This document shows, piece after piece, positions 1 through 49,628 of a stretch of 49,628 bases of DNA (position 1 is the stretch's first letter; each line of letters begins with the position of its first letter). A program made the position numbers and the translations under genes. The notes under the pieces were generated by a model, which saw only the letters and a list, made by a program, of their open reading frames with translations, did no database searches and was not told where the DNA came from. The stretch lies in sequence record PZ721903.1; one strand, written 5' to 3'. The DNA is from a phage.

Positions 1-24
1 ATGTTAAACAAAGAGGATGGATTT

Positions 25-549
25 ATGAGTGAACATAAAAACGCTCCCGTTGTTCAGGGAGGTAATTTCAAAGAGCTATACAAGAAAAAGTTCGGCACTG
101 TTCTTGCTAAGAATCGGGCAATGACGCCTGAGCAACTATTCGATCTGTCAGTTAAGTATTTCGAATGGGCTGAAGACAATGCGATCAAGGCTTCTGAGTC
201 TGCCAGCTTTCAGGGTGGCGTTTATGAATCGCTAGTTCATAAGCCGCGCGTCTTCACCTGGACCGGATACCGACTATTCATCGGTGCAAGCGAGGCCGCA
301 ATCATTAAGTGGAAGCGAGAGGAAGAATACAGTGAGGTTATGGAGTTTGTGGAATCGGTAATCAACGAGCAAAAATTCCAGCTTGCCGCCAACGGTGTTA
401 TTAACGCCTCATTTATCGGTAAGGATCTCGGAATCGACAAGCCAGCCTCAATCAATATCGAAAACTCGTCAGCTTCCGCATCGACCGCTGTCGCCACTAC
501 TGAGGACGCAATGAAAGAGGCTGTAAACAGTATTCTTGACATGCTTTAA
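25..549 (+). CDS. terminase small subunit (putative)
   Basis: First gene upstream of the large terminase; ATG at 25 follows RBS aaagagga; the ATG at 1-3 lies inside the junction copy of the palindromic box. Identity from position only. Confidence 0.5.
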   Translation: MSEHKNAPVVQGGNFKELYKKKFGTVLAKNRAMTPEQLFDLSVKYFEWAEDNAIKASESASFQGGVYESLVHKPRVFTWTGYRLFIGASEAAIIKWKREEEYSEVMEFVESVINEQKFQLAANGVINASFIGKDLGIDKPASINIENSSASASTAVATTEDAMKEAVNSILDML

Positions 550-587
550 CGTTACGGGCGCGCAAGCGCCCATACAGGAGAATTGAT

Positions 588-2156
588 ATGATTCAATGGG
601 AAGAACTCGACGCAACTCAGAAGTTGGCGATCAAAAAAATGAGCGAGGCCAATTTCGAAAAAATGATTCGGATCTGGTTTCAGCTTATGCAGGCTCAGCA
701 GTTCCAGCCTAACTGGCATCACCTTTACCTATGTCACGAAGTGGAGGAAATTATTGCAGGCCGACGCGGTAACACTATCTTTAACGTCACGCCAGGCTCC
801 GGTAAAACTGAGGTGTTCTCAATTCACCTTCCGGTGTACGCAATGCTCAAGTGTAAAAAGGTGAGAAACCTTAACGTGTCGTTTGCCGACAGCTTAGTTA
901 AGCGTAACAGTAAGCGTGTCCGTGAGATTATCAGCAGCAACGAATTTCAAGAGCTATGGCCTTGCAAGTTCGGTACATCGAAAGACGAGGAGATGCAGGT
1001 TCTTAATGAAGACGGAAAGGTTTGGTTTGAGCTAATCTCCGCAGCGGCTGGTGGTCGTATTACTGGTTCGCGTGGTGGGTACATGATGCCAGGATTCTCA
1101 GGTATGGTAATGCTCGACGATATCGACAAGCCTGATGATATGTTCTCAAAGGTTAAGCGTGAGCGTACGCACATGCTATTGAAAAACACCATTCGATCCC
1201 GTCGTATGCATAACGAAACGCCAATTATCGCAATTCAGCAGCGACTACATGCTCAGGATTCAACCTGGTTCATGATGAATGGCGGGATGGGTATTGAGTT
1301 TGACCAAATCTCAATCCCGGCGCTGGTGACGGAAGAATACGGAAAGACACTTCCTGATTGGTTGCAGCCTTACTTTGAGCGTGATGTTTTATCGTCTGAG
1401 TATGTAGAATTGGATGGCGTTAAGCATTACTCTTTTTGGCCCAGCAAGGAAAGCGTTCACGACCTGTTAGCCTTGCGAGAAGCTGATCAGTACACCTTTG
1501 ACTCTCAGTATCAGCAGAAGCCGATCGCGCTTGGTGGCTCCGTGTTTAACTCGGAGTGGTGGACCTATTACGGCAGCAGCCTTGACGCTGACGAGCCAGA
1601 TCCTGGTAAATATGATTACCGTTTTATCACAGCAGATACCGCTCAGAAGACGGGTGAGCTAAACGACTACACGGTCTTTTGTTTATGGGGTAAGAAAAAC
1701 GATAAGGTTTACTTTATCGACGGCATTCGCGGCAAGTGGGAAGCGCCTGATATGGAGAAACAATTTACCGCCTTTGTGAATCAGGCATGGAGGCACAATA
1801 AATCAATGGGCGTGCTTCGCAAAATCTACGTGGAAGATAAAGCGAGCGGAACGGGCTTGATTCAGAACTTAAGGAAAAAGACCACGATCTCAATTACACC
1901 ATTGCAACGTAACAAAGATAAAGTTACCCGAGCGATGGATGCGCAGCCAGTTATTAAGGCCGGGCGTGTAGTTCTTCCAGAAGAGCACCCTATGCTTGCG
2001 GAAATCATCGCAGAGCATAGCGCTTTCACATATGATGACACACATCCGCATGATGACATTGTCGATAACTTCATGGATGCGGCGAACATTGAATTGCTGA
2101 CTATTGACGATCCTATTGAGCGAATGAAGCGACTTGCCGGGATGGTTAAGCGGTAA
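588..2156 (+). CDS. terminase large subunit
   Basis: 522 aa; ATPase N-terminal region and C-terminal nuclease-like region (DTAQKTGELNDYTVFCLWG); RBS caggag before the ATG. Confidence 0.85.
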   Translation: MIQWEELDATQKLAIKKMSEANFEKMIRIWFQLMQAQQFQPNWHHLYLCHEVEEIIAGRRGNTIFNVTPGSGKTEVFSIHLPVYAMLKCKKVRNLNVSFADSLVKRNSKRVREIISSNEFQELWPCKFGTSKDEEMQVLNEDGKVWFELISAAAGGRITGSRGGYMMPGFSGMVMLDDIDKPDDMFSKVKRERTHMLLKNTIRSRRMHNETPIIAIQQRLHAQDSTWFMMNGGMGIEFDQISIPALVTEEYGKTLPDWLQPYFERDVLSSEYVELDGVKHYSFWPSKESVHDLLALREADQYTFDSQYQQKPIALGGSVFNSEWWTYYGSSLDADEPDPGKYDYRFITADTAQKTGELNDYTVFCLWGKKNDKVYFIDGIRGKWEAPDMEKQFTAFVNQAWRHNKSMGVLRKIYVEDKASGTGLIQNLRKKTTISITPLQRNKDKVTRAMDAQPVIKAGRVVLPEEHPMLAEIIAEHSAFTYDDTHPHDDIVDNFMDAANIELLTIDDPIERMKRLAGMVKR

Positions 2157-2174
2157 TAAATGAGATATAATCAA

Positions 2175-2200
2175 GGCTGTCAATTGACGGCCTTTTTTAT
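2175..2200 (+). terminator. hairpin + T-run attenuator between terminase and portal, followed by RBS
   Basis: ggctgtcaattgacggcc then tttttt, then tggaggaaacATG. Confidence 0.5.
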
Positions 2201-2210
2201 TGGAGGAAAC

Positions 2211-3494
2211 ATGAAAATTGTTAAACATGATGGATATAACGATATCTTTAACGGCGGCGCGGACGGTTCACCAAAGCCATTTTTTATGTCAGACGCATCA
2301 TATCACGTAGGATCTTTCTATAACGATAACGCAACAGCGAAGCGAATTGTAGATGTGATCCCGGAAGAAATGGTGACGGCTGGATTTAAAATTTCAGGCG
2401 TTAAGGATGAAAAAGAGTTCAAATCTCTGTGGGATAGTTACAAAATTGATCCTAGCTTGGTTGATGCTCTTTGCTGGGCGCGCTTATACGGTGGGGCGGC
2501 TATTGTAGCAATCATTAATGACAACAGAATGCTAACCAGTCCAGTTAAGCCTGGGGCTAAACTTGAAGGTGTGCGTGTTTACGATAGGTTCGCAATTACA
2601 ATCGAAAAAAGAGTAACCAATGCGCGATCGCCTCGCTATGGTGAGCCTGAGATCTATAAGGTGTCACCTGGTGACAATATTCAACCTTACTTAATCCACC
2701 ACACAAGAATTTTCATTGCTGATGGTGAGAGAGTTACCCCTCAGATGAGGAAGCAGAATCAGGGGTGGGGTGCTTCAGTTTTGAATAAGTCACTGATTGA
2801 TGCAATCTGCGACTACGACTATTGCGAATCACTTGCGACTCAGATCCTTCGGCGTAAGCAACAGGCGGTATGGAAGGTCAAAGGTCTTGCCGAAATGTGC
2901 GATGATGACGATGCTCAGTATGCGGCGCGTCTGCGACTTGCTCAGGTTGATGATAACTCCGGCGTAGGCCGCGCGATCGGTATCGATGCTGAGACGGAAG
3001 AATACGATGTTCTAAACTCTGATATCAGCGGAGTACCTGAGTTCTTATCAAGCAAGATGGATCGTATTGTTTCCCTTTCCGGGATTCATGAGATTATCAT
3101 CAAAAATAAGAACGTAGGCGGCGTATCAGCGAGCCAAAACACGGCGCTTGAGACTTTCTATAAGTTGGTAGATCGTAAGCGTGAGGAAGATTACAGGCCG
3201 CTTCTTGAGTTCTTGCTGCCGTTCATTGTTGACGAGCAAGAGTGGTCGATCGAGTTCGAGCCTTTATCTGTTCCGAGCAAGAAAGAGGAATCAGAGATCA
3301 CGAAGAATAACGTTGAGTCGGTTACGAAAGCTATCACTGAGCAAATCATCGATCTGGAAGAGGCTCGCGATACGTTGCGCTCTATCGCCCCTGAGTTTAA
3401 GCTAAAGGACGGTAATAACATCAACATTCGCGAACCGGAAGAGCCAACCGAACCGGAGCCGGGATTAGGGGAGAAGTTAGAAGATGAAAATTAA
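2211..3494 (+). CDS. portal protein
   Basis: Large ORF directly after terminase; start moved to ATG 2211 behind RBS tggagga, which follows a hairpin and T-run at 2175-2198. Confidence 0.75.
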   Translation: MKIVKHDGYNDIFNGGADGSPKPFFMSDASYHVGSFYNDNATAKRIVDVIPEEMVTAGFKISGVKDEKEFKSLWDSYKIDPSLVDALCWARLYGGAAIVAIINDNRMLTSPVKPGAKLEGVRVYDRFAITIEKRVTNARSPRYGEPEIYKVSPGDNIQPYLIHHTRIFIADGERVTPQMRKQNQGWGASVLNKSLIDAICDYDYCESLATQILRRKQQAVWKVKGLAEMCDDDDAQYAARLRLAQVDDNSGVGRAIGIDAETEEYDVLNSDISGVPEFLSSKMDRIVSLSGIHEIIIKNKNVGGVSASQNTALETFYKLVDRKREEDYRPLLEFLLPFIVDEQEWSIEFEPLSVPSKKEESEITKNNVESVTKAITEQIIDLEEARDTLRSIAPEFKLKDGNNINIREPEEPTEPEPGLGEKLEDEN

Positions 3495-4245
3495 TGGCGT
3501 TGCTACTCAGTGGCGCTATCCTGAAATGAGCGAGCGCGCAATGTCGCGCTCCCTACAGGATGTAGCAGCCAAACTAACTGAAAAAATGCGTGACGAATTA
3601 AAGCCTATGAAATTTGATGCTACCGACGAAGAGATAGATCAGGCAGAAAGGTCATTGCTTGATTACGTTGAATCGCTCATCTCGCCGATTATAGGTTCTC
3701 TATCATCCGTTGCGCTCACGATCTATAAATTCAACTCTAAGCAGTGGCTGCGCATCGCTCGCAATGCTGGAGGTAAGAAGAATCAAGCCGTGATGCTACT
3801 TGCCCTGATTGGTCCTACCGCTGACGAAAGCTGGTACTCAGGACAATATAATCTGTGGCGATCGCAGGTTACTACTTCTATCAGGAAATTTGCCGCCAAC
3901 ATGGTTACTGATTTCACTGATAAACTTCGTGCGGCATCCGGTCAGGGTAAAAGCAAGGATTTTGTTGTTGAACTTGCTAAGGAACGATTTGGTATTTACC
4001 GGAACTGGGCCAAAAATAGAGCGTCGGGAATTGTCGGAACATGGAACAGTAGACTGATGCGGCAGCGTGTAAAAGACGCTGGTGTATCTTACTATTTCTG
4101 GCGCGGGGTGATGGATTTACGCGAACGTGAAAAACATGTAAGATGGGAAGGTAAGCGCATAGCGGTAGATTCCGATCACGTATTCCCGGGTGAAGAATAC
4201 AACTGCCGTTGTTGGGCTGTTCCAGACTTTTCCACAGGAGATTAA
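3484..4245 (+). CDS. head morphogenesis protein (Mu F-like / SPP1 gp7-like)
   Basis: C-terminal YFWRGVMDLREREKH...NCRCW resembles the Mu F minor head protein domain; sits after the portal. Confidence 0.65.
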   Translation: MKINGVATQWRYPEMSERAMSRSLQDVAAKLTEKMRDELKPMKFDATDEEIDQAERSLLDYVESLISPIIGSLSSVALTIYKFNSKQWLRIARNAGGKKNQAVMLLALIGPTADESWYSGQYNLWRSQVTTSIRKFAANMVTDFTDKLRAASGQGKSKDFVVELAKERFGIYRNWAKNRASGIVGTWNSRLMRQRVKDAGVSYYFWRGVMDLREREKHVRWEGKRIAVDSDHVFPGEEYNCRCWAVPDFSTGD

Positions 4246-4247
4246 AA

Positions 4248-5360
4248 ATGAAGGCAAAGCAAAGATTCGATTCGGTAAAAATCAAGGCACACTTTGATGA
4301 TAATGGTTTTTTGGTTGATCGCCCCATCGTGGCGAGAATTGGTGCTCAGGTTTACAAGACTCCACACGGCGATCGCGTTGAGTTCCGTCCGGCGTCCGAA
4401 GTTTTCAAGCAAGATTCATTGCAAAGTTTTGCAGGCAAGCCGATTACAGTAGGTCACGTAACGGTAACTCCCCAAAATGCTAAGGATGTTGTTGTCGGAT
4501 CGTGTGCTGGCGCTGGTATTGCTTCAGGGGTTGGCGTTGAAGTTCCTTTGAGTATTTACAGCGACTACGCGATCAGCAAAGCTAAAGCGAAGGAGGCCGG
4601 GGAATTATCTGTAGGGTATACGTCGGTAGATATTGATAAGCCCGGCTGGGGTTCAAATGAGACTGGAGAATATATCTTCGAAGAGGATATGAAACAGGAC
4701 GAAGCGCCGCCTGAAGGTTGGGTGAAATTCGACGCGGTACAGACTAATATCAAGGTCAACCATATTGCCCTAGTTTTTAAAGGTCGTGCGGGAATTGCTA
4801 AATTAAATCTTGATGCCGAACAGGAGTTCCCGTATGATAATAACGTTCAATTAACTAACGAGGACAAGCAAATGAAAAAAATTAAGATCGACTCAGTTGA
4901 TGTGGAAGTAACCGAAGACGTTGCGAACCATATCGAAAAATTAACCGCTCAGATTGCCACCATTCAGGGGAAAGCTGATGGCTTCGAAGCTGAGCGCGAT
5001 GCGCTGAAGGTTAAGGTTGACTCTCTGCCGGAACTTGTGAAGGCCGAGGTAGAGAAGCAAAAAGCCGATGCCGCCGCACGCGCAGAAGTTACCGCAGTAG
5101 CAGAAACCGCAGGCGTCAAACATGATGGTCTTGATATCAAAGACGTCAAGATTGCCGTAGTTAAAGCCATGCTTGATAAAGATGTTAGTGAAAAATCTGA
5201 TGCATATATCGACGCTATGTTTGATGTTGCTAAAGATTCTGATATCATGGCTATTCAGCGTAAAGCAGTAAAAGGCGACTCTATCGAAGGCGGTAAGCCG
5301 GAAGAGAAAAACGACGCCGCGCCTGTTACGCCAAATTCACGTTTAAGCAAAGTAATGTAA
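4248..5360 (+). CDS. head scaffolding / prohead protease-like protein
   Basis: Start at ATG 4248 (RBS ggag); charged, Ala/Lys/Glu-rich coiled-coil-like C-terminal half typical of scaffolds; position between portal and capsid genes. Confidence 0.45.
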   Translation: MKAKQRFDSVKIKAHFDDNGFLVDRPIVARIGAQVYKTPHGDRVEFRPASEVFKQDSLQSFAGKPITVGHVTVTPQNAKDVVVGSCAGAGIASGVGVEVPLSIYSDYAISKAKAKEAGELSVGYTSVDIDKPGWGSNETGEYIFEEDMKQDEAPPEGWVKFDAVQTNIKVNHIALVFKGRAGIAKLNLDAEQEFPYDNNVQLTNEDKQMKKIKIDSVDVEVTEDVANHIEKLTAQIATIQGKADGFEAERDALKVKVDSLPELVKAEVEKQKADAAARAEVTAVAETAGVKHDGLDIKDVKIAVVKAMLDKDVSEKSDAYIDAMFDVAKDSDIMAIQRKAVKGDSIEGGKPEEKNDAAPVTPNSRLSKVM

Positions 5361-5371
5361 GGGGAAATATC

Positions 5372-5848
5372 ATGGCACAAATTAATGCATCTTATCAGCG
5401 AGATATGGCGATTGCGCTTCCGGGTATGGTTGCGGATACTTCAAAGTACAATATTGACGGCGCTTGTGTCGTTAATGAAGGTGATGTTCTTGTTGGCGCT
5501 GCCGTACAAGTTGTTCAAGCTCAGGCGGTTGATGGTCATAAGTTGGTTAAGGCTCTTACTACCGGAACCACTCCTTACGGCGTGGCAATCCGATCTCACT
5601 GGCAGACTGTTAACGCTCAAAATCAGATGATTTACGAAGATGGCGGCGCTATCAACGTGATGACTTCAGGCCGAGTATGGATGCTTTCCAAATCCACCGA
5701 AGCACCAACTTTCGGCTCTGCCGTTAAACTTGATGTTGATGGTCAGGAAAAATCTGATGGCACGATCGAAACAACCTGGACCTACGCTGGCGGTTGGACT
5801 AAATACAAAGATATTCAGCTTGTTGAGGTTCAGTTGCATCAACTGTAA
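5372..5848 (+). CDS. capsid decoration-like protein, paralog A
   Basis: 158 aa; clearly paralogous to the next ORF (DTSKYNIDGACV...TPYG[VI]A[IF]RS...HGRVW); followed by a terminator. Confidence 0.45.
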   Translation: MAQINASYQRDMAIALPGMVADTSKYNIDGACVVNEGDVLVGAAVQVVQAQAVDGHKLVKALTTGTTPYGVAIRSHWQTVNAQNQMIYEDGGAINVMTSGRVWMLSKSTEAPTFGSAVKLDVDGQEKSDGTIETTWTYAGGWTKYKDIQLVEVQLHQL

Positions 5849-5863
5849 TTAGCGTTTAATATG

Positions 5864-5897
5864 GGGACTATCTTTTTTTTGGATAGTCCTTTTTTTA
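5864..5897 (+). terminator. intrinsic terminator/attenuator followed directly by RBS
   Basis: ggactatc / gatagtcc stem with T-rich loop, T7 run, then ATGGAGAAATCattATG. Confidence 0.6.
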
Positions 5898-5910
5898 TGG
5901 AGAAATCATT

Positions 5911-6429
5911 ATGGCTTACGAAAATTTGTTCTTGCGCCCCGCGTGTCCGGGAAATATTTCTGATACTTCAACCTACAATATTGATGGAGCTTGTGTGGCT
6001 CAAGGTGACATTGGGTTCGGCTCAGCGGTTCAGGTTGTAGGCATCGTTGACGGTGTAAAAGTTGTGGCGGCGCTTCCTGATGGTGGAACTCCTTACGGTA
6101 TCGCTTTCCGTTCCCAATATGAACACCTGAGCGGTAAAATCCTTGACGGTGAAGTGTGCAACGTCGTTTCTCACGGTCGCGTATGGACTCTTACTTCTCT
6201 TGGTGAGGCTCCCAGCTTGTTCTCAAAGTTACAGTTTGGGTCTGGTGGAGTTGTTACTGGGGGATCTGGTTCCGCAGGTTGGACATTTGCGGGTGGCTTT
6301 GTTAAGCATGAAGATGGCTACATCATTGAGGTTCAGGTGAAACAAAATGCTTTCATCGCTCCACCGCCACCGCCCCCTGTCGTTCTTGTTGAATCTGCTA
6401 CAATCGCCACTGACAAGGAAAGCCCTTAA
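5911..6429 (+). CDS. capsid decoration-like protein, paralog B, with poly-Pro linker
   Basis: Paralog of 5372..5848 extended by PPPPPP linker and the first strand of a Big_2-like domain; ends at in-frame TAA 6427-6429. Confidence 0.45.
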   Translation: MAYENLFLRPACPGNISDTSTYNIDGACVAQGDIGFGSAVQVVGIVDGVKVVAALPDGGTPYGIAFRSQYEHLSGKILDGEVCNVVSHGRVWTLTSLGEAPSLFSKLQFGSGGVVTGGSGSAGWTFAGGFVKHEDGYIIEVQVKQNAFIAPPPPPPVVLVESATIATDKESP

Positions 6430-6678
6430 CCAAACAATGTTACGATCCAGTGTGTAGCTAATGCTCTTCCGGATAATGCAACCGATAAGACTGGTAAATG
6501 GTCAATCGACGCTACCAATATCGCCACTGTCGATCCGGACTCAGGTCTTGTAACTCCTGTTGGTGGAGAGGTAGTCGGTGATTTCAATATTACCTGGACG
6601 GCTAACGATGCCAGCAAGACGACGGCAACTATTGCTTATCGCGTAGAAGCAGTGCCAACGCCAGAGGTTGATGCATAA
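6430..6678 (+). other. in-frame extension encoding a Big_2-like Ig domain beyond TAA (possible readthrough product or pseudogenised C-terminus)
   Basis: Same frame as 5911..6429; 82 sense codons (PNNVTIQCVANALPDNATDKTGKWSIDATNIATVDPDSGLVTPVGG...TATIAYRVEAV) with no in-frame ATG/GTG/TTG until 8 codons from the end. Confidence 0.5.
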
Positions 6679-6698
6679 CATAAAAACACTTTGACGCT

Positions 6699-6715
6699 TT
6701 AACAAAAAGTGCTAT
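6699..6715. promoter_or_regulatory. palindromic box copy (late region)
   Basis: ttaacaaaaagtgctat; lies between a TTGACG hexamer and attatt, upstream of hairpin 6722. Confidence 0.6.
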
Positions 6716-6721
6716 TATTGA

Positions 6722-6750
6722 AGCCGTGAACATAATCACGGCTTTTTTAT
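6722..6750 (+). terminator. hairpin + T-run upstream of the capsid gene
   Basis: agccgtga-acataa-tcacggct followed by tttttatt; sits just downstream of box copy 6699 and a TTGACG hexamer. Confidence 0.5.
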
Positions 6751-6769
6751 TAACTACGGAGAAGTAATA

Positions 6770-7729
6770 ATGACTACTAAAAAATTTGATGAAGCAGATA
6801 AAAGCAATGTTGAAATGTATCTGATCCAGGCTGGCGTAAAACAGGATGCAGCCGCAACGATGGGTATCTGGACCGCTCAGGAACTACACCGCATCAAGAG
6901 TCAGTCCTATGAAGAAGACTACCCGGTCGGCTCCGCTCTACGAGTATTCCCGGTTACAACCGAACTCTCTCCGACCGACAAGACGTTTGAGTACATGACC
7001 TTTGATAAGGTTGGTACTGCTCAGATTATCGCTGACTATACCGATGACCTGCCTCTGGTTGATGCACTTGGTACTTCTGAATTTGGTAAGGTGTTCCGTT
7101 TGGGTAACGCGTATCTGATCTCAATCGACGAAATCAAAGCAGGTCAGGCAACTGGTCGCCCACTGTCAACCCGTAAGGCGAGCGCGTGCCAGTTGGCGCA
7201 TGATCAGCTTGTTAACCGCCTGGTGTTCAAAGGTTCCGCACCGCACAAGATTGTGTCCGTGTTTAACCATCCGAACATCACTAAAATTACCTCCGGTAAG
7301 TGGATTGATGCATCTACTATGAAGCCGGAAACTGCGGAAGCTGAGCTAACTCAAGCGATCGAAACCATCGAGACGATTACTCGGGGTCAGCACCGCGCAA
7401 CCAACATCCTGATCCCGCCTTCCATGCGTAAGGTTTTGGCGATTCGTATGCCTGAGACAACCATGTCTTATCTGGACTATTTTAAGTCTCAGAACTCCGG
7501 TATCGAAATCGACTCTATCGCAGAGCTTGAGGATATTGACGGCGCAGGCACCAAAGGCGTACTGGTGTACGAAAAGAATCCGATGAACATGTCCATCGAG
7601 ATCCCGGAAGCATTTAATATGCTGCCAGCACAACCGAAAGACTTGCACTTTAAAGTGCCTTGCACTTCTAAGTGTACTGGTCTTACAATTTATCGCCCGA
7701 TGACTATTGTCTTAATCACTGGCGTGTAA
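6770..7729 (+). CDS. major capsid protein (putative)
   Basis: 319 aa ORF with strong RBS ggag in the expected position after scaffold/decoration genes; high-expression context (own promoter/attenuator upstream). Identity from position and size. Confidence 0.6.
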   Translation: MTTKKFDEADKSNVEMYLIQAGVKQDAAATMGIWTAQELHRIKSQSYEEDYPVGSALRVFPVTTELSPTDKTFEYMTFDKVGTAQIIADYTDDLPLVDALGTSEFGKVFRLGNAYLISIDEIKAGQATGRPLSTRKASACQLAHDQLVNRLVFKGSAPHKIVSVFNHPNITKITSGKWIDASTMKPETAEAELTQAIETIETITRGQHRATNILIPPSMRKVLAIRMPETTMSYLDYFKSQNSGIEIDSIAELEDIDGAGTKGVLVYEKNPMNMSIEIPEAFNMLPAQPKDLHFKVPCTSKCTGLTIYRPMTIVLITGV

Positions 7730-7736
7730 TATTATA

Positions 7737-7765
7737 GGGGCTAACTTAGTTAGTCCCTTTTTTAT
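7737..7765 (+). terminator. intrinsic terminator/attenuator followed directly by RBS
   Basis: ggggctaac-tta-gttagtccc stem, ttttttatt, then GGAGAAATCaaaATG. Confidence 0.6.
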
Positions 7766-7778
7766 TGGAGAAATCAAA

Positions 7779-8066
7779 ATGGCTAAAGAAAAAACTGTTG
7801 TTATCGTAAACGTTGGTGTAGCTCTTCAGATGTTCCGTCTTGAAGATGGTTCCTTTGCTAAAGTTCTTCCAGATGAAGAGGTCACGCTTCCGGCGTCCGT
7901 TCTTGATTTACCTGGCCTGCGTTGCTTAATTGCTCGCGAAGAAATCGAAGTTAAAGACGACAGTGCAACCAACCGCAAAATCCGCGCTGAAATGGCAAAG
8001 ATCACTAAGCCAGATCCGTGGGATAGCAAAAGCGTTAAAGAGCTTGAGGACGGCGGCGAATATTAA
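7779..8066 (+). CDS. hypothetical head-module protein
   Basis: 95 aa ORF after a terminator+RBS module (ttttttattGGAGaaatcaaaATG). Confidence 0.5.
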   Translation: MAKEKTVVIVNVGVALQMFRLEDGSFAKVLPDEEVTLPASVLDLPGLRCLIAREEIEVKDDSATNRKIRAEMAKITKPDPWDSKSVKELEDGGEY

Positions 8067-8072
8067 TCATCA

Positions 8073-8097
8073 AGGCGCTCATGTAGCGCCTTTTTTT
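8073..8097 (+). terminator. intrinsic terminator/attenuator followed directly by RBS
   Basis: aggcgct-catgt-agcgcc stem, T7 run, then ATGGGGGTAATTATG. Confidence 0.6.
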
Positions 8098-8109
8098 ATG
8101 GGGGTAATT

Positions 8110-8520
8110 ATGAATCAAGAAACTTTAATTGCAGCTGTTGAGCAAATGCGAAAGCTGGTTCCGGCACTTCGTAAGGTTCCAGACGAAACGCTTTATGCGT
8201 GGGTAGAAATGGCTGAGCTTTTTGTATGCCAGAAGACCTTTAAAGACGCATACGTCAAAGCGATCGCTCTTTATGCATTACACCTTGCTTTCCTTGATGG
8301 GGCGCTAAAAGGTGAAGATGAGGATCTGGAATCGTACTCACGCCGCGTTACGTCATTCTCACTGAGCGGTGAATTTAGCCAGACTTTCGGAGAGGTTACG
8401 AAGAACCAGTCAGGGAACATGATGCTTTCTACGCCGTGGGGTAAGATGTTCGAACAGCTTAAAGCGAGACGCCGTGGTAGATTCGCATTAATGACAGGAC
8501 TCCGTGGAGGATGCCACTAA
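8110..8520 (+). CDS. head-tail connector / adaptor (putative)
   Basis: Start at ATG 8110 behind ggggg RBS after terminator 8073-8097; position between capsid and tail genes. Confidence 0.45.
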   Translation: MNQETLIAAVEQMRKLVPALRKVPDETLYAWVEMAELFVCQKTFKDAYVKAIALYALHLAFLDGALKGEDEDLESYSRRVTSFSLSGEFSQTFGEVTKNQSGNMMLSTPWGKMFEQLKARRRGRFALMTGLRGGCH

Positions 8521-8891
8521 TGAACTACTCACAGATTGAAAGAATGGCTCGCAAAGGCGTGGCTTTCTTCACCGATCCGTCAAGACCTATGAACCTGATA
8601 AAACAAGGTGAATACGGATATGATGAAAACGGATTCGAGATCCCACCGATGGAACAGGTTATTCCAATATCCGGCGCGACGAGAAGACCGAACGCGCGTG
8701 AGATTGACGGGGAAACTATCCGCGCCTCAGATATTTTGGGGATCTTCAATAATGATCATGAAATAAACGAAGGTGACTATATAGAGATTGATGGCATTCG
8801 TCATGTTGTCGTTGATGCTCGCCCGGTTCAGGCGTCACTGGAACCAGTTGCCTATCGTCCAGTGTTGCGGAGGGTATCAGTCGGTGGCTAA
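8520..8891 (+). CDS. head closure / neck protein (putative)
   Basis: Start at ATG 8520 (RBS ggagg at 8506-8510); gene order. Confidence 0.4.
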   Translation: MNYSQIERMARKGVAFFTDPSRPMNLIKQGEYGYDENGFEIPPMEQVIPISGATRRPNAREIDGETIRASDILGIFNNDHEINEGDYIEIDGIRHVVVDARPVQASLEPVAYRPVLRRVSVGG

Positions 8892-9327
8892 TTATCAGAT
8901 TCGTAGATTTCAAGGCGAGATTGATGCGTGGATTAAGGCAGCTGAAAGCACGTTAGAACATGCCATTGAGATATTCGTAAGGGATGTTCACGACGCTCTT
9001 GTTAGCCGCTCCCCTGTTGATACAGGTCGATTCAAGGGTAACTGGCAGATAACTTTTAACGAAATCCCTAACCACGCATTAAACCGATACGATAAAACTG
9101 GCAGTGTCGTAAGAGGTGAGGAGCAGGCCAAAACTTATGGCATGTTCAGCCGTGGCGGCGCGATAACATCAGTTCACTTTTCAAACATGTTGATTTATGC
9201 AAACGCTCTTGAGTACGGTCATTCACAGCAAGCACCGAGCGGAGTTGTCGGTCTTGTGGCATTAAGGCTGAGATCATATATGGCTGACGCAATCAAGCAG
9301 GCAAGGAGACAGCAAAATGCACTATGA
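8884..9327 (+). CDS. HK97 gp10-like tail-component protein
   Basis: Motif SPVDTGRFKGNW typical of the HK97 gp10 family; start set at GTG 8884 (RBS ggaggg) instead of the track start at 8788, which would overlap the upstream gene by about 100 nt. Confidence 0.45.
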   Translation: MANYQIRRFQGEIDAWIKAAESTLEHAIEIFVRDVHDALVSRSPVDTGRFKGNWQITFNEIPNHALNRYDKTGSVVRGEEQAKTYGMFSRGGAITSVHFSNMLIYANALEYGHSQQAPSGVVGLVALRLRSYMADAIKQARRQQNAL

Positions 9328-9715
9328 GTTATCAGCGGCGGCGCGAGCCGCTTTTCTATCAAAGTACAGAGACTTTCCTCACTACATGGAAAACAGAAAT
9401 TTCACACCTCCTAAGGATGGCGGCATGTGGCTGAGGTTCAACTACATTGAGGGGGATACGCTTTATCTATCCATTGACAGAAAGTGTAAATCTTACATCG
9501 CAATCGTTCAGATCGGCGTAGTGTTCCCTCCAGGCTCCGGCGTTGACGAAGCAAGATTGAAGGCAAAAGAGATTGCTGATTTTTTCAAAGATGGTAAAAT
9601 GCTTAACGTTGGTTATATTTTCGAGGGTGCAATCGTGCATCAAATTGTTAAACATGAAAGCGGGTGGATGATTCCGGTTCGCTTTACAGTACGAGTAGAC
9701 ACAAAGGAGACTTAA
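9317..9715 (+). CDS. tail terminator-like protein (putative)
   Basis: 132 aa ORF immediately upstream of the major tail gene; RBS aaggaga. Confidence 0.4.
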   Translation: MHYELSAAARAAFLSKYRDFPHYMENRNFTPPKDGGMWLRFNYIEGDTLYLSIDRKCKSYIAIVQIGVVFPPGSGVDEARLKAKEIADFFKDGKMLNVGYIFEGAIVHQIVKHESGWMIPVRFTVRVDTKET

Positions 9716-9716
9716 T

Positions 9717-10385
9717 ATGCACTTACCAAATGGCGCGCAAATTTTCGTGGAAACCTCTCGCGGAGAAGAGATAGAGGCGACCGCTGTCACTAACGAAAAA
9801 AATCCTGTTGCTACAGTTGCATCTAAGGGCGACTTAGCAAAAGGCGATTACGTTATTGTAACTCAGTCAACCTGGGCCAAGATGGTCAGTCGAGTGCTAA
9901 TTGTTACTGACGCTCAGGAAACAAGCATCACTCTTGCTGGGATTGACACCTCTGATACTCTTGTTTTCCCGGCTGGCGGTACGATGAGCTTTGCAAAAAT
10001 TACTGGCTGGACTGAGATTCCTTGCGTACAGGAGATTGGTCAGGACGGCGGCGAGCAGCAGTATTATACTTATCAGTGCTTGTCAGACGATAAAGAACAG
10101 CAGATCCCAACGTTTAAATCTGCGATCTCGCTAACGTACACTTTCGCGCACGAATTTGATAACCCGATCTACCAGATTCTGCGCAAGCTGGATTCGTCTG
10201 GTCAGGTAACAGCGGTTCGAATGTACGTTCCGAAAGCGAGCGAAATGCGTATGTGGGCTGGCATCTTGTCGTTTAACGATATCCCATCCACGCAGGTTAA
10301 CGAAATGGAAACGGTGGAACTCGCCGTATCCCTGAAAGGTGACTTTACTTTCATTTCCTCCACTCTGGCATCGCCTGGTGCTTAA
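9717..10385 (+). CDS. major tail protein (putative)
   Basis: 222 aa ORF directly before the G/GT chaperone pair and tape measure; followed by hairpin 10397-10413. Confidence 0.55.
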   Translation: MHLPNGAQIFVETSRGEEIEATAVTNEKNPVATVASKGDLAKGDYVIVTQSTWAKMVSRVLIVTDAQETSITLAGIDTSDTLVFPAGGTMSFAKITGWTEIPCVQEIGQDGGEQQYYTYQCLSDDKEQQIPTFKSAISLTYTFAHEFDNPIYQILRKLDSSGQVTAVRMYVPKASEMRMWAGILSFNDIPSTQVNEMETVELAVSLKGDFTFISSTLASPGA

Positions 10386-10396
10386 ATCCTATCCAT

Positions 10397-10432
10397 AGGG
10401 GGCTTGCGCCCCCTTGTTCATTTCTGTAAAAT
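10397..10432 (+). terminator. hairpin (gggggc/gccccc) followed by TGTAAAAT -10-like box
   Basis: GC hairpin after the major tail gene, weak T-run, then ctgtaaaat; box copy 10461 and RBS follow. Confidence 0.45.
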
Positions 10433-10460
10433 CATCCTATCAACTTTATTCGATTAACTT

Positions 10461-10477
10461 TTAACAAAAAGTGCTAT
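10461..10477. promoter_or_regulatory. palindromic box copy directly upstream of the chaperone RBS
   Basis: ttaacaaaaagtgctat followed by caaCCAATCAGGAGaaacatcATG. Confidence 0.6.
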
Positions 10478-10498
10478 CAACCAATCAGGAGAAACATC

Positions 10499-10816
10499 AT
10501 GGCTAAATTCAATTTCGTGTTGGGCCAACTTCCAGACTTCAAACTTCCGGTGACATTCACCATGCCAAACGGCGAGGATGCGACTATTATTTTTACAGTA
10601 CGCCACCTTTCCAGTAAAGAAGTGCAAGATATGTATGCGAAGCAGGGCGAAATGAATGATAGCGATTTCATCACTAAGATCGCGTCAGGCTGGAATCTGG
10701 AAGAAGAATTTAACGAAGAGAATGCGCGTAAACTGGTACAGTATTATCCTTCCGCAGCGTACAACCTGACGGCAACTTACATCAAGGCGCTTGCCGGACA
10801 CCGCGCAAAAAACTAA
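10499..10816 (+). CDS. tail assembly chaperone (lambda G-like)
   Basis: 105 aa acidic protein directly upstream of the tape measure; ends with slippery heptamer A AAA AAC immediately before TAA. Confidence 0.7.
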   Translation: MAKFNFVLGQLPDFKLPVTFTMPNGEDATIIFTVRHLSSKEVQDMYAKQGEMNDSDFITKIASGWNLEEEFNEENARKLVQYYPSAAYNLTATYIKALAGHRAKN

Positions 10817-11133
10817 AAAGGGCGGTTTATCTGTTATATCAGAAACCGCCGACAGAAGAGCAATTACGATCGGTTGGCCTCAGTCTTTCTGACTATGAAG
10901 ACGAGGAACCGGAAACGATAATCGGCGATACTGAAATGGTGAAGGCGTGGAATGTTTTTACGTCAATGCTCACTCAGTGGAGAAGTTCAGGCGCTGGAGC
11001 TTATGGTCTTGACTATAATGTTTTGCCTATGTTGTTCAAAATCTATAAAATAGAAGATGAAGAACTGGCATTGCAGGACGTTAGAATCATGGAAGCGAAA
11101 GCGCTTGAAATGGTTGCTAAGCAAAACAACTAA
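10499..11133 (+). CDS. tail assembly chaperone G-T fusion via programmed -1 frameshift
   Basis: The -1 frame from the slippery site at 10807-10813 is open for 107 codons to TAA 11131-11133 ([17 protein letters not shown]...MVKAWNVF...AKQNN). Confidence 0.6.
10807..10813 (+). promoter_or_regulatory. -1 ribosomal frameshift slippery site A AAA AAC
   Basis: X XXY YYZ heptamer in the zero frame, 1 codon before the G stop; conserved G/GT arrangement of siphoviruses. Confidence 0.6.
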
Positions 11134-11156
11134 GCCGCCGTTTGGCGGTTTTTTCG
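11134..11156 (+). terminator. hairpin + T-run after the G-T ORF
   Basis: ccgccgtttggcgg followed by tttttt, immediately before the tape-measure RBS. Confidence 0.55.
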
Positions 11157-11171
11157 TATATAGGGGGTTAT

Positions 11172-14045
11172 ATGGTTGATAAGGTAGCAGGTCTGTCGCT
11201 TGACGTTGATGTGTCAACAGTGCAGCGCGCCGTCAAGTCACTGAAAGAGTTTTCAAAGGCCAACGACCAGGCCGCTGATTCTATGGGTTCTTTAATCAAT
11301 GAGTCAGAGGTTGCAAAACAGAAGGCCAAAGAACACGCTGAACAACTAAGGCGCCAGAGAAAAGAGTATGAGGCCGTGGAGAAGGCAATCGATCCTACAG
11401 TATCAAAAATGGAAAGGTTGAAGATTGCATCTCAGCAGCTTGATAAACTCTGGCAGCAGGGAGTCGTTCCAGATGAGACGTTTTTCCGTTTGGGTGAAAT
11501 GCTGGATCTGCAAAACGCAAAACTTGCTCGCAGCCGGGCTATGCTTACGGAAGAAGGTCAGGCGGCATTGCAGGAAGCGAAAGCAAAAGAGCAGGCGGCA
11601 GCACGAAGCAAGGCGTTCATGGATGCCCTGAATGGTCAAGTTAACGCGATCGGCAAGACTCATGCTGAATTGATGGAACTGAAAGCGGCTGAGCTTGGTT
11701 TATCGAAAGAAGCAGCACCACTAATCGCAAAACTTAAAGATCAAGGCCGGGCTATGAATGCAGCAGGTATTAGCGCCGGGGAATACAGGCAGGCAATGCG
11801 AATGCTTCCTGCACAGATTACCGACGTCGTTACATCTCTTGCATCCGGCATGCCAGTTTGGATGGTTGCCATCCAGCAAGGCGGTCAAATCAAGGACTCG
11901 TTCGGCGGGATCAGTAATACGTTTAAAGTGTTGCTGAGTTATATTAATCCAGTCACAGCAGGGGTTGGCGTTCTCGTTGGCTCGTTAGGTCTTCTGGCGA
12001 AAGCTGGTTATGACTCTTACAAGTCAATAACTGATATTCAGAATGCGCTTATTGAGACTGGCGGTTATGCAGGTGTTACGGCTGAAGAGCTTGATTCAGT
12101 GTCTAAAAAGATCGCACAGACAAGCAACTCAACCATTGGGAGTATTCGCGATATTGTAACGGAGTTGGCGAGTTCTGGTAAGTACACCCGCGAGCAGATC
12201 CAGAACATCACTAAGGCTACCGCAGAGTGGTCAGCGTCAACAGGAAAATCAGCAAGCCAAATTATTTCTGAGTTCGACAAAATCGCAAGCGATCCGGTAA
12301 AAGGCCTGAAGAAGTTAAACGAGCAATATAATTTCCTTGAAAAAGGGCAACTTACCTATATCGATACATTAAGCCGGACGAAAGGAGAAACTGAGGCAGT
12401 ATCAGAGGCTACCAAACTATTCGCAGACGTAATGGAAAAGCGAATGAAGTCGATCGCGGATAACGCTACTCCTCTGGAAAAGATGTGGAGCGATATTAAA
12501 CAATGGGCTTCGGACGCGTGGGGATGGGTTGGTGATCATACACTCGGGGCGCTAAACCTGATTGTCGACGTTGTTCAGGGTACAGTGATTCAGGTTAAAA
12601 TGATTCTTGCGAAGGGTGATGAGTACATCTCAAACTTTATCGCCTCAGCCATAAAGGCAACTCAGTCACTACCTGGAATGAGTGATTTCGGCGCTGATGT
12701 GCTGAAGGAGCAGGAGAACATCGTAAAAAGTTCTCGCGACAACTACGACCAGTTGGCTTCAGAGCTTGATGCTATTAACGCTCGCGTAGAAAAAGGCGAG
12801 ATGGGATACGTTGAAGCGATGAAGCAGCGTCGAACTCTTGAAAAGCAGTACAGTGAGGAAACTAGGGAGGCAATAAGGAAAGAAGCAGAAGAGATCGAGA
12901 AGCGAAACCGAGAAAGAAATAAGCAGTCGAAAATTGTACGCTCACCGACAGAGCAATTCGACAAGGAGTTAATTTCACTCAAGGCTCAACTTAAGGTATT
13001 GCAGGAGCATAAGGAGATCGGTCAAAAACTTTCCGCGCAGAGAAAGGCGCTGTTTACTACCGAGGCTACGATTGCTGTTCTTCGTGAAGCCAGCTCTAAG
13101 CGTCAGTTGTCTGCGGAAGAAAAAGCGTTGCTGGCAAGTCAGGAGAGAGTTATTGAGCTTGCGAAACAGAAGGCCGAGATTGGCGATCAGATTGTTAAGC
13201 AACAACAGTTGAATGATCTTACCGATAAATCTCTGAAGTTTGTCAATGAGATGACGGCAGCTACAGAACAGCTAAACGCGTCTCGAGGGATGAGCACCCG
13301 AGAAATGGAAAGGCAAGCTGAGTTGGCTAAGATCACTACTGATTATATTAATGCAGGTGGCAGCGAAGGAGATGAAAAACTCCAGAACATGATCAAGGCA
13401 CAAAATGATTACTATGCTGCGGAAGATGCCAAGCGTTCTGACTGGTTAGCAGGTGCTGAAAGTGCATTTGCAGATTACGGCGATTCTGCAATGGATATGT
13501 ACGGCAATGTGTATGATATCGCGTCAAGTTCACTTAACGGAATGAGTGACATGATGACCCAATTCCTGACTACAGGTAAGGCAAATTTTGAGGACTTTGC
13601 GAAAAACATCATTAGCATGATTATTAAGATGATTGCTCAAATGGTAATCTTCAATACGATCTCAGGCATGATGGGCGGTAAGACGTGGAGCTTTGCTGGA
13701 GGGGTGTCGCCTGGTGCTTCTGCGGTATCACAGGCAACTCCTACGCCTGCCGTCTCTGGTTTTAGGTCTTTATCTTCAGGCGTCGCTGTTACCTCGCTTG
13801 CTGCCGCTGCGGGTAGTGTTGCAACATCTGGATTTAACGCATCTAAATCCGCACCGAAGGCAGTGAACCAATCAGCAGGCGGGACGGTCGTTGATGTTAG
13901 GGGTATGGAGGTTAAAGTTGACAACGGTTCAGATCCGAGAGGAATTTCTCAGGGCGTAGAAATGATGTTCAAAAAAATGATTCGAGAGTCTTGTTCACAG
14001 GGCGGAGAGGTTTACAATTACATTCAGGAAAAAACAGGAGGCTAA
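11172..14045 (+). CDS. tail tape measure protein
   Basis: 957 aa, long alpha-helical/coiled-coil region, Gly/Ser-rich C-terminus; start at ATG 11172 behind RBS ggggg. Confidence 0.85.
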
Positions 14046-14047
14046 TA

Positions 14048-14401
14048 ATGGCGACACTTGACACTTTCAGTTGGTGTACGCAGGTTCAAGGGGGCGGCGG
14101 CTCCCTTACCACTACCAACAATGACAGATCCATACAGTTTGGAAACGGCCACATGCAGCTTGCATCTTCTGGATTTAACACCACGCGACGCGAGTATTCA
14201 GTTGTCTATGCTGGGGAAGATTTCATGGCTGTTTACGACTTCTGTGATTCTCACCGCATTAAACCTTTCGCATGGACGCCGCCGGACGGGAAGATCGGAA
14301 TATGGGTTGTTAAGCCTAACAGCCTGGGCGCGAAGCCAGTATCACGCGACGTGATGGAAATTAATGTCACGTTTATGGAGCAGTTTACATCTATGGAATA
14401 G
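14048..14401 (+). CDS. minor tail protein (lambda M-like)
   Basis: Start ATG 14048 (RBS aggagg); N-terminal MATLDTFSW and size resemble lambda gpM; position after the tape measure. Confidence 0.65.
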   Translation: MATLDTFSWCTQVQGGGGSLTTTNNDRSIQFGNGHMQLASSGFNTTRREYSVVYAGEDFMAVYDFCDSHRIKPFAWTPPDGKIGIWVVKPNSLGAKPVSRDVMEINVTFMEQFTSME

Positions 14402-14416
14402 CACTTCATGACAAAA

Positions 14417-14452
14417 GCCCGCCTTGCGCGGGTTTTTTTGTAGCTGTAGAAT
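14417..14452 (+). terminator. terminator gcccgccttgcgcggg+T7 followed by TGTAGAAT box (copy 1 of duplicated module)
   Basis: Hairpin and T-run are identical to 16597-16619; followed by ctgtagaat. Confidence 0.65.
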
Positions 14453-14480
14453 GGTTGCAACTAAACAAGAGGAAAAGACA

Positions 14481-15263
14481 ATGAGCGAAAACAAAAAACT
14501 TTATGATGAAGAAAGCGGGAAGAGCCTGTTTCACAACTGCCTTCAATCACTATACCCTGGAGAGATAATCACTCTGATTGAAGTTGATGGCAGCAAGTTC
14601 GGCGCTCAGGTGTACCGTTTCCACGGGGAAAATATCCAGTACACTCCAGAAGAAATCATGCAGGCACAGCAAACCGGAACGCTACCGCCGAAAGAAATCA
14701 CCTTCCGTGGCGAGCAATACGGCGCGCGACCTTTCGGTATATCCGGGATCTCGTTCGACAGTTCCGGCAAGGCCACAAAGCCACAATTAACGGTGGCAAA
14801 CATCGATAGTCGCGTATCTGCGATGATTCGTGCATATAACGGACTAATGCAAGCTAAGGTGACTATCTGGATCACTCAAAAGGACTTAATTCAACATAAC
14901 GGCTCAATCGCTGACGGAGCTTACCGAAAACTGGTATACTATATCGAACGCCCGAGCTATGTCGATAAGAGTGTCGCCAGGTTCGATCTAACGTCTCCTT
15001 ATGATATGGATGGAATCATGATACCGTCACGACTAACTCAAAGCGTTTGCTATTGGGCGCAGAGGGGATGGTATAAAACCGGGAAGGGGTGCGGATACAA
15101 CGGGCAAAATGGTTACTTCGATAAAGACAATAATCCGGTAGACGATCCTTCGCTGGATTTTTGCCCGGGAACGGTAACGGCCTGCCGCCTGAGATTCGGC
15201 GCAAACAATGAATTGGATTTTGGCGGTTGCGCAGTCGCTTCACTACAGAGGAAAAATCAATGA
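14481..15263 (+). CDS. minor tail protein (lambda L-like) with C-terminal Cys cluster
   Basis: Start ATG 14481 (RBS aagagga); C-terminal cysteines (CYW...GCGYNG...FCPG...ACRL...GGCAV) as in the gpL Fe-S region. Confidence 0.7.
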   Translation: MSENKKLYDEESGKSLFHNCLQSLYPGEIITLIEVDGSKFGAQVYRFHGENIQYTPEEIMQAQQTGTLPPKEITFRGEQYGARPFGISGISFDSSGKATKPQLTVANIDSRVSAMIRAYNGLMQAKVTIWITQKDLIQHNGSIADGAYRKLVYYIERPSYVDKSVARFDLTSPYDMDGIMIPSRLTQSVCYWAQRGWYKTGKGCGYNGQNGYFDKDNNPVDDPSLDFCPGTVTACRLRFGANNELDFGGCAVASLQRKNQ

Positions 15264-15994
15264 TTAGTGCAAAAATTAAACTTGAAATTATGACTCACGC
15301 TCAAGAAGAATATCCTCGCGAATGCTGTGGGGTAGTCACCCAAAAGGGCCGCGTACAAAAATACCATCGCGTTGATAATGTACACCGCGATCCCGAGAAT
15401 CATTTCATGATGGATGCTGTACAATACGCTTGCATTGAGGACGATGCGGAATCAACAACAATAGCAATTGTTCACAGCCACACAGGAGACGGGGCTACAA
15501 CTCTACCAAGCGCTCACGATACGTGCATGTGCAACGAGATGGAAGTTACCTGGATTATTGTTAGCGTGCCGGAAGGGGATATGCGATTTGTGAAGCCGGA
15601 GAAATTGCCTCTGATTGGTCGTCCGTGGTCATTAGGATCATTCGACTGTTACGGTCTTGTTATGGCGTGGCACAAAGAGCACGGCGTAGAATTGCGCGAT
15701 CGCCGATTGAATTTTGAATGGTGGAAACCTGAGTACGGAATTAATCTCTATCAGGATTATTACAAGCAGGATGGCTTCGTTGAGATTCCAGATCAGAATA
15801 ATCCGTCATTCGGTGATATGGTAATCATGCAGATAGGGCAAAACGTTCCGGTATGGAACCATGCAGGGATTTACCTGGGAGATAATCAGATCTTGCATCA
15901 TGCCTTCGGCAAGCTATCTCGTCGTGATATTTATTCCGGATGGTATCAGGATCATACTGTTTTAATCGTTCGCCATAAGGATCTTAAATTATGA
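15260..15994 (+). CDS. tail tip protein (lambda K-like; JAB/MPN + NlpC/P60)
   Basis: ECCGVV...HSHTGDG JAMM-like motif and FDCYGLV...H NlpC/P60-like Cys/His; start ATG 15260. Confidence 0.75.
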   Translation: MISAKIKLEIMTHAQEEYPRECCGVVTQKGRVQKYHRVDNVHRDPENHFMMDAVQYACIEDDAESTTIAIVHSHTGDGATTLPSAHDTCMCNEMEVTWIIVSVPEGDMRFVKPEKLPLIGRPWSLGSFDCYGLVMAWHKEHGVELRDRRLNFEWWKPEYGINLYQDYYKQDGFVEIPDQNNPSFGDMVIMQIGQNVPVWNHAGIYLGDNQILHHAFGKLSRRDIYSGWYQDHTVLIVRHKDLKL

Positions 15995-16590
15995 ATGATG
16001 TAAAAGTAATTAAATTGTCAGGTTCACTTGGGAGACGCTTCGGCGTCTTTCACCGTTACGCTGTTGACTCTTACCCGGAAGCCATACGGGCGCTATCCAG
16101 TCAGGTGGACGGATTTAAAGAATACATGCAAAGCGAGGTAGGATCTCGTAGCAAGTTTTCAATATTTGTGGATGGCGTTAACGTGGGACACCATGAAGAG
16201 GAAAAATTCAAGTGCGCGAAAGAGATAAGAATCGTACCGATCCCTACTGGCTCTAAGACAGGAGGTCTATTTCAGGTTGTATTGGGCGCGGCAATAATGG
16301 TTGCAGCATTCTATACTGGCGGCGCGTCTCTGGCTTTAATGGGCACAATGTCCTCTTCTCTGTTTATGATGGGCGGCGCTATGGTGTTGGGTGGAGTGAT
16401 GCAGATGATTTCACCGCAGCCGGGAGGCGCAAACTTTGAAGTTCAATCAAGCAAGAATAAACCTTCTTACGCGTTCGGCGGTGCTGTCAATACGACGGCG
16501 GCTGGATACCCTCTCCCGGTCCCGTATGGATATCGCGCCGGAGGTGGCGCAACTTTCTCAGCAGGTTCTTATGCCGAGGATATGAGTTAA
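15991..16590 (+). CDS. tail assembly protein (lambda I-like)
   Basis: 199 aa, Gly/Ala/Met-rich hydrophobic C-terminal half; position between K-like and J-like genes. Confidence 0.65.
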   Translation: MNDVKVIKLSGSLGRRFGVFHRYAVDSYPEAIRALSSQVDGFKEYMQSEVGSRSKFSIFVDGVNVGHHEEEKFKCAKEIRIVPIPTGSKTGGLFQVVLGAAIMVAAFYTGGASLALMGTMSSSLFMMGGAMVLGGVMQMISPQPGGANFEVQSSKNKPSYAFGGAVNTTAAGYPLPVPYGYRAGGGATFSAGSYAEDMS

Positions 16591-16596
16591 AATTAA

Positions 16597-16630
16597 CCCG
16601 CCTTGCGCGGGTTTTTTTTCGCCTGTATAA
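16597..16630 (+). terminator. terminator cccgccttgcgcggg+T8 followed by TGTATAAT box (copy 2)
   Basis: Same hairpin as 14417; followed by cctgtataat upstream of the J-like gene. Confidence 0.65.
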
Positions 16631-16667
16631 TGAGTCCACCGATAAATAGCACAAAAAGGTAAACATC

Positions 16668-19600
16668 ATGATTCAAAAAGTGATAAGTGGATCTAAAGGC
16701 GGCTCGCCTAAGCCTCATAATCCAGTTGAGATGGAAGACAATCTAATCTCAATCAACAAAATCAAGATCCTGTTAGCTGTATCTGATGGTGAAATTGACG
16801 AAACATTCAGCCTGAAGCAGTTGATGTTTAACTCAGTCCCGGTGCAAAACGAGGATGGATCGTTCAACTTCGAAGGGGTAAAGGCTGAGTTCAGGCCGGG
16901 AACTCAGACGCAGGAATACATCAAGGGCATGGAGGATAGTTCCAGCGAGGTAACTGTAAATCGTGAGGTTACTACCGATAACCCATACACGATCTCAGTG
17001 ACCAATAAAACACTATCGGCAATACGCATCAAAATGTTCATGCCTCGCGGCGTACGAATTGAAAGTAACGGTGATAAAAATGGCGTAAGAGTTGAGTATG
17101 AGGTGCAACAAGCTGTTGATGGCGGTTCGTTTGAGACTGTTCTTACTGACGTAATTGAAGGCAAAACAATGTCAGGTTACGACAGAAGTCGACGTGTAAA
17201 CCTGCCTAGCTTTAACAACCAGGTAATATTCAGAGTTGTTCGAAAGACTCCAGACTCTAACGACTCTAACGTTGTTGATGCGATCCAGGTAAAGAGCTAT
17301 GCCGAGGTGATTGATGCCAAATTCCGTTACCCTCTGACAGGTCTTCTTTTCGTCGAGTTCGACTCGAAGATGTTCCCAAACCAGTTACCTACGATCTCAA
17401 TTCGTAAGCGCTGGAAGATTGTAAGCGTTCCGTCGAACTACGACCCAGAATCGCGAACATACAACGGCAATTGGGATGGCACTTTCAAAAAAGCATGGAC
17501 GAACAATCCGGCGTGGGTTCTTTATGACCTGATGATTAATCAGCGTTACGGCTTGGATCAGAAAGAGCTTGGTATCGCTGTCGATAAATGGGCGCTCTAC
17601 GAGGCTGCGCAATATTGCGATCAGATGGTTCCTGATGGGAAGGGCGGGACGGAACCTCGATACCTTTGCGACGTGATAATCCAGTCTCAGACTGACGCTT
17701 ACAAGGTTATTCGAGATATTTGCTCAATCTTTCGAGGTATGAGCTTTTGGAATGGCGAAAGCATTTCGGTAATCATCGATAGGCCGCGTGAGCCTGCGTA
17801 CATCTTCACTAACGACAACGTGGTTAATGGTGACTTCTCCTACACGTTTGCAAGCGAAAAGAGCATGTACACGACGTGTAATGTGATGTTTGACGACGAG
17901 CAAAACATGTATCAGCAGGACGTTGAGCCAGTATTCGATCGTGAGGCTACTCTACGGTTCGGGAACAACGTAACGAGCATTACAGCGATCGGCTGCACAC
18001 GTCGAAGCGAGGCCAACCGACGCGGGAGATGGATTCTGAAAACTAACCTCCGCAGCACTACGGTAAACTTCGCTACCGGACTTGAGGGTATGATTCCGAC
18101 AATCGGAGATGTTGTGGCAATAGCTGATAACTTCTGGTCAAGTAACTTGACGATGAACCTATCAGGGCGCTTGCTCGAAGTATCCGGTAGTCAGATTTTC
18201 TTGCCGCTCCGGGTGGATGCACGCGCGGGTGACTTTATTATCGTAAATAAGCCAGATGGCAAGCCCGTGAAGCGCACAATATCAAGTGTTAGTGCGGATG
18301 GTAAGACTATAGAGGTTAACATTGGCTTTGGCTTTCCTGTGAAGCCTAACACGGTATTCGCTATCGACCGCACCGACATTGCGTTACAGCAGTACGTCGT
18401 GACAAAAATCGATAAGGGCGATGATGATGAGGAATTTACCTACAAAATAACGGCGGTGGAGTACGATCCTAACAAGTACGATGAGATTGATTACGGAGTT
18501 AATATCGACGACCGACCGACGAGCATCGTTGAACCAGATCAGATCCCTAGACCGGAAAACGTGCAAGTGTCCTCAGAGTCACGAATCGTCCAGGGGATGA
18601 GCGTAGAAACGATGATTGTTAGCTGGGATAAAGTGCCGTACGCAGTTTTCTATGACGTCCAGTGGCGAAAGGATAACGGCAACTGGCAAAATGTACCGCA
18701 GACAGCAAACAAAGAGGTATACGTTGAAGGTATTTACGCTGGCAACTATCAGGTTCGCGTTCGCTCCGTAGCTGGTTCCGGTACGACTTCAGGATGGTCA
18801 AATGTCGTAGCTGCGACGCTGACGGGCAAACAAGGTGAGCCGGGTGGACCGATTAACCTTACAGCTACGGATGATGTTGTTTTTGGTATCCGTACAAAAT
18901 GGGGGTTCTCTGATGGTTCTGGAGATACGGCCTATACAGAGTTGCAACAGTCACCAGATGGAACAGTGGATAACGCAAGTTTGCTTTCTTTGATTCCGTA
19001 CCCGCAGCATGAGTATTATCACTCACCGATGCCTGGAGGGAATATTGTTTGGTATCGTGTAAGGACGGTTGATAGGATCGGTAACGTGTCTCAGTGGACT
19101 GATTTTGTCAGAGGTATGGCATCAACAAACGTTGACGATATCATTGGGGAGATTTCTGTCGATATCGAAAACTCGCCGGGTTACGAGTGGCTTGTTGATA
19201 ACGCAACCGACAACGCGGCGCAGAACGCAGCTAACGCAGAGGCAGCAATAGAAAACGCGCTCGCCAATGACAAAGACGCGATCTACATGAAGAAGGAGAA
19301 CGGAAAACGAAAAGCTGAGTACACGAAATCACTGAAACTTATTGCTGATGAGACGCAGGCGCGAGTGACGGCGATCGAGCAATTGAAGGCAAGTTTTGGC
19401 GATCAGATTAGCGCTAGCAACAGCGAATTGCGTGAAGTTATCGCAACTGAGACTGGAGCGCTATCGCGTGAAATTGACCAACTCAGGGCAGAGATTGGTG
19501 ATGATATCCAGGCAAGTTTGACCGATATCAGAGAGGCTATAGCAAACGAGACTGAGGCGAGAACGCAAGCTGACTTGTCGTTAAGCGCGAGGCTTGGGAA

Positions 19601-20087
19601 TAATGAGGCAGCACTTTCTCAAAAACTTGATTCGTGGAGCAATGCAGATTCGACTGGTGCAATGTACGGCGTCAAGCTCGGTCTGAAGTATAACGGCCAA
19701 GAATACAGTGCAGGCATGGCTATGTCTCTGATTGGTTCCGGAGCTGCGGTTAAGGCGCAGATTTTGTTTGAGGCATCACGATTTGCCATCATGAATGGAA
19801 TGAATGGTCAGACTCAGTACCCATTCGTTGTTGAGAATGGCCAGGTTATTTTAAGTAGCGCGATTATCAAGAACGGATTCATCACGAATGCGATGATTGG
19901 TAATGTTATTCAATCGAATAACTATGTCGTTAACAAGGCTGGCTGGATACTTGACAAGGGTGGAACATTAGAAAACTACGGAAGTGACGCTGAGGGTGCA
20001 ATGAAGCAAACTAATACCACAATATCTGTTAGGGATGCGAGTGGTCGCCTGAGGGTTCAGATTGGCAGGTTGACTGGTTCATGGTAA
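16668..20087 (+). CDS. central tail fibre / host specificity protein (lambda J-like)
   Basis: 1139 aa; largest tail gene after the I-like gene; FN3-like repeats in the middle, coiled region near the C-terminus. Confidence 0.85.
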   Translation: MIQKVISGSKGGSPKPHNPVEMEDNLISINKIKILLAVSDGEIDETFSLKQLMFNSVPVQNEDGSFNFEGVKAEFRPGTQTQEYIKGMEDSSSEVTVNREVTTDNPYTISVTNKTLSAIRIKMFMPRGVRIESNGDKNGVRVEYEVQQAVDGGSFETVLTDVIEGKTMSGYDRSRRVNLPSFNNQVIFRVVRKTPDSNDSNVVDAIQVKSYAEVIDAKFRYPLTGLLFVEFDSKMFPNQLPTISIRKRWKIVSVPSNYDPESRTYNGNWDGTFKKAWTNNPAWVLYDLMINQRYGLDQKELGIAVDKWALYEAAQYCDQMVPDGKGGTEPRYLCDVIIQSQTDAYKVIRDICSIFRGMSFWNGESISVIIDRPREPAYIFTNDNVVNGDFSYTFASEKSMYTTCNVMFDDEQNMYQQDVEPVFDREATLRFGNNVTSITAIGCTRRSEANRRGRWILKTNLRSTTVNFATGLEGMIPTIGDVVAIADNFWSSNLTMNLSGRLLEVSGSQIFLPLRVDARAGDFIIVNKPDGKPVKRTISSVSADGKTIEVNIGFGFPVKPNTVFAIDRTDIALQQYVVTKIDKGDDDEEFTYKITAVEYDPNKYDEIDYGVNIDDRPTSIVEPDQIPRPENVQVSSESRIVQGMSVETMIVSWDKVPYAVFYDVQWRKDNGNWQNVPQTANKEVYVEGIYAGNYQVRVRSVAGSGTTSGWSNVVAATLTGKQGEPGGPINLTATDDVVFGIRTKWGFSDGSGDTAYTELQQSPDGTVDNASLLSLIPYPQHEYYHSPMPGGNIVWYRVRTVDRIGNVSQWTDFVRGMASTNVDDIIGEISVDIENSPGYEWLVDNATDNAAQNAANAEAAIENALANDKDAIYMKKENGKRKAEYTKSLKLIADETQARVTAIEQLKASFGDQISASNSELREVIATETGALSREIDQLRAEIGDDIQASLTDIREAIANETEARTQADLSLSARLGNNEAALSQKLDSWSNADSTGAMYGVKLGLKYNGQEYSAGMAMSLIGSGAAVKAQILFEASRFAIMNGMNGQTQYPFVVENGQVILSSAIIKNGFITNAMIGNVIQSNNYVVNKAGWILDKGGTLENYGSDAEGAMKQTNTTISVRDASGRLRVQIGRLTGSW

Positions 20088-20092
20088 TATCA

Positions 20093-20119
20093 AGGGCATC
20101 GAGAGATGCTCTTTTCTTT
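20093..20119 (+). terminator. terminator/attenuator followed by RBS
   Basis: gggcatc-gaga-gatgctc stem, ttttctttt, then GGAGGatttattATG. Confidence 0.55.
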
Positions 20120-20132
20120 TGGAGGATTTATT

Positions 20133-20438
20133 ATGGCGTACGGTATATCAACTTGGGACGCAAATGGCGTTTATAATAACTATGGAATTAAGCCTGTTAC
20201 GGTTGTTGGTTGGAACTTTTTGTCAGCAGGACAGAATTCAGCATCGTTCAGCTATCAAGTTCCTCCTGGTATGCATGTGAACTACGTTATAAGCCTTGAC
20301 AATGGCGCCATTAGTGGGCCTGGCAGGAAAATTATTGCTAGCGGTAATACGATAACAGTAACGCCAACAAACTCACCCGGGCCAAACGTGTACCCATCAT
20401 CAAACTGTTACTTAATAGCATATCTGGAGAATGATTAA
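20133..20438 (+). CDS. hypothetical tail-associated protein
   Basis: Start ATG 20133 after terminator+RBS module (ttttcttttGGAGGatttattATG). Confidence 0.45.
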   Translation: MAYGISTWDANGVYNNYGIKPVTVVGWNFLSAGQNSASFSYQVPPGMHVNYVISLDNGAISGPGRKIIASGNTITVTPTNSPGPNVYPSSNCYLIAYLEND

Positions 20439-21127
20439 TGTCATACGGTGCTTTTATAGATGTAAACGGAAACCCATTCATAACCCCGTTATCCACGCCA
20501 TTCGCCTTATATGAGAGAGGGGAAATTCAATCAGTAAATGTTAGTGGTTCACAGGTTGCGGAGAGATATGTTCGGATACCTACAGGTGTTCCGGTTATAG
20601 CTTTTTGCAAAACAACAAACACGCAGCAGGGGACCGCGCTTTCAGCCTTTACTTTCAGAAGCGGACCCAATGTTGGAACTGTTTATATAAGGGGGACAAA
20701 TCCAGCAAACCAATCATACACGCTAACATACTACATATTTGCCATATTTGAGCAGTCACTACCGAGCTGGGGTATGGCAATATGGGATTCGTCAGGAAAG
20801 CTAGTGCTGACAAATGAGACAAAAGTCCTTAGTGATTTGGTTACAATCGGCACTCCTGGATACGCTGGAGGTGGATTAAACATAGACACAACACTCAGCG
20901 GAAGCTACGCAGTTGTTCCAACTATACTTGGCAACTATCAAATTGTTATTGGCAGGCTGCCAACTGGGCAACCCATAATAGGAAACTCAACAGCAGGCAG
21001 CTCATGCAGATACAACGGGAGCACAACGAGAATAAATGCAGCAGCAACCACTGCGGCAGGTCGGATATTGAACACCACGAATAATGGAAATATTATAACA
21101 GCAATAAAAACGGCAGCATACGACTAA
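20438..21127 (+). CDS. hypothetical tail-associated protein (possible receptor-recognition accessory)
   Basis: 229 aa; ATGA overlap with the upstream gene; ATA/AGA-rich codon usage unlike the core genome; last gene before the late terminator. Confidence 0.45.
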   Translation: MSYGAFIDVNGNPFITPLSTPFALYERGEIQSVNVSGSQVAERYVRIPTGVPVIAFCKTTNTQQGTALSAFTFRSGPNVGTVYIRGTNPANQSYTLTYYIFAIFEQSLPSWGMAIWDSSGKLVLTNETKVLSDLVTIGTPGYAGGGLNIDTTLSGSYAVVPTILGNYQIVIGRLPTGQPIIGNSTAGSSCRYNGSTTRINAAATTAAGRILNTTNNGNIITAIKTAAYD

Positions 21128-21150
21128 GCCCCTTTCGGGGCTTTTCTTTT
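21126..21150 (+). terminator. late-operon terminator
   Basis: agcccc-tttc-ggggct followed by tttctttt after the last tail gene. Confidence 0.65.
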
Positions 21151-21376
21151 ACATCGAGCAATCGTGAGACTTGAAGTTATTCTCTGATACGTAATGGAAT
21201 GAGAATGGATACCCAGCACGTAACAGCATCTCATCACCGCGCATCTTTGATCCAAAAACGGAAACCGAGTACTCTGCGTCACCTGATTCATAAATCGCAG
21301 TACAAGTGCGATCAGGCATCGATGAGCAACCAGTCAGGATGAATGCCGCAGCAATAATGGTGATTAATTTTTTCAT
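21149..21376 (-). CDS. cor: Cor-like superinfection exclusion lipoprotein
   Basis: Start at MKKLITIIAAAFILTGCSS (lipobox LTGC) behind RBS gagga; small lipoprotein encoded antisense just downstream of the J-like gene, as in T1/phi80/N15-type phages. Confidence 0.55.
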   Translation of the reverse strand: MKKLITIIAAAFILTGCSSMPDRTCTAIYESGDAEYSVSVFGSKMRGDEMLLRAGYPFSFHYVSENNFKSHDCSM

Positions 21377-21442
21377 TTGCATGTCCTCGTCGTTAGTGTG
21401 ATTGCATTGTATGTCGCATTTACTTTTATTGCAATAGCGCAA

Positions 21443-21845
21443 TTACAATTTTTTTTCGTGTAACGGGTGTCTATTTTTGTAACTGGAGATGGTGTTACAA
21501 AATCTACCCAATCCGAACGCAGGTAGATATGATAAAAACTCTATATAATATATATAGATAGATAATATTTAATTTTAGCTTTATATATATAATTATTGTT
21601 GTGTAACAGTTGTCTATCGTGTAACTGGTGATTTGATTGATTCGTCAAATTTCTATCATATATGTTCAAAATTTAATCAATATGGATTCTACTTGTAGCT
21701 ATCCCTGTATTTCTAAGAAAAAGCGGTTACAAGTATTACACAGTAGACATCACATAAAAATAGACTTAAGCCATTGATTCCGTTAATGCTGGTTGTAACT
21801 TGAGCGATATAGACACGCTATTACACACCAATTACATGTATCCGA
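21443..21845. promoter_or_regulatory. AT-rich noncoding region 1 with iterons (candidate origin / operator cluster)
   Basis: About 400 nt without ORFs; direct and inverted copies of GTGTAAC-N3-4-GTCTAT (21459-21476, 21604-21620, inverted near 21728-21749 and 21800-21818) plus the 17-mer ctatataatatatatag (21541-21557). Confidence 0.55.
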
Positions 21846-21873
21846 TTGACTAAACGCTGTTAATGGCTATAAT
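21846..21873 (+). promoter_or_regulatory. sigma70-like promoter (TTGACT-16-TATAAT) for the rightward recombination operon
   Basis: Near-consensus -35 at 21846-21851 and -10 at 21868-21873, followed by the CATCGtAAACGA box and RBS gggag before ATG 21905. Confidence 0.6.
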
Positions 21874-21904
21874 GGATTCATCGTAAACGAGGGAGATAAA
21901 CGCA

Positions 21905-22969
21905 ATGTTCCAGGTGTTCACATCAAGTCAGCTTTCTAATGACGAGTATCATAGCAACGAAGGTTGGGCGGCAGAGTATGTAAGCGGTTCTAGCCTTGCA
22001 GAAATTTATCAGACTTGCCCGGCTAACTGGAGATTCAAGAAGAATGAGACAACGAAGGCGCTGGAGTTTGGTACTCAGTCGCATACCAACTTTGAGAGCC
22101 GAGATCTGTTTACTGCAACGTATGCACGTTGTCCGGCTCCGTCAGAGTTCAAGGATCTGATTACGTCACAAGCCGCACTGGCTGCAAAATTAAAATCTTT
22201 CGGCCTGAAAGGTACATCCGGTAAGCAGTACCCGGACCTCATCAAGATGATGGTTGATTGCGGTGAAGAGCTAAACGTCCAATATCTGATCGAGTTGATT
22301 GCGGAAGCAGAGGCGCGCTCTGAAGGAAAGAAATTGGTTGACGCTGACAAATACGACGCTTGCATGAAGATGAGAGCAATCCTTGAACAAAATCCTGATC
22401 ACGAAGCGTGCATCAACAGTGAAACGGCGCAGCGTGAGATTTCAATCTTCGGTGAGATATCCGGCGTCAAGGTTAAGGTTCGACTTGACCATCTGGACTA
22501 CAAAGAGAATGTTCCAGGTCGTGTCCTGACTGGTTATGATGAGAATGGAGATCCGGTATTCGAAGATGTTATTTTCCCTGAAGCACTGATTATCACTGAC
22601 TTCAAAACAACAATGAGCGCCAACCCGTTAGAGTTCCCGAGACTGGCATACAATCACGGGTATTATCTGAAAATGGCCTTGCAGCATGATCTGCTACGAC
22701 GCGCAATCCAGGCTGGCGCTTTTGAAGGCAACTTCCCGGAAGATATCCCGATCGTAGTTCGATTGCTGGCTCAGGAGAAAAAAGAGCCTTACATCGCACT
22801 TGCTTACCGTATGACTATGGAGCAAATCAGGATCGGTCGTAGCCAGTATGTTAGCGTAGTCCACACTTACAAGGCTTGCTCTGAAATGGATGTTTGGCCT
22901 GGGTACGCTGGCGACGCAAGCGAGATTGAACTTGAAACGCCATCATGGGTGCGTTACCAAAATAAGTAA
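21905..22969 (+). CDS. PD-(D/E)xK family recombination exonuclease (putative)
   Basis: 354 aa; IITDFKTT-type D...E.K nuclease motif; located upstream of Erf and SSB. Confidence 0.5.
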   Translation: MFQVFTSSQLSNDEYHSNEGWAAEYVSGSSLAEIYQTCPANWRFKKNETTKALEFGTQSHTNFESRDLFTATYARCPAPSEFKDLITSQAALAAKLKSFGLKGTSGKQYPDLIKMMVDCGEELNVQYLIELIAEAEARSEGKKLVDADKYDACMKMRAILEQNPDHEACINSETAQREISIFGEISGVKVKVRLDHLDYKENVPGRVLTGYDENGDPVFEDVIFPEALIITDFKTTMSANPLEFPRLAYNHGYYLKMALQHDLLRRAIQAGAFEGNFPEDIPIVVRLLAQEKKEPYIALAYRMTMEQIRIGRSQYVSVVHTYKACSEMDVWPGYAGDASEIELETPSWVRYQNK

Positions 22970-23043
22970 ACGGCACAAATAGCTAAACAAATAATTAATG
23001 AGGTGTTATAATGCACCTCATACACCAATCAGGAGAAGTTAAG

Positions 23044-23691
23044 ATGCAATTATCACCAGAAACAAACGAAATTCTTCCCGCACTGTTCAATGCTCGCAAC
23101 AAATTTGCTAAAGCAAAGAAGGACGCAAAAAACAATCACCTGAAAAATTCATACGCAACCCTTGATGCAATGATGGCGGCCGTTAGCCCGGCGCTCACCG
23201 ATAACGATATTATGATCCTGCAATCAATGCTGGACACCAGCACGGAAACAACCTTCCATCTTGAAACGATGCTGATTCACAAATCCGGGCAATGGGCCAA
23301 GTTCTTCATGATGATGCCTATTGCAAAGCGCGATCCTCAAGGTGTAGGCTCAGCGATGACGTATGCGCGGCGTTACTCATTAGCCGCAGCGCTGGGGATT
23401 AGCCAGAGTGATGACGATGCTCAGCTTGCAGTGAAATCTGTCAAGGACTGGAAAAAAGAACTTGATGCGTGTGAAGATATCGAATCACTGAAAGAGGTAT
23501 GGGCTAACGCTTACCGCCAGACGGACACGGCAAGCAAGTCAATCATTCAGGATCACTACAACGCACTTAAGGCTAAGTTTGAGATCGGTAAAGCTCGTGG
23601 TATTCGCCCGGCGCAACCGGAGCAGAAAAAACAGGTTGAAGCAACGAGCGCGAAGCCTGTACAATCTCAATCAATCACCAACTTCGAATAA
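23044..23691 (+). CDS. erf: Erf-family single-strand annealing protein
   Basis: KNSYATLDAMMAAV...MTYARRYSLAAALG resembles the ERF family core; start ATG 23044 behind RBS aggag. Confidence 0.7.
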   Translation: MQLSPETNEILPALFNARNKFAKAKKDAKNNHLKNSYATLDAMMAAVSPALTDNDIMILQSMLDTSTETTFHLETMLIHKSGQWAKFFMMMPIAKRDPQGVGSAMTYARRYSLAAALGISQSDDDAQLAVKSVKDWKKELDACEDIESLKEVWANAYRQTDTASKSIIQDHYNALKAKFEIGKARGIRPAQPEQKKQVEATSAKPVQSQSITNFE

Positions 23692-23737
23692 TCATCAGGA
23701 CGGCTTCGGTCGCCCATAAATTTTAGGAGAGAAAATC

Positions 23738-24151
23738 ATGCATATTATCACTGGAGAGATCCGAAAAGAACCTAAGATTCTTGAACGTAACGGCGGGAAT
23801 ACTTATATAATCGAACTGGCAGAGAGCTACAAGCCTCGAGATGGAGATCGAGAATACACCAACTACACATTCTTTTTTAGCGACGGTGGAAAGCCTGGCC
23901 TTGCTGACTGGTATCGTGAAGCATTCCAGGTTGGTCGCGTCGTATCAGTATCATGCGAGACGTTGAAGATCTCATCCCGTGAACACAATGGAACGGTTTA
24001 CAATTCATTGCAGGCCGCTGACTTCCCGAAGTTGGTATTTAGTCAACGAGGACAAAGCAATCAACAACGAGCACCGCAGCAACAACAGCGAACGCAATCA
24101 CAGCCACAGCCAAATCCTCAATCAACTTTCGATGATGATATCCCGTTCTAA
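23738..24151 (+). CDS. ssb: single-stranded DNA-binding protein
   Basis: 137 aa OB-fold-sized protein with Gln/Pro-rich tail ending in the acidic SSB signature DDDIPF. Confidence 0.85.
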   Translation: MHIITGEIRKEPKILERNGGNTYIIELAESYKPRDGDREYTNYTFFFSDGGKPGLADWYREAFQVGRVVSVSCETLKISSREHNGTVYNSLQAADFPKLVFSQRGQSNQQRAPQQQQRTQSQPQPNPQSTFDDDIPF

Positions 24152-24152
24152 C

Positions 24153-24180
24153 AAAAATCCCCGCAATGCGGGGATTTTAT
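24153..24180. terminator. bidirectional terminator between ssb (+) and tail fibre (-)
   Basis: aaaaatccccgcaatgcggggatttt: stem flanked by an A-run and a T-run. Confidence 0.65.
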
Positions 24181-25685
24181 CATTTGGACTTCAACATTTT
24201 TATCTCTTCTTGTAACTCTTCAACTTTCTTTATTGTATCCTGTAAAGCTCTCATAGTGTCAAGCAATAAAGGAGTTGTATCAAGCTCAAGCCTTTCAACT
24301 TTTGGCCCGTTTAGCTCGTGGCTCTCATACACCCTTCTCTTAACATATAGATTGTCGATCTCTTCTATCTCCTGAGCTATAACACCTCTCCTTACCCTTT
24401 CTTGCTCATCATCGTTAAATATAAAGTTCCTAAATCTCATTGATTTTATGTTGTTGTATGCAATGCTTGATTCATCATCCTTTATGCCGTGCTTTATATT
24501 TCTGTCAGATGCCGGAACCTGTTGGAAACTTCCAGCCCCTTGCGGTCCAGCGTAAGATATTTGCCCTGAAGCCATAAACCTGAAATGCATTTGCAGACCA
24601 ATATTGCCTGCTCCATCCCTATCTTGAGTGCCTACTGATATTTGTGCCCTGGGCCATTCAGGATTACCCGTAGTCATCATGCCAAATGCTACGCCGCCAA
24701 CGTATCCCTGACCTCTGGTGTCACACGATCCAGCAATAAGTGATTGATAGTTTTCAGCACCACTATCAGCGGTGTAAGCATTACCCTGGAAGCATGAAGC
24801 AGACCACATCTGGTTGTAACCCATAGATGTTTTCTGGCATAAAAACTGATTAGCTCTGAATCTATTGTTAGTCTCGAAGTAGTTTGCCCCCTCATAAAAT
24901 AATAAAGCCCCAGCATAACCATTATCGCTACGTTCTTTTCTGACGTAAATACCTGGCGTAGATATTCCATCAGGTGACATAATCATCAATGATGACAATA
25001 TGGACTGACTACCCCAGCTAGAACCGTCCCATGAATTCCTTCCTGCACCTATAGCGCCAGTGGTGTTAATAGCAAGAAAGTTAACAGCATCATTTTCACC
25101 TAACCCAATATTTTTTCTTGACTCTTTTTTATCCTCAAGACCAGCTAAATTGCCATCCTTAGTTAAAAGATTTTCAGCATTGATGCTGTTAGCTGCGTCT
25201 TTTGCTTCTTGAGCACTTACCGCAGCCGCATCTTTTGAGCTTACCGCATCGTCACGCGCTAATTCAGCCTGATTTTGCGCAGCTTGAGAATCAGATTTCG
25301 CCTGATTCACATCAGCAACTATTTGCTCAAGTTTATTCATATCAAGCTGATTTATCAGGTCTATAGCTGCCGCAATCTCAGTCTCTTTGCTTTGATAGTA
25401 TCGAAGAGTCTCGGCGACGTTTTGAGCTAATCCGTTAACGGTTAGAGAGTCATTAAGTAGGATCACATACTTACCGTCATCGGCAGTCTGACCATCAGTA
25501 GAGATAGCCTTTAATTCTGTATCACTAACGATATCGCTAATCACAGCTAGCTTAATTGGTTGCTCAAGGAACACGATAGTTGCACCTACGCGAATAAGAG
25601 CAAGCTGGTCTTTCCATTTTGTATCGGTTCCGTGAACCGTTCCGTCTGCATCCATTGATGCAGTACCGCGTCGATATAAAGCCAT
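24180..25685 (-). CDS. tail fibre with C-terminal intramolecular chaperone (peptidase S74-like)
   Basis: 501 aa; C-terminal region with SDRNIKHGIKD...RFRNFIF...coiled-coil tail typical of self-cleaving tail-fibre chaperone domains; RBS aaggag. Confidence 0.7.
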   Translation of the reverse strand: MALYRRGTASMDADGTVHGTDTKWKDQLALIRVGATIVFLEQPIKLAVISDIVSDTELKAISTDGQTADDGKYVILLNDSLTVNGLAQNVAETLRYYQSKETEIAAAIDLINQLDMNKLEQIVADVNQAKSDSQAAQNQAELARDDAVSSKDAAAVSAQEAKDAANSINAENLLTKDGNLAGLEDKKESRKNIGLGENDAVNFLAINTTGAIGAGRNSWDGSSWGSQSILSSLMIMSPDGISTPGIYVRKERSDNGYAGALLFYEGANYFETNNRFRANQFLCQKTSMGYNQMWSASCFQGNAYTADSGAENYQSLIAGSCDTRGQGYVGGVAFGMMTTGNPEWPRAQISVGTQDRDGAGNIGLQMHFRFMASGQISYAGPQGAGSFQQVPASDRNIKHGIKDDESSIAYNNIKSMRFRNFIFNDDEQERVRRGVIAQEIEEIDNLYVKRRVYESHELNGPKVERLELDTTPLLLDTMRALQDTIKKVEELQEEIKMLKSK

Positions 25686-25704
25686 AATATAAACTCCTTA
25701 AGTA

Positions 25705-25723
25705 AATAGCACGAATTGCTAAA
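25705..25723. promoter_or_regulatory. palindromic box copy in the tail-fibre 5' UTR / start-site region
   Basis: atagcacgaattgctaaac between the -10 (25728-25733) and RBS of the - strand tail-fibre gene. Confidence 0.6.
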
Positions 25724-25727
25724 CACA

Positions 25728-25756
25728 GATTTTATCATCGCGCCACGAGTCTTGCA
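25728..25756 (-). promoter_or_regulatory. sigma70-like promoter (TTGCAA-17-TAAAAT) for the tail-fibre gene
   Basis: On the - strand: -35 at 25751-25756, -10 at 25728-25733; a palindromic box copy (25705-25723) lies over the predicted start site and 5' UTR. Confidence 0.5.
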
Positions 25757-25761
25757 ACGGG

Positions 25762-25785
25762 CAATAAAAAACCGCCCGAAGGCGG
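25762..25785 (-). terminator. terminator after the primase gene (- strand)
   Basis: ccgcccgaaggcgg hairpin followed on the - strand by a T-run (aataaaaaa on +). Confidence 0.6.
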
Positions 25786-26721
25786 TTATAGTAGATCACT
25801 TGCTGAGAATAACTTAGCTTGCATTCCTGAGCGGTATCCTCCCTGATTCGGGATGATTATTTTTAATTGTCTGTCGTCTGCCATGTATAAAGTTTCTTTA
25901 TCAGATGGTTCGCACGCCACCCTTACCTCCCGATCTCCCTTGTATCTGTACGCAACCATTTCTATATTTTCAGGAGTGAAGCAGGCCCATACCTCTTGCT
26001 TTGTGTGAAATGCAATATGCTGAGCATCAATCCAATTAAGGCATAAGTAGATCGCTTTTTCAGTTTTACCAGTCACGGCAACCGAGCAACTTGTGTATTT
26101 CTTTGCATAAAATGACTCCCTACCCTCCTCATCAATAATCAAAATATTGCAAAACTCTTCATCAAGACCGTCCTCGTGTACAAGTTGACATGGTATGGTG
26201 TGAAATACACTCTCGCCGCCATCCTCTCGACGTTTTACGCCAACGTCGAATGATTCAGTAGGTAGCGACTCAAACATGCTTAGAGGTGTGTTTATGCGCT
26301 TCTCTGTGCGCTCCATAACTTTCATCACTGCCTCGTGTTCTGCCATCATAACATTGACGCCAGCTACCGGAGTTCTTCGCGCTTTTTTGTTGGCCTTGAC
26401 AATGTATTCCTGCGGAACCTTGCCGAGAAATCTTCCCAGGATATTTATACATTCGCTGTACGGCATACCAGTTAATTTCATCAACCAACCGACTCCAGAG
26501 TCGTTACCGCATGAGTTGCAGATCGCACCGCCGTCGCCCGGAGTGTTAAGGTTATCAGTCCAGCGAAAGCGGTCCTTACCCCCGCAGTTAGGGCAAGGTT
26601 GGTGTTTCTTATTAAAAACATCATTCGGCAATCCGCAGATTGATTGGAAAGCCTCGCGCCATAACCCCTTCATGTACGGCAAAACGTCCTCTTTCTGAAA
26701 CATCATAAATTCTTCGTTCAC
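25786..26721 (-). CDS. DNA primase (zinc-binding, putative)
   Basis: N-terminal CPNCGGKDRFRW...CNSCGN zinc-finger motif typical of phage/plasmid primases; 311 aa. Confidence 0.65.
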   Translation of the reverse strand: MNEEFMMFQKEDVLPYMKGLWREAFQSICGLPNDVFNKKHQPCPNCGGKDRFRWTDNLNTPGDGGAICNSCGNDSGVGWLMKLTGMPYSECINILGRFLGKVPQEYIVKANKKARRTPVAGVNVMMAEHEAVMKVMERTEKRINTPLSMFESLPTESFDVGVKRREDGGESVFHTIPCQLVHEDGLDEEFCNILIIDEEGRESFYAKKYTSCSVAVTGKTEKAIYLCLNWIDAQHIAFHTKQEVWACFTPENIEMVAYRYKGDREVRVACEPSDKETLYMADDRQLKIIIPNQGGYRSGMQAKLFSASDLL

Positions 26722-26731
26722 TTCCAGATCT

Positions 26732-26774
26732 CCAAAATAAAAAACGCGTAGAAGGATGTTAACCCGCTACGCGT
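26732..26774 (-). terminator. possible terminator/attenuator between the HTH gene and primase (- strand)
   Basis: acgcgtag...ctacgcgt 8-bp stem with long loop, T-run on the - strand. Confidence 0.4.
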
Positions 26775-26778
26775 CGTT

Positions 26779-26797
26779 TGTTTTAACTAAAAATGCT
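26779..26797. promoter_or_regulatory. palindromic box copy (variant)
   Basis: ttttaactaaaaatgctat overlapping the 3' end of the HTH gene (- strand). Confidence 0.5.
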
Positions 26798-27235
26798 ATT
26801 GGTCGTCCCGATATCTTCCTTCTTCACGACGCGCATAAATTTCTTGTTCTTGCATCGCTTCTCAAGGCACTTGCCGTTACCGTCAAACTTCAGGTCGAAT
26901 CGCAACCATGCGGCACGAAATCCTTTACACCCCTGTCGTCGGTAAGCACGATGCGCAGCTTCAGCACCTTGCCACGAAATCATGTTGCGTTCTTTCCAGC
27001 CTTGCACCGTCTGATTGCTAACCTTTAGAGCTTTTGCGCAGGCCGCAGGGCCACCATAATATTCGATAAGCGCATCAAGTCGCGCTCGCAATCCGGCGCG
27101 TGTTTCTTCTTTATGAATATAGAAGCCGCAGCGCTGTCGAGGCTTTTTATCTTTACCGCGTCGTGTTCCGTTGTTACCATTGATGTGACGTTTATCGATT
27201 TCACCAGTTGACTCTGCGATACGTTGAATACTCAT
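26783..27235 (-). CDS. HTH DNA-binding protein (Cro/YdaS-like, putative regulator)
   Basis: Helix-turn-helix-like segment GGPAACAKALKVSNQTVQGWKER and basic N-terminus; divergent from the helicase gene; stop codon lies inside a palindromic box copy. Confidence 0.45.
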   Translation of the reverse strand: MSIQRIAESTGEIDKRHINGNNGTRRGKDKKPRQRCGFYIHKEETRAGLRARLDALIEYYGGPAACAKALKVSNQTVQGWKERNMISWQGAEAAHRAYRRQGCKGFRAAWLRFDLKFDGNGKCLEKRCKNKKFMRVVKKEDIGTTNSIFS

Positions 27236-27247
27236 CTTAATTCTCCT

Positions 27248-27267
27248 ATAGCACTTTTTGCTAAAAA
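27248..27267 (+). promoter_or_regulatory. palindromic box + -10 (tattat) upstream of the helicase gene
   Basis: atagcactttttgctaaaaa, 22-nt spacer with inverted repeat aacgtttac/gtaaacgtt flanking tattat. Confidence 0.6.
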
Positions 27268-27328
27268 CGTTTACTGTATGCCGTGTATTATAGCGTAAAC
27301 GTTACAACGATTCAAAGGATTAATAGAC

Positions 27329-29347
27329 GTGACAATGAACATTAAAAAGCAGATTGCATTACTTGGCGAGGACTATATAAAGCGAACTCAGGAGCGATTC
27401 ACTGTCGGTGAGGTTGTTCCTTATCCGTACCAGGTTGTTGCTTATGCTGAGATCGCGAAACGCCTATCAAATTACGAGCATCCATTCTTTGTTAAAGCGT
27501 CAGTATCTGCTGGTAAGACCATCATTTTTGCTATGGTTGCAAAGCAGTGTCAGAAAATGGGCTTAAAAATGCTCGTTCTGGCTCGCCAGGGTGAGATTGT
27601 CGATCAGGATAGCGAGGAGATTGACAACTTTGGGGTAACTAACTCCATATTCTCAGCCTCATTAGGTATTAAGTCCTGCTATTTTCCTATCGTGGTAGGC
27701 TCAGAGGGTACTGTTGCAAATGGCCTCGACAATGAGCTTGCTGATTTCGTCCCGCATGTAATTGGGATCGACGAATGTCACCAGGTGGATTGGGAAGACC
27801 TTGCGCAAGCCATTGAGGGCAAGGAAACAATGGAACAAATGAGGGGCGAGAAGGGAAAAATCATCATGGATGGAGATATTCCCCTGATTGGTAATGATGG
27901 AAAACCTTTGCTTGGGACTAAGCGCAGTCAGTACACAATCGTAATCATGGAAATGATGCGGCGCTGTAAAAAGGTTCACGGTCACGATCTCAGAATATTT
28001 GGTATGACTGGATCTGAATTTCGTGGCGTAGTTCCTATTCTGGTAGAGAATCCGAAAGCATTGGGATTCTGGCGTGAGCGAGTAACTGATATCGACACAA
28101 ACTATCTGATTGAGTTCGGTTCTGTTGTGCCGACAATATTCGGTTCAACAGACGGAGTTCATTACGATCTGGATAAGTTCAAGGCGTCGAGCGAGGACGG
28201 AGTGCAGGACTTTACAGAGAAAGACATGAAGGCTATGGAAGATGAGATCCTTCATGATAAATCTCTTACTCAGCGAATCATGCAAATGGTTGCCAAAAAG
28301 GCTGAAGAGCGTAACGCGGTACTGATTACATGTGCTGGTGTGCGCCACTGCAAAGAGGCAGCGGCAGCACTTCCTCCGGGAAGCACCTATGCAATTATTA
28401 CTGGCGACACAGACAACAAAACGCGCAAGAAGATTCTGGACGATGTAAGGGCCGGAAAAATTAAATACACCTTTCAGGTAATGGCGCTCACTACTGGTGT
28501 TAACGTTCCAAATTGGGATTTCAGTGTCATACTCCGCAAAATAGGGTCGCTCACACTGTTGATTCAACTTTTGGGTAGGGGTATGCGTCTGCTTAAATCC
28601 TGGCAGGTTGCTGAGGGAATGGTTAAGCAGGACCATCTGGTATGGGATTTCGCAGGTACGATGGATGAGTTGGGCCAGCTTTATTTCGATCCGATACTTG
28701 AGCAGGCGCAATTCCAAAAGCGTTTTGAAAACGGCAAAGATCCGAAAACATGTCCGAAATGCGGTTGCGTAAATAGCTTCTATGCTCGACGATGCGTTAA
28801 TGTCATTGATGGTGAACGTTGTGATCATTTCTGGACTTCTCAGGTTTGTGAGGACCAGGTTGACGAGCGCACCGGAAAAATCCTTGTTAAAGGATGCGGC
28901 GCAGAGAATGACGTTGTGGCCAGAGTCTGTCGTTGCTGTGATGTTTCGCTTGTCGATCCTAACCTGAAGTTATCCGGTAAGGCGTACACTAAGAATGACT
29001 GGTATGAAGTAAAGAATTTTGAGGTTACGCTAACCAAAAACCAGAAAGGCATAATATACAAATACACTCTTATTAACGATGATGGTGATGAGTTCAAGGC
29101 GTATGAAAAATTCTTCCCCGAGTCTGACTCTAAGATTTGCGGTACGCTATGGAAAACTAAAGGTGTATTGCCACACGTATCGGATCCTAAAATGCGCCGA
29201 TACTTTATCGGAATGAAGAACGCCATCAAGATTTTGCAATACTCACATCATATTGCTCACCCGGTGCGCGTAACTCATCGTCGCAACCAGAAGAAAGAAG
29301 ATATTATCTCACGAAAAGACTTTGGTATGGAGGATATCCCGGAATGA
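27329..29347 (+). CDS. SF2 DNA helicase with C-terminal zinc-finger region
   Basis: Walker A SAGKT, DEAH-like IDECH box, Cys clusters CPKCGC...C..C near the C-terminus; GTG start 27329 (RBS aagga). Confidence 0.75.
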   Translation: MTMNIKKQIALLGEDYIKRTQERFTVGEVVPYPYQVVAYAEIAKRLSNYEHPFFVKASVSAGKTIIFAMVAKQCQKMGLKMLVLARQGEIVDQDSEEIDNFGVTNSIFSASLGIKSCYFPIVVGSEGTVANGLDNELADFVPHVIGIDECHQVDWEDLAQAIEGKETMEQMRGEKGKIIMDGDIPLIGNDGKPLLGTKRSQYTIVIMEMMRRCKKVHGHDLRIFGMTGSEFRGVVPILVENPKALGFWRERVTDIDTNYLIEFGSVVPTIFGSTDGVHYDLDKFKASSEDGVQDFTEKDMKAMEDEILHDKSLTQRIMQMVAKKAEERNAVLITCAGVRHCKEAAAALPPGSTYAIITGDTDNKTRKKILDDVRAGKIKYTFQVMALTTGVNVPNWDFSVILRKIGSLTLLIQLLGRGMRLLKSWQVAEGMVKQDHLVWDFAGTMDELGQLYFDPILEQAQFQKRFENGKDPKTCPKCGCVNSFYARRCVNVIDGERCDHFWTSQVCEDQVDERTGKILVKGCGAENDVVARVCRCCDVSLVDPNLKLSGKAYTKNDWYEVKNFEVTLTKNQKGIIYKYTLINDDGDEFKAYEKFFPESDSKICGTLWKTKGVLPHVSDPKMRRYFIGMKNAIKILQYSHHIAHPVRVTHRRNQKKEDIISRKDFGMEDIPE

Positions 29348-29760
29348 TTACAGACAAAGGTGATTATTTAGAATTTTACGAGAGAGATCCAAGCGACACT
29401 CGAAAGGAGGACGCTCATCAGGTGGATTGTGTATCCTGGCTGAAATACAATTTTCCTCACCTTCTATTTTGGCACACTGTCAATGAAGGTGAAAAAACAA
29501 TCACATCGGCGCTCAGGGATGAGCAGGCCGGATTACTTAAAGGCGTGTCAGACTTCGTTATCCTGATTGGTGTTAACTCACGATACCCGTTTGCAGCAAT
29601 CGAACTTAAGCGGGTTAATAAGTCAGGCAAAGGAAAGGCGTCACCAGTCAGCGACAAGCAAAGGGAATTTCTCCAAAAGGTCCGGGAGCGTGGCGGCTTC
29701 TCTGCCGTCGCATACGGATTCGGGCAATTCAAGATCGCAATTTACGAAATGATGAAATAG
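29344..29760 (+). CDS. VRR-NUC-like nuclease (putative)
   Basis: 138 aa; DFVIL...ELK...Q motif pattern consistent with a PD-(D/E)xK VRR-NUC domain. Confidence 0.5.
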   Translation: MITDKGDYLEFYERDPSDTRKEDAHQVDCVSWLKYNFPHLLFWHTVNEGEKTITSALRDEQAGLLKGVSDFVILIGVNSRYPFAAIELKRVNKSGKGKASPVSDKQREFLQKVRERGGFSAVAYGFGQFKIAIYEMMK

Positions 29761-29776
29761 CACTTTTTGTTAAAAC
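29757..29776 (+). promoter_or_regulatory. palindromic box upstream of the Dam gene
   Basis: atagcactttttgttaaaac containing the TAG stop of the upstream gene; hairpin, attat, RBS gagagga follow. Confidence 0.6.
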
Positions 29777-29827
29777 TGCCGGGATGGAATCTGGCATTAT
29801 TATCTCACCAAAACGAGAGGAATAAAA

Positions 29828-30541
29828 ATGAAAGACTTTAATGATATCGAAACTATCGACTTTGCAGAAACTGGTTGCTCATTCACTCGCGAAGCAATAG
29901 CATCAGGCGGTTATTATCAGGCATTGAAAACGCCAACCTGCAAAGAGATTTCAGGGCGTCGATACAAGGGGACAAATACCCCTGACGCTGTTCGTGATTT
30001 ATGGTCAACCCCGCGCGAGGTTATCGCATACCTTGAGGGTCGTTACGGAAAATATGATCTAGACGCTGCGGCAAGCGAAGAAAATAAAGTTTGCGAGAAG
30101 TTTTATTCCCAGGAAACAAACTGCTTAAAACGTTGGTGGGGTAAAAATAAGCACGTATGGTTAAATCCTCCTTATAGTCGACCTGATATATTCGTCAAGA
30201 AGGCGATCGAGCAAATGGAGCACAACAATCAGATTGATATTCTGTTGCCTGCCGATAATTCCACAGCGTGGTTTACTGAGGCGAGACAGAACGCGGCTGA
30301 GATTATCTGGATTGAAGCTGACTTGACTGAAGATATCGACGGTAACGAGTACGCCAGATCTGGTCGCCTGGCTTTCATATCCGGTGAAACTGGAAAGGCG
30401 GTTGACGGCAATAACAAGGGTTCGGTAATTTTCATAATGCGCGAACTTAAAGAGGGTGAGACACAGCAAACTCACTATATCCCAATCACAAGCATTTGCC
30501 CTTCGGTGAAAAACAAGCGCGCAAAAGTGAGGAAAGTATGA
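29828..30541 (+). CDS. dam: DNA N6-adenine methyltransferase (phage Dam-like)
   Basis: Catalytic NPPY motif (WLNPPYS) and DLDAAAS region typical of phage N6-adenine methyltransferases. Confidence 0.75.
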   Translation: MKDFNDIETIDFAETGCSFTREAIASGGYYQALKTPTCKEISGRRYKGTNTPDAVRDLWSTPREVIAYLEGRYGKYDLDAAASEENKVCEKFYSQETNCLKRWWGKNKHVWLNPPYSRPDIFVKKAIEQMEHNNQIDILLPADNSTAWFTEARQNAAEIIWIEADLTEDIDGNEYARSGRLAFISGETGKAVDGNNKGSVIFIMRELKEGETQQTHYIPITSICPSVKNKRAKVRKV

Positions 30542-30789
30542 TGAACGAGAAAATGATTCCGGTTAAGTTAACTGATCAAGGTTTATGGCTGCTTTATCGA
30601 GCTACCTGCTGCGAAATCATGGAACAAAACGGATTGACGCAGGATGTTATTGGTTGCGATCTGTGGGAGTTCACTAGCTCTCTTGATATGTCTTTCGATG
30701 AGATAAAAAATGAATACATAGAGAATTGGCCTTCAATCATACAGAGAGACGTAGAGGAACTTAAAGCTGATATGATCGTTCAGCACTAA
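30538..30789 (+). CDS. hypothetical protein
   Basis: ATGA overlap with the Dam stop; RBS gaggaaagt; stop inside a palindromic box copy. Confidence 0.5.
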   Translation: MMNEKMIPVKLTDQGLWLLYRATCCEIMEQNGLTQDVIGCDLWEFTSSLDMSFDEIKNEYIENWPSIIQRDVEELKADMIVQH

Positions 30790-30800
30790 TTGCTAAAACT
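30783..30800 (+). promoter_or_regulatory. palindromic box copy (variant) + TATAGT
   Basis: agcactaattgctaaaac with TAA stop inside; hairpin cccggcgaaagtcggg then tatagt. Confidence 0.55.
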
Positions 30801-30855
30801 ACCCGGCGAAAGTCGGGTATAGTTATTTCATCGAGACGAAATGAGGAATCAAAAG

Positions 30856-31065
30856 ATGGCACGCATTAACGCAAACTTTTTCAATATCGCTCAACAGTCC
30901 GCAAAAATGGCTGTTCATATCACTGACAAGAAAGGCGGCAACTTTGATTGGGATATTGCTATGAACTTCCTTAAAATGGCTTATTACCTCTGCTCAGTCA
31001 AAGATGTTGAGTGTTTTATTGAAAGCGTGGAGAAACCAACCAATGCTGATAAAAAAACAAGGTAA
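30856..31065 (+). CDS. hypothetical protein
   Basis: Preceded by a full cassette (box, hairpin, TATAGT, CATCGAGACGA, RBS gagga). Confidence 0.5.
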   Translation: MARINANFFNIAQQSAKMAVHITDKKGGNFDWDIAMNFLKMAYYLCSVKDVECFIESVEKPTNADKKTR

Positions 31066-31315
31066 ACGAGAGGTTTGGGATCACGCGAAGGAGTGCGGAA
31101 TCTCAGACGATATAGCACTAATAGCAAAATATTTCGATATAAAGGATGTTAGCATCATCTCAAACGGAAAGATTTCATTTATGGAAGATATGCCGAGAAA
31201 AATGCATAGAGTGCCAGCCACCCCATCACTTGAATTTTATCGTGAAGAAGGAAAGAGAATTGAGCGAGAACGAAAAACAGCAAAGAACAACAAGTCTTCC
31301 AGGCTTAAACATTAA
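31043..31315 (+). CDS. hypothetical protein
   Basis: ORF with ATG 31043 behind ggag; overlaps neighbours, boundaries uncertain. Confidence 0.35.
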   Translation: MLIKKQGKREVWDHAKECGISDDIALIAKYFDIKDVSIISNGKISFMEDMPRKMHRVPATPSLEFYREEGKRIERERKTAKNNKSSRLKH

Positions 31316-31547
31316 CGCAGAAGATTATCAGACTATCTGGATCGGAAAAAAGCAGGTTAAGAAAATCCCTTTCTCTGATTGGTTGCCTCCTGACTTCGTT
31401 AATGTGCTTTGCACCATCGGTATGGAACAGGAGTTGCATATAGGTTATTACTCACCAGGTAGAAACAGCATAATGCTTGAGGTTGATGGGAAACTTGTTG
31501 AGTTTAAATCTTCAGATCTCGGATTCTGGTTAAAGGCTGTGGCATGA
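31146..31547 (+). CDS. hypothetical protein (start uncertain)
   Basis: 133 aa ORF overlapping 31043..31315 in another frame; an alternative TTG start at 31260 behind aagga is possible. Confidence 0.3.
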   Translation: MLASSQTERFHLWKICREKCIECQPPHHLNFIVKKERELSENEKQQRTTSLPGLNINAEDYQTIWIGKKQVKKIPFSDWLPPDFVNVLCTIGMEQELHIGYYSPGRNSIMLEVDGKLVEFKSSDLGFWLKAVA

Positions 31548-31625
31548 ATCTTTATTTTGCTGTAGTATTAACACCGCTAATTTCATTTTTAGTAATGTAT
31601 TTCATTATCATGTAAGGATTAAAAT

Positions 31626-32777
31626 ATGTCACAAGCTAAAATCACTACCGAACAACTTGTCGAAGAGCGCATGAACGGCCTAACACTTCGCGAGATCGCG
31701 GAAAAGTACGGTATGCACATTCGAACTGTTGAAGCTCGCCACGCAAAGTTGGCAAAAGAAGGTCACTTCCACGGTAACGAGCATGTTGCTAAGAACGTAC
31801 CGGAAGGATTCATGGTAAAAGGCACATCAACGATGATTCGCGGCGATGGGACCGAGGTGGTGCGCTGGGTTAAGACCGATCAGGACCGTGAGAAGATTGC
31901 AGCAATGATGGAAGCGGCGCGTATTGCATTCTGTGAAGATCTGCCGCGAGCAAAGCCAACTGAGCTACTAACCTCACAAGGGCTTACTACAGCGATGGGT
32001 AAGCTGGCACTCTATCCGGTATTCGATCTTCATATTGGCGCGCTTGCTCATAAGCATGAATGCGGAGAGAACTATTCTACCGATGTAGCGGAAAAAGTGC
32101 TGAGTGACTTCTTTAATTACGCGATCGATATTGCTCCGAACGCAGAGAAGGCTGTTCTGTTAATCGGCGGTGACTTCCTGCACTCTGACGGACTTGATGC
32201 AGTTACTCCGGCAAGCGGCCACGTTCTTGATCAGGATTCACGATATGCTAAATTGGTGCATGTAGCGATTCGATCGGTGCGACGAGCTATAGACAAAATG
32301 CTGACGAAACACAAAGAGGTCGAAGTTCAGGTTATCGAAGGAAACCACGACCAGGCCGGGATGATTTGGTTACGCGCAGCAATGGCAGCATACTATGAAG
32401 ACGAGCCGCGAGTATTCGTTGACGTCAGTCCTATGATTCTGCATAAGACTCGTTGGGGAAATACCTTGTTGGGATACACTCACGGGCACACTATGAAAAA
32501 GGCAGACACGCGACTTGCAGCGATGGCAGCAGATTTCCGATCGGATTTCGGCGAGAGCAAGTATGTGTATACTCATAGCGGGCACTGGCATCACCAGACA
32601 ATCACTGAGCACTCGCTAGGTATTGATGAAGTACACGGTCAGTTAGGCGCGAAAGATGCATACGCAGCACGCGGAGGGTGGCGCTCATATCGCCAGGCGG
32701 CGGTAATTGTTTACGATAAGCAGTTTGGTGAAATCGGTCGATTCATCTATCGTCCAGAAATGACAGGATCGCACTAA
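31626..32777 (+). CDS. calcineurin-like metallophosphoesterase with N-terminal HTH
   Basis: Metallophosphatase motifs DLHIG, GGDFLH, GNHD, HGH, GHWH; N-terminal LTLREIAEKYGM helix-turn-helix-like segment. Confidence 0.7.
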   Translation: MSQAKITTEQLVEERMNGLTLREIAEKYGMHIRTVEARHAKLAKEGHFHGNEHVAKNVPEGFMVKGTSTMIRGDGTEVVRWVKTDQDREKIAAMMEAARIAFCEDLPRAKPTELLTSQGLTTAMGKLALYPVFDLHIGALAHKHECGENYSTDVAEKVLSDFFNYAIDIAPNAEKAVLLIGGDFLHSDGLDAVTPASGHVLDQDSRYAKLVHVAIRSVRRAIDKMLTKHKEVEVQVIEGNHDQAGMIWLRAAMAAYYEDEPRVFVDVSPMILHKTRWGNTLLGYTHGHTMKKADTRLAAMAADFRSDFGESKYVYTHSGHWHHQTITEHSLGIDEVHGQLGAKDAYAARGGWRSYRQAAVIVYDKQFGEIGRFIYRPEMTGSH

Positions 32778-32788
32778 TTGATAAAAAC
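32770..32788 (+). promoter_or_regulatory. palindromic box copy (degenerate) + TATAGT
   Basis: cgcactaattgataaaaac, hairpin cccgaagggattcggg, tatagt, CATCGAAAACaaagaggat. Confidence 0.45.
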
Positions 32789-32840
32789 GCCCGAAGGGAT
32801 TCGGGTATAGTAACCACATCGAAAACAAAGAGGATATATC

Positions 32841-33017
32841 ATGAAGCGAGTTAAGTGCATCCGAAATGACTCCAAAACACTTCCATTCCGCGTAAATCAG
32901 ATCTATAGTGTTGGTTATGATTTCGGTGGGGGATTATTTGAGATTTACGACGGGCGAGGTTCAGCAATTCAGGCTCCTCTGAACGGTAGCTATCTGGAAT
33001 TTATTGCGATAGATTAA
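32841..33017 (+). CDS. small hypothetical protein (58 aa)
   Basis: Below the 60-aa track cutoff; preceded by a complete cassette and RBS aagagga; followed by terminator 33039-33071. Confidence 0.4.
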   Translation: MKRVKCIRNDSKTLPFRVNQIYSVGYDFGGGLFEIYDGRGSAIQAPLNGSYLEFIAID

Positions 33018-33038
33018 CAATATCATTCATCACCTTAC

Positions 33039-33071
33039 AGGCTGGCATGATTTACATGCTAGCCTTTTTGC
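33039..33071 (+). terminator. terminator upstream of the lysis cassette
   Basis: aggctggcatg...catgctagcct stem followed by ttttt. Confidence 0.6.
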
Positions 33072-33135
33072 GTTGTATCAAGTAAATTTGAAGGTTAAAA
33101 TCGACTCACTTGTTCAAAAAATATATGGTGAGATT

Positions 33136-33351
33136 ATGAAAGAATTTTTAACAGCAGCTACGTCAAGCACGGGCGGTGCTTCATTAGTCGGGGCCGCTAC
33201 CGGGCAACTTTATATTGCTGGCGCTACATTCATTTGCTTTCTGCTTTTTGGTGCCTGGGGTGCATACTGGAAGTATCGTGATAGTAAGGCAATTCAGGAA
33301 GCGTTAAACGATGGCGATCTAAATAAGGCGCTTAAGATCAGGGGGAGATAA
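33136..33351 (+). CDS. holin (possible pinholin)
   Basis: 71 aa with hydrophobic core [21 protein letters not shown] and charged C-terminus; directly upstream of the SAR endolysin with ATGA overlap; start ATG 33136 rather than the TTG at 33073. Confidence 0.6.
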
Positions 33352-33839
33352 TGAGCTTAAAAAATAACGTTATAGGCGCATCGATCGGGGCTGCTTTGAC
33401 GTTGACACCCACCCTACTGGAACGAATCGAAGGTATAGAATACGAGGTGTATTACGATATAGCCGGAGTCCCTACCGTATGCAGCGGAATAACCGGGCCG
33501 GACGTCATACCTGGTAAGAAATACACTAAGCGAGAATGCGATGCATTGCTGATAAAACATATCGGCGTCGCTCAGCGATACGTTGACAAAAAGGTGAATG
33601 TTGATATTCCGGTAACGATGCGCGCGTCACTGTACAGCTTCACTTTCAACGTTGGAACTGGCGCGTTCGGATCTTCTACAATGCTTAAGCTAATAAATCA
33701 GAGTAAGCACAAGGAAGCGTGCAATCAGTTATGGCGATGGGTATACTACTACAACCCAAAAACCAAAAAGCGAGAAGTGTCTAGAGGACTCAAGAACCGA
33801 CGCGCTGAAGAATACGCGTATTGCGTTAAGGAATTATGA
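33351..33839 (+). CDS. SAR endolysin (T4 lysozyme-like, GH24)
   Basis: N-terminal signal-anchor-release-like segment [17 protein letters not shown] followed by the E...D...T catalytic region ([26 protein letters not shown]). Confidence 0.8.
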
Positions 33840-34240
33840 TGAAACTGAAGAAAACGTGCATTGCGATTACAGTGGCTGTTGGTGTTATTTCTCTATCCGG
33901 TTGCTCTACGGCATCTGCCCTGAGCGGTTTAATCGGATCTAAACCGGAAGTTACAGCACAAATCGGAGAGGAGAACACAAAGCAATTAGCAGGAGTAACC
34001 GCAAAATCCGAAGATAAGCGAGATGTTAAAGTTGAGAAGTCCAATGTAGGAAAGATTGACTCTTCCTTGAAGAAGTCAATTGAAGTGTCAACCATTAAGG
34101 CTAACACGGTTAACGCTGAAAGCATCACAATAACAAAGCCAGAAAACTGGTACGATGCAATTGTAGGATGGACTCTCGTTTTCATTGGCCTATTGCTGGT
34201 TTATTTTTCAATTCGTAAGGACGAAAAAAAAGGAGGCTAA
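33836..34240 (+). CDS. unimolecular spanin (lipoprotein with C-terminal TMD)
   Basis: Lipobox ISLSGCS at the N-terminus and C-terminal [25 protein letters not shown], the architecture of T1 gp11-type u-spanins. Confidence 0.7.
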
Positions 34241-34256
34241 GCCTCCTTTTCTTTTA
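34223..34256. terminator. bidirectional terminator between spanin (+) and leftward early operon (-)
   Basis: aaaaaaaaggaggctaagcctccttttctttt: stem aggaggc/gcctcct with an A-run and a T-run; the spanin stop TAA sits in the loop. Confidence 0.65.
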
Positions 34257-34472
34257 TGCATCTGCCCACATGTAACTCTCGTTAGTGAGTTTTGCATATT
34301 CTCGAACTTCAAACTCGCAAGTGTCACCGTACATCTCAGCAACCTTCTTCTCGTTAGCTACCGCTGATTCTTCGGTCCACCCATCAGCTTTACTGTAAAG
34401 AGTAGGAATCTCACTGCTAGTACCGTTTGAGTGATTGTAAACGCGAACTACTAAAAATTTGTTAGCCGTGAT
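34254..34472 (-). CDS. hypothetical protein lacking a canonical start codon
   Basis: Open frame of about 72 codons downstream of a complete leftward cassette and RBS gaagga; the codon at start position is ATC (34472-34470); no ATG/GTG/TTG in frame until 20 codons before the stop. Confidence 0.3.
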   Translation of the reverse strand: MTANKFLVVRVYNHSNGTSSEIPTLYSKADGWTEESAVANEKKVAEMYGDTCEFEVREYAKLTNESYMWADA

Positions 34473-34531
34473 GTTTTCCTTCAGGTCGTTTCGTTTCGAT
34501 GAAACAAATATACCCGATGCGAGATCGGGTG

Positions 34532-34550
34532 TTTTAACAAAAAGTGCTAT
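34532..34550 (-). promoter_or_regulatory. palindromic box copy, leftward cassette
   Basis: ttttaacaaaaagtgctat on +; on the - strand followed by a hairpin, tatatt and CATCGAAACGAAACGA. Confidence 0.6.
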
Positions 34551-34658
34551 TTGTACCTTTTTACGTGAAGGAGTAACCCCCCCTCCTTGTCGCAAAGATT
34601 ATGCTCGCTTTCGTTACTGGCCCTCATTGAAGTGAGTAACAGACTCAACAACCCTTGC

Positions 34659-35066
34659 TCAAATTCTTCTTTCGTAAGCTGGAGCCTTGCGCACAATTCG
34701 ACGTTCCGATCTATCAATGTTTCTACGTTCGCCAAACAAATCTTCATCACTCATCTCTCCAATGTGCATCATTTCCCACGTATACCGATTGTTGTAGCCA
34801 TCAATACACATCAGCTTCATCATTACCGGGCGCTTAATCTTTCCCTTGCACCAGTAAACTCCATCCTTGCGATCTAAGTAACCCTCAGTCACGCAACGAG
34901 CGCAAAACTCCTTAGATAGCGCGCTTGTAAATTCACGGCGAGTCATTCCAGCAGCCTTAGCAAATCGCTCACTTTCCTTGTGGGCGTATATAAATTTCGC
35001 TATGTGCTGTCGAGTGTATTTGTCGTAACCTTCGCAGAATATGAACAGATCTAGAAGAAGCAGCAT
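34659..35066 (-). CDS. hypothetical protein
   Basis: 135 aa ORF in the leftward early operon. Confidence 0.5.
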   Translation of the reverse strand: MLLLLDLFIFCEGYDKYTRQHIAKFIYAHKESERFAKAAGMTRREFTSALSKEFCARCVTEGYLDRKDGVYWCKGKIKRPVMMKLMCIDGYNNRYTWEMMHIGEMSDEDLFGERRNIDRSERRIVRKAPAYERRI

Positions 35067-35070
35067 ATCA

Positions 35071-36639
35071 TTAACCCATCAGCCGAGGATTAATGAAAAC
35101 AATATCATCAATCCGGCAAGTGTAGTTCATCTCTTCGAGCGTGATAAGAAGACTATCGATTCGCTCAGATACTTTCTGTTGACCGTTGAAAGGCGTAACG
35201 TTCCGGCACTTTGCAACGATGCTATGAATAGGTGCGCGGCCTTTGTTTTTCTTCGCGATCTCAGTGATAACATCAATCAGCTTACGAGATTCAGCCTCAT
35301 CACCAGCATACCCGGCAGCGCTGGCAGACGACAGATAAGTCCTGGAAAGCTCATTGAAGATCATGATTGCTTCCTGCATTGTTTCAAGGTCAATCTCACG
35401 GTTGGAACGGTTCGGTGATTCACCCTCCCAATTCTTGATCGTGTGGAGAACTGAAGCAATACGCAAGGCGTGCTTATCGAACTTGCCGAGATGACCGCGT
35501 AGCATTGAGTGAGAGTATTTCCCACCTGCGGCGAAATCCGGTTCCATCGCCTGACGCGCAAGGTTTAATTCACGCATAGCATTACGGCTTACAGAGAGAA
35601 CAACGTTTTCCTCCTTCATGATGTTGTGAACGAGTCTGTAATATTTGCTAACCAGTCCTCGATCGACTTCTTTATACAATGCATCACCATTTTCATCACA
35701 AAGAATACGAGTACCTAAAAGCGGTTCCTCGCGAACTAACAGGAAGCGCTCAGATACACCGATACCTCGTTGGCCTGCGTCCATGATACCTTTGATTGTT
35801 TCATCCTGCGCAATTACGCAGATCGAGCCAACCGGGCAAAGAGACAAGTTGTTGTCCTGATTGGAGCGAGCGACCTCCATATGGTTTTTATCCCACGCCT
35901 TAAGAATAAGCTCACTGTTAGATTTCTTATCTGAACCTCCATACGTAAGACCGAGCAATGTATTGATTGCCGTTGCCTCATCAGAAATTACGGAAAAGTG
36001 GCCCTGAACAGCGGCTACTTTCGCAAGACCTTCAGGTGTAGGATCTGATACAGCAAAAACAATATCAGCCATCTTTTTGATCTTCTCTTCCAGTTTTTCT
36101 TTGTCCTCGTATAGTGCCGCAGTCGTGTTTCCTTTAGGATCATTCTTGATTTCCTTCTCAACCTGGCGTAGCTGACTGGTTAAACGAATACGTTCCTTTT
36201 TGCGCTCTTCATTCAGTCGCTGAATCTCCGCACGCATAGGTGTAATCGCCGCTGAGTTAATCGCGGACTTACCTGTTGATGGTGGCTGGCTGATTACCAT
36301 GTAAAGCGCGGTCGGCTGTTCCTCTCCGTGATATTGCACCCAAAACTTCCCGAGCATCGCGGCTGAGATGCAACCTATAAAATGAGCATACGCGGATGAA
36401 ACCGGGAACTGGACTGATTCAGCTTTTGCTTTTGCATATTCGAATACCAGGTTATCGCCACCTAACGAAATCAGAGGGAACTTATCGTTGCCGCTATTGA
36501 TATCGATCGGATCTTGCCAAAATGAAACTGAGTCACCATAGCTGTTTTCACGAATTGCGATCGCCACCGGATTAACTCCAGTGCTATTGGCGATCTCAAT
36601 AATCTGTTGGTAATTCAGTTTTGGCTTAATATTAAACAT
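35071..36639 (-). CDS. P-loop NTPase (putative replication-associated ATPase/helicase)
   Basis: Start at MFNIKPK behind RBS aaggag; Walker A-like SQPPSTGKS; 522 aa. Confidence 0.45.
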   Translation of the reverse strand: MFNIKPKLNYQQIIEIANSTGVNPVAIAIRENSYGDSVSFWQDPIDINSGNDKFPLISLGGDNLVFEYAKAKAESVQFPVSSAYAHFIGCISAAMLGKFWVQYHGEEQPTALYMVISQPPSTGKSAINSAAITPMRAEIQRLNEERKKERIRLTSQLRQVEKEIKNDPKGNTTAALYEDKEKLEEKIKKMADIVFAVSDPTPEGLAKVAAVQGHFSVISDEATAINTLLGLTYGGSDKKSNSELILKAWDKNHMEVARSNQDNNLSLCPVGSICVIAQDETIKGIMDAGQRGIGVSERFLLVREEPLLGTRILCDENGDALYKEVDRGLVSKYYRLVHNIMKEENVVLSVSRNAMRELNLARQAMEPDFAAGGKYSHSMLRGHLGKFDKHALRIASVLHTIKNWEGESPNRSNREIDLETMQEAIMIFNELSRTYLSSASAAGYAGDEAESRKLIDVITEIAKKNKGRAPIHSIVAKCRNVTPFNGQQKVSERIDSLLITLEEMNYTCRIDDIVFINPRLMG

Positions 36640-36694
36640 CACAATAAACTCCTTGGTTGACGGTGTAAATGATACACCGCCAATGGTACACGCG

Positions 36695-36712
36695 TTTTGC
36701 AAAAAGTGCTAT
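36695..36712 (-). promoter_or_regulatory. palindromic box copy, leftward
   Basis: ttttgcaaaaagtgctat; overlaps the stop of 36716..37132 and precedes the P-loop gene. Confidence 0.55.
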
Positions 36713-36715
36713 TGG

Positions 36716-37132
36716 TTATAAGTATTTGGCCTCAAAGGTTGTGCCGTCAGCTATGCTAAAACCGATCTCTTCGCGAAACAATGTCCAACGGCAACCATCC
36801 TCATCAAAAATATAACCAGCTACGCCGCCGAGAGCGCGACCGCTTTCCACCTGGTAACGCTTGCCAAGTTTGAATGATTTTTTCATCGGATTACGATGGT
36901 CAAGCCCGGTGCACTTGAGCGTCTTTGTTTTCAACTCAGCGAACTTCGCGAAGAAGATTTCATCAGATCCGTGAATCTGTAATTCATCATGCTTTTCAAG
37001 TTTTAAATACTTTCCGCATTTTAATTTTACTTCGCGAGTGCCATCATAGCGCTCACGACCTTTGTACAGGTTGTTTACTTCAAATCCTGTGATTTTATCT
37101 GCGGAAGTACATTTAAGTTTGATGGATTTCAT
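36716..37132 (-). CDS. hypothetical protein
   Basis: Preceded on the - strand by a complete cassette including CCAATCAGGAG. Confidence 0.55.
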   Translation of the reverse strand: MKSIKLKCTSADKITGFEVNNLYKGRERYDGTREVKLKCGKYLKLEKHDELQIHGSDEIFFAKFAELKTKTLKCTGLDHRNPMKKSFKLGKRYQVESGRALGGVAGYIFDEDGCRWTLFREEIGFSIADGTTFEAKYL

Positions 37133-37195
37133 TGCGTTAGCTCCTGATTGGTTATCTTGAATAAGGTCACTTTATCAAATGACCTTACGGCAATA

Positions 37196-37212
37196 TTAAC
37201 AAATCGTGCTAT
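37196..37212 (-). promoter_or_regulatory. palindromic box copy, leftward cassette
   Basis: ttaacaaatcgtgctat; on the - strand followed by hairpin, TGaTAAAGT, CCAATCAGGAG and ATG 37132. Confidence 0.6.
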
Positions 37213-37425
37213 TTACCAGGGAATATAATCGTCGTCGTCATTATCACCAGTATCATCGCCTGGCATATCGAAGTCGGGATTATATTCACTTTCTGCGTCC
37301 ATATCCATATTCCCTAGCGCGTCGTCAAGCGTAATTTCTTTATATGCAACCTTGATACACCATTCCGCACCAAGCCCGGCATCGAGCGCTGCAAAATAAC
37401 GAGTCCAGAAATTATCCTGTTCCAT
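37213..37425 (-). CDS. small highly acidic protein (candidate DNA mimic)
   Basis: 70 aa with about 22 Asp/Glu, ending DNDDDDYIPW; RBS tggag. Confidence 0.5.
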   Translation of the reverse strand: MEQDNFWTRYFAALDAGLGAEWCIKVAYKEITLDDALGNMDMDAESEYNPDFDMPGDDTGDNDDDDYIPW

Positions 37426-37428
37426 TAA

Positions 37429-37653
37429 TTAGCTCCATGAATTAATGTAAATCGAGTTATCCTCAAGCGTTGCGCGAACATCCGCATCTGTTGCATTTAT
37501 CAGTCGAGATCCCGGCACACTTCCGATAACGCTATTTCCGTTACGCGTCTTAGTTACCGTCATTGAAATAAAACCGGAAGACTTATCCATCTTGATAACT
37601 ACACGGCCTTTTGCGTTAAGATGCTTGATGATATTCTCAACTTTAATGCTCAT
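37429..37653 (-). CDS. hypothetical protein
   Basis: 74 aa ORF behind a cassette and RBS aagga. Confidence 0.5.
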   Translation of the reverse strand: MSIKVENIIKHLNAKGRVVIKMDKSSGFISMTVTKTRNGNSVIGSVPGSRLINATDADVRATLEDNSIYINSWS

Positions 37654-37714
37654 TTTTAATTCCTTTGTTTTGTTTGGTGTGTGAGTAATATACCTTACTC
37701 ACTATTTATTGTCT

Positions 37715-37731
37715 TTAGCAATTAGTGCTAT
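37715..37731 (-). promoter_or_regulatory. palindromic box copy, leftward
   Basis: ttagcaattagtgctat upstream (on the - strand) of 37429..37653. Confidence 0.55.
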
Positions 37732-37874
37732 CAGTACTCGGAAATTACTTGGCACTCCTTGATTGTTCCACCTAGAACTACTTTCTGCATCATTGCTTTT
37801 TGGTGACTATCGTAAACGCGAACATTTTTTACGCTGTTAAATTTGCCAGTATAGAAAGTGTGAATATAAATCAT
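37731..37874 (-). CDS. small hypothetical protein (47 aa)
   Basis: ATGA overlap with the stop of 37871..38191; stop codon lies in box copy 37715-37731. Confidence 0.25.
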   Translation of the reverse strand: MIYIHTFYTGKFNSVKNVRVYDSHQKAMMQKVVLGGTIKECQVISEY

Positions 37875-38191
37875 TTTTTACCGTCCCAGGTTTGATACGC
37901 CGTCACAAGGTTAATGCTATGGTCAAACTCGTCAATGCTAAGCGAACCTATTCGAACCAGTTCTTTATCATGCTTAATATCAATCATCCGGCTATATGGA
38001 TGACCTGGCACGTATTTGAACAGTCGCTTGCTGTCAGCAATGTCGGCGTTGATTCCATAGAATCGGCCTACTGCCGCCTTCACGCGCTCCATGATGTTTT
38101 TTTCGTGGATTGCTGCCGCGTTATTAAGCGCCGCAACCGTGCTTCCGTTAATCTTCGGTGACTTCGTTGTGATTTTATAAGTGTGGTTCAT
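37871..38191 (-). CDS. hypothetical protein
   Basis: Start set at MNHTYK behind RBS gggggaa. Confidence 0.45.
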   Translation of the reverse strand: MNHTYKITTKSPKINGSTVAALNNAAAIHEKNIMERVKAAVGRFYGINADIADSKRLFKYVPGHPYSRMIDIKHDKELVRIGSLSIDEFDHSINLVTAYQTWDGKK

Positions 38192-38207
38192 TATTCCCCC
38201 TAACCAG

Positions 38208-38408
38208 TCAGGATAGCTTTCTCGCTTCATCAATGATAACAGGTTCAAGACGCTCAAGTCTAACGCGGAACGAGTTCATAAATCCTTCGTTGTTCTTCAG
38301 TAGTTCGAATGCGTCTGTAGCTTCAATGGCGCTATTCCCCATGTAGGCAATTACTTTTTTCTGAGTCTTACGTGAGATCGCCACTACGCGGTAAATATTA
38401 TCACTCAT
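38208..38408 (-). CDS. hypothetical protein
   Basis: Start at MSDNIY behind RBS aaagagg; 8-nt ATGAGTGA overlap with the upstream gene. Confidence 0.45.
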   Translation of the reverse strand: MSDNIYRVVAISRKTQKKVIAYMGNSAIEATDAFELLKNNEGFMNSFRVRLERLEPVIIDEARKLS

Positions 38409-38772
38409 ACAATGCCTCTTTAACACGATCCGCTACACATGAGTTAACGGTGATTGAATAGTTAGCCACGCCCCATAATGCAATATTGCCAAGCTCGGTA
38501 CGCATTGATGGATTGTTTAGCTGAATGATTGTCTCGCCAGTATCTTTATCGACGAAGCGAGACACGCCAGAATGGTCCACCACGCGCGTTACTCGGTTCA
38601 CGCACTCCATTGCATCACTTACACCATAATAGGCGGTTAGGGCGGCTCTCACGGCCTTCTCTTGCTTGTTGTAAATCTTGCGAGCGATGTTCTCGATCGC
38701 TACGCTTTCTTTCTCGTCAGTCTGGATTGCCGTGCTGGCTGAGAAGTCCAGATCTGTGAACTGCTTAAACAT
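38401..38772 (-). CDS. hypothetical protein
   Basis: Start at MFKQFT behind RBS gagga; complete cassette upstream. Confidence 0.5.
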   Translation of the reverse strand: MFKQFTDLDFSASTAIQTDEKESVAIENIARKIYNKQEKAVRAALTAYYGVSDAMECVNRVTRVVDHSGVSRFVDKDTGETIIQLNNPSMRTELGNIALWGVANYSITVNSCVADRVKEALYE

Positions 38773-38830
38773 GATTATTTCCTCGTTTGCTGCTGATGGG
38801 ATGACTATACCAGCCATCCCGGATGCGCGT

Positions 38831-38847
38831 TTAGCAAAAAGTGCTAT
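38831..38847 (-). promoter_or_regulatory. palindromic box copy, leftward cassette
   Basis: ttagcaaaaagtgctat; on the - strand followed by a hairpin around TGgTATAGT and RBS gagga. Confidence 0.6.
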
Positions 38848-39033
38848 TTAGAATTTTACTTCCTCAACAAGCTCAACCATTTTATAACCCAGGCGATATG
38901 AGTCGCCGAACAACAACAGACCCATAAATTCATCGTTGGTTATCGACTCCTTACCAACAGTTTTAAGTTCTCCGTTGTGAATCACAGTATCGCCGATCTT
39001 GATTTCTGATTTATGCACTAATTTCGTTTTCAT
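38848..39033 (-). CDS. hypothetical protein
   Basis: 61 aa ORF in operon context. Confidence 0.45.
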   Translation of the reverse strand: MKTKLVHKSEIKIGDTVIHNGELKTVGKESITNDEFMGLLLFGDSYRLGYKMVELVEEVKF

Positions 39034-39048
39034 TTGTTAGCCTGTTAA

Positions 39049-39234
39049 TTAAAAGAACGCTACATAGTTTGCAATACCTTTTGCATCGTCGTTAGGCATC
39101 GCCTTGACAGCCAGGTCATAACCAGCCTCTACCTTCTGCTTTGCTGATTCTTCGTTGTATCCCCAAATAACCAGGATTTTAACTACGTTTTCTTTGTTCA
39201 GAACTTTAAGGTATTTAGTGATGCGACGTGCCAT
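39049..39234 (-). CDS. hypothetical protein
   Basis: Start at MARRITK behind gaggaaaaacaaa; complete cassette upstream. Confidence 0.5.
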   Translation of the reverse strand: MARRITKYLKVLNKENVVKILVIWGYNEESAKQKVEAGYDLAVKAMPNDDAKGIANYVAFF

Positions 39235-39293
39235 TTTGTTTTTCCTCAATCTCGTTTCGATGAGGTAATTATGCCAAATCGCACCGATCGAGT

Positions 39294-39312
39294 TTTAACA
39301 AAAAGTGCTATT
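39294..39312 (-). promoter_or_regulatory. palindromic box copy, leftward cassette
   Basis: ttttaacaaaaagtgctat; contains the methyltransferase stop; on the - strand followed by cataat and CATCGAAACGAG. Confidence 0.6.
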
Positions 39313-39999
39313 TGCGATCGCTTTGAAAAATCCACGAGGAGATAAGGAACGTATCAGCTTCGTTTTGGCAGACTTGCCGCCCAGCTTGTTTTGCTGTGCA
39401 GAGTACCCGTCAGGCAGGTTTACAGGCTTCCTTTCTGGCATGACAAAGTCGTCCGAAGTCCAAAGACAAGTTTTCTTCGGGTAAGCATCGCGCGGCGCAA
39501 TATACATCGGGAACCAGGGGTGTGCGTCATTCTCAGGAAGATAGCCGCCATACTCCCAGGGATTGAAAGTGTGGTCAGCCTTTCGCCAGGCTGATGACAG
39601 GACGCTAACCGGATTCTCAATGATGTAAGTCACACCCAGGCTATCACCGATGTTCGCGGCAATCCGGGCGGTGGCAACAGCTTTCTCCTGGAATAGCGGA
39701 TCACGTTTACGCTTGCTGGCAAAGTGTCGAGCACCACTAACGGCCAGGTCAGTGCACGGCGGGAAGGCCATAATGAAATCCGGCTTGCCATACACACCCG
39801 CGATCGCATCACGTTCGAACGTTTCATCAATGAACACGTTCACATACTCAATGTTGGGATGCTCTACCCGGGCATTGTACTTTGCATAATCTCCGTGATC
39901 GGCTCCGTCAAAGTTGAAGCACATCACTTTATGACCTTGCTTTGCCAGTTCATGACCAGCCAGGCCCGAGCCGTCGAATAGTGACCAGATTAATTTCAT
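39295..39999 (-). CDS. DNA cytosine-5 methyltransferase-like protein
   Basis: Motif I-like FDGSG, PC motif FPPCTDLA and ENP motif in the expected order for C5-MTases; short (234 aa), so the target-recognition region is minimal. Confidence 0.5.
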   Translation of the reverse strand: MKLIWSLFDGSGLAGHELAKQGHKVMCFNFDGADHGDYAKYNARVEHPNIEYVNVFIDETFERDAIAGVYGKPDFIMAFPPCTDLAVSGARHFASKRKRDPLFQEKAVATARIAANIGDSLGVTYIIENPVSVLSSAWRKADHTFNPWEYGGYLPENDAHPWFPMYIAPRDAYPKKTCLWTSDDFVMPERKPVNLPDGYSAQQNKLGGKSAKTKLIRSLSPRGFFKAIANSTFC

Positions 40000-40208
40000 T
40001 TCGTTACCTCCTGGAAAACAGTTTGTCCGCTATTGGTCAGGAAGCGCCCGATCTTATTCATTGACCGGAACACGCCGATCTGATTCTGATGATTGTCAGT
40101 CGCGAAGTAACCGCCATCAATAAGGTAGATTTCATACACTGATTGATTCGTGAAGCTGTCAGTGCTGACGCTAACACATCGTACGGTACATTCAAATTCT
40201 GGTTCCAT
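39996..40208 (-). CDS. hypothetical protein (first gene of leftward early operon)
   Basis: Preceded by a cassette with CCAATCAGAGGA RBS; ATGA coupling to the next gene. Confidence 0.5.
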   Translation of the reverse strand: MEPEFECTVRCVSVSTDSFTNQSVYEIYLIDGGYFATDNHQNQIGVFRSMNKIGRFLTNSGQTVFQEVTK

Positions 40209-40268
40209 TGCCTGAGTCCTCTGATTGGTTGATGTGATGAATCATACCCTGCCGACCTGGCTGAGTCG

Positions 40269-40285
40269 TTAGCAAAAAATGCTAT
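40269..40285 (-). promoter_or_regulatory. palindromic box copy, leftward early promoter
   Basis: ttagcaaaaaatgctat; on the - strand followed by TATGATTCATCACATCAACCAATCAGAGGA and ATG 40208. Confidence 0.6.
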
Positions 40286-40476
40286 TCCAATAATTGCTCA
40301 TTATTCCATCAATAGCGGAATAGGTGGAATAATTCTGATTGCGATTGATTGCAAATGATGAAACGTGATTATTGCATGGTTTTCAACAGTTGGTTGATTT
40401 GTTGCTTAGATTGCAATGATTGTGAGAGGGGGGGGAATCTAGTGTTGCCCGGTTCGCCTGGTAATCATCTCCATTT

Positions 40477-40493
40477 TTAGCAAAAAGTGCTAT
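40477..40493 (-). promoter_or_regulatory. palindromic box copy, leftward, in control region 2
   Basis: ttagcaaaaagtgctat about 200 nt upstream of the previous copy; no ORF between them. Confidence 0.5.
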
Positions 40494-40896
40494 CGATTAC
40501 ACTTTACCTTGTCACAGATGTAATATTTGTCTAGAATCGCACTTGTGACAAAATTACACACTGTGACGCCTCTAAATATACATATAGATATATGTATCTA
40601 TATAATATATATAGTGTTTTCTTTATTTATATATATAGATAATTATATTGTAATAGTTGTGTATAGTTGTCTTACATTGTCTAGCGTACTGTTGGCATAT
40701 TTCTATCTGCATGTTTATATATACAGTACTTTTTTGAGAGCTATATATTTCTATAGTGACTCTAGACAGCTAGACAAATGTTACACAGCTTAATATCGGC
40801 TCGCAGTCATTGACAGCTCTGTATCGCACTGTCACAATGTCAATTGTTGACACATTATGACGCCATTTACACACGAATAGACAAAGAGGATATATT

Positions 40897-41412
40897 ATGA
40901 GCAATACCAATCAGGAATTAAAAATCACCGATATGATTCGCCTAACCTGCGACGCAATGTATCGCGACAAAGGCATGAGTGAGTTCTCTTTCGTGGCTGA
41001 TGATATGGCCCTGGAAGGCGCACGATTCTACTTCCGTGGCCAGGAGGTAAGCGATAGCGATCTTGAATCTGCCGCTGCCGGATGGGTGGACCAGAACCAG
41101 GGTGAGGTGGAGAAGCGATTCAAGTCTGCTTTCATTACGCCAATCATTACCCGGCACTTTTGCAAGTATGGCAAGGTGGCAAAGGTGAAGGTAGGCCGGA
41201 ATGACGCTGCAATCACAATGATAACGGTTATCGTTACCGACGAAGAGATTCCCGTGAAGAAGCGCCGCAGCCGGAAAAAAGTTAGCCTGGCCGACTGCCT
41301 GGATTCGTTTGATGTTGATGTTGGCAAGCTATCGGATAGCGAGTTAATGGTTCGCGACGTGAATGAGATCGTACGCCAGATGAAAGCACATATCGAAAAG
41401 TGCGGGCTGTAA
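40897..41412 (+). CDS. hypothetical early protein
   Basis: 171 aa, RBS aagagga; first gene of the rightward early operon. Confidence 0.55.
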   Translation: MSNTNQELKITDMIRLTCDAMYRDKGMSEFSFVADDMALEGARFYFRGQEVSDSDLESAAAGWVDQNQGEVEKRFKSAFITPIITRHFCKYGKVAKVKVGRNDAAITMITVIVTDEEIPVKKRRSRKKVSLADCLDSFDVDVGKLSDSELMVRDVNEIVRQMKAHIEKCGL

Positions 41413-41426
41413 CGCTGATAGGTGAA

Positions 41427-41445
41427 ATAGCACTTTTTGTTAAAG
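41427..41445 (+). promoter_or_regulatory. palindromic box + tattat
   Basis: atagcactttttgttaaag, hairpin cccggtcgagcggatcggg, tattat. Confidence 0.55.
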
Positions 41446-41502
41446 CCCGGTCGAGCGGATCGGGTATTATCTTCTCATTGACACGATACAGAGGAATCGA
41501 AG

Positions 41503-41697
41503 ATGGAAACGCAAATTGACGTAGTGGTTGTTCAGCGAGACTCAACTCATGAAAAGGGTCTGTTCAAGAAAGGAACCGAAATCACGATCGACCTTGAGGA
41601 TATGGTTGCGTATCACTCTGGCCTCACTTGGAACGTGGTGCGCGTAGGCAGCGACTACAAACTCAAAGGCTTTAACACTTACTTTGCGGAGGTTTAA
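41503..41697 (+). CDS. hypothetical protein
   Basis: Cassette upstream; RBS gagga. Confidence 0.5.
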   Translation: METQIDVVVVQRDSTHEKGLFKKGTEITIDLEDMVAYHSGLTWNVVRVGSDYKLKGFNTYFAEV

Positions 41698-41699
41698 TT

Positions 41700-42170
41700 A
41701 TGGCGACAATTACCGTATTTCTTGCTAAAGATGAGCTTGATGGCGAAATGTCATTCTTCGCGTTTGAGCATAAAACCGGCTCGCACTGGCACACTTACAG
41801 CCATTACACGGTTATCTCAATCGAAGCGTACGACGGCGAACTGCTCACTGATAAACTGAGTAATTTCATTGAAGCCGTTAAAGCTAGCGGCGGCTGCGAG
41901 TGGAAGGAAGATCACGAAGTTATGCGAATGTTTGAGATGGTCAATCCGGTTCGCCTTGAGTCGTTCGAGCTTGATGCTAATGTGACTATCAAGGTGAGAA
42001 AGTCGGGTGAGTTATTGCCAGGGATGCGTGTACTGACTGGTTACTCTGGCCGTAAGGTGTGGCGCACTGTATCCAAGATTCGCCAGCGCTCGGCAACATG
42101 CTATAGCGTATTCTTTGATGATGGTTGGAATATGATGTCCGGTAGTGAGGTAAAGTATCTCACCAAATAG
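41700..42170 (+). CDS. hypothetical protein
   Basis: 156 aa; stop TAG lies in box copy 42167. Confidence 0.5.
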   Translation: MATITVFLAKDELDGEMSFFAFEHKTGSHWHTYSHYTVISIEAYDGELLTDKLSNFIEAVKASGGCEWKEDHEVMRMFEMVNPVRLESFELDANVTIKVRKSGELLPGMRVLTGYSGRKVWRTVSKIRQRSATCYSVFFDDGWNMMSGSEVKYLTK

Positions 42171-42186
42171 CACGAATTGTTAAAAC
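42167..42186 (+). promoter_or_regulatory. palindromic box + hairpin-embedded TATAGT
   Basis: atagcacgaattgttaaaac; 22 nt; TGcTATAGT inside ggggta...tacccc; CATCGAAACGA; CCAATCAGAGGAAT. Confidence 0.65.
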
Positions 42187-42248
42187 CTGATCGGGGTATC
42201 TTGCTATAGTTACCCCATCGAAACGAGATACCAATCAGAGGAATAACC

Positions 42249-42479
42249 ATGTCAATCGTCAAGAACCAGCAAGCCATCGATTCAACCAACAACAACCGCT
42301 TTGCTATTTTCATCACTCGCGACAACAAGCGTTTTGCGGTCAAGGTAGTACCGGGTGGATACAATACATACATGGAAGGTAACGGAAAATGGGTTCGGTG
42401 TGACAACCTCTCAAACTTCCTGGTCTGGAATGCAGAACTCCAGGGATTTGATGATATCAGCACTTTAATTGAGGAGTAA
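42249..42479 (+). CDS. hypothetical protein
   Basis: Complete cassette upstream (box, hairpin around TATAGT, CATCGAAACGA, CCAATCAGAGGAAT). Confidence 0.5.
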   Translation: MSIVKNQQAIDSTNNNRFAIFITRDNKRFAVKVVPGGYNTYMEGNGKWVRCDNLSNFLVWNAELQGFDDISTLIEE

Positions 42480-42484
42480 TAATC

Positions 42485-42712
42485 ATGCCACGTTACAGCA
42501 ACCTAACTCAACTAACCCGCGTCAACGGGCACATGATCCCGGCTAAATCTACTCACTGCGCGAAAGGCGCAAAGCACGGATTATATTTCAAGTGGCGCGG
42601 CCAATGGAACTTCACAGCTGTGAATAATTTCTACATGCGAGTTCCAGGTGATGACCCGCAATCAGTAGTAGAAAACTCAATCGGTGACAACAAGATCGAG
42701 GTACTAAAATGA
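42485..42712 (+). CDS. hypothetical protein
   Basis: 75 aa ORF in operon. Confidence 0.45.
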   Translation: MPRYSNLTQLTRVNGHMIPAKSTHCAKGAKHGLYFKWRGQWNFTAVNNFYMRVPGDDPQSVVENSIGDNKIEVLK

Positions 42713-42819
42713 ACTTTAATACAGTAGCGCTATGGTCTGCCGTCTGGTTCTTCTGCATGGGTCACGTCATGGTCGGCATCGTGGTAATGCTTCTCCTGTG
42801 TGCGGGGGCGTTCGAATGA
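42709..42819 (+). CDS. small membrane protein (36 aa, one TMD)
   Basis: Below the track cutoff; MNFNTVALWSAVWFFCMGHVMVGIVVMLLLCAGAFE; ATGA coupling at both ends. Confidence 0.35.
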   Translation: MNFNTVALWSAVWFFCMGHVMVGIVVMLLLCAGAFE

Positions 42820-42989
42820 TGCGTATATTGATTTGCATGATGGCTGCTGTCGCCCTGACTATCCTGGTAGTGTCCGGCTGCGGCGAGGTCAAAGAGCGAT
42901 GCCATGAAACCGGGAGCCAGGTTACTACTTTCGTGATGGTTGGCAACGTATTGCTACCAATCACATCAAATGAAATCACTTGCGAATAG
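42816..42989 (+). CDS. small lipoprotein (57 aa)
   Basis: Start ATG 42816 behind RBS ggggg; signal peptide with lipobox VVSGC (MMRILICMMAAVALTILVVSGCGEV). Confidence 0.45.
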   Translation: MMRILICMMAAVALTILVVSGCGEVKERCHETGSQVTTFVMVGNVLLPITSNEITCE

Positions 42990-42998
42990 GATGTTAAA

Positions 42999-43190
42999 AT
43001 GGCTGATTTTATGCACCAAATGATTGCAGTATTCAAATGTAGTGATGACCAGGAAGTTAAAGAGTGCTTCACCGTTGACAAGCCTTATAACGCATCGCTA
43101 ACCAGCTTCGGGAACATCTCATTGCTTGATGATAATGGCGACCCCTGGATATTCGACGAAGACACCGATTGCTTCGAAATTAAAGAATAG
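42999..43190 (+). CDS. hypothetical protein
   Basis: 63 aa; stop TAG inside box copy 43187. Confidence 0.45.
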   Translation: MADFMHQMIAVFKCSDDQEVKECFTVDKPYNASLTSFGNISLLDDNGDPWIFDEDTDCFEIKE

Positions 43191-43206
43191 CACTTTTTGT
43201 TAAAAA
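43187..43206 (+). promoter_or_regulatory. palindromic box + hairpin-embedded TATAGT
   Basis: atagcactttttgttaaaaa; TATAGT within ggggtt...aacccc; CATCGACAACGA. Confidence 0.65.
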
Positions 43207-43261
43207 TAAATTCCGGGGTTGCGATATAGTAACCCCATCGACAACGAACGAGGACGATAGC

Positions 43262-43750
43262 ATGAAAATCAAATTAATTTGCACTGGCGGTTACAAGGGA
43301 TTTACCCGAGATCTGGAAGCGGACCCTATCGTGGTTGATGCGGTGAAGTGTGATTCCAGTACTGGAGGCTACCGTGTTAAGGTTGACGATCTGGTAAAAG
43401 CTGGCGTGTACGATCTTGATTATGGGCTTTCGGTTAGCCCGGTATTTGGTCCGGCCGACTTCAACGAGAAAGACGGAACGATGTTCTTTTTTGAGTGGGA
43501 AGTGCAAGCGAACGTCAAGCCTCGTAAGGTTCGACTTCTCAACAATGGCGGCTACCCGATGAGACCAGGTTATGAGAATCGCACGTTCCCAGTTATTGTG
43601 GACTTCACCGAAATCACTAACAAACTGGTCTACGTCAGCAATGAGCATTTCCAGGCTGTAGGATTCACTGGCGGTATGCATAAAGAAGCGCTGTGCTTCG
43701 TTCGAGAAGAAATGCACGGTTACTATTCTGAGTGCGAGTTAGTTTACTAA
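43262..43750 (+). CDS. hypothetical protein
   Basis: 162 aa; cassette upstream. Confidence 0.5.
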   Translation: MKIKLICTGGYKGFTRDLEADPIVVDAVKCDSSTGGYRVKVDDLVKAGVYDLDYGLSVSPVFGPADFNEKDGTMFFFEWEVQANVKPRKVRLLNNGGYPMRPGYENRTFPVIVDFTEITNKLVYVSNEHFQAVGFTGGMHKEALCFVREEMHGYYSECELVY

Positions 43751-43767
43751 GAACGAATTGTTAAAAG
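43748..43767 (+). promoter_or_regulatory. palindromic box copy (degenerate) + TGgTATAAT
   Basis: aagaacgaattgttaaaagg; TGgTATAAT within gggga...tcccc. Confidence 0.5.
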
Positions 43768-43821
43768 GGGATTTGGCCTGACTGGTATAATCCCCGCATA
43801 AACCACTAAGAGGAAAGCATC

Positions 43822-44328
43822 ATGTTAAAATTAGAAGACGTAAAATTCCCGATTAAATTTATCAGCCTGGGTTGCGGTGAAATTACATTCACCAGTGAAG
43901 ATAAAGGCAAGTTGGCCACTGGTGAGGTGTCTCAGCTTAAGTTGGATTGGTTTATCAATCGGCACAATGAAGTAAATCCTGAAAACTCAGCCAAGAAGGA
44001 TTACCATTACATTATTAGTTGTAGTTATGATGCGTACGGAAAGTATGATGGTTGGAAAACTGATCGATCCATCTTCCACCCCTCAAAGCCAGAAGTCGAG
44101 CCATCGCTACAATGCACTCAGATCGAGAACATGCCATTGAGCGCTACGCTAAAGGGCGTCCAACTTGATAGCGAATCCTGGGCCGAGATTACAGCCACAC
44201 CTAAAACTATTGAGGTACATGATGATGTGGTGATTCTCCTGTTGCATTACGGCAGCTTTAAGCACAAAACGGTATCAGGTGAAATCAGCATTAAGCGCGG
44301 AACGCTTGTACGATATGAGGTGAAATAA
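43822..44328 (+). CDS. hypothetical protein
   Basis: 168 aa; cassette with TGgTATAAT upstream. Confidence 0.5.
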   Translation: MLKLEDVKFPIKFISLGCGEITFTSEDKGKLATGEVSQLKLDWFINRHNEVNPENSAKKDYHYIISCSYDAYGKYDGWKTDRSIFHPSKPEVEPSLQCTQIENMPLSATLKGVQLDSESWAEITATPKTIEVHDDVVILLLHYGSFKHKTVSGEISIKRGTLVRYEVK

Positions 44329-44477
44329 TGGCTGCGTGGGTCTTGATTATCTTGATGAGTACCGGTCCGGATCACGTATACATGGAAAGTCAGCAATCAT
44401 GCAACAAGGCTCGGGAGGTGATTTCAGAGAACAAGCCGTTCGGATACGAAGTAAAAACGATGTGCGTTAAACGATAG
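44328..44477 (+). CDS. small hypothetical protein (49 aa)
   Basis: Below track cutoff; TAATG overlap, RBS gaggtga; stop TAG in box copy 44474. Confidence 0.35.
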   Translation: MAAWVLIILMSTGPDHVYMESQQSCNKAREVISENKPFGYEVKTMCVKR

Positions 44478-44493
44478 CACGAATTGCTAAACC
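44474..44493 (+). promoter_or_regulatory. palindromic box + hairpin-embedded TATAGT
   Basis: atagcacgaattgctaaacc; TGaTATAGT within aaggcca...tggcctt; CCAATCAGAGGAAT. Confidence 0.65.
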
Positions 44494-44557
44494 TTCCGCA
44501 AGGCCATTTGATATAGTGGCCTTATTGAAGCAGAGCGACCAATCAGAGGAATCGGCT

Positions 44558-44689
44558 ATGAAAATCAGATTAACCAGTAGCTACTTTAACCGTGAATCTT
44601 TCAATCAGTACATAATCACAGACGGAATGAATACAGGCATCGTCCTTGATGTATCCCACAGGCGACGTTATGTTTGTATCAGCAACTGA
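44558..44689 (+). CDS. small ORF behind a complete cassette (possible 5' part of a frameshifted gene)
   Basis: ATG 44558 is the one positioned by the CCAATCAGAGGAAT RBS; 43 codons; overlaps the next ORF, which is in the +1 frame. Confidence 0.3.
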   Translation: MKIRLTSSYFNRESFNQYIITDGMNTGIVLDVSHRRRYVCISN

Positions 44690-44852
44690 GCTTGCAAAGT
44701 ACGCAAAGCCAGAACATCGCCACCTGGCAGAGCCGCACTTGAGCGATGGAAAGGTTACAGATTACGCATTCACCAAAGGTGAGTATGAAATCGTGAGATC
44801 TGGACCTTTCAGATTCTGGAACAAACTTAAATCAGGGGAGTTATTCAAATGA
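44649..44852 (+). CDS. hypothetical protein (start uncertain)
   Basis: Track ORF 44646..44852; no convincing RBS of its own. Confidence 0.35.
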   Translation: MYPTGDVMFVSATELAKYAKPEHRHLAEPHLSDGKVTDYAFTKGEYEIVRSGPFRFWNKLKSGELFK

Positions 44853-45136
44853 GCAAAACTCATAAGTTAAAAATCGCCCCTGTACATTTCATTGGTGTAA
44901 TGAACGGAACCAAAACGGCAGAGTTCCGCATCAATGACCGAAACTTCCAATCTGGCGATATCCTGGAGCTATGCGAGTTCGATCGAGATGAGTTTACCGG
45001 GTGGGAAGTTCACGCCAGGGTATCCGATGTTACCGATGTGACGCCATACATCAATCGCGGGTATGACGAGCAAGAATGCGACTTCACGCAATACGTGATG
45101 TTATCAATCAAGCCTTACAGGAAGGTTAGACCATGA
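44849..45136 (+). CDS. DUF3850/ASCH-like domain protein (putative)
   Basis: N-terminal KLKIAPVHF...KTAEFRINDRNFQSGDIL pattern resembles ASCH/DUF3850 proteins. Confidence 0.45.
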   Translation: MSKTHKLKIAPVHFIGVMNGTKTAEFRINDRNFQSGDILELCEFDRDEFTGWEVHARVSDVTDVTPYINRGYDEQECDFTQYVMLSIKPYRKVRP

Positions 45137-45771
45137 AATTTGAATGTGTGCTTAGTAACGGATCTGGATTTAAGTACGGCAAAATCTACGAAGGCGCTCG
45201 CGTCAATTGCAACAGCTTCGTTATCACGGATGAGCGCGGTAGAAATGTTAACGTTGTCCGGCGTCACGAATACCAGGAAATTTTCCTGCCGTACGGCAAT
45301 AGTTCAAAATACATCTTCCATCGAATCGTTGATGGTGTTAAATTTAAAGACGTAATCGAAGCAATCAACCAACTTCATAATAAAGAGGTAAAATTTATGA
45401 AATTCGAATGTATCAGCGATAACACCAAAAAATTTACTGTTGGCAAAATTTACGATGTTCCCTCTGAGCACGCTAAGCACACGGCTGTAATTACCGACGA
45501 CACGGGCCGCCACCGCATTGCAACCGTAACGCACAACGGTGAAGGTCTTCGCTGGAATAGCGGCGGCACTAAGTTCGCAACGTTCGGCAAGAAGCGCAAG
45601 CGCACTTTCTGCGTCAAGGGCAATGTTGCGGCGAACAAGACCCACAACGACAAGGCGTCACAAGTTGACCGCAAGCCAGCATTGAAGTTTGAAGAGAAAG
45701 CGGATTTATCCGGCCTGGCTGTTGCGCTTGTTCTCCTGGTAGCTTCGATTTCGCTGATGTTCATCATGTAA
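45133..45771 (+). CDS. membrane-anchored protein with internal tandem duplication
   Basis: Two homologous units (MKFECVLSNGSGFKYGKIYEG... and MKFECISDNTKKFTVGKIYDV...) and C-terminal TMD LSGLAVALVLLVASISLMFIM. Confidence 0.5.
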   Translation: MKFECVLSNGSGFKYGKIYEGARVNCNSFVITDERGRNVNVVRRHEYQEIFLPYGNSSKYIFHRIVDGVKFKDVIEAINQLHNKEVKFMKFECISDNTKKFTVGKIYDVPSEHAKHTAVITDDTGRHRIATVTHNGEGLRWNSGGTKFATFGKKRKRTFCVKGNVAANKTHNDKASQVDRKPALKFEEKADLSGLAVALVLLVASISLMFIM

Positions 45772-45824
45772 TTTTAACGGGGAATCGGATCTGAACGGTT
45801 CCCCTTTCTTTTGGAGAAAACACT

Positions 45825-45935
45825 ATGCCAGACTTTTCTAACTGGAATAACGAGCCGCCATCATTTCAGGAGTTGCTATTCTGCCTCCTGGTCCTGACAT
45901 TATCTCTTAAGGGTGTTTTATGGCTACTATCATGA
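45825..45935 (+). CDS. small hydrophobic peptide (36 aa)
   Basis: Preceded by a terminator+RBS module (cccctttcttttGGAGAAAACACTATG) identical in type to those of the late operon. Confidence 0.3.
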   Translation: MPDFSNWNNEPPSFQELLFCLLVLTLSLKGVLWLLS

Positions 45936-46138
45936 CAGTAGAAGATGCAGCACGCGATGCAGTGGAAGGAATGCGCCCAAATACCTCCAGAATAGCACAC
46001 TACTACAAATCTGAGGTGTCGGCAGTGCAATTGGTCCACGAAATTTTAAGGCTCCCACAAGTCGATTCAGCGCGAGTAGTGACGTGCTTAAAAAATTATT
46101 TTTGCATCACTATTAAAACGAATAGCACGAATTGCTAA
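45932..46138 (+). CDS. hypothetical protein
   Basis: ATGA overlap with the preceding peptide; stop TAA inside box copy 46122. Confidence 0.4.
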   Translation: MTVEDAARDAVEGMRPNTSRIAHYYKSEVSAVQLVHEILRLPQVDSARVVTCLKNYFCITIKTNSTNC

Positions 46139-46141
46139 AAC
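46122..46141 (+). promoter_or_regulatory. palindromic box + TGaTAGAAT
   Basis: atagcacgaattgctaaaac; TGaTAGAAT within aaggg...ccctt; CCAATCAGAGGAAT before ATG 46206. Confidence 0.65.
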
Positions 46142-46205
46142 TTGCTCAAGGGTATTTGATAGAATGCCCTTCGTTGAGTTAAGCAACCAATCAGAGGAAT
46201 AAATC

Positions 46206-46736
46206 ATGGATAAAATTACCATTTGGGGCCAGACTGTCAACCTGTTTCTCGGCACGCGCCGAGTGGCAATCTTTGACTTTGACGGGACACTTAGCGATGG
46301 ATCTGGTCGACTTCACCTGCTGCCAACAAAGGATTTGCACTTGACTGAAAGCTGGTCTGAGTTTAACCGAGCGGCAATATTTGATAACCCAATCCAGAGC
46401 ACGATCGATGTGATGAACTCTATTTTTGCCGCTGGGTATCATGTGATCATTTTAACCGGGCGAAGTGATGAGGTGCGTTACGCATCTGAGTTATGGCTTA
46501 AGCATCACGGCGCTCGATATGATTACTTAGTCATGCGACCGCATACCGACAACCGCAAAGACACGGTAATGAAAGAAGAGGCAGTGCGCGCTATCGGCAT
46601 TGATAACATTCTTGCGGCTTGGGATGACTCAGTGAATATAATAAAAAAATTCAGAGATCTAGGGATAACCACATATCAGGTTTGTGAATATGCCTGTGAT
46701 AGTCGAGAGGATTTAAATAGTCATGGTGTCGATTGA
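46206..46736 (+). CDS. HAD-superfamily phosphatase
   Basis: Motif I AIFDFDGTL and ILTGR motif; 176 aa. Confidence 0.6.
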   Translation: MDKITIWGQTVNLFLGTRRVAIFDFDGTLSDGSGRLHLLPTKDLHLTESWSEFNRAAIFDNPIQSTIDVMNSIFAAGYHVIILTGRSDEVRYASELWLKHHGARYDYLVMRPHTDNRKDTVMKEEAVRAIGIDNILAAWDDSVNIIKKFRDLGITTYQVCEYACDSREDLNSHGVD

Positions 46737-47217
46737 TAACAAATCAATGGTAAGAGAGTTATTTACTTATTCTGACGGCGTTCTGTATTGGAAGGCCAAA
46801 TCATCTAAATACAGTAGAGCTAAAATAGGAGGCGCGGCAGGAAGCAAGGATAAAGACGGATACATAATAATCAGAGTAAGAAACGAAACTAGAGGCGCTC
46901 ACAGGCTTGTATGGATATACCATAATGGCAAGATACCTGATGGAATGGAGGTAGACCATATGGATGGAGACATAACAAACAATAGAATAGAAAACCTAAG
47001 ATTGGTAACGAGAACCATAAATAACAGGAATCAAAAAAAGAGATCTGATAACACAACCGGAGTATCCGGTGTAACTTTCATGAAAGATAGAGGAAAGTAT
47101 AGGGCGCAAGTTAGAAACAAGAGACTCGGGCAGTTCGACACAATAGAAGAGGCCGCCAAAGCAGTAAAGGATGAGCGGGATAGATTAGGTTTATTCACAA
47201 AAAGACACGGGGTGTAA
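46723..47217 (+). CDS. HNH homing endonuclease with AP2 DNA-binding domain
   Basis: HRLVWIYHNGKIP...DHMDGDITNNRIENLRLVTRTINNRN (HNH) followed by SGVSGVTFMKDRGKYRAQVRNKRLGQFDTIEEAAKA (AP2-like); AGA/AGG/ATA-rich codon usage unlike neighbours. Confidence 0.75.
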   Translation: MVSIDNKSMVRELFTYSDGVLYWKAKSSKYSRAKIGGAAGSKDKDGYIIIRVRNETRGAHRLVWIYHNGKIPDGMEVDHMDGDITNNRIENLRLVTRTINNRNQKKRSDNTTGVSGVTFMKDRGKYRAQVRNKRLGQFDTIEEAAKAVKDERDRLGLFTKRHGV

Positions 47218-47219
47218 AC

Positions 47220-47792
47220 ATGAAAACAGCTATCATTTTAAACGGCGCACCTGGTGCGGGAAAGGACACTATCGGATGCATCCTTGCTGACACTTACGAT
47301 CACGTAGCCTTGCGCAGCTTCAAAGCGCCAATGTTTGAGATTGCCAGGGCAATCCTGGGTGAAGCTAACTACGAGTATTTCATGTTCTTGTATGAGGACC
47401 GTCGATATAAAGAAGAGCCAGCATCAATCCTGAACGGTAAAAGCCCGCGCCAGTTTATGATCTGGATTAGCGAGGAAGTCATCAAGCCGCAGTTCGGAAA
47501 TCGCTTCTTCGGTATGCGAGCGGAAAGCAAGGTGAAAGAGTCGCACTCCCTTTCGGTATTTACTGATGGTGGATTCAAAGACGAAATCTTGCAGATGATT
47601 GAAGGTGATATCCAGGTCAAGCTATGTCGAATACATCGCAACGGTTGCAGCTTTGATAACGACAGCCGCGACTATATCTATCTTGACGACATGATCGGGG
47701 TTAACGGTTATCAGGAATGTGACTTCTTTTCTGTCGAAGGTCATCCAGAAATTACCGCTCAGCACATAGCCGCCACGTTCATCAATAAATAG
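47220..47792 (+). CDS. P-loop kinase, dNMP-kinase-like
   Basis: Walker A GAPGAGKDT and LNGKSP segment resembling T4 gp1-type deoxynucleotide monophosphate kinases. Confidence 0.55.
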   Translation: MKTAIILNGAPGAGKDTIGCILADTYDHVALRSFKAPMFEIARAILGEANYEYFMFLYEDRRYKEEPASILNGKSPRQFMIWISEEVIKPQFGNRFFGMRAESKVKESHSLSVFTDGGFKDEILQMIEGDIQVKLCRIHRNGCSFDNDSRDYIYLDDMIGVNGYQECDFFSVEGHPEITAQHIAATFINK

Positions 47793-47808
47793 CACGAATT
47801 GCTAAAAC
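47789..47808 (+). promoter_or_regulatory. palindromic box + TGaTATAGT
   Basis: atagcacgaattgctaaaac; -10 at 47827-47832 puts the palindrome centre (47797) near -42; CATCGACAACGA at the predicted transcript start. Confidence 0.65.
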
Positions 47809-47864
47809 GTCGATGGGGTGATTTGATATAGTTACCTCATCGACAACGAAGAGAGAAAATCTAA

Positions 47865-48074
47865 ATGACGGTATCAACTGATAAGTTTTTCACTTGCACT
47901 AAAACTTCTGAAGTATTCGAACTGGTTCATACTGATAATGGTGATTTCATGCATGACGGTTGCGACGTTTTCATTGAAGTGAAAGAAAGCGACTATGACG
48001 ACGGAGTTTATTACAGCCCGGCAGTTAACACGCAGTTTTTTACCCCGATCGAGGAAGATGGAGAAGAGGCATGA
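47865..48074 (+). CDS. hypothetical protein
   Basis: 69 aa acidic protein behind a complete cassette. Confidence 0.5.
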   Translation: MTVSTDKFFTCTKTSEVFELVHTDNGDFMHDGCDVFIEVKESDYDDGVYYSPAVNTQFFTPIEEDGEEA

Positions 48075-48430
48075 TTACGATTAACCTGTCAGAGAAGCAA
48101 GCTCGTGAAATCCTGGACACGATCGGCGACCAGTTACACATCAAGGGCGCTACCGCCGAACTTCTTAACCAGATCGAAAGGCAGCTTACCCCAGCATCAA
48201 CGAATCAAGCTGAGTTCGCAGCATGGAAGAGTGAACGCATCTTGCCAAATATCATCAAGGCATGGAAGCGCAAGCATAAAAAAGAAATCAACGTTGAGGA
48301 TTTGTTTACCGACGAATTAAGCCCTTCAAAGGTTGCTCAATATCAGTTGCGATACATGGAATCAGTTTGCAATCAGGTTTTAGGTGTTAATTTTCATTTT
48401 GGAGAGGTAAATAATGTTCGGATTAAGTGA
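48071..48430 (+). CDS. hypothetical protein
   Basis: 119 aa; ATGA coupling. Confidence 0.5.
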   Translation: MITINLSEKQAREILDTIGDQLHIKGATAELLNQIERQLTPASTNQAEFAAWKSERILPNIIKAWKRKHKKEINVEDLFTDELSPSKVAQYQLRYMESVCNQVLGVNFHFGEVNNVRIK

Positions 48431-48644
48431 AGCGGAATGGAACGTGGTAAAGCGCGCGGCGAAGGAATTAAATAAATTCGTCAGTGGCATGAAGAAAGAA
48501 GATCGGAAAAACGACAAGATCATGATTGACGTTATTTCTACTCACCACAAAAAGGTCGAATTACTCATCGATCGCTACAAATTTGTCTGGACTGCCGGGT
48601 ATATTGCCGGGCGCGTAGGTAACAAAGAAGGGGATTACGAATAA
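48414..48644 (+). CDS. hypothetical protein
   Basis: 76 aa ORF in operon. Confidence 0.45.
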   Translation: MFGLSEAEWNVVKRAAKELNKFVSGMKKEDRKNDKIMIDVISTHHKKVELLIDRYKFVWTAGYIAGRVGNKEGDYE

Positions 48645-48847
48645 TGGCTAATTTACCGAAGAAAGGAGATCAGGTTCGATGCATCACTTCACGTAATGGC
48701 GATGCTTTCTCAGCTGGGTGCTTGTATGACGTTGAAAAAGTCAGTAAAGCAAAGAGGCTCGTATATGTGTACGGCGACGATGGAAACCTGCATGAGATTA
48801 ATTACCCGCAGGATATGACTAAGGGTCAATTTGAAATTAATGATTGA
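48644..48847 (+). CDS. hypothetical protein
   Basis: 67 aa; TAATG overlap. Confidence 0.45.
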   Translation: MANLPKKGDQVRCITSRNGDAFSAGCLYDVEKVSKAKRLVYVYGDDGNLHEINYPQDMTKGQFEIND

Positions 48848-49008
48848 CCTACGTCCCTGAGCGGTGATAGTATTAATCCCGTAGACAAACTAGGCGCAAT
48901 GAAGCGCAACGCGTGAGACGATTCTCACACTTCCAGCTAACAAGCTCGGTTGCATAGTGGTTAAGCAACGCCGCAGACCCGTAAGCGGCAACAATTCAAG
49001 AGGATTGC

Positions 49009-49173
49009 ATGATGCAAAACACCAAAGACGAATCAGTAAAAATTGAAATTAAAGTAACTCGCAACGGTGAAACCACTCGTTATAAAAAACGATTAAATCC
49101 GGGAGAGGCTGTTATTGGTCGAATTGCTGGCGTTATGATTAAGGCGCAGGAAGATGAAGCGATTCAAGGTTAA
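49009..49173 (+). CDS. small hypothetical protein (54 aa)
   Basis: Below track cutoff; RBS aagagga before ATG 49009. Confidence 0.35.
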   Translation: MMQNTKDESVKIEIKVTRNGETTRYKKRLNPGEAVIGRIAGVMIKAQEDEAIQG

Positions 49174-49339
49174 ATTAATTATTCGAAAGATGGGGATGTT
49201 TTGCCAGTCGTGCAAACAATCTTTCGAAACAGAATTATCTGCAACCAGTCAGGCAGAAGCCATCACGAAAGCAAAAAAACTTTCCGGCGCTAACCTTGAC
49301 ACTCACAAAATAAATATTGAATTAATCAAGGAGATTTAA
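49154..49339 (+). CDS. hypothetical protein
   Basis: 61 aa, basic; RBS aggaag. Confidence 0.4.
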   Translation: MKRFKVKLIIRKMGMFCQSCKQSFETELSATSQAEAITKAKKLSGANLDTHKINIELIKEI

Positions 49340-49340
49340 C

Positions 49341-49568
49341 ATGACAATTTTTTTATTGATTATCGCTGGTGTCATTATTTTTGGTGCTGGTTTGTTTGCT
49401 GGCTTCGCACTTGTGGCGGCAGCAATTGCGATGGACGCGAAGGATAAAACTGGTGTATGGCTGACCTACTCACCTAAGAAGGACCAATGGGAGATGACTG
49501 GCGACCTTGCTCACTGCTACTCTAAAGCTCAGACCCACCCTAAAGGAATTAAGCGACTATTGTCGTGA
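49341..49568 (+). CDS. small membrane protein
   Basis: N-terminal TMD IFLLIIAGVIIFGAGLFAGFALVAAAIA; RBS aaggag; followed by terminator 49578-49600. Confidence 0.5.
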   Translation: MTIFLLIIAGVIIFGAGLFAGFALVAAAIAMDAKDKTGVWLTYSPKKDQWEMTGDLAHCYSKAQTHPKGIKRLLS

Positions 49569-49577
49569 TAAACACTA

Positions 49578-49620
49578 ACCCGCTTCGGCGGGTTTTTTTA
49601 TGCCTGCAATATGGTAAAAT
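49578..49620 (+). terminator. terminator followed by TGgTAAAAT extended -10-like box upstream of terminase
   Basis: acccgcttcggcgggt + T7, then atggtaaaat (49611-49620); junction box copy and terS RBS follow across the window end. Confidence 0.65.
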
Positions 49621-49628
49621 AGCACTAA
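49619..49628. promoter_or_regulatory. palindromic box copy spanning the window junction (continues at 1..10)
   Basis: atagcactaa at 49619-49628 joins atgttaaaca at 1-10 to give atagcactaaatgttaaaca, matching atagcacgaattgttaaaac. Confidence 0.6.

Follow-up and report, generated by a model that had tools for sequence, protein, structure and literature searches.

Almost all small genes of the T1-like phage analysed here have one compact intergenic cassette in front of them. We propose, with a probability of roughly 0.6, that the cassettes before most small genes of T1-like phages are composites of a promoter and an attenuator or 3′-stabiliser, resembling the PeSLs of T4-type phages. The source genome is that of a Tunavirus (T1-like, family Drexlerviridae), and the whole stretch analysed, 49,628 nucleotides, is called the window. 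It contains about 20 intergenic cassettes of one layout, which are dense across 26.7-49.6 kb and precede small ORFs there. The order of elements is the 19-nt palindromic box ATAGCACnnnTTGnTAAAA, a 19-nt spacer, an extended -10, a discriminator and the start region C(-1)A(+1)TCGAAACGA. After the start region, there is an A-rich leader of about 25 nt and then the SD sequence; the median 5′ UTR is 25 nt. The cassette at 42167-42249, from which the analysis departed, is composed as follows.

42167-42185, plus strand: palindromic box ATAGCACGAATTGTTAAAA (TAGCAn5TGTTA), centred at about -42 from the predicted start
42193-42198, plus strand: GGGGTA, 5′ arm of a class A hairpin, in the promoter spacer (about -24 to -19)
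42202-42210, plus strand: TGcTATAGT, extended -10 (hexamer 42205-42210) in the hairpin loop, beginning at box position 39, a fixed offset
42211-42216, plus strand: TACCCC, 3′ arm, which is also the discriminator (-6 to -1)
42216-42226, plus strand: leader box CATCGAAACGA, with the predicted start at A42217 (C-1/A+1)
42231-42242, plus strand: CCAATCAGAGGA, the conserved CCAATCAG element fused to the SD (GAGGA), 7 nt before ATG 42249
42249-42479, plus strand: small downstream ORF of 76 aa, which the cassette would serve

The box at 42167-42185 corresponds to an element already known from T1-like phages as the "21-nt direct repeat" (PMC11447400). It contains, at 42168-42170, the TAG with which the upstream ORF 41700-42170 ends. 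A Pfam search with the 76-aa ORF (42249-42479) gave no match. The original prediction had described a -10 placed in a hairpin, a box, a shared leader and a shared ribosome-binding site. This anatomy was right, and it is conserved across genera of Drexlerviridae: the layout is identical in Tunavirus, Hanrivervirus, Webervirus and Veterinaerplatzvirus. All elements of the 42167 cassette are present, although the predicted positions were off by a few bases; the arms of the class A hairpin span 42193-42216, and RNAfold extends the stem by outer pairs between GAU (42189-42191) and AUC (42217-42219). The leader copy CATCGAAACGA has 11 nt and lacks the "n" of the consensus first proposed. The shared leader and ribosome-binding site are real but not general: the leader box is present in about 44% and the CCAATCAG module in about 19% of cassette clusters.

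The sets of cassettes used include 238 unique cassettes of T1-like phages and an unselected alignment of 128 cassettes or clusters. An exact-pattern scan of IMG/VR for the box gave chiefly lone chance matches; only loci with at least three boxes were retained. The box pattern matches 21 times against 1.4 expected. The -10 lies at offset 38 in 295 of 330 cassettes, and the consensus of the cassette is aAATAGCACtttTTGcTAAAac-N-GgTATaaT..cc.CAtcgAaAc. Among 128 clusters, G at -14 is found in 105, TG in 54 and C-1/A+1 in 76. The -10 hexamers are TATAGT, CATAAT, TATTAT and similar. The cassettes show the features of an extended -10 promoter for sigma-70 (a TAnnnT hexamer immediately preceded by TGn, and a start at a purine 6-8 nt further on), and promoter activity and start sites are predicted from these features. 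A standard -35/-10 scan did not detect the cassettes, and its total was below the shuffle mean. At 16-19 nt from the -10, no -35 hexamer is present; the palindromic box takes the place of the -35/UP part. TTGnTA in the box was considered as a -35 and rejected because its distance to the -10 is fixed at 22 nt. TGnTAAAA in the box as a second extended -10 was rejected by inspection, as the final hexamer T is absent and the upstream sequence is not conserved. A scan of the whole window with Rfam gave 0 matches at the gathering score.

In most cassettes, a hairpin lies between the box and the start site. We distinguish two classes: in class A, the arms flank the -10, and in class B, a GC stem lies within the spacer and abuts the -10. 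Among the 238 cassettes, 132 carry class A, 53 carry class B, 15 carry a hairpin at another position and 38 carry no clear one. Thus, a hairpin that encloses the -10, as originally predicted, is real but is only one of two positions. The further cassettes in the window are listed here.

43187-43237, plus strand: class A cassette, from box to predicted start; arms GGGGTTGC (43215-43222) and GTAACCCC (43229-43236) around TATAGT; leader CATCGACAACGA
43748-43798, plus strand: class A cassette; box degenerate; GGGGATT (43767-43773) pairs with AATCCCC (43789-43795); CCTGACTGG and most of TATAAT in the hairpin loop
44474-44524, plus strand: class A cassette; arms AAGGCCAUU and AGUGGCCUU (44500-44506 with 44517-44523); additional outer helix CUUC/GAAG (44493-44530); CCAATCAGAGGA at 44539-44550
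46122-46172, plus strand: class A cassette; AAGGGTATT (46148-46156) pairs with AATGCCCTT (46163-46171), including one U·G pair
47789-47839, plus strand: class A cassette; its stem is the longest (47809-47823 paired to 47830-47844) and has -23 kcal/mol as RNA; G·U pairs in the stem; leader CATCGAC forms part of the 3′ strand
27248-27298, plus strand: class A cassette; arms AACGTTTAC and GTAAACGTT around TATTAT
22970-23020, plus strand: degenerate box, then GAGGTG..TATAAT..CACCTC; CCAATCAGGAGA before ATG 23044
36662-36712, minus strand: class A cassette; arms TTGGCGGTGTA and TACACCGTCAA overlap TATCAT
37162-37212, minus strand: class A cassette; arms TAAGGTCATTT and AAGTGACCTTA around TAAAGT; CCAATCAGGAG before ATG 37132
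37681-37731, minus strand: cassette with stem GTGAGTAA/TTACTCAC overlapping TATATT
38797-38847, minus strand: class A cassette; arms GGGATGGCT and AGTCATCCC; class B hairpin in one orthologue (L130)
26749-26799, minus strand: cassette in which the stem ACGCGTAG/CTACGCGT encloses TAACAT and is followed by TTTTTTATTTT, and thus has a true terminator shape
30780-30830, plus strand: class B cassette; TACCCGGC-GAAA-GTCGGGTA in the spacer (hairpin 30800-30819) abuts TATAGT; T-rich discriminator
32768-32818, plus strand: class B cassette; CCCGAA-GGGA-TTCGGG abuts TATAGT
34500-34550, minus strand: class B cassette; ACCCGAT-CTCGC-ATCGGGT abuts TATATT, followed by TGTTTC
41427-41477, plus strand: class B cassette; hairpin 41445-41465, a terminator scan match with tail ATTATCTTCT; class A hairpin instead in several orthologues

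The three hairpins that the original prediction had named besides that of the 42167 cassette were found (43215-43220/43231-43236, 44500-44506/44517-44523 and 43767-43772/43790-43795), at positions within a few bases of those stated. Folded as RNA, eight hairpins enclosing the -10 have z-scores between -3.3 and -7.9. Perfect stems that reach across the -10 with 6 bp or more are present in 44% of the 238 unique cassettes and in 6.4% of chimeras, in which the 5′ half of one cassette is joined to the 3′ half of another. The original prediction had proposed a multiple alignment of the cassettes as a check. In the main pairing register of the alignment of 128 cassettes (box positions 27-33 with 50-44), 53.6% of cells are paired as compared with 46.4 +/- 1.2% after shuffling, and the covariation score is 0.267 as compared with 0.184 for shuffled and 0.065-0.169 for slid controls. 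Both values were reached in 0 of 500 shuffles, although shuffle-based statistics of this kind are inflated by the relatedness of the cassettes. The arms covary across the 238 cassettes. Moreover, class A and class B swap at orthologous sites.

The two classes differ in what follows the stem: the 8 nt after it contain 3.6 T in class B and 1.0 T in class A. Class B hairpins resemble intrinsic terminators: the stem is rich in GC, the loop is a tetraloop (often GNRA), and the -10 and the discriminator provide a U-rich tail. Their loops include the GNRA types GAAA, GCAA, GCGA and GGGA, and complements of these do not occur. In T1, the class B hairpin of the cassette at 41956 lies beneath the rho-independent terminator annotated at T1 41978-42000. 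In contrast, class A hairpins have loops of 6-12 nt and a U-poor tail. When a GC stem, a short loop and a U run are taken as the marks of an intrinsic terminator, class B has them in part and class A, including the 42167 hairpin, does not. Therefore, class A hairpins are not canonical intrinsic terminators.

We propose the following model. The promoter part would operate on DNA, with the box near -42, the extended -10 exactly 19 nt after it and a start at C(-1)A(+1)TCGAAACGA, without a -35. The hairpin part would operate in RNA, namely in read-through transcripts that come from upstream, and would fold just 5′ of the start of the next gene. There, it may be an attenuator, a protection of the 3′ end of the upstream message, or both. 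Class B, with its tail from the -10 and discriminator, is terminator-shaped. Class A has no U tract and would probably let the polymerase pass, only pausing it or stabilising the RNA. Transcripts from the cassette's own promoter would begin after the hairpin, with an unstructured A/C-rich leader. The position of the -10 in the loop may be explained by space. Of 86 cassettes, 56 have the upstream stop codon inside the box, and 20 more have it at most 22 nt upstream of the box. Because the upstream gene stops in the box, the only free place for a 3′ hairpin is the promoter itself, where the hairpin would have to be small enough for the 19-nt spacer, as in class B, or extend across both sides of the -10, as in class A. 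A role at the 3′ end of an upstream message cannot, however, explain everything: 10 cassettes only have no co-directional gene directly upstream, and 6 of these 10 nevertheless bear a hairpin (for example, 27248).

The original prediction had also suggested a device on DNA, sensitive to supercoiling or cruciform extrusion. In such a device, the inverted repeat would form a cruciform or otherwise let supercoiling influence the -10, and a single-stranded loop would expose or hide the hexamer. In favour of this, about half of the cassettes do have the -10 within the loop, the 3′ arm coincides with the discriminator, the region that tunes open-complex stability, and the DNA of both strands folds better than shuffles. 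However, a cruciform requires pairing of both strands. Across the 238 cassettes, the isolated mismatches within stems are G·T in 31 cases and A·C in 0, whereas chance stems in chimeras contain 152 G·T and 183 A·C. The sense RNA is more stable than the antisense RNA in 65 of 86 cassettes and less stable in 18, with MFE values of -12.7 and -9.9 kcal/mol, respectively (p = 6e-9). As DNA, the hairpins are worth only about -4 to -8.5 kcal/mol (sense strand, -5.5 to -8.5), and long loops together with weak DNA hairpins are poor for cruciform extrusion. Furthermore, class B, in which the -10 is outside the hairpin, stands in for class A at the same sites, and GNRA loops are typical of RNA. The equal pairing of both strands and the short loop of a cruciform- or supercoil-dependent promoter are thus not found; these data contradict a cruciform or supercoiling sensor, and we consider action on DNA very unlikely. 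Arm covariation, the G·T bias, the stronger folding of the sense strand and the exchange of classes indicate instead that the hairpin is selected as sense RNA and not as a DNA cruciform. The other half of that suggestion, a structure in RNA at the 3′ end of the upstream transcript, fits the tolerance of G·T, the sense-strand bias and the replacement of class A by class B. It could still be argued that the complementarity has no function of its own and is a by-product of descent from a few ancestors or of recombination between cassettes, since the cassettes are paralogous and recombining, and related sequences can outscore shuffles without structural constraint. This is extremely unlikely: the arms differ widely in sequence while complementarity is kept (GGGGTA/TACCCC, AAGGCCA/TGGCCTT, GGGATG/CATCCC and GTGAGTAA/TTACTCAC), the T1 orthologue of the 37681-37731 cassette has the stem GGGAGTAA/TTACTCCC, a compensatory change relative to the window, and the ratio of G·T to A·C is not explicable by descent alone.

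If the hairpin is selected as RNA, its function may lie in processing or stability only. The hairpins would then be targets for endonucleases, guided by RNase III or RNase E, or blocks to exonucleases, and would yield stable monocistronic messages with no effect on transcription. In T7, the polycistronic RNA of the early genes is cut between the genes. Selection on sense RNA, hairpins at every gene boundary and class A stems without U tracts agree with such a function, and the region also has canonical terminators with T runs at other places (45779-45804 and 49577-49594), which suggests that the cassette hairpins do something other than terminating. However, 6-9 bp make a short stem for RNase III, and class B hairpins are terminator-like and are annotated as terminators in T1. 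We regard processing alone as a less likely reading, which overlaps with the composite cassette proposed above instead of excluding it. A further idea comes from T4 genes e, soc, 49 and I-TevI, in which hairpins hide the ribosome-binding site in early read-through transcripts. By analogy with e, soc and 49, the 5′ arm or spacer of the cassette would pair with the leader or SD in read-through RNA and silence translation, and own-promoter transcripts, which do not have that arm, would be translated. An alternative fold of the 42167 cassette does pair the spacer with AGAUACC..AUCAG adjoining the SD, spacer-SD duplexes reach -19.9 kcal/mol (L123, 28925) and -19.4 kcal/mol (L117, 2655), and outer helices extend into the leader at 44474, 46122 and 47789. 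Nevertheless, spacer-SD complementarity is not enriched over chimeras (medians -5.4 and -5.5 kcal/mol, p = 0.30), so that a hairpin sequestering the ribosome-binding site is rejected as a general rule, and such pairing is seen in a few single cassettes of relatives. In addition, orthologues of the 42167 cassette vary in the pairing bases of the spacer while CCAATCAG is invariant, and about 20 nt separate the SD from the end of the main helix at -1. Translational discrimination is therefore unlikely. The cassettes share with the T4 genes a promoter inside a hairpin-forming region and long and short transcripts of different structure; they differ in that the entire hairpin precedes the predicted start site, and the SD as a rule lies outside the hairpin.

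The leader box had been taken as a translational or RNA-processing signal. As stated, this is unsupported: the box coincides with the predicted start site, and it matches the initial transcribed sequence of the T7 promoters A1 and A3, which are distant from any start codon. The start regions are cc|ATCGAGAGGG in A1 and ac|ATGAAACGACAG in A3, as compared with the cassette consensus cc|ATCGAAACGA; a C-rich discriminator is common to them. The match therefore points to initiation rather than translation as the probable role of the leader box. The T7 promoters differ in having a canonical -35, and neither the box nor the hairpin described here; we regard the resemblance as a lead. The CCAATCAG element stands beside the SD and is under selection. 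CCAATCAGAGGA matches 14 times as compared with 3.9 expected. An extended SD pairing of CCAATCAG with the 3′ end of 16S rRNA was rejected by inspection, since no rRNA partner is left 5′ of the SD. CTGAYTGG, the complement of CCAATCAG, is found in the hairpin loop of another cassette sub-family. A gene annotated as "RNA-binding protein" gave a Pfam match to DUF3850/ASCH, which does not connect it to the leader.

These features may be joined in a more elaborate proposal. The box at -42 would be a dimeric activator site for the -35-less promoters, bound by a host protein such as Lrp or by a phage protein (HTH proteins are encoded by the minus-strand ORFs 26783-27235, 34659-35066 and 36716-37132); the class A hairpin with the -10 in its loop would be an attenuator independent of a U tract; and the CCAATCAG element might mediate RNA-RNA cross-talk between cassettes. 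The box matches Lrp consensus half-sites, and a scan with the Lrp consensus gave a weak enrichment (20 as compared with 10.6 expected). In the attenuator part, a read-through polymerase with retained sigma-70 would pause at the -10-like sequence at the moment of hairpin closure, 5-11 nt upstream of the 3′ end of the RNA. In the cross-talk part, CCAATCAG by the SD could pair with the CTGAYTGG loops. We consider the combination of all three improbable.

The cassettes coincide with breakpoints between relatives. Homology blocks of the window and T1 start at 42166, 43185 and 46121, adjoining the box starts 42167, 43187 and 46122, and other blocks end within cassettes at 44532 and 46152. Compared with the window, T1 has one extra cassette and gene. 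The cassettes are concentrated before small genes in variable regions, and they bound the indels between relatives. Recombination may be the cause of these breakpoints, with conserved cassettes acting as points for the gain and loss of genes.

PeSLs (promoter-early stem-loops) of the T4-type phages RB49/phi1, PST and nt-1 are cassettes of a promoter and a stem-loop, which is located between the -35 and -10 or overlaps the -10 and in which G-T pairs were noted (Arbiol et al. 2010, PMC2839356; Comeau et al. 2014, PMC4122927). One PeSL stem-loop terminated transcription in vivo, and recombination between PeSL cassettes was demonstrated (PMC2839356; PMC4122927). The T1-like cassettes likewise combine a predicted early promoter for host RNA polymerase with a stem-loop, mostly between the upstream element and the -10 or over the -10. 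In both systems, the stems are G-rich and then C-rich with G-T pairs, and the cassettes are clustered before small genes of unknown function in variable regions, where they bound indels between relatives. In contrast, the T1-like cassettes occur in siphoviruses of Drexlerviridae, have no sequence homology to PeSLs, and carry neither a -35 nor an AT-rich UP element but a palindromic box at a rigid 19 nt from the extended -10. They add a conserved start-site box and, in a subset, the CCAATCAG-SD module. For PeSLs, the activity of both promoter and terminator has been measured, whereas the T1-like cassettes are known from their sequence. Because the host genome is a Tunavirus and the cassette consensus has its own box, comparison of the sequences identifies the cassette as an analogue of the PeSL and not a homologue. 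The early promoters of coliphage N4 also have hairpins; these form in DNA, have a conserved sequence with loops of 3 nt and are recognised by a virion RNA polymerase. N4 and cruciform-dependent promoters share with the cassettes an inverted repeat at the promoter; in the cassettes, however, the arms are variable, the loops are long and selection acts on sense RNA.

The box at 42167-42185 had already been reported: it is the 21-nt intergenic direct repeat aaATAGCACnnnTTGnTAAAA that Ramsey, Kropinski, Misra et al. (2024, PMC11447400) described in phages TLS, T1, Rtp and Rogue1. Like the box, that repeat is oriented with transcription and is found about 76 nt before start codons. In that paper, the repeats are given apart from promoters and terminators, and their function is left open as a stoperator, an enhancer site or an UP element; a word search of the main text for "hairpin" and "stem-loop" gave no occurrence (PMC11447400). 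In the literature searched, we found neither PeSLs in T1-like phages nor transcript maps of these phages, and no earlier description of their promoter-hairpin cassette. The present analysis adds the fixed offset of the -10, the hairpins within the cassettes, the box at the start site and the ribosome-binding module that cassettes share.

T1-like phages are frequent laboratory contaminants and candidates for therapy, and standard tools give only a few promoters in them. The 2024 re-annotation of TLS counts the function of the 21-nt repeat among the open questions (PMC11447400). The cassette gives about 20 predicted start sites per genome, as well as a testable model of how about 20 transcription units per genome are built and insulated. 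It may also supply compact, portable promoter/insulator parts for E. coli. Finally, the parallel with the PeSLs of T4-type phages suggests that cassettes of a promoter plus a hairpin are a recurrent route by which virulent phages shuffle small genes.

The cassette with box 42167 (cassettes are intergenic units of about 50 nt, named by the start of their palindromic box) lies near one end of the genome, amid small genes of unknown function. In the window, the terminase and portal genes are 100% identical to those of phage FCWL1 (Tunavirus, Drexlerviridae), and the region 40000-46000 shows 98% identity to Escherichia phage phiD2-2 and 87-97% identity to other T1-like phages. The original prediction described a -10 hexamer embedded in a GC hairpin, a leader box and an extended ribosome-binding site (RBS). 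All of these elements were found, a few bases away from the positions proposed, and the three further hairpins that it named are present in the sequence. Thus, the observation is confirmed and, as described below, extended.

Elements of the cassette with box 42167
42167-42185, + strand: palindromic box ATAGCACGAATTGTTAAAA
42193-42198, + strand: 5′ arm GGGGTA of the hairpin
42202-42210, + strand: extended -10 TGcTATAGT
42211-42216, + strand: 3′ arm TACCCC of the hairpin
42216-42226, + strand: leader box CATCGAAACGA
42231-42242, + strand: RBS module CCAATCAGAGGA
42249, + strand: start codon ATG

When all cassette copies were aligned on the box, the -10 hexamer began at box position 39 in all but two full cassettes of the window and in 295 of 330 copies gathered from relatives. 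The consensus of 128 cassette clusters was aAATAGCACtttTTGcTAAAac - N17 - GgTATaaT - ..cc.CAtcgAaAc, with G at -14 in 105 clusters, the TG of the extended -10 in 54 and C-1/A+1 in 76. The leader has a median length of 25 nt and contains 45% A and 14% U. The identical layout was observed in T1, one Hanrivervirus, two Webervirus genomes and one Veterinaerplatzvirus. The TTGnTA of the box is ruled out as a -35 element because it is 22 nt from the -10, which is too far, and no -35-like sequence was found at 16-19 nt from the -10 of the cassettes. Therefore, a standard promoter scan misses them. If the -10 is counted as -12 to -7, the box is centered at about -42, the position of a class II activator.

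The box itself is already known: it is the repeat of phage TLS, for which the 2024 re-annotation reported 18 copies of aaATAGCACnnnTTGnTAAAA in intergenic regions, about 76 nt upstream of start codons, together with only three sigma-70-like intergenic promoters, and listed the function of the repeat as an open question (PMC11447400). That paper gives no -10 at a constant distance, and neither "hairpin" nor "stem-loop" was found when its main text was searched for these words (PMC11447400). Transcript data for any T1-like phage were not found in the literature searched. The half-sites of the box fit the consensus of E. coli Lrp, yAGhAwATTwTdCTr (PMC5554404), at 13 of 15 positions for the TTTTT variant, and a scan of the window with this consensus was weakly enriched (20 matches vs 10.6 +/- 3.6 expected). 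The palindrome TAGCAn5TGCTA (for example, 42167-42185, 27248-27266 and 38829-38847) fits both Lrp half-sites. Small HTH proteins are encoded in T1 and in the window.

Two - strand boxes, 6697-6715 and 10459-10477, are reversed within the + strand structural region, and a terminator-like hairpin precedes each. The former is about 55 nt before the start of the major capsid gene (6770), and the T1 record has a predicted promoter annotated over its counterpart. The latter is 22 nt before the start of the tape-measure chaperone gene (10499); the RBS motif CCAATCAGGAGA (10481-10492) starts 3 nt beyond this box. In the region 25706-25790, a box with + orientation is directed into two converging - strand genes. 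Behind this box is the hairpin AACCGCCCGAAGGCGGTT, which forms the terminator of the - strand primase gene and has TATAGT after it on the + strand. The box is possibly a relic, or it could give rise to antisense RNA. The leftward and rightward blocks of small genes are separated by a divergent control region (40300-40900). It contains a - strand box without a -10 (40475-40493), the first leftward cassette (40285), which has no hairpin, and several canonical -35/-10 matches (40509, 40577 and 40810), which are possibly immediate-early promoters.

In most cassettes, the interval from the box to the start site contains a hairpin, at one of two places. In class A, one arm lies on each side of the -10, with the 5′ arm placed in the spacer and the discriminator forming the 3′ arm. 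In its commonest register, box positions 27-33 pair with positions 50-44, where position 50 is -1. In class B, the stem is GC-rich with a loop of 4-5 nt and fits entirely within the 19-nt spacer, and its 3′ arm, ending in GGG, abuts the -10.

Cassettes of the window by hairpin class (box start)
42167, 43187, 43748, 44474, 46122, 47789, 27248, + strand: class A
36712, 37212, 38847, - strand: class A
22970, + strand; 26799 and 37731, - strand: class A variants
30780, 32768, 41427, + strand; 34550, - strand: class B

Among 238 unique cassettes, 132 were class A and 53 class B; the stem was at other positions in 15, and 38 had no clear stem. At orthologous sites the two classes swap. For example, upstream of the gene at 41503 the window carries a class B cassette and five relatives carry class A; at cassette 38847 the window carries class A and the relative L130 carries class B. 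Therefore, the conserved feature is a hairpin anywhere between the box and +1, not one around the -10. Alignment of the cassettes upheld the fixed offset of the -10 from the box, but the hairpin encloses the -10 in only one of its two positions.

Folded as RNA, eight hairpins enclosing the -10 gave -13.9 to -23 kcal/mol, with z-scores of -3.3 to -7.9. Perfect stems of 6 bp or more spanning the -10 were present in 44% of real cassettes vs 6.4% of chimeras, built from a 5′ half and a 3′ half taken from different cassettes; stems of 6 bp or more within the spacer were present in 14% vs 1.2% of shuffled spacers. Covariation was tested on 128 aligned cassettes, unselected for pairing, against 500 shuffles, with slid registers as controls. 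In the main class A register, 53.6% of cells were paired (46.4 +/- 1.2 in shuffles), 143 cells were doubly changed (86 in shuffles) and the covariation score was 0.267 (0.184 in shuffles, 0.065-0.169 in the slid controls); each value was reached in 0/500 shuffles, a figure that is not a probability because the cassettes are related. The arm sequences are highly diverse (GGGGTA/TACCCC, AAGGCCA/TGGCCTT, GGGATG/CATCCC and ACGTTTAC/GTAAACGT), and a compensatory double change separates the orthologues at window 37731 (GTGAGTAA/TTACTCAC) and T1 47633 (GGGAGTAA/TTACTCCC).

The hairpin had been proposed to act either in DNA, by making the promoter sensitive to supercoiling or cruciform extrusion, or in RNA, by stabilizing the 3′ end of the upstream transcript. 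Both mismatch types would harm a cruciform equally, since a G·T on one strand corresponds to an A·C on its complement. Isolated mismatches within stems, counted once per local context and only when two Watson-Crick pairs flanked each side, comprised 31 G·T, 0 A·C and 14 others, and chance stems in the chimeras had 152 G·T vs 183 A·C. For 86 cassettes of six genomes, the mean fold was -12.7 kcal/mol for the sense RNA vs -9.9 kcal/mol for the antisense; the sense was more stable in 65 cassettes and the antisense in 18 (p = 6e-9). Among the class B loops are the stable RNA tetraloops GAAA, GCAA, GCGA and GGGA, and none of the loops is a complement of these four. As DNA, the hairpins reach only -4 to -8.5 kcal/mol, with loops of 6-14 nt. 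These four results point to selection on the sense RNA. The DNA-level reading is therefore poorly supported, and the mismatch, folding and tetraloop biases support the RNA-level alternative.

Of 86 cassettes, 56 have the upstream stop codon inside the box (39 as the TAG of ATAGCAC, 11 as the TAA of CTAAAA), and 20 others have it at most 22 nt upstream of the box. The promoter would then be the sole untranslated sequence of the upstream transcript outside the downstream 5′ UTR, and a hairpin placed in it could either fit inside the 19-nt spacer with a short loop (class B) or straddle the -10 (class A). Lack of space would explain the -10 in the loop, and no special mechanism at the -10 would be needed. 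Class B has the shape of an intrinsic terminator, with a U-rich tail provided by the -10 and the T-rich discriminator (3.6 T in the 8 nt after the stem). The class B copy at 41445 was detected by a terminator scan, and in the curated T1 record a rho-independent terminator (41978-42000) covers the class B hairpin of the cassette with box 41956. In class A, including the hairpin of cassette 42167, the sequence after the stem is the U-poor leader (1.0 T in 8 nt), and these hairpins are not canonical terminators. Canonical terminators with T runs are present elsewhere in the region (45779-45804 and 49577-49594). Most likely, the hairpin is an attenuator and/or a 3′-end protector for upstream and read-through transcripts; transcripts that begin at the promoter of the cassette itself would carry only an unstructured leader.

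Read-through RNA of the T4 genes e, soc and 49 has a hidden RBS, which is freed by an internal promoter, and some cassettes could behave similarly. In cassette 42167, an alternative fold pairs the spacer with AGAUACC..AUCAG, and in two relatives (L123 28925, - strand, and L117 2655) the spacer is complementary to its own SD region (-19.9 and -19.4 kcal/mol). However, spacer-to-SD complementarity overall was no better than in chimeras (p = 0.30). RBS hiding could occur in such single cassettes but is not general. Attenuation or 3′-end protection is the reading that we prefer for the cassettes as a whole.

The leader box had been suggested to be a translational or RNA-processing signal. CATCGA (at most one mismatch) is found at -1 to +5, exactly at the predicted transcription start, in 56 of 128 clusters, 39 of which have the longer CATCGAnAACGA-like form. 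It accompanies both hairpin classes (19/53 class A and 24/37 class B clusters).

Copies of the leader box
42216-42226, 43236-43247, 47838-47849, + strand
39262, 34501, - strand

The three major E. coli RNA polymerase promoters of T7 were taken from the T7 record (T7 400-800). The first transcribed bases at A1 (cc|ATCGAGAGGG) and A3 (ac|ATGAAACGACAG) resemble the consensus start of the cassettes (cc|ATCGAAACGA), and these starts are far upstream of the first T7 gene (gene 0.3, which starts near 925). Therefore, as a lead from sequence comparison, the motif is less likely to serve translation than initiation, promoter escape or the 5′ end of the RNA. The likeness suggests that an initial transcribed sequence favorable to E. 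coli RNA polymerase is shared.

The RBS module, CCAATCAG with AGGA or GAG after it, is located 17-23 nt before the ATG in about 19% of clusters, in several genera and before unrelated genes. The RBS copies predicted before ATG 10499, 23044, 44558 and 46206, and before 37132 and 40208 on the - strand, were all recovered.

Copies of CCAATCAG directly 5′ of the SD
42231-42238, 44539-44546, 46187-46194, 10481-10488, 23025-23032, + strand
40221-40228, - strand

Its eight bases are near-invariant in ortholog sets (one A-to-G change in the sets shown) and the flanks vary; therefore, CCAATCAG is under selection. The 3′ end of 16S rRNA has no bases left to pair 5′ of the SD, which rules out extended SD pairing. 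The complement of CCAATCAG, CTGAYTGG, is conserved as a loop or spacer motif immediately 5′ of the -10 in a different sub-family of cassettes; at 43777-43785 of the window it lies in a hairpin loop.

Promoter-early stem-loop (PeSL) cassettes of T4-type phages have G-tract/C-tract stems with G-T pairs; one such stem-loop reduced the expression of lacZ downstream of it to about the same extent as the rrnB T1 terminator, and recombination between PeSL cassettes leads to gene gain and loss (PMC2839356, PMC4122927). The evolutionary behavior of the T1-like cassettes is similar. Homology to T1 begins at 42166, 43185 and 46121, adjoining the box starts 42167, 43187 and 46122, and homology blocks end within cassettes at 44532 and 46152. 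T1 4344-4863 holds an extra cassette and gene missing from the window, and the window ORFs 41503-42170, 42999-43190 and 44558-45384 are missing from T1. Such breakpoints are the pattern expected if recombination occurs between cassettes. A segment without a T1 counterpart encodes, at 44849-45136, a DUF3850/ASCH-domain protein, named "RNA-binding protein" in RefSeq relatives. Unlike PeSLs, the T1-like cassettes have neither a -35 nor an AT-rich region, carry a rigidly spaced palindromic box and an extended -10, and belong to another phage family with a sequence of their own. Among the 25 best-ranked of 64 matching papers in the literature searched, PeSLs were not mentioned together with T1-like phages. 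We classify the T1-like cassette as an analogue of PeSLs that does not share their descent. It looks ordinary, but such a T1-family counterpart of the PeSL cassettes had so far not been described. As an answer to the published question about the 21-nt repeat, we propose that it is the upstream element of about 20 predicted -35-less promoters per genome.

Follow-up and report, generated by a model that had tools for sequence, protein, structure and literature searches.

Phages T1, phi80 and N15 inactivate FhuA after infection by means of Cor, and phage T5 by means of Llp, both of which are small lipoproteins of the outer membrane. Other phages use membrane-tethered injection blockers; Ltp of the Streptococcus thermophilus phage TP-J34 (a lipoprotein), Sie2009 of lactococcal phages (with a transmembrane (TM) anchor), Imm of T4 and gp15 of HK97 are small phage proteins of this kind, which a lipid or TM tether holds on the outer side of the cytoplasmic membrane. 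The Rz/Rz1 spanins of phage lambda are encoded by overlapping genes for an inner-membrane protein and a small lipoprotein, and the locus analysed here shares this arrangement. In a stretch of phage DNA of 49,628 nucleotides (sequence record PZ721903.1; hereafter the window), a gene for a 36-aa peptide with a single TM domain (TM36; 42709..42819, + strand; MNFNTVALWSAVWFFCMGHVMVGIVVMLLLCAGAFE) is overlapped by a gene for a 57-aa prolipoprotein (LP57; 42816..42989, + strand; MMRILICMMAAVALTILVVSGCGEVKERCHETGSQVTTFVMVGNVLLPITSNEITCE). Both ORFs had been pointed out in a sequence-only reading, which took them for a membrane-targeted pair with a candidate role in superinfection exclusion, receptor masking or takeover of the host membrane, and their coordinates proved correct.

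Over the 1.8 kb around both genes, the window shares 99.8-99.9% identity with phiD2-2 and vB_EcoS_SH2, two phages of Escherichia, and 87-92% with many further T1-like phages; judged by its sequence, the source phage is a member of the genus Tunavirus, family Drexlerviridae. The orthologues in T1 itself are ORF73 (AAP49927, 36 aa, 83% identical to TM36) and ORF72 (AAP49928, 57 aa, 89.5% identical to LP57), both of which fall within the annotated 2.8-kb terminal repeat of that phage. T1 and the window share the order of the two genes, the ATGA junction between them and their position after a DUF7274 gene, and apart from a 63-aa ORF (42999..43190, + strand; phrog_11551) that follows LP57 in the window and is missing from T1 there is no substantive difference. 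Synteny after the DUF7274 gene is kept in T1 and 12 other loci. ORF73 is annotated in T1 with a 'single transmembrane domain predicted N-in and C-out', the phiD2-2 record contains both genes as hypothetical proteins, the SH2 record lists the 57-aa gene and omits TM36, and the Shfl1 orthologue of LP57 and ORF72 bears the UniRef name 'Lipoprotein'. TM36 matched the profile of phrog_25570 over its full length (residues 1-36, E 5.4e-27), and LP57 did so for phrog_8628 (residues 1-57, E 6.9e-29), the sole PHROG that it matched; the category of both PHROGs is unknown function. Pfam and NCBIfam contain no family for either protein, and a search of the literature on T1 ORF72 and ORF73 yielded no functional or expression data. 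At the level of sequence, TM36 and LP57 are confirmed as genuine genes and as a re-discovery of T1 ORF73 and ORF72, which had already been catalogued.

Short ORFs are abundant in this region (73 of at least 25 aa within 5 kb), and the presence of an ORF is by itself not significant; coding was therefore tested by the substitution pattern. Among 13 T1-like sequences, TM36 has a pN/pS of 0.12 and LP57 one of 0.15 in the own frame, compared with 0.15 for the neighbouring DUF7274 gene and 1.1-3.0 for other frames; these ratios come from counts pooled over pairs of related sequences and are hence descriptive, but the contrast between frames is still large. This pattern indicates that TM36 and LP57 are under purifying selection, each in its own frame. 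In addition, each ORF is preceded at a distance of 7 nt by its own SD-like sequence, GAGG for TM36 (42698..42701, + strand) and, within the TM36 coding sequence, GGGGG for LP57 (42804..42808, + strand), and the annotation of T1 has ribosome binding sites at the equivalent positions. The sequence-only reading had suspected that an ORF track with a 60-aa cutoff started LP57 at the wrong codon. Indeed, an 85-aa version of the LP57 frame (start 42732) is not coding, with a pN/pS of 3.0 and a stop interrupting the frame in two related loci (L009, L012). That TM36 and LP57 are chance or decaying frames without a product has next to no probability: very short ORFs do arise in large numbers by chance, and some annotations, such as that of SH2, leave TM36 out, but against this stand the frame-specific purifying selection, the conservation of length, start and stop across orthologues that are 83-100% identical, the separate SD-like sequences and the existence of homologues of the LP57 hairpin (see below) far outside the genus.

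The overlaps by which the two genes had been thought to be linked are present at both ends of TM36. Its start codon (ATG at 42709) runs into the stop codon (TGA, 42710-42712) of the preceding gene, which encodes a 75-aa protein (42485..42712, + strand; DUF7274, phrog_6080), and the ATG of LP57 at 42816 overlaps the TGA of TM36 (42817-42819). LP57 has no such overlap at its own 3' end, and the next ATG follows at 42999. Overlaps of 4 nt are routine in this region (in the phiD2-2 annotation, 4 of the 13 junctions between same-strand genes), and an ATGA overlap is therefore weak evidence for a functional pair.

Both genes are part of a co-directional cluster of small genes in the left arm (40897..45771), which also carries genes of nucleotide metabolism. 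An AT-rich non-coding region with three sigma-70-like promoters (10/12) is located upstream of this cluster (40509..40838, + strand), and a hairpin followed by a T-run, resembling an intrinsic terminator, is found at its end (45779..45804, + strand). From their position and these promoters we infer early expression of TM36 and LP57, and since the number of sigma-70-like promoters is not above the shuffle expectation, it is mainly the position that speaks for 'early'. The cluster is subdivided by an intergenic repeat element that consists of AATAGCACnnnTTGnTAAAA, an inverted repeat and TATAGT, and which has 15 matches in the window compared with 0.6 expected; the same element has been described for phage TLS (PMC11447400). 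Two direct copies of it (42166..42210 and 43186..43230, both + strand) bracket a cassette of five genes (42249..43190) that includes TM36 and LP57 and has the 63-aa ORF as its last gene. The copy at the 3' border is a deletion endpoint in T1 and in a metagenomic relative (L010), which like T1 lacks the 63-aa ORF.

The N-terminal part of LP57 has the features of a type II signal peptide (residues 1-21, with Arg3 followed by the hydrophobic residues 4-18) ending in the lipobox V-S-G-C (42816..42881, + strand), whose cysteine, Cys22, is encoded at 42879-42881 (+ strand). LP57 matches a pattern similar to PROSITE PS51257 as well as the G+LPPv2 lipobox pattern (MMRILICMMAAVALTILVVSGC), so that the lipobox implied by the proposed lipoprotein is borne out, in canonical form, by pattern matches, as is the single TM domain of TM36 by hydrophobicity. 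Cys22 is at least 90% conserved among 19 cluster representatives; exceptions are DELF2, in which it is replaced by phenylalanine (C22F), and the sequences P0021 and P0027, in which the lipobox is missing but the hairpin and both of its cysteines are retained, and in SH6 the lipobox is the non-canonical VSVC. LP57 would be exported via Sec and then probably be lipidated at Cys22 by Lgt, LspA and Lnt. Asp at position +2 is the classical inner-membrane retention signal. Most LP57 variants have another residue at this position, which predicts sorting to the outer membrane, but the signals are mixed, with Asp found at +2 in LP57 of IME18 and a TM anchor in several relatives.

In the AF2 model of LP57, which was based on the family alignment, a signal helix (residues 2-19) is followed by a single beta-hairpin with strands at residues 29-42 and 45-56 and a G43-N44 turn (Cys29 to Cys56; 42900..42983, + strand). 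The alignment is shallow and the confidence of the model moderate (mean pLDDT 71, pTM 0.30, pLDDT of the hairpin 71-84). Cys29 and Cys56 do not vary among the aligned Tunavirus sequences and have cysteine counterparts in the alignment with distant relatives, and since they are located at the open ends of the hairpin, a disulfide that staples it is the natural reading; its formation would presumably depend on DsbA. The tip of the hairpin (FVMVGNVLLPI) is hydrophobic on both faces. The periplasmic part of LP57, about 35-36 residues, would be this one hairpin, and we hypothesise that the conserved functional unit, as modelled, is a disulfide-closed hairpin of 28 residues at the membrane surface. 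A Foldseek search of the PDB with the model returned nothing below E 1, and a sequence-profile search of the PDB with the LP57 family gave no match at E values up to 10, the Llp-FhuA entry included.

Relatives of this hairpin are found well beyond the T1-like phages. A HMMER search of 1.84e9 representative sequences detected three small lipoproteins (P0024-26; E about 5e-4) that align across the hairpin, and hhalign of the mature domains only, with the signal peptides removed, gave a probability of 97.3% with both cysteines aligned; the best matches of P0025 in a reciprocal tblastn search among phages were Tunavirus genes. The genes of the three lipoproteins belong to extended series of small genes that overlap and lack annotation, on contigs with 57-68% GC, and a scan of genome contigs revealed no prophage copies of these high-GC relatives. 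A metagenome scan added a lipoprotein of 81 aa (40% GC) and a TM-anchored form of 71 aa (48% GC). Overall, the small hairpin lipoproteins on uncultured contigs span 40-68% GC. Genes 81-91% identical to the TM-anchored form adjoin that for polynucleotide kinase in the phages IsaakIselin and JohannLBurckhardt and in Enterobacter phages. IsaakIselin, which also belongs to the Drexlerviridae, has YncD as its receptor (PMC8594841). TM-anchored versions of the hairpin are present at the loci L018, L026 and L050. The same scan also recovered lipoproteins of 99-108 aa (31-38% GC) with the motif TTYVMxGKVMVPIT. These relatives of about 100 aa match phrog_6716 and phrog_4392 and, weakly, phrog_8628 (E 6e-4); they are encoded by phages of Streptococcus and Thomasclavelia, among others, and carry the motif at the same distance from the lipobox as LP57, the link between LP57 and the Streptococcus phages being at the level of this motif only. 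A sequence-profile search of the PDB with the relatives of about 100 aa gave nothing relevant, and a homologue search with one further sequence (P0030) returned only itself. Taken as the conserved unit, the hairpin of LP57 would represent a minimal version of a domain that elsewhere is tethered to the membrane by either a lipobox or a TM anchor.

Cor and Llp are among the described lipoproteins with which LP57 can be compared, and the sequence-only reading had included receptor masking among the possible functions of the pair. According to this explanation, LP57 would be a second receptor masker of the Cor/Llp type that is anchored in the inner leaflet of the outer membrane and inactivates FhuA, or whatever the phage's own receptor is, from the periplasmic side, with TM36 being unrelated. 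LP57 indeed has a canonical lipobox without Asp at +2 in most variants, and the position of its gene suggests early expression. It also shares its cysteine layout with the Cor protein encoded in the window, both having the lipid-modified cysteine, a second cysteine at +7 and a third 2-3 residues from the C-terminus; this is a resemblance of design and not evidence of homology. However, the role of blocking FhuA is already filled in this phage by Cor itself (21149..21442, - strand), which adjoins tail-tip genes and has two genes for membrane proteins upstream. LP57, in contrast, belongs to the left-arm cluster, at a distance of about 21 kb, and is thus apart from the receptor-binding genes, and its mature domain is about half as large as that of Cor or Llp. 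Homology of LP57 to Cor (phrog_1119) or Llp was detectable neither in sequence nor in fold (PHROG, hhalign, PDB, Foldseek), and in the hhalign comparison with Cor of the window only the signal peptides aligned (probability 5.7%). Receptor modules, along with their exclusion genes, move together with the RBP locus (PMC8594841, PMC13164509), with which LP57 is not co-located.

The relatives of LP57 also differ from Cor and Llp in that their anchors are interchangeable, with Asp at +2 in IME18 and no lipobox in L018, L026 and L050, and in that they occur next to the polynucleotide kinase gene of a YncD-specific phage and, at the level of the motif, in phages of Streptococcus. Hosts of Streptococcus phages have no outer membrane. 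Because of the flexibility of the anchor, the hairpin homologue in the YncD-specific phage and the motif relatives in phages of Gram-positive hosts, masking of FhuA is disfavoured, and the same three arguments are better compatible with a membrane-tethered binder that acts on the periplasmic or the outer side of the envelope. We therefore regard a second Cor-type protein as quite improbable; LP57 would not mask the receptor of the phage that encodes it.

The distribution of the two genes is informative as to whether they act together. In tblastn searches, TM36 and LP57 were found in the same 56 phage records, all of them Tunavirus-type phages of Escherichia or Shigella, in which they are always adjacent and joined by the same junction. 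In a scan of viral contigs TM36 was found in T1-like phages only, and in the divergent locus L026 it is adjacent, with the same overlap, to a hairpin gene without a lipobox. Several metagenomic relatives, however, contain only one of the two. In L010, TM36 is kept while LP57 and the 63-aa ORF are lost by the deletion that ends at the repeat element. Two independent assemblies of about 49.9 kb (L027, L028) have TM36 and no functional LP57, whose codons 1-37 are fused to the C-terminal membrane tail of the equivalent of the gene at 45133..45771, a fusion that removes the hairpin together with the intervening genes. Conversely, in L018 a homologue of LP57 follows directly after the DUF7274 gene and TM36 is absent. 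The latter locus suggested that loss of the lipobox accompanies loss of TM36, which is rejected by L026; TM36 is still located upstream of P0027. In summary, the natural variants show that the hairpin is conserved, that its anchor can be exchanged, that both genes are dispensable and that either can occur alone. By these sequence comparisons TM36 and LP57 are most likely non-essential accessory envelope proteins, and some functional link between them is possible, since in each of the 56 isolate genomes, as also in L026, the two occur together and overlap in the same way.

The notion of a pair, as put forward originally, holds in so far as the genes are adjacent with an identical junction in the 56 records, but it is weakened by the variants L010, L027/L028 and L018 and by the absence of a conserved TM partner outside the T1-like phages. 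A distant relative, L019, does have a 41-aa TM peptide directly upstream of its hairpin gene with a GTGA overlap; L024 has a zinc-finger-like protein and the remaining distant relatives have other non-membrane proteins at this position, and a conserved upstream TM partner was therefore rejected, being found in L019 only. The strongest form of the pair hypothesis would be an obligate envelope complex of TM36 in the inner and LP57 in the outer membrane, spanin-like or blocking injection, whose stoichiometry is set by translational coupling. The strict adjacency with a conserved ATGA junction in the isolate genomes and in L026 and the arrangement in L019 are in line with such a complex. Homology of either protein to spanins was not detected. 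In contrast to an i-spanin, TM36 lacks a periplasmic coiled-coil domain, its 36 residues being almost wholly hydrophobic, and with essentially no extramembrane part in TM36 and only 36 residues in mature LP57 the periplasm could not be bridged. In contrast to Rz1, LP57 is not proline-rich and is encoded outside the lysis cassette (33073..34240), which consists of holin, endolysin and a unimolecular spanin (u-spanin) of the phage's own; the locus is thus distinct from the lysis genes, as had been supposed. Taking into account also the variants with a single partner, the non-membrane upstream genes of distant relatives and the frequency of 4-nt overlaps in this genome, we judge an obligate complex to be very improbable. 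TM36 and LP57 would be co-transcribed and read through the ATGA junctions, yet they would not constitute an obligate two-component system.

TM36 consists of one hydrophobic stretch of about 30 residues without Lys or Arg (maximum KD19 2.46), with a conserved Gly-His midway in the hydrophobic core, and 21 of its 36 positions are invariant even if the divergent L026 is included. As a single hydrophobic helix without basic residues it is most likely inserted into the inner membrane, and it may act there independently as a small effector. One could go further and assume that TM36 is the active element of the locus, which perturbs the inner membrane in the manner of a type I toxin or of a small holin or antiholin, or regulates a membrane protein, and which adds to the early permeability changes of T1 infection, with LP57 acting independently. 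Changes in membrane permeability early after T1 infection were reportedly observed by Keweloh and Bakker in 1984. The persistence of TM36 in the deletion variants that have lost LP57 (L010, L027/L028), its many invariant positions and its long core with the central Gly-His would fit this assumption. On the other hand, TM36 has no characterised homologue (none in Pfam or NCBIfam, and a PHROG of unknown function only), L018 does without it, and the permeability change of T1 is not tied to any gene in the available literature. TM36 as the active element is thus rather unlikely, if somewhat less so than a second receptor masker.

The explanation that we prefer, and to which we would give slightly less than an even chance, is that TM36 and LP57 are two non-essential accessory genes of the left arm that represent separable modules, and that LP57 is a tethered hairpin acting on a step at the envelope. 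The hairpin would bind a component of the envelope on its periplasmic face, probably by strand addition, and this binding would alter an envelope step that is relevant for competition, for example the entry of the DNA of a second phage or an envelope-associated function of the host. By analogy, the flexibility of the anchor and the host range of the hairpin family appear to fit best the pattern of the membrane-tethered injection blockers, although sequence-profile and fold searches of the PDB with LP57 revealed no homology to any of these, and although Ltp is a helical repeat protein whereas LP57 would be a single beta-hairpin. A role in the exclusion of competitor phages is plausible on these grounds, and of the functions suggested at the outset, superinfection exclusion in a broader sense or a takeover of the host membrane by TM36 or LP57 are both possible.

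As it stands, the finding is routine, since T1 and related phages already have both genes on record as hypothetical proteins, but two tempting misreadings of the locus, as a second Cor-like receptor blocker and as a spanin-like pair, are removed. What is gained is a hypothesis that is sharper and cheaper, namely that of a membrane-held hairpin of 28 residues that occurs with different anchors beyond the T1-like phages. The apparent breadth of this tethered-hairpin family is the one point that could raise the importance of LP57. In the most far-reaching version, which is speculative and in our estimate unlikely, though less so than the rival explanations discussed above, LP57 would be the minimal, disulfide-stapled member of a large phage superfamily (phrog_8628, phrog_6716, phrog_4392) in which a tethered hairpin with the motif TTYVMxGKVMVPIT is displayed by interchangeable anchors on the outer face of a membrane, in phages of Gram-negative and Gram-positive hosts alike, and which represents a new and widespread way of interfering with a shared envelope step, such as the translocation of DNA across the cytoplasmic membrane or a conserved component of the cell wall or of secretion. 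If the target of the hairpin were found, this would provide a function for several PHROG families and, in addition, a very small peptide scaffold with an action on the bacterial envelope, which could perhaps be made by synthesis.

The cluster of co-directional small genes that holds LP57, the 57-aa lipoprotein, includes two further candidate envelope proteins. One is the product of a 49-aa ORF (44328..44477) with a hydrophobic N-terminus and two cysteines, whose first codons resemble the signal-peptide DNA of LP57 (repeat family D5), and the other is a 212-aa protein (45133..45771) with a hydrophobic tail at its C-terminus. A fusion of LP57 with the latter occurs in nature: in P0028, encoded at 4001..4312 on both metagenomic contigs L027 and L028, a deletion has joined the signal peptide and the first strand of the LP57 hairpin to the membrane tail at the C-terminus of the 212-aa protein. 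This deletion is found in a naturally occurring T1-like phage and is represented in two independent assemblies.

Gene-cassette deletions in T1 and in the metagenomic relative L010 have their endpoints at copies of a repeated intergenic element, which consists of AATAGCACnnnTTGnTAAAA followed by a short inverted repeat and (G)ATATAGT. Copies are located on both strands of the window, at 41426, 42166, 43186, 43747, 44473, 46121 and about nine more sites (15 matches compared to 0.6 expected by chance), and the direct repeat described for phage TLS is the same element (PMC11447400). Its TTG and TATAGT boxes lie about 22 nt apart, further than a standard sigma-70 promoter allows.

Also within the cluster, a frameshift divides the phrog_24939 gene (44516..44852) between two ORFs that overlap, 44516..44689 and 44646..44852. 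The frameshift results from a 5-nt deletion (ACATT) near 44660 relative to the closely related Escherichia phage phiD2-2. In phiD2-2 and on the metagenomic contig L018 this gene is a single ORF of about 99-113 aa; the split version in the window represents either a pseudogene or a sequencing error.

On the soil contig L019 (68.5% GC), an uninterrupted run of four small overlapping genes (462..1154) ends with the gene for the hairpin lipoprotein P0025, and each of the three before it codes for a predicted membrane peptide (52, 81 and 41 aa).

The superinfection-exclusion lipoprotein Cor, encoded elsewhere in the window (21149..21442, minus strand), shares the cysteine arrangement of LP57, i.e. 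a lipid Cys, a second cysteine seven residues further on and a third located two to three residues from the C-terminus, with no detectable sequence homology between the two proteins. A recurrent design among small phage lipoproteins may be a disulfide that links the two ends of the mature domain.

Follow-up and report, generated by a model that had tools for sequence, protein, structure and literature searches.

Phage T1 carries a gene, gp63, whose GenBank entry (YP_003881.1 / AAP49937.1) describes an HNH endonuclease with AP2 and HNH InterPro domains (IPR001471 cited) and which the annotation of MN153797 calls a "homing endonuclease." Searches of the literature turned up no work on the function of gp63 and no biochemical or genetic evidence of cleavage. 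The HNH endonuclease I-HmuI, to which we compare it below, is reportedly, according to the paper on its structure, encoded in a group I intron and equipped with C-terminal helical and helix-turn-helix DNA-binding modules, and enzymes of this type are nickases. In contrast, gp63 is a free-standing gene with a predicted AP2 domain for DNA binding. A class of HNH-AP2 homing endonucleases was reportedly set out by Magnani et al. in 2004 and by Wuitschick et al. in 2004; like gp63, its members join an HNH nuclease to an AP2 DNA-binding domain and are free-standing phage genes, although the examples come from other phage families and other loci. HNH-AP2 homing endonucleases have been counted in the T4-like phages RB49, JSE, and RB43 (PMC2993671).

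For phage T4, the available parts of two papers (PMC2330249, PMC2790892) describe SegB, SegF, SegG, and MobE as intron-less genes situated between conserved genes; in mixed infection, they are passed on preferentially, flanking markers are co-converted, and the resident allele is replaced. Unlike gp63, the Seg proteins belong to the GIY-YIG enzymes, and MobE, although of HNH type, belongs to another subfamily and has no AP2 domain; both cleavage and biased inheritance were shown by experiment for those enzymes, whereas homing by gp63 is read from sequence. In T1-like phages, HNH genes are placed sporadically, according to the available part of PMC13164509.

Here, we describe the gp63 locus in a stretch of phage DNA of 49,628 nucleotides (nt) (sequence record PZ721903.1; one strand, 5′ to 3′), which is referred to as the window herein. 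We put the probability at about three in four that gp63 is a free-standing homing endonuclease, consisting of an I-HmuI-like HNH_3 domain fused to AP2, that has spread by homing at the junction between a phosphatase and a kinase gene. As such, gp63 is an ordinary, already known element and has small weight as a discovery.

The window carries T1 gp63 between its T1 neighbors

The following three genes make up the locus.

46206..46736, plus strand: HAD-family 3′-phosphatase, equal to T1 gp64 (Pfam HAD_PNKP, 1.4e-16; PHROG 415, 2.5e-63; 98.9% amino acid identity to T1 ST64)
46723..47217, plus strand: predicted HNH-AP2 endonuclease, equal to T1 gp63 (ST63) (PHROG 99, 8e-61; 100% amino acid identity to T1 and JMPW2)
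47220..47792, plus strand: dNMP-kinase-like P-loop protein, equal to T1 gp62 (PHROG 139, 4.7e-46)

The gene at 46723-47217, with a product of 164 amino acids, is T1 gp63, an already known gene whose annotation in the T1 reference genome dates from 2004. Its open reading frame (ORF) overlaps the phosphatase ORF by 14 nt and ends 2 nt before the kinase, so that the ORF calls agree exactly with the coordinates, overlap, and gap given in the initial annotation. The T1 locus has the same gp64 and gp62 neighbors, the same 14-nt overlap, and the same 2-nt gap, and T1 and the window are 100% identical in nucleotide sequence across 46632-47219. The window differs from T1 in having a phiD2-2-type backbone without ST65 and a right flank that is 99.9% phiD2-2-like and only ∼95% T1-like. 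The phosphatase resembles the phosphatase domain of T4 Pnk without its kinase domain, and the kinase, which is named deoxynucleotide kinase in the T1 record, shares 100% amino acid identity with that of the endonuclease-free phage SH2.

The HNH ORF is a separate gene between phosphatase and kinase, outside any intron or intein, and an Rfam scan of the whole window returned no RNA family match. When a profile built from 51 homologues was run against all six-frame ORFs of the window, only 46723-47217 matched, and no other copies of the family were found. In the T1 genome, three places match the endonuclease. HNH proteins of the HK97 gp74 type are encoded by a conserved gene adjoining the terminase genes and are required for packaging; such a packaging cofactor was rejected for gp63 on position (∼2.4 kb and 8 ORFs upstream of the small terminase gene, which starts at window position 1), dispensability, and family (HNH_3).

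gp63 combines an intact HNH_3 domain with a predicted AP2/ERF-type fold

Two domains were delimited within the 164-amino-acid product.

46894..47028, plus strand: HNH_3 catalytic domain (PF13392), amino acids 58 to 102 (Pfam 78.9 bits against a cutoff of 24.8 bits; E value, 2.1e-22)
47056..47187, plus strand: predicted AP2/ERF-type DNA-binding domain, amino acids 112 to 155 (modelled secondary structure, Foldseek, and a weak Pfam AP2 match)

The match to PF13392 spans all 46 profile positions. In a sequence alignment, residues D78, H79, and N100 of gp63 (codons 46954-46959 for D78/H79 and 47020-47022 for N100) stand opposite I-HmuI D74, H75, and N96, of which we take D74/H75 to be the Asp-His general base and N96 to be the metal-binding Asn. 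Across the 51 homologues, D78 never varies, and conservation of H79 and N100 reaches at least 90%. I-HmuI, the HNH nicking endonuclease of Bacillus phage SPO1 (PDB 1U3E), which thus shares the Asp-His and Asn catalytic positions, was also the best match by sequence among solved structures (E value, 1.4e-6; gp63 residues 44 to 109), and it was the top Foldseek match (1u3e; E value, 2.4e-4; probability, 1.00; root mean square deviation [rmsd], 3.1 Å over 98 columns with 35% identity) of an AlphaFold (AF2) model of gp63 (pLDDT, 93.9), in which the nuclease is predicted to adopt the beta-beta-alpha-metal fold.

The Pfam AP2 profile (PF00847) matched residues 112 to 147 below its gathering score (21.3 against 33.3 bits; E value, 3.4e-4), and a precomputed PF00847 match exists for several gp63 homologues. 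The model predicts strands at 117 to 120, 125 to 130, and 133 to 138, followed by a helix at 141 to 155, and this part superposes on AtERF1 (1gcc; rmsd, 1.6 Å over 50 columns; 30% identity; TM[target], 0.60; probability, 0.99) and on WRINKLED1 (7wq5; rmsd, 1.4 Å), which, at the level of the predicted model, confirms an AP2/ERF fold for the C-terminal part of gp63. The combination of HNH and AP2 domains that had been proposed from the letters alone is therefore borne out, with HNH_3 above its gathering score and AP2 by fold match to 1gcc and 7wq5, its profile score being below the gathering score. The gene is under purifying selection, with dN/dS values of 0.19 against Eco_BIFF and 0.13 against L067, and of 0.13 to 0.2 across shallow and deep comparisons.

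Atypical codon usage is a trait of the nuclease lineage

The gene had been described as extremely rich in AGA/AGG and ATA codons that its neighbors avoid, and the codon counts agree: AGA/AGG account for 17 of 18 Arg codons (1 of 12 and 1 of 10 in the flanking genes) and ATA for 9 of 11 Ile codons (4 of 15 and 2 of 19), with Fisher P values against the rest of the genome of 2e-10 for Arg and 8e-7 for Ile. In synonymous usage, the gene is the most atypical of 74 ORFs (rank 1), ∼3.4 standard deviations from the mean. The GC content is 0.37 to 0.40 over 46600-47100, in comparison to 0.45 for the whole window. The atypical composition begins at ∼46632, inside the phosphatase gene and not at 46723; the 91-nt stretch from 46632 has a GC content of 0.33 and holds three-quarters of the ATA codons of the phosphatase gene and its sole AGA codon.

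The initial annotation took this codon usage as the signature of recent acquisition. Orthologues at 62 to 70% identity with saturated synonymous divergence are equally AGR-rich, so codon usage is no sign of recent arrival; judged from these alignments, it is a stable, long-lived trait of the nuclease lineage. Rare-codon usage alone is therefore unfit for dating the acquisition of such genes. The recent acquisition itself stands, on the marker pattern against phiD2-2 described below.

gp63 occurs sporadically at one junction in two genera

gp63 was present in 8 of 123 matching phage records, which represent three distinct phages (T1, JMPW2, and Eco_BIFF), and at 3 of 14 close loci in IMG/VR. 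It is missing from phiD2-2, the nearest relative of the window, and from most close relatives. Comparison with relatives thus shows the gene to be sporadic and not universal, as a recently acquired gene had been expected to be, with presence and absence alternating at one fixed locus among close genomes.

Orthologues with 62 to 70% amino acid identity to gp63 were found in the Nouzillyvirus-like phage TH21 and the metagenomic Nouzillyvirus-like sequences P0002 and P0005, and in TH21, L067, L068, and L069 the orthologue is in every case flanked by HAD_PNKP and the kinase. TH21, P0002, and P0005 share with the window the phosphatase-HNH-kinase order, a GAGAGG ribosome-binding site (RBS), a start codon within the SHGV codons, AGR-rich codons, and a recoded phosphatase 3′ end, although they belong to another genus and their flanking genes are just 48 to 67% identical. 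At 33 phosphatase-kinase intervals of distant Drexlerviridae, which measure 2 to 2,170 nt and contain assorted small ORFs, no gp63-like match was found.

Shigella phage vB_SsoS_008 (L056) contains a decayed copy of gp63, in which internal deletions remove the catalytic DH motif; we do not rely on this copy because the phosphatase and kinase genes are broken too, possibly owing to poor sequence quality. Phage 50EP was considered as a gp63 deletion relic and dropped, since the alignment consists of the shared phosphatase terminus alone and no HNH remnant. 50EP has a different HNH gene upstream of its phosphatase.

The cassette includes the phosphatase 3′ end and replaces a resident allele

The segment that accompanies the nuclease ORF begins within the phosphatase gene.

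46632..46722, plus strand: variant phosphatase 3′ end, candidate left arm of the mobile cassette (identity switch; GC content, 0.33; 3 ATA codons and 1 AGA codon)

At this left arm, identity to endonuclease-free Tunavirus phages falls from 84 to 94% to 58 to 60%, and identity to endonuclease-carrying Nouzillyvirus-like phages climbs from 54 to 59% to 66 to 73%; a corresponding switch of affinity in the phosphatase 3′ end is seen between TH21 and ESCO41. Across 46632-46733, carrier and non-carrier alleles differ at ∼40% of positions. The left arm contains the RBS of the endonuclease (GAGAGG at 46706-46711, as annotated for T1), and the ATG at 46723-46725 falls within the codons for His and Gly in the SHGV motif, which is conserved. 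From these switches in identity, the putative mobile unit is ∼0.6 kb in length (46632-47219) and is made up of the recoded last ∼100 nt of the phosphatase gene and the nuclease ORF.

gp63 and a conserved hydrophobic ORF of 36 amino acids were mutually exclusive in all 18 intact genomes compared, and the 19th, the decayed vB_SsoS_008, has neither. The junction of phosphatase and kinase is thus the correct locus, as the initial annotation had it, but the gene is no pure insert: because the foreign segment starts in the phosphatase gene, at ∼46632, and displaces its 3′ end and the small ORF, the event is an allelic replacement and not a clean insertion.

A T1-type tract surrounds gp63 in a phiD2-2-type genome

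A three-way comparison of markers among the window, T1, and phiD2-2 delimited two segments, the only ones in which the window switches to T1-type markers.

46250..47264, no strand: putative gene-conversion tract, T1-type within a phiD2-2-type genome (three-way marker table; mismatch maps)
45881..46011, no strand: detached upstream patch with 12 T1-type markers (three-way marker table)

phiD2-2 and the window are 99.9% identical over 25 kb and 99.92% identical on the right flank. Within 46250-47264, all informative markers but one are T1-type, and the edges of this tract of ∼1 kb lie between 46236 and 46250 on the left and between 47264 and 47285 on the right; phiD2-2-type markers at 46075-46236 separate it from the upstream patch. 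The T1-type markers that flank the cassette, at 46250-46616, 47255, and 47264, form a co-conversion footprint, a trace of the process rather than the process itself, and the pattern has the form of T4 Seg/MobE co-conversion as given in the available parts of the T4 papers. Among the window, T1, and JMPW2, there are no mismatches in 46539-47284. This identical tract ends 65 to 85 nt to the right of the gene, and the segments flanking it show 5 to 10% differences in pairs with JMPW2. Between the window and T1, the right flank differs by ∼5%, and the left flank is near-identical (5 differences in 429 nt).

The window therefore appears to have acquired gp63 recently, as a patch of ∼1 kb from a T1-like phage, in a backbone that is otherwise without the gene. 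The discontinuity of the tract would fit patchy mismatch repair and would equally fit chimeric assembly of a mixed lysate. A second divergent patch, at 38 to 41.5 kb, is phi2013-like and without relation to the HNH gene; a T1 origin was rejected for it. As T1-like phages recombine freely, a patch alone is no proof of nuclease-initiated repair.

Homing probably explains the locus better than recombination of a relic, domestication, or misassembly

The presence of both domains, the presence or absence of the gene in near-identical genomes, the shared tract, and the kept position all support the free-standing homing endonuclease that had been suggested from the sequence of the window. An unlikely alternative, though the strongest of those considered, is that gp63 is a passenger, an inactive relic of a homing endonuclease, and that its patchiness and the tract stem from homologous recombination of the ordinary kind when T1-like phages co-infect a cell. 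T1-like genomes are mosaics, the phi2013-like patch came from another donor without any HNH gene being involved, and the loss of the DH motif in vB_SsoS_008 would mean that decay occurs at the locus. A relic is difficult to reconcile with an intact ORF that has kept every catalytic residue at dN/dS values of 0.13 to 0.2 in shallow and deep comparisons alike, with a perfectly identical tract in three genomes that ends 65 to 85 nt to the right of the gene, or with the occurrence of one lineage at one junction in two genera, each time with a recoded phosphatase end. The identical tract and the junction shared by two genera with their own recoded ends favor site-specific spread over random patches. 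T1-like phages encode an Erf-type recombinase and an exonuclease.

Domestication of the nuclease, either in a module for nucleotide salvage or host DNA breakdown together with the phosphatase and kinase or as a weapon against co-infecting phages, is improbable. The three overlapping or abutting ORFs do form one tight unit with a promoter-like repeat at both ends, and degradation of the host genome by T1-like phages is listed as an open question (PMC11447400). Against this, the gene is dispensable, being absent from most close relatives, among them phiD2-2 with its 99.9% identity; the protein is of the classic site-specific I-HmuI type with a sequence-specific AP2 domain; its rare codons suggest low expression; and interference with competitors would be in keeping with homing and hardly amounts to a separate mechanism. 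Least probable of all is that the mosaic arose in assembly, as a chimera of phiD2-2-like and T1-like phages in a mixed lysate, an alternative that concerns the tract evidence only and leaves the nature of gp63 untouched: T1 is a notorious laboratory contaminant according to the available part of PMC13164509, and the T1/phiD2-2/T1 alternation of markers on a scale of 100 to 400 nt is what a graph assembler could yield, but elsewhere there is no alternation with T1 markers (∼25 scattered differences in ∼43 kb), the ST65 gene directly upstream in T1 is missing from the window, and JMPW2 and T1 independently show an identical cassette with diverged flanks.

If gp63 is a homing endonuclease, the event would take place in a cell that a carrier and a non-carrier phage have both infected. 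The AP2 domain would bind the non-carrier allele at the phosphatase/kinase junction, which gp63 would nick or cut, and the break would be repaired by recombination with the carrier genome as the template. Repair would copy the cassette together with flanking DNA of variable length and delete the resident allele, namely the phosphatase tail and the 36-amino-acid hydrophobic ORF. Cleavage by gp63, the position of cleavage, and a break, not ordinary recombination, as the origin of the tract are what this model would add to the patterns described above. Immunity of the carrier allele would follow from its phosphatase 3′ end, which differs at ∼40% of positions.

More tentatively, and at somewhat less than even odds, the window and phiD2-2 may be a natural near-isogenic pair of carrier and non-carrier produced by one recent homing event of T1 gp63, in which the left arm, by recoding the last ∼33 codons of the phosphatase, would supply the translation start of the nuclease, truncate the conserved Cys/His tail of the phosphatase, and abolish the site that the nuclease itself recognizes. 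If this is true, the target site would lie at the 3′ end of the phosphatase gene in non-carriers, and T1 gp63 would be the first homing endonuclease of the T1 family, and among very few of the HNH-AP2 class, for which both the site and the co-conversion tract are defined. phiD2-2 and the window offer a ready donor/recipient pair, with mapped tract ends, for HNH-AP2 homing and for site reading by AP2. Phylogeny and taxonomy of Tunavirus call for caution at this locus because ∼1 kb around it has a history unlike that of the rest of the genome.

Intergenic repeats bracket the three-gene unit

Copies of an intergenic repeat lie on both sides of the trio.

46122..46200, plus strand: Drexlerviridae intergenic repeat (ATAGCACGAATTGCTAAA), followed by a −10-like box in a hairpin and then an RBS (repeat family; architecture)
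47789..47843, plus strand: next copy of the repeat, with a hairpin (−23 kcal/mol; z, −6.7), overlapping the kinase stop codon and closing the three-gene unit

The repeat, which has been described for TLS and T1 with no function assigned (PMC11447400), occurs in 18 copies, in comparison to 0.68 expected. From its architecture, the copy at 46122-46200 probably provides a transcription signal in front of the phosphatase, HNH, and kinase genes. Scans of the locus for sigma-70 promoters and for terminators returned no match better than expected by chance. RNAalifold did not recover the hairpin of the repeat because its register varies between copies; single-sequence folds recovered it.

The nuclease gene and its neighbors

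The window phage is a T1-like coliphage (Tunavirus, Drexlerviridae), and the locus consists of three closely packed open reading frames (ORFs):

46206-46736, + strand, HAD 3'-phosphatase, 176 aa (Pfam HAD_PNKP, 1.4e-16; PHROG 415, 2.5e-63)
46723-47217, + strand, HNH-AP2 endonuclease, 164 aa (Pfam HNH_3; gp63 of T1)
47220-47792, + strand, dNMP-kinase-like P-loop protein, 190 aa (PHROG 139, 4.7e-46)

The phosphatase is stand-alone and of the T4 Pnk phosphatase-domain type. The 14-nt overlap with the phosphatase gene and the 2-nt gap to the kinase gene described in the initial annotation are exact on these ORF coordinates. The HNH-AP2 element is an already known gene, T1 gp63 (ST63); its product is 100% identical to the T1 and JMPW2 proteins and 94.5% identical to the Eco_BIFF homologue. 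The T1 record AY216660 lists InterPro HNH and AP2/ERF domains for gp63 and notes similarity to T7 gp3.8, and record MN153797 names it a homing endonuclease. HNH-AP2 proteins are an established endonuclease class (PMC2993671), and a 2026 paper on the T1-like phage KanT1 mentions "occasional repositioning of HNH nucleases" among T1, phi2013, and KanT1 (PMC13164509). A literature search for a functional study of gp63 found none.

The HNH_3 match reaches 78.9 bits (E = 2.1e-22), and by sequence the top relative of solved structure is I-HmuI, an intron endonuclease of SPO1 (1U3E; E = 1.4e-6), whose D74/H75/N96 align opposite gp63 D78/H79/N100. Fifty-three homologues were collected; an alignment of 51 sequences shows no variation at D78 and ≥90% conservation of H79 and N100. 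The AlphaFold model from this alignment is confident (pLDDT 93.9). Its N-terminal part resembles 1u3e (E = 2.4e-4), and the AP2 domains of AtERF1 (1gcc; rmsd 1.6 Å over 50 columns) and WRINKLED1 (7wq5) can be superposed on its C-terminal unit of three strands and a helix. Both predicted domains are therefore real, although the Pfam AP2 match is weak (21.3 bits versus a gathering score of 33.3), and AP2 membership is based on the modeled fold.

Codon usage

Comparison with the genome bore out the reported richness in AGA/AGG (17 of 18 Arg codons; Fisher P = 2e-10 against the rest of the genome) and ATA (9 of 11 Ile codons; P = 8e-7). A leave-one-out score of synonymous usage places the HNH ORF as the most atypical of 74 ORFs, ∼3.4 standard deviations from the mean. 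The atypical composition (GC 0.33) starts at ∼46632, upstream of the HNH ORF and inside the phosphatase gene, a part that holds 3/4 of that gene's ATA codons and its sole AGA. All gp63 orthologues share the AGR-rich, low-GC3 usage next to genes with ordinary codons, and synonymous sites are saturated between Tunavirus gp63 and its 62 to 70% identical orthologues. Because such diverged orthologues have it too, the bias is a stable trait of the nuclease lineage and, on this comparison, is not evidence of recent arrival. The dN/dS of gp63 (0.13 to 0.20) indicates purifying selection on the protein.

Two other AGR/ATA-rich ORFs, at 20438-21127 (+; membrane-associated "moron" protein, PHROG 425; AGR 7/9, ATA 16/21) and 24180-25685 (−; tail-fibre protein, PHROG 1980; AGR 19/25, ATA 16/33), belong to frequently horizontally swapped classes.

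Extent of the cassette and its alternative allele

Compared with non-carrier Tunavirus phages (lacking the HNH gene at this junction), the phosphatase gene is 84 to 94% identical in its first 426 nt and 58 to 60% in its last 102 nt; at the same boundary, identity to carrier Nouzillyvirus-like phages rises from 54 to 59% to 66 to 73%. An equivalent switch separates TH21 from ESCO41 (84 to 87%, then 64%). From these affinity switches in both genera, the final ∼100 nt of the phosphatase gene are therefore part of the cassette (46632-47219). This piece includes the GAGAGG ribosome-binding site annotated for T1, and the HNH start codon is formed by the codons for His and Gly in the conserved SHGV motif; in non-carrier alleles, no GAGG is present at that position. 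Carrier phosphatases stop directly after SHGV, and non-carrier ones are often 27 aa longer, with a Cys/His pattern (CNH...CIKC and CEH...CKKC) that is kept across genera and may form a small zinc-binding motif. Such tails (L071:4938-5018, EVCNHEPSEPLPPFGDKICIKCKELLK; L074:2280-2364, EKVCEHEFSDPLPPHGVRQCKKCNLVSGK; L-numbers denote compared phage loci) are absent from HNH-carrying and some short non-carrier alleles.

The 2.4-kb locus matched 123 phage records, of which only those of T1, JMPW2, and Eco_BIFF have the HNH gene; in IMG/VR, 3 of 14 close loci do. Orthologues occur in TH21 (Nouzillyvirus) and three metagenomic contigs, all four between a HAD_PNKP gene and a kinase gene; the related Nouzillyvirus ESCO41 lacks the gene. 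In none of the 18 intact genomes compared does the HNH gene occur together with a conserved 36-aa hydrophobic ORF, so that the locus exists as two alternative alleles. A 19th genome, vB_SsoS_008 (L056), has neither, only a decayed HNH copy.

The 36-aa ORF (VNLYEFIAAHPVLTVIILLIINHTIINVAKLFLGRY; L002:2514-2624, L071:5015-5126) lies between phosphatase and kinase in every non-carrier Tunavirus (94 to 100% amino acid identity) and is gone wherever the cassette is present, including the window. It is annotated as 42 aa in SH2 and unannotated in several records; a PHROG match was sought and none found. The apparent gp63 remnant at this locus in Shigella phage vB_SsoS_008 (L005:2585-2880) keeps GAHRLVWIY, ENLRLVT, NNRNQKKRSDNTTGVS, and DERDRLGLFTKRH, but the catalytic DH motif and the AP2 core are missing; sequence errors are possible, because the adjoining phosphatase and kinase genes are frameshifted as well. 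The Nouzillyvirus vB_EcoM_50EP has another HNH gene (150 aa; L075:1753-2205) directly upstream of the phosphatase gene, matching gp63 locally over only 29 aa; nuclease genes thus lie on either side of the phosphatase gene in different phages. ST65 (148 aa, unknown function, PHROG 10642), at T1 locus L001:1897-2343 (between window 46152 and 46203), is carried by T1, JMPW2, Eco_BIFF, and most relatives and is absent from the window, phiD2-2, FCWL1, SH2, and locus L021, independently of the HNH gene.

A conversion tract around gp63

The window, T1, and JMPW2 show 0 mismatches over 46539-47284, and the flanks differ by up to 10% (phosphatase 5' part, 43/429 versus JMPW2; kinase, 29 to 32/573). The near-isogenic phage phiD2-2, which has the non-carrier allele, is 99.9% identical to the window over 25 kb and 99.92% over 47217-49628.

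Marker types of the window in a three-way table (window, phiD2-2, T1)
up to 45789: phiD2-2-type
45881-46011: T1-type, 12 markers
46075-46236: phiD2-2-type, 13 markers, including lack of ST65
46250-46616: T1-type, 38/39 markers
46632-47219 (cassette): identical to T1
47255 and 47264: T1-type
47285 onward: phiD2-2-type, 39/39 markers

These markers outline a conversion tract of ∼1 kb around the HNH gene, long leftward and ≤65 nt rightward. The claim of recent acquisition stands on the identical tract and the phiD2-2 marker pattern, which date the arrival in this genome as recent, and not on codon usage, which had been taken as its sign. A useful by-product is a mapped natural donor/recipient pair (window carrier, phiD2-2 non-carrier).

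A second, larger divergence from phiD2-2 at 38000-41500 (∼270 mismatches, ∼92.5% identity) is 98% identical to phi2013, annotated there with a site-specific DNA methylase and hypothetical genes; it marks a separate recombination event with another donor. A smaller patch lies at 10500-11500 (13 mismatches).

Judged from sequence, gp63 is probably (roughly 0.75) a free-standing homing endonuclease that is still active or was so until very recently. It would nick or cut the phosphatase/kinase junction of non-carriers, and recombinational repair would then copy its gene in. The HNH-AP2 observation holds, and its homing interpretation is supported, with refinements, by sporadic distribution, tract, and site fidelity. 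That gp63 is inactive, a relic passed on through ordinary recombination, is unlikely, even with the unrelated phi2013-like patch at 38 to 41.5 kb in its favor. We give less credence still to a domesticated nuclease acting together with neighbor genes, and least to a chimeric assembly from a mixed lysate, which would bear on the tract evidence only. A packaging-cofactor HNH type is ruled out by family, position, and dispensability.

An intergenic repeat with promoter-like spacing

The intergenic repeat (a)TAGCAC(G/T)AATTGCTAAA has 18 copies with ≤3 mismatches in the window (0.68 expected), always oriented along transcription. This repeat of 21 nt has already been described in TLS and T1, its function listed as an open question (PMC11447400). 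Copies include the following:

46122-46200 and 47789-47843, beside the locus
44474-44552, 42167-42237, 43748-43818, 32768-32838, 30780-30850, 27248-27318, 22970-23040, and others
38775-38847, 37660-37731, and 37140-37212, − strand

A TATAGT/TATAAT-like hexamer begins 19 to 22 nt past the motif in ∼11 of 18 copies (exactly 21 nt in 9), a spacing that puts the TAGCA-N5-TGCTA dyad at about −42, which resembles the class-II activator arrangement. Neither this spacing nor the hairpin described next is covered in the consulted section of that source. In 12 copies, the 20 nt between motif and hexamer, together with the hexamer, form a hairpin (MFE z −2.5 to −6.8), the sequence of which differs from copy to copy.
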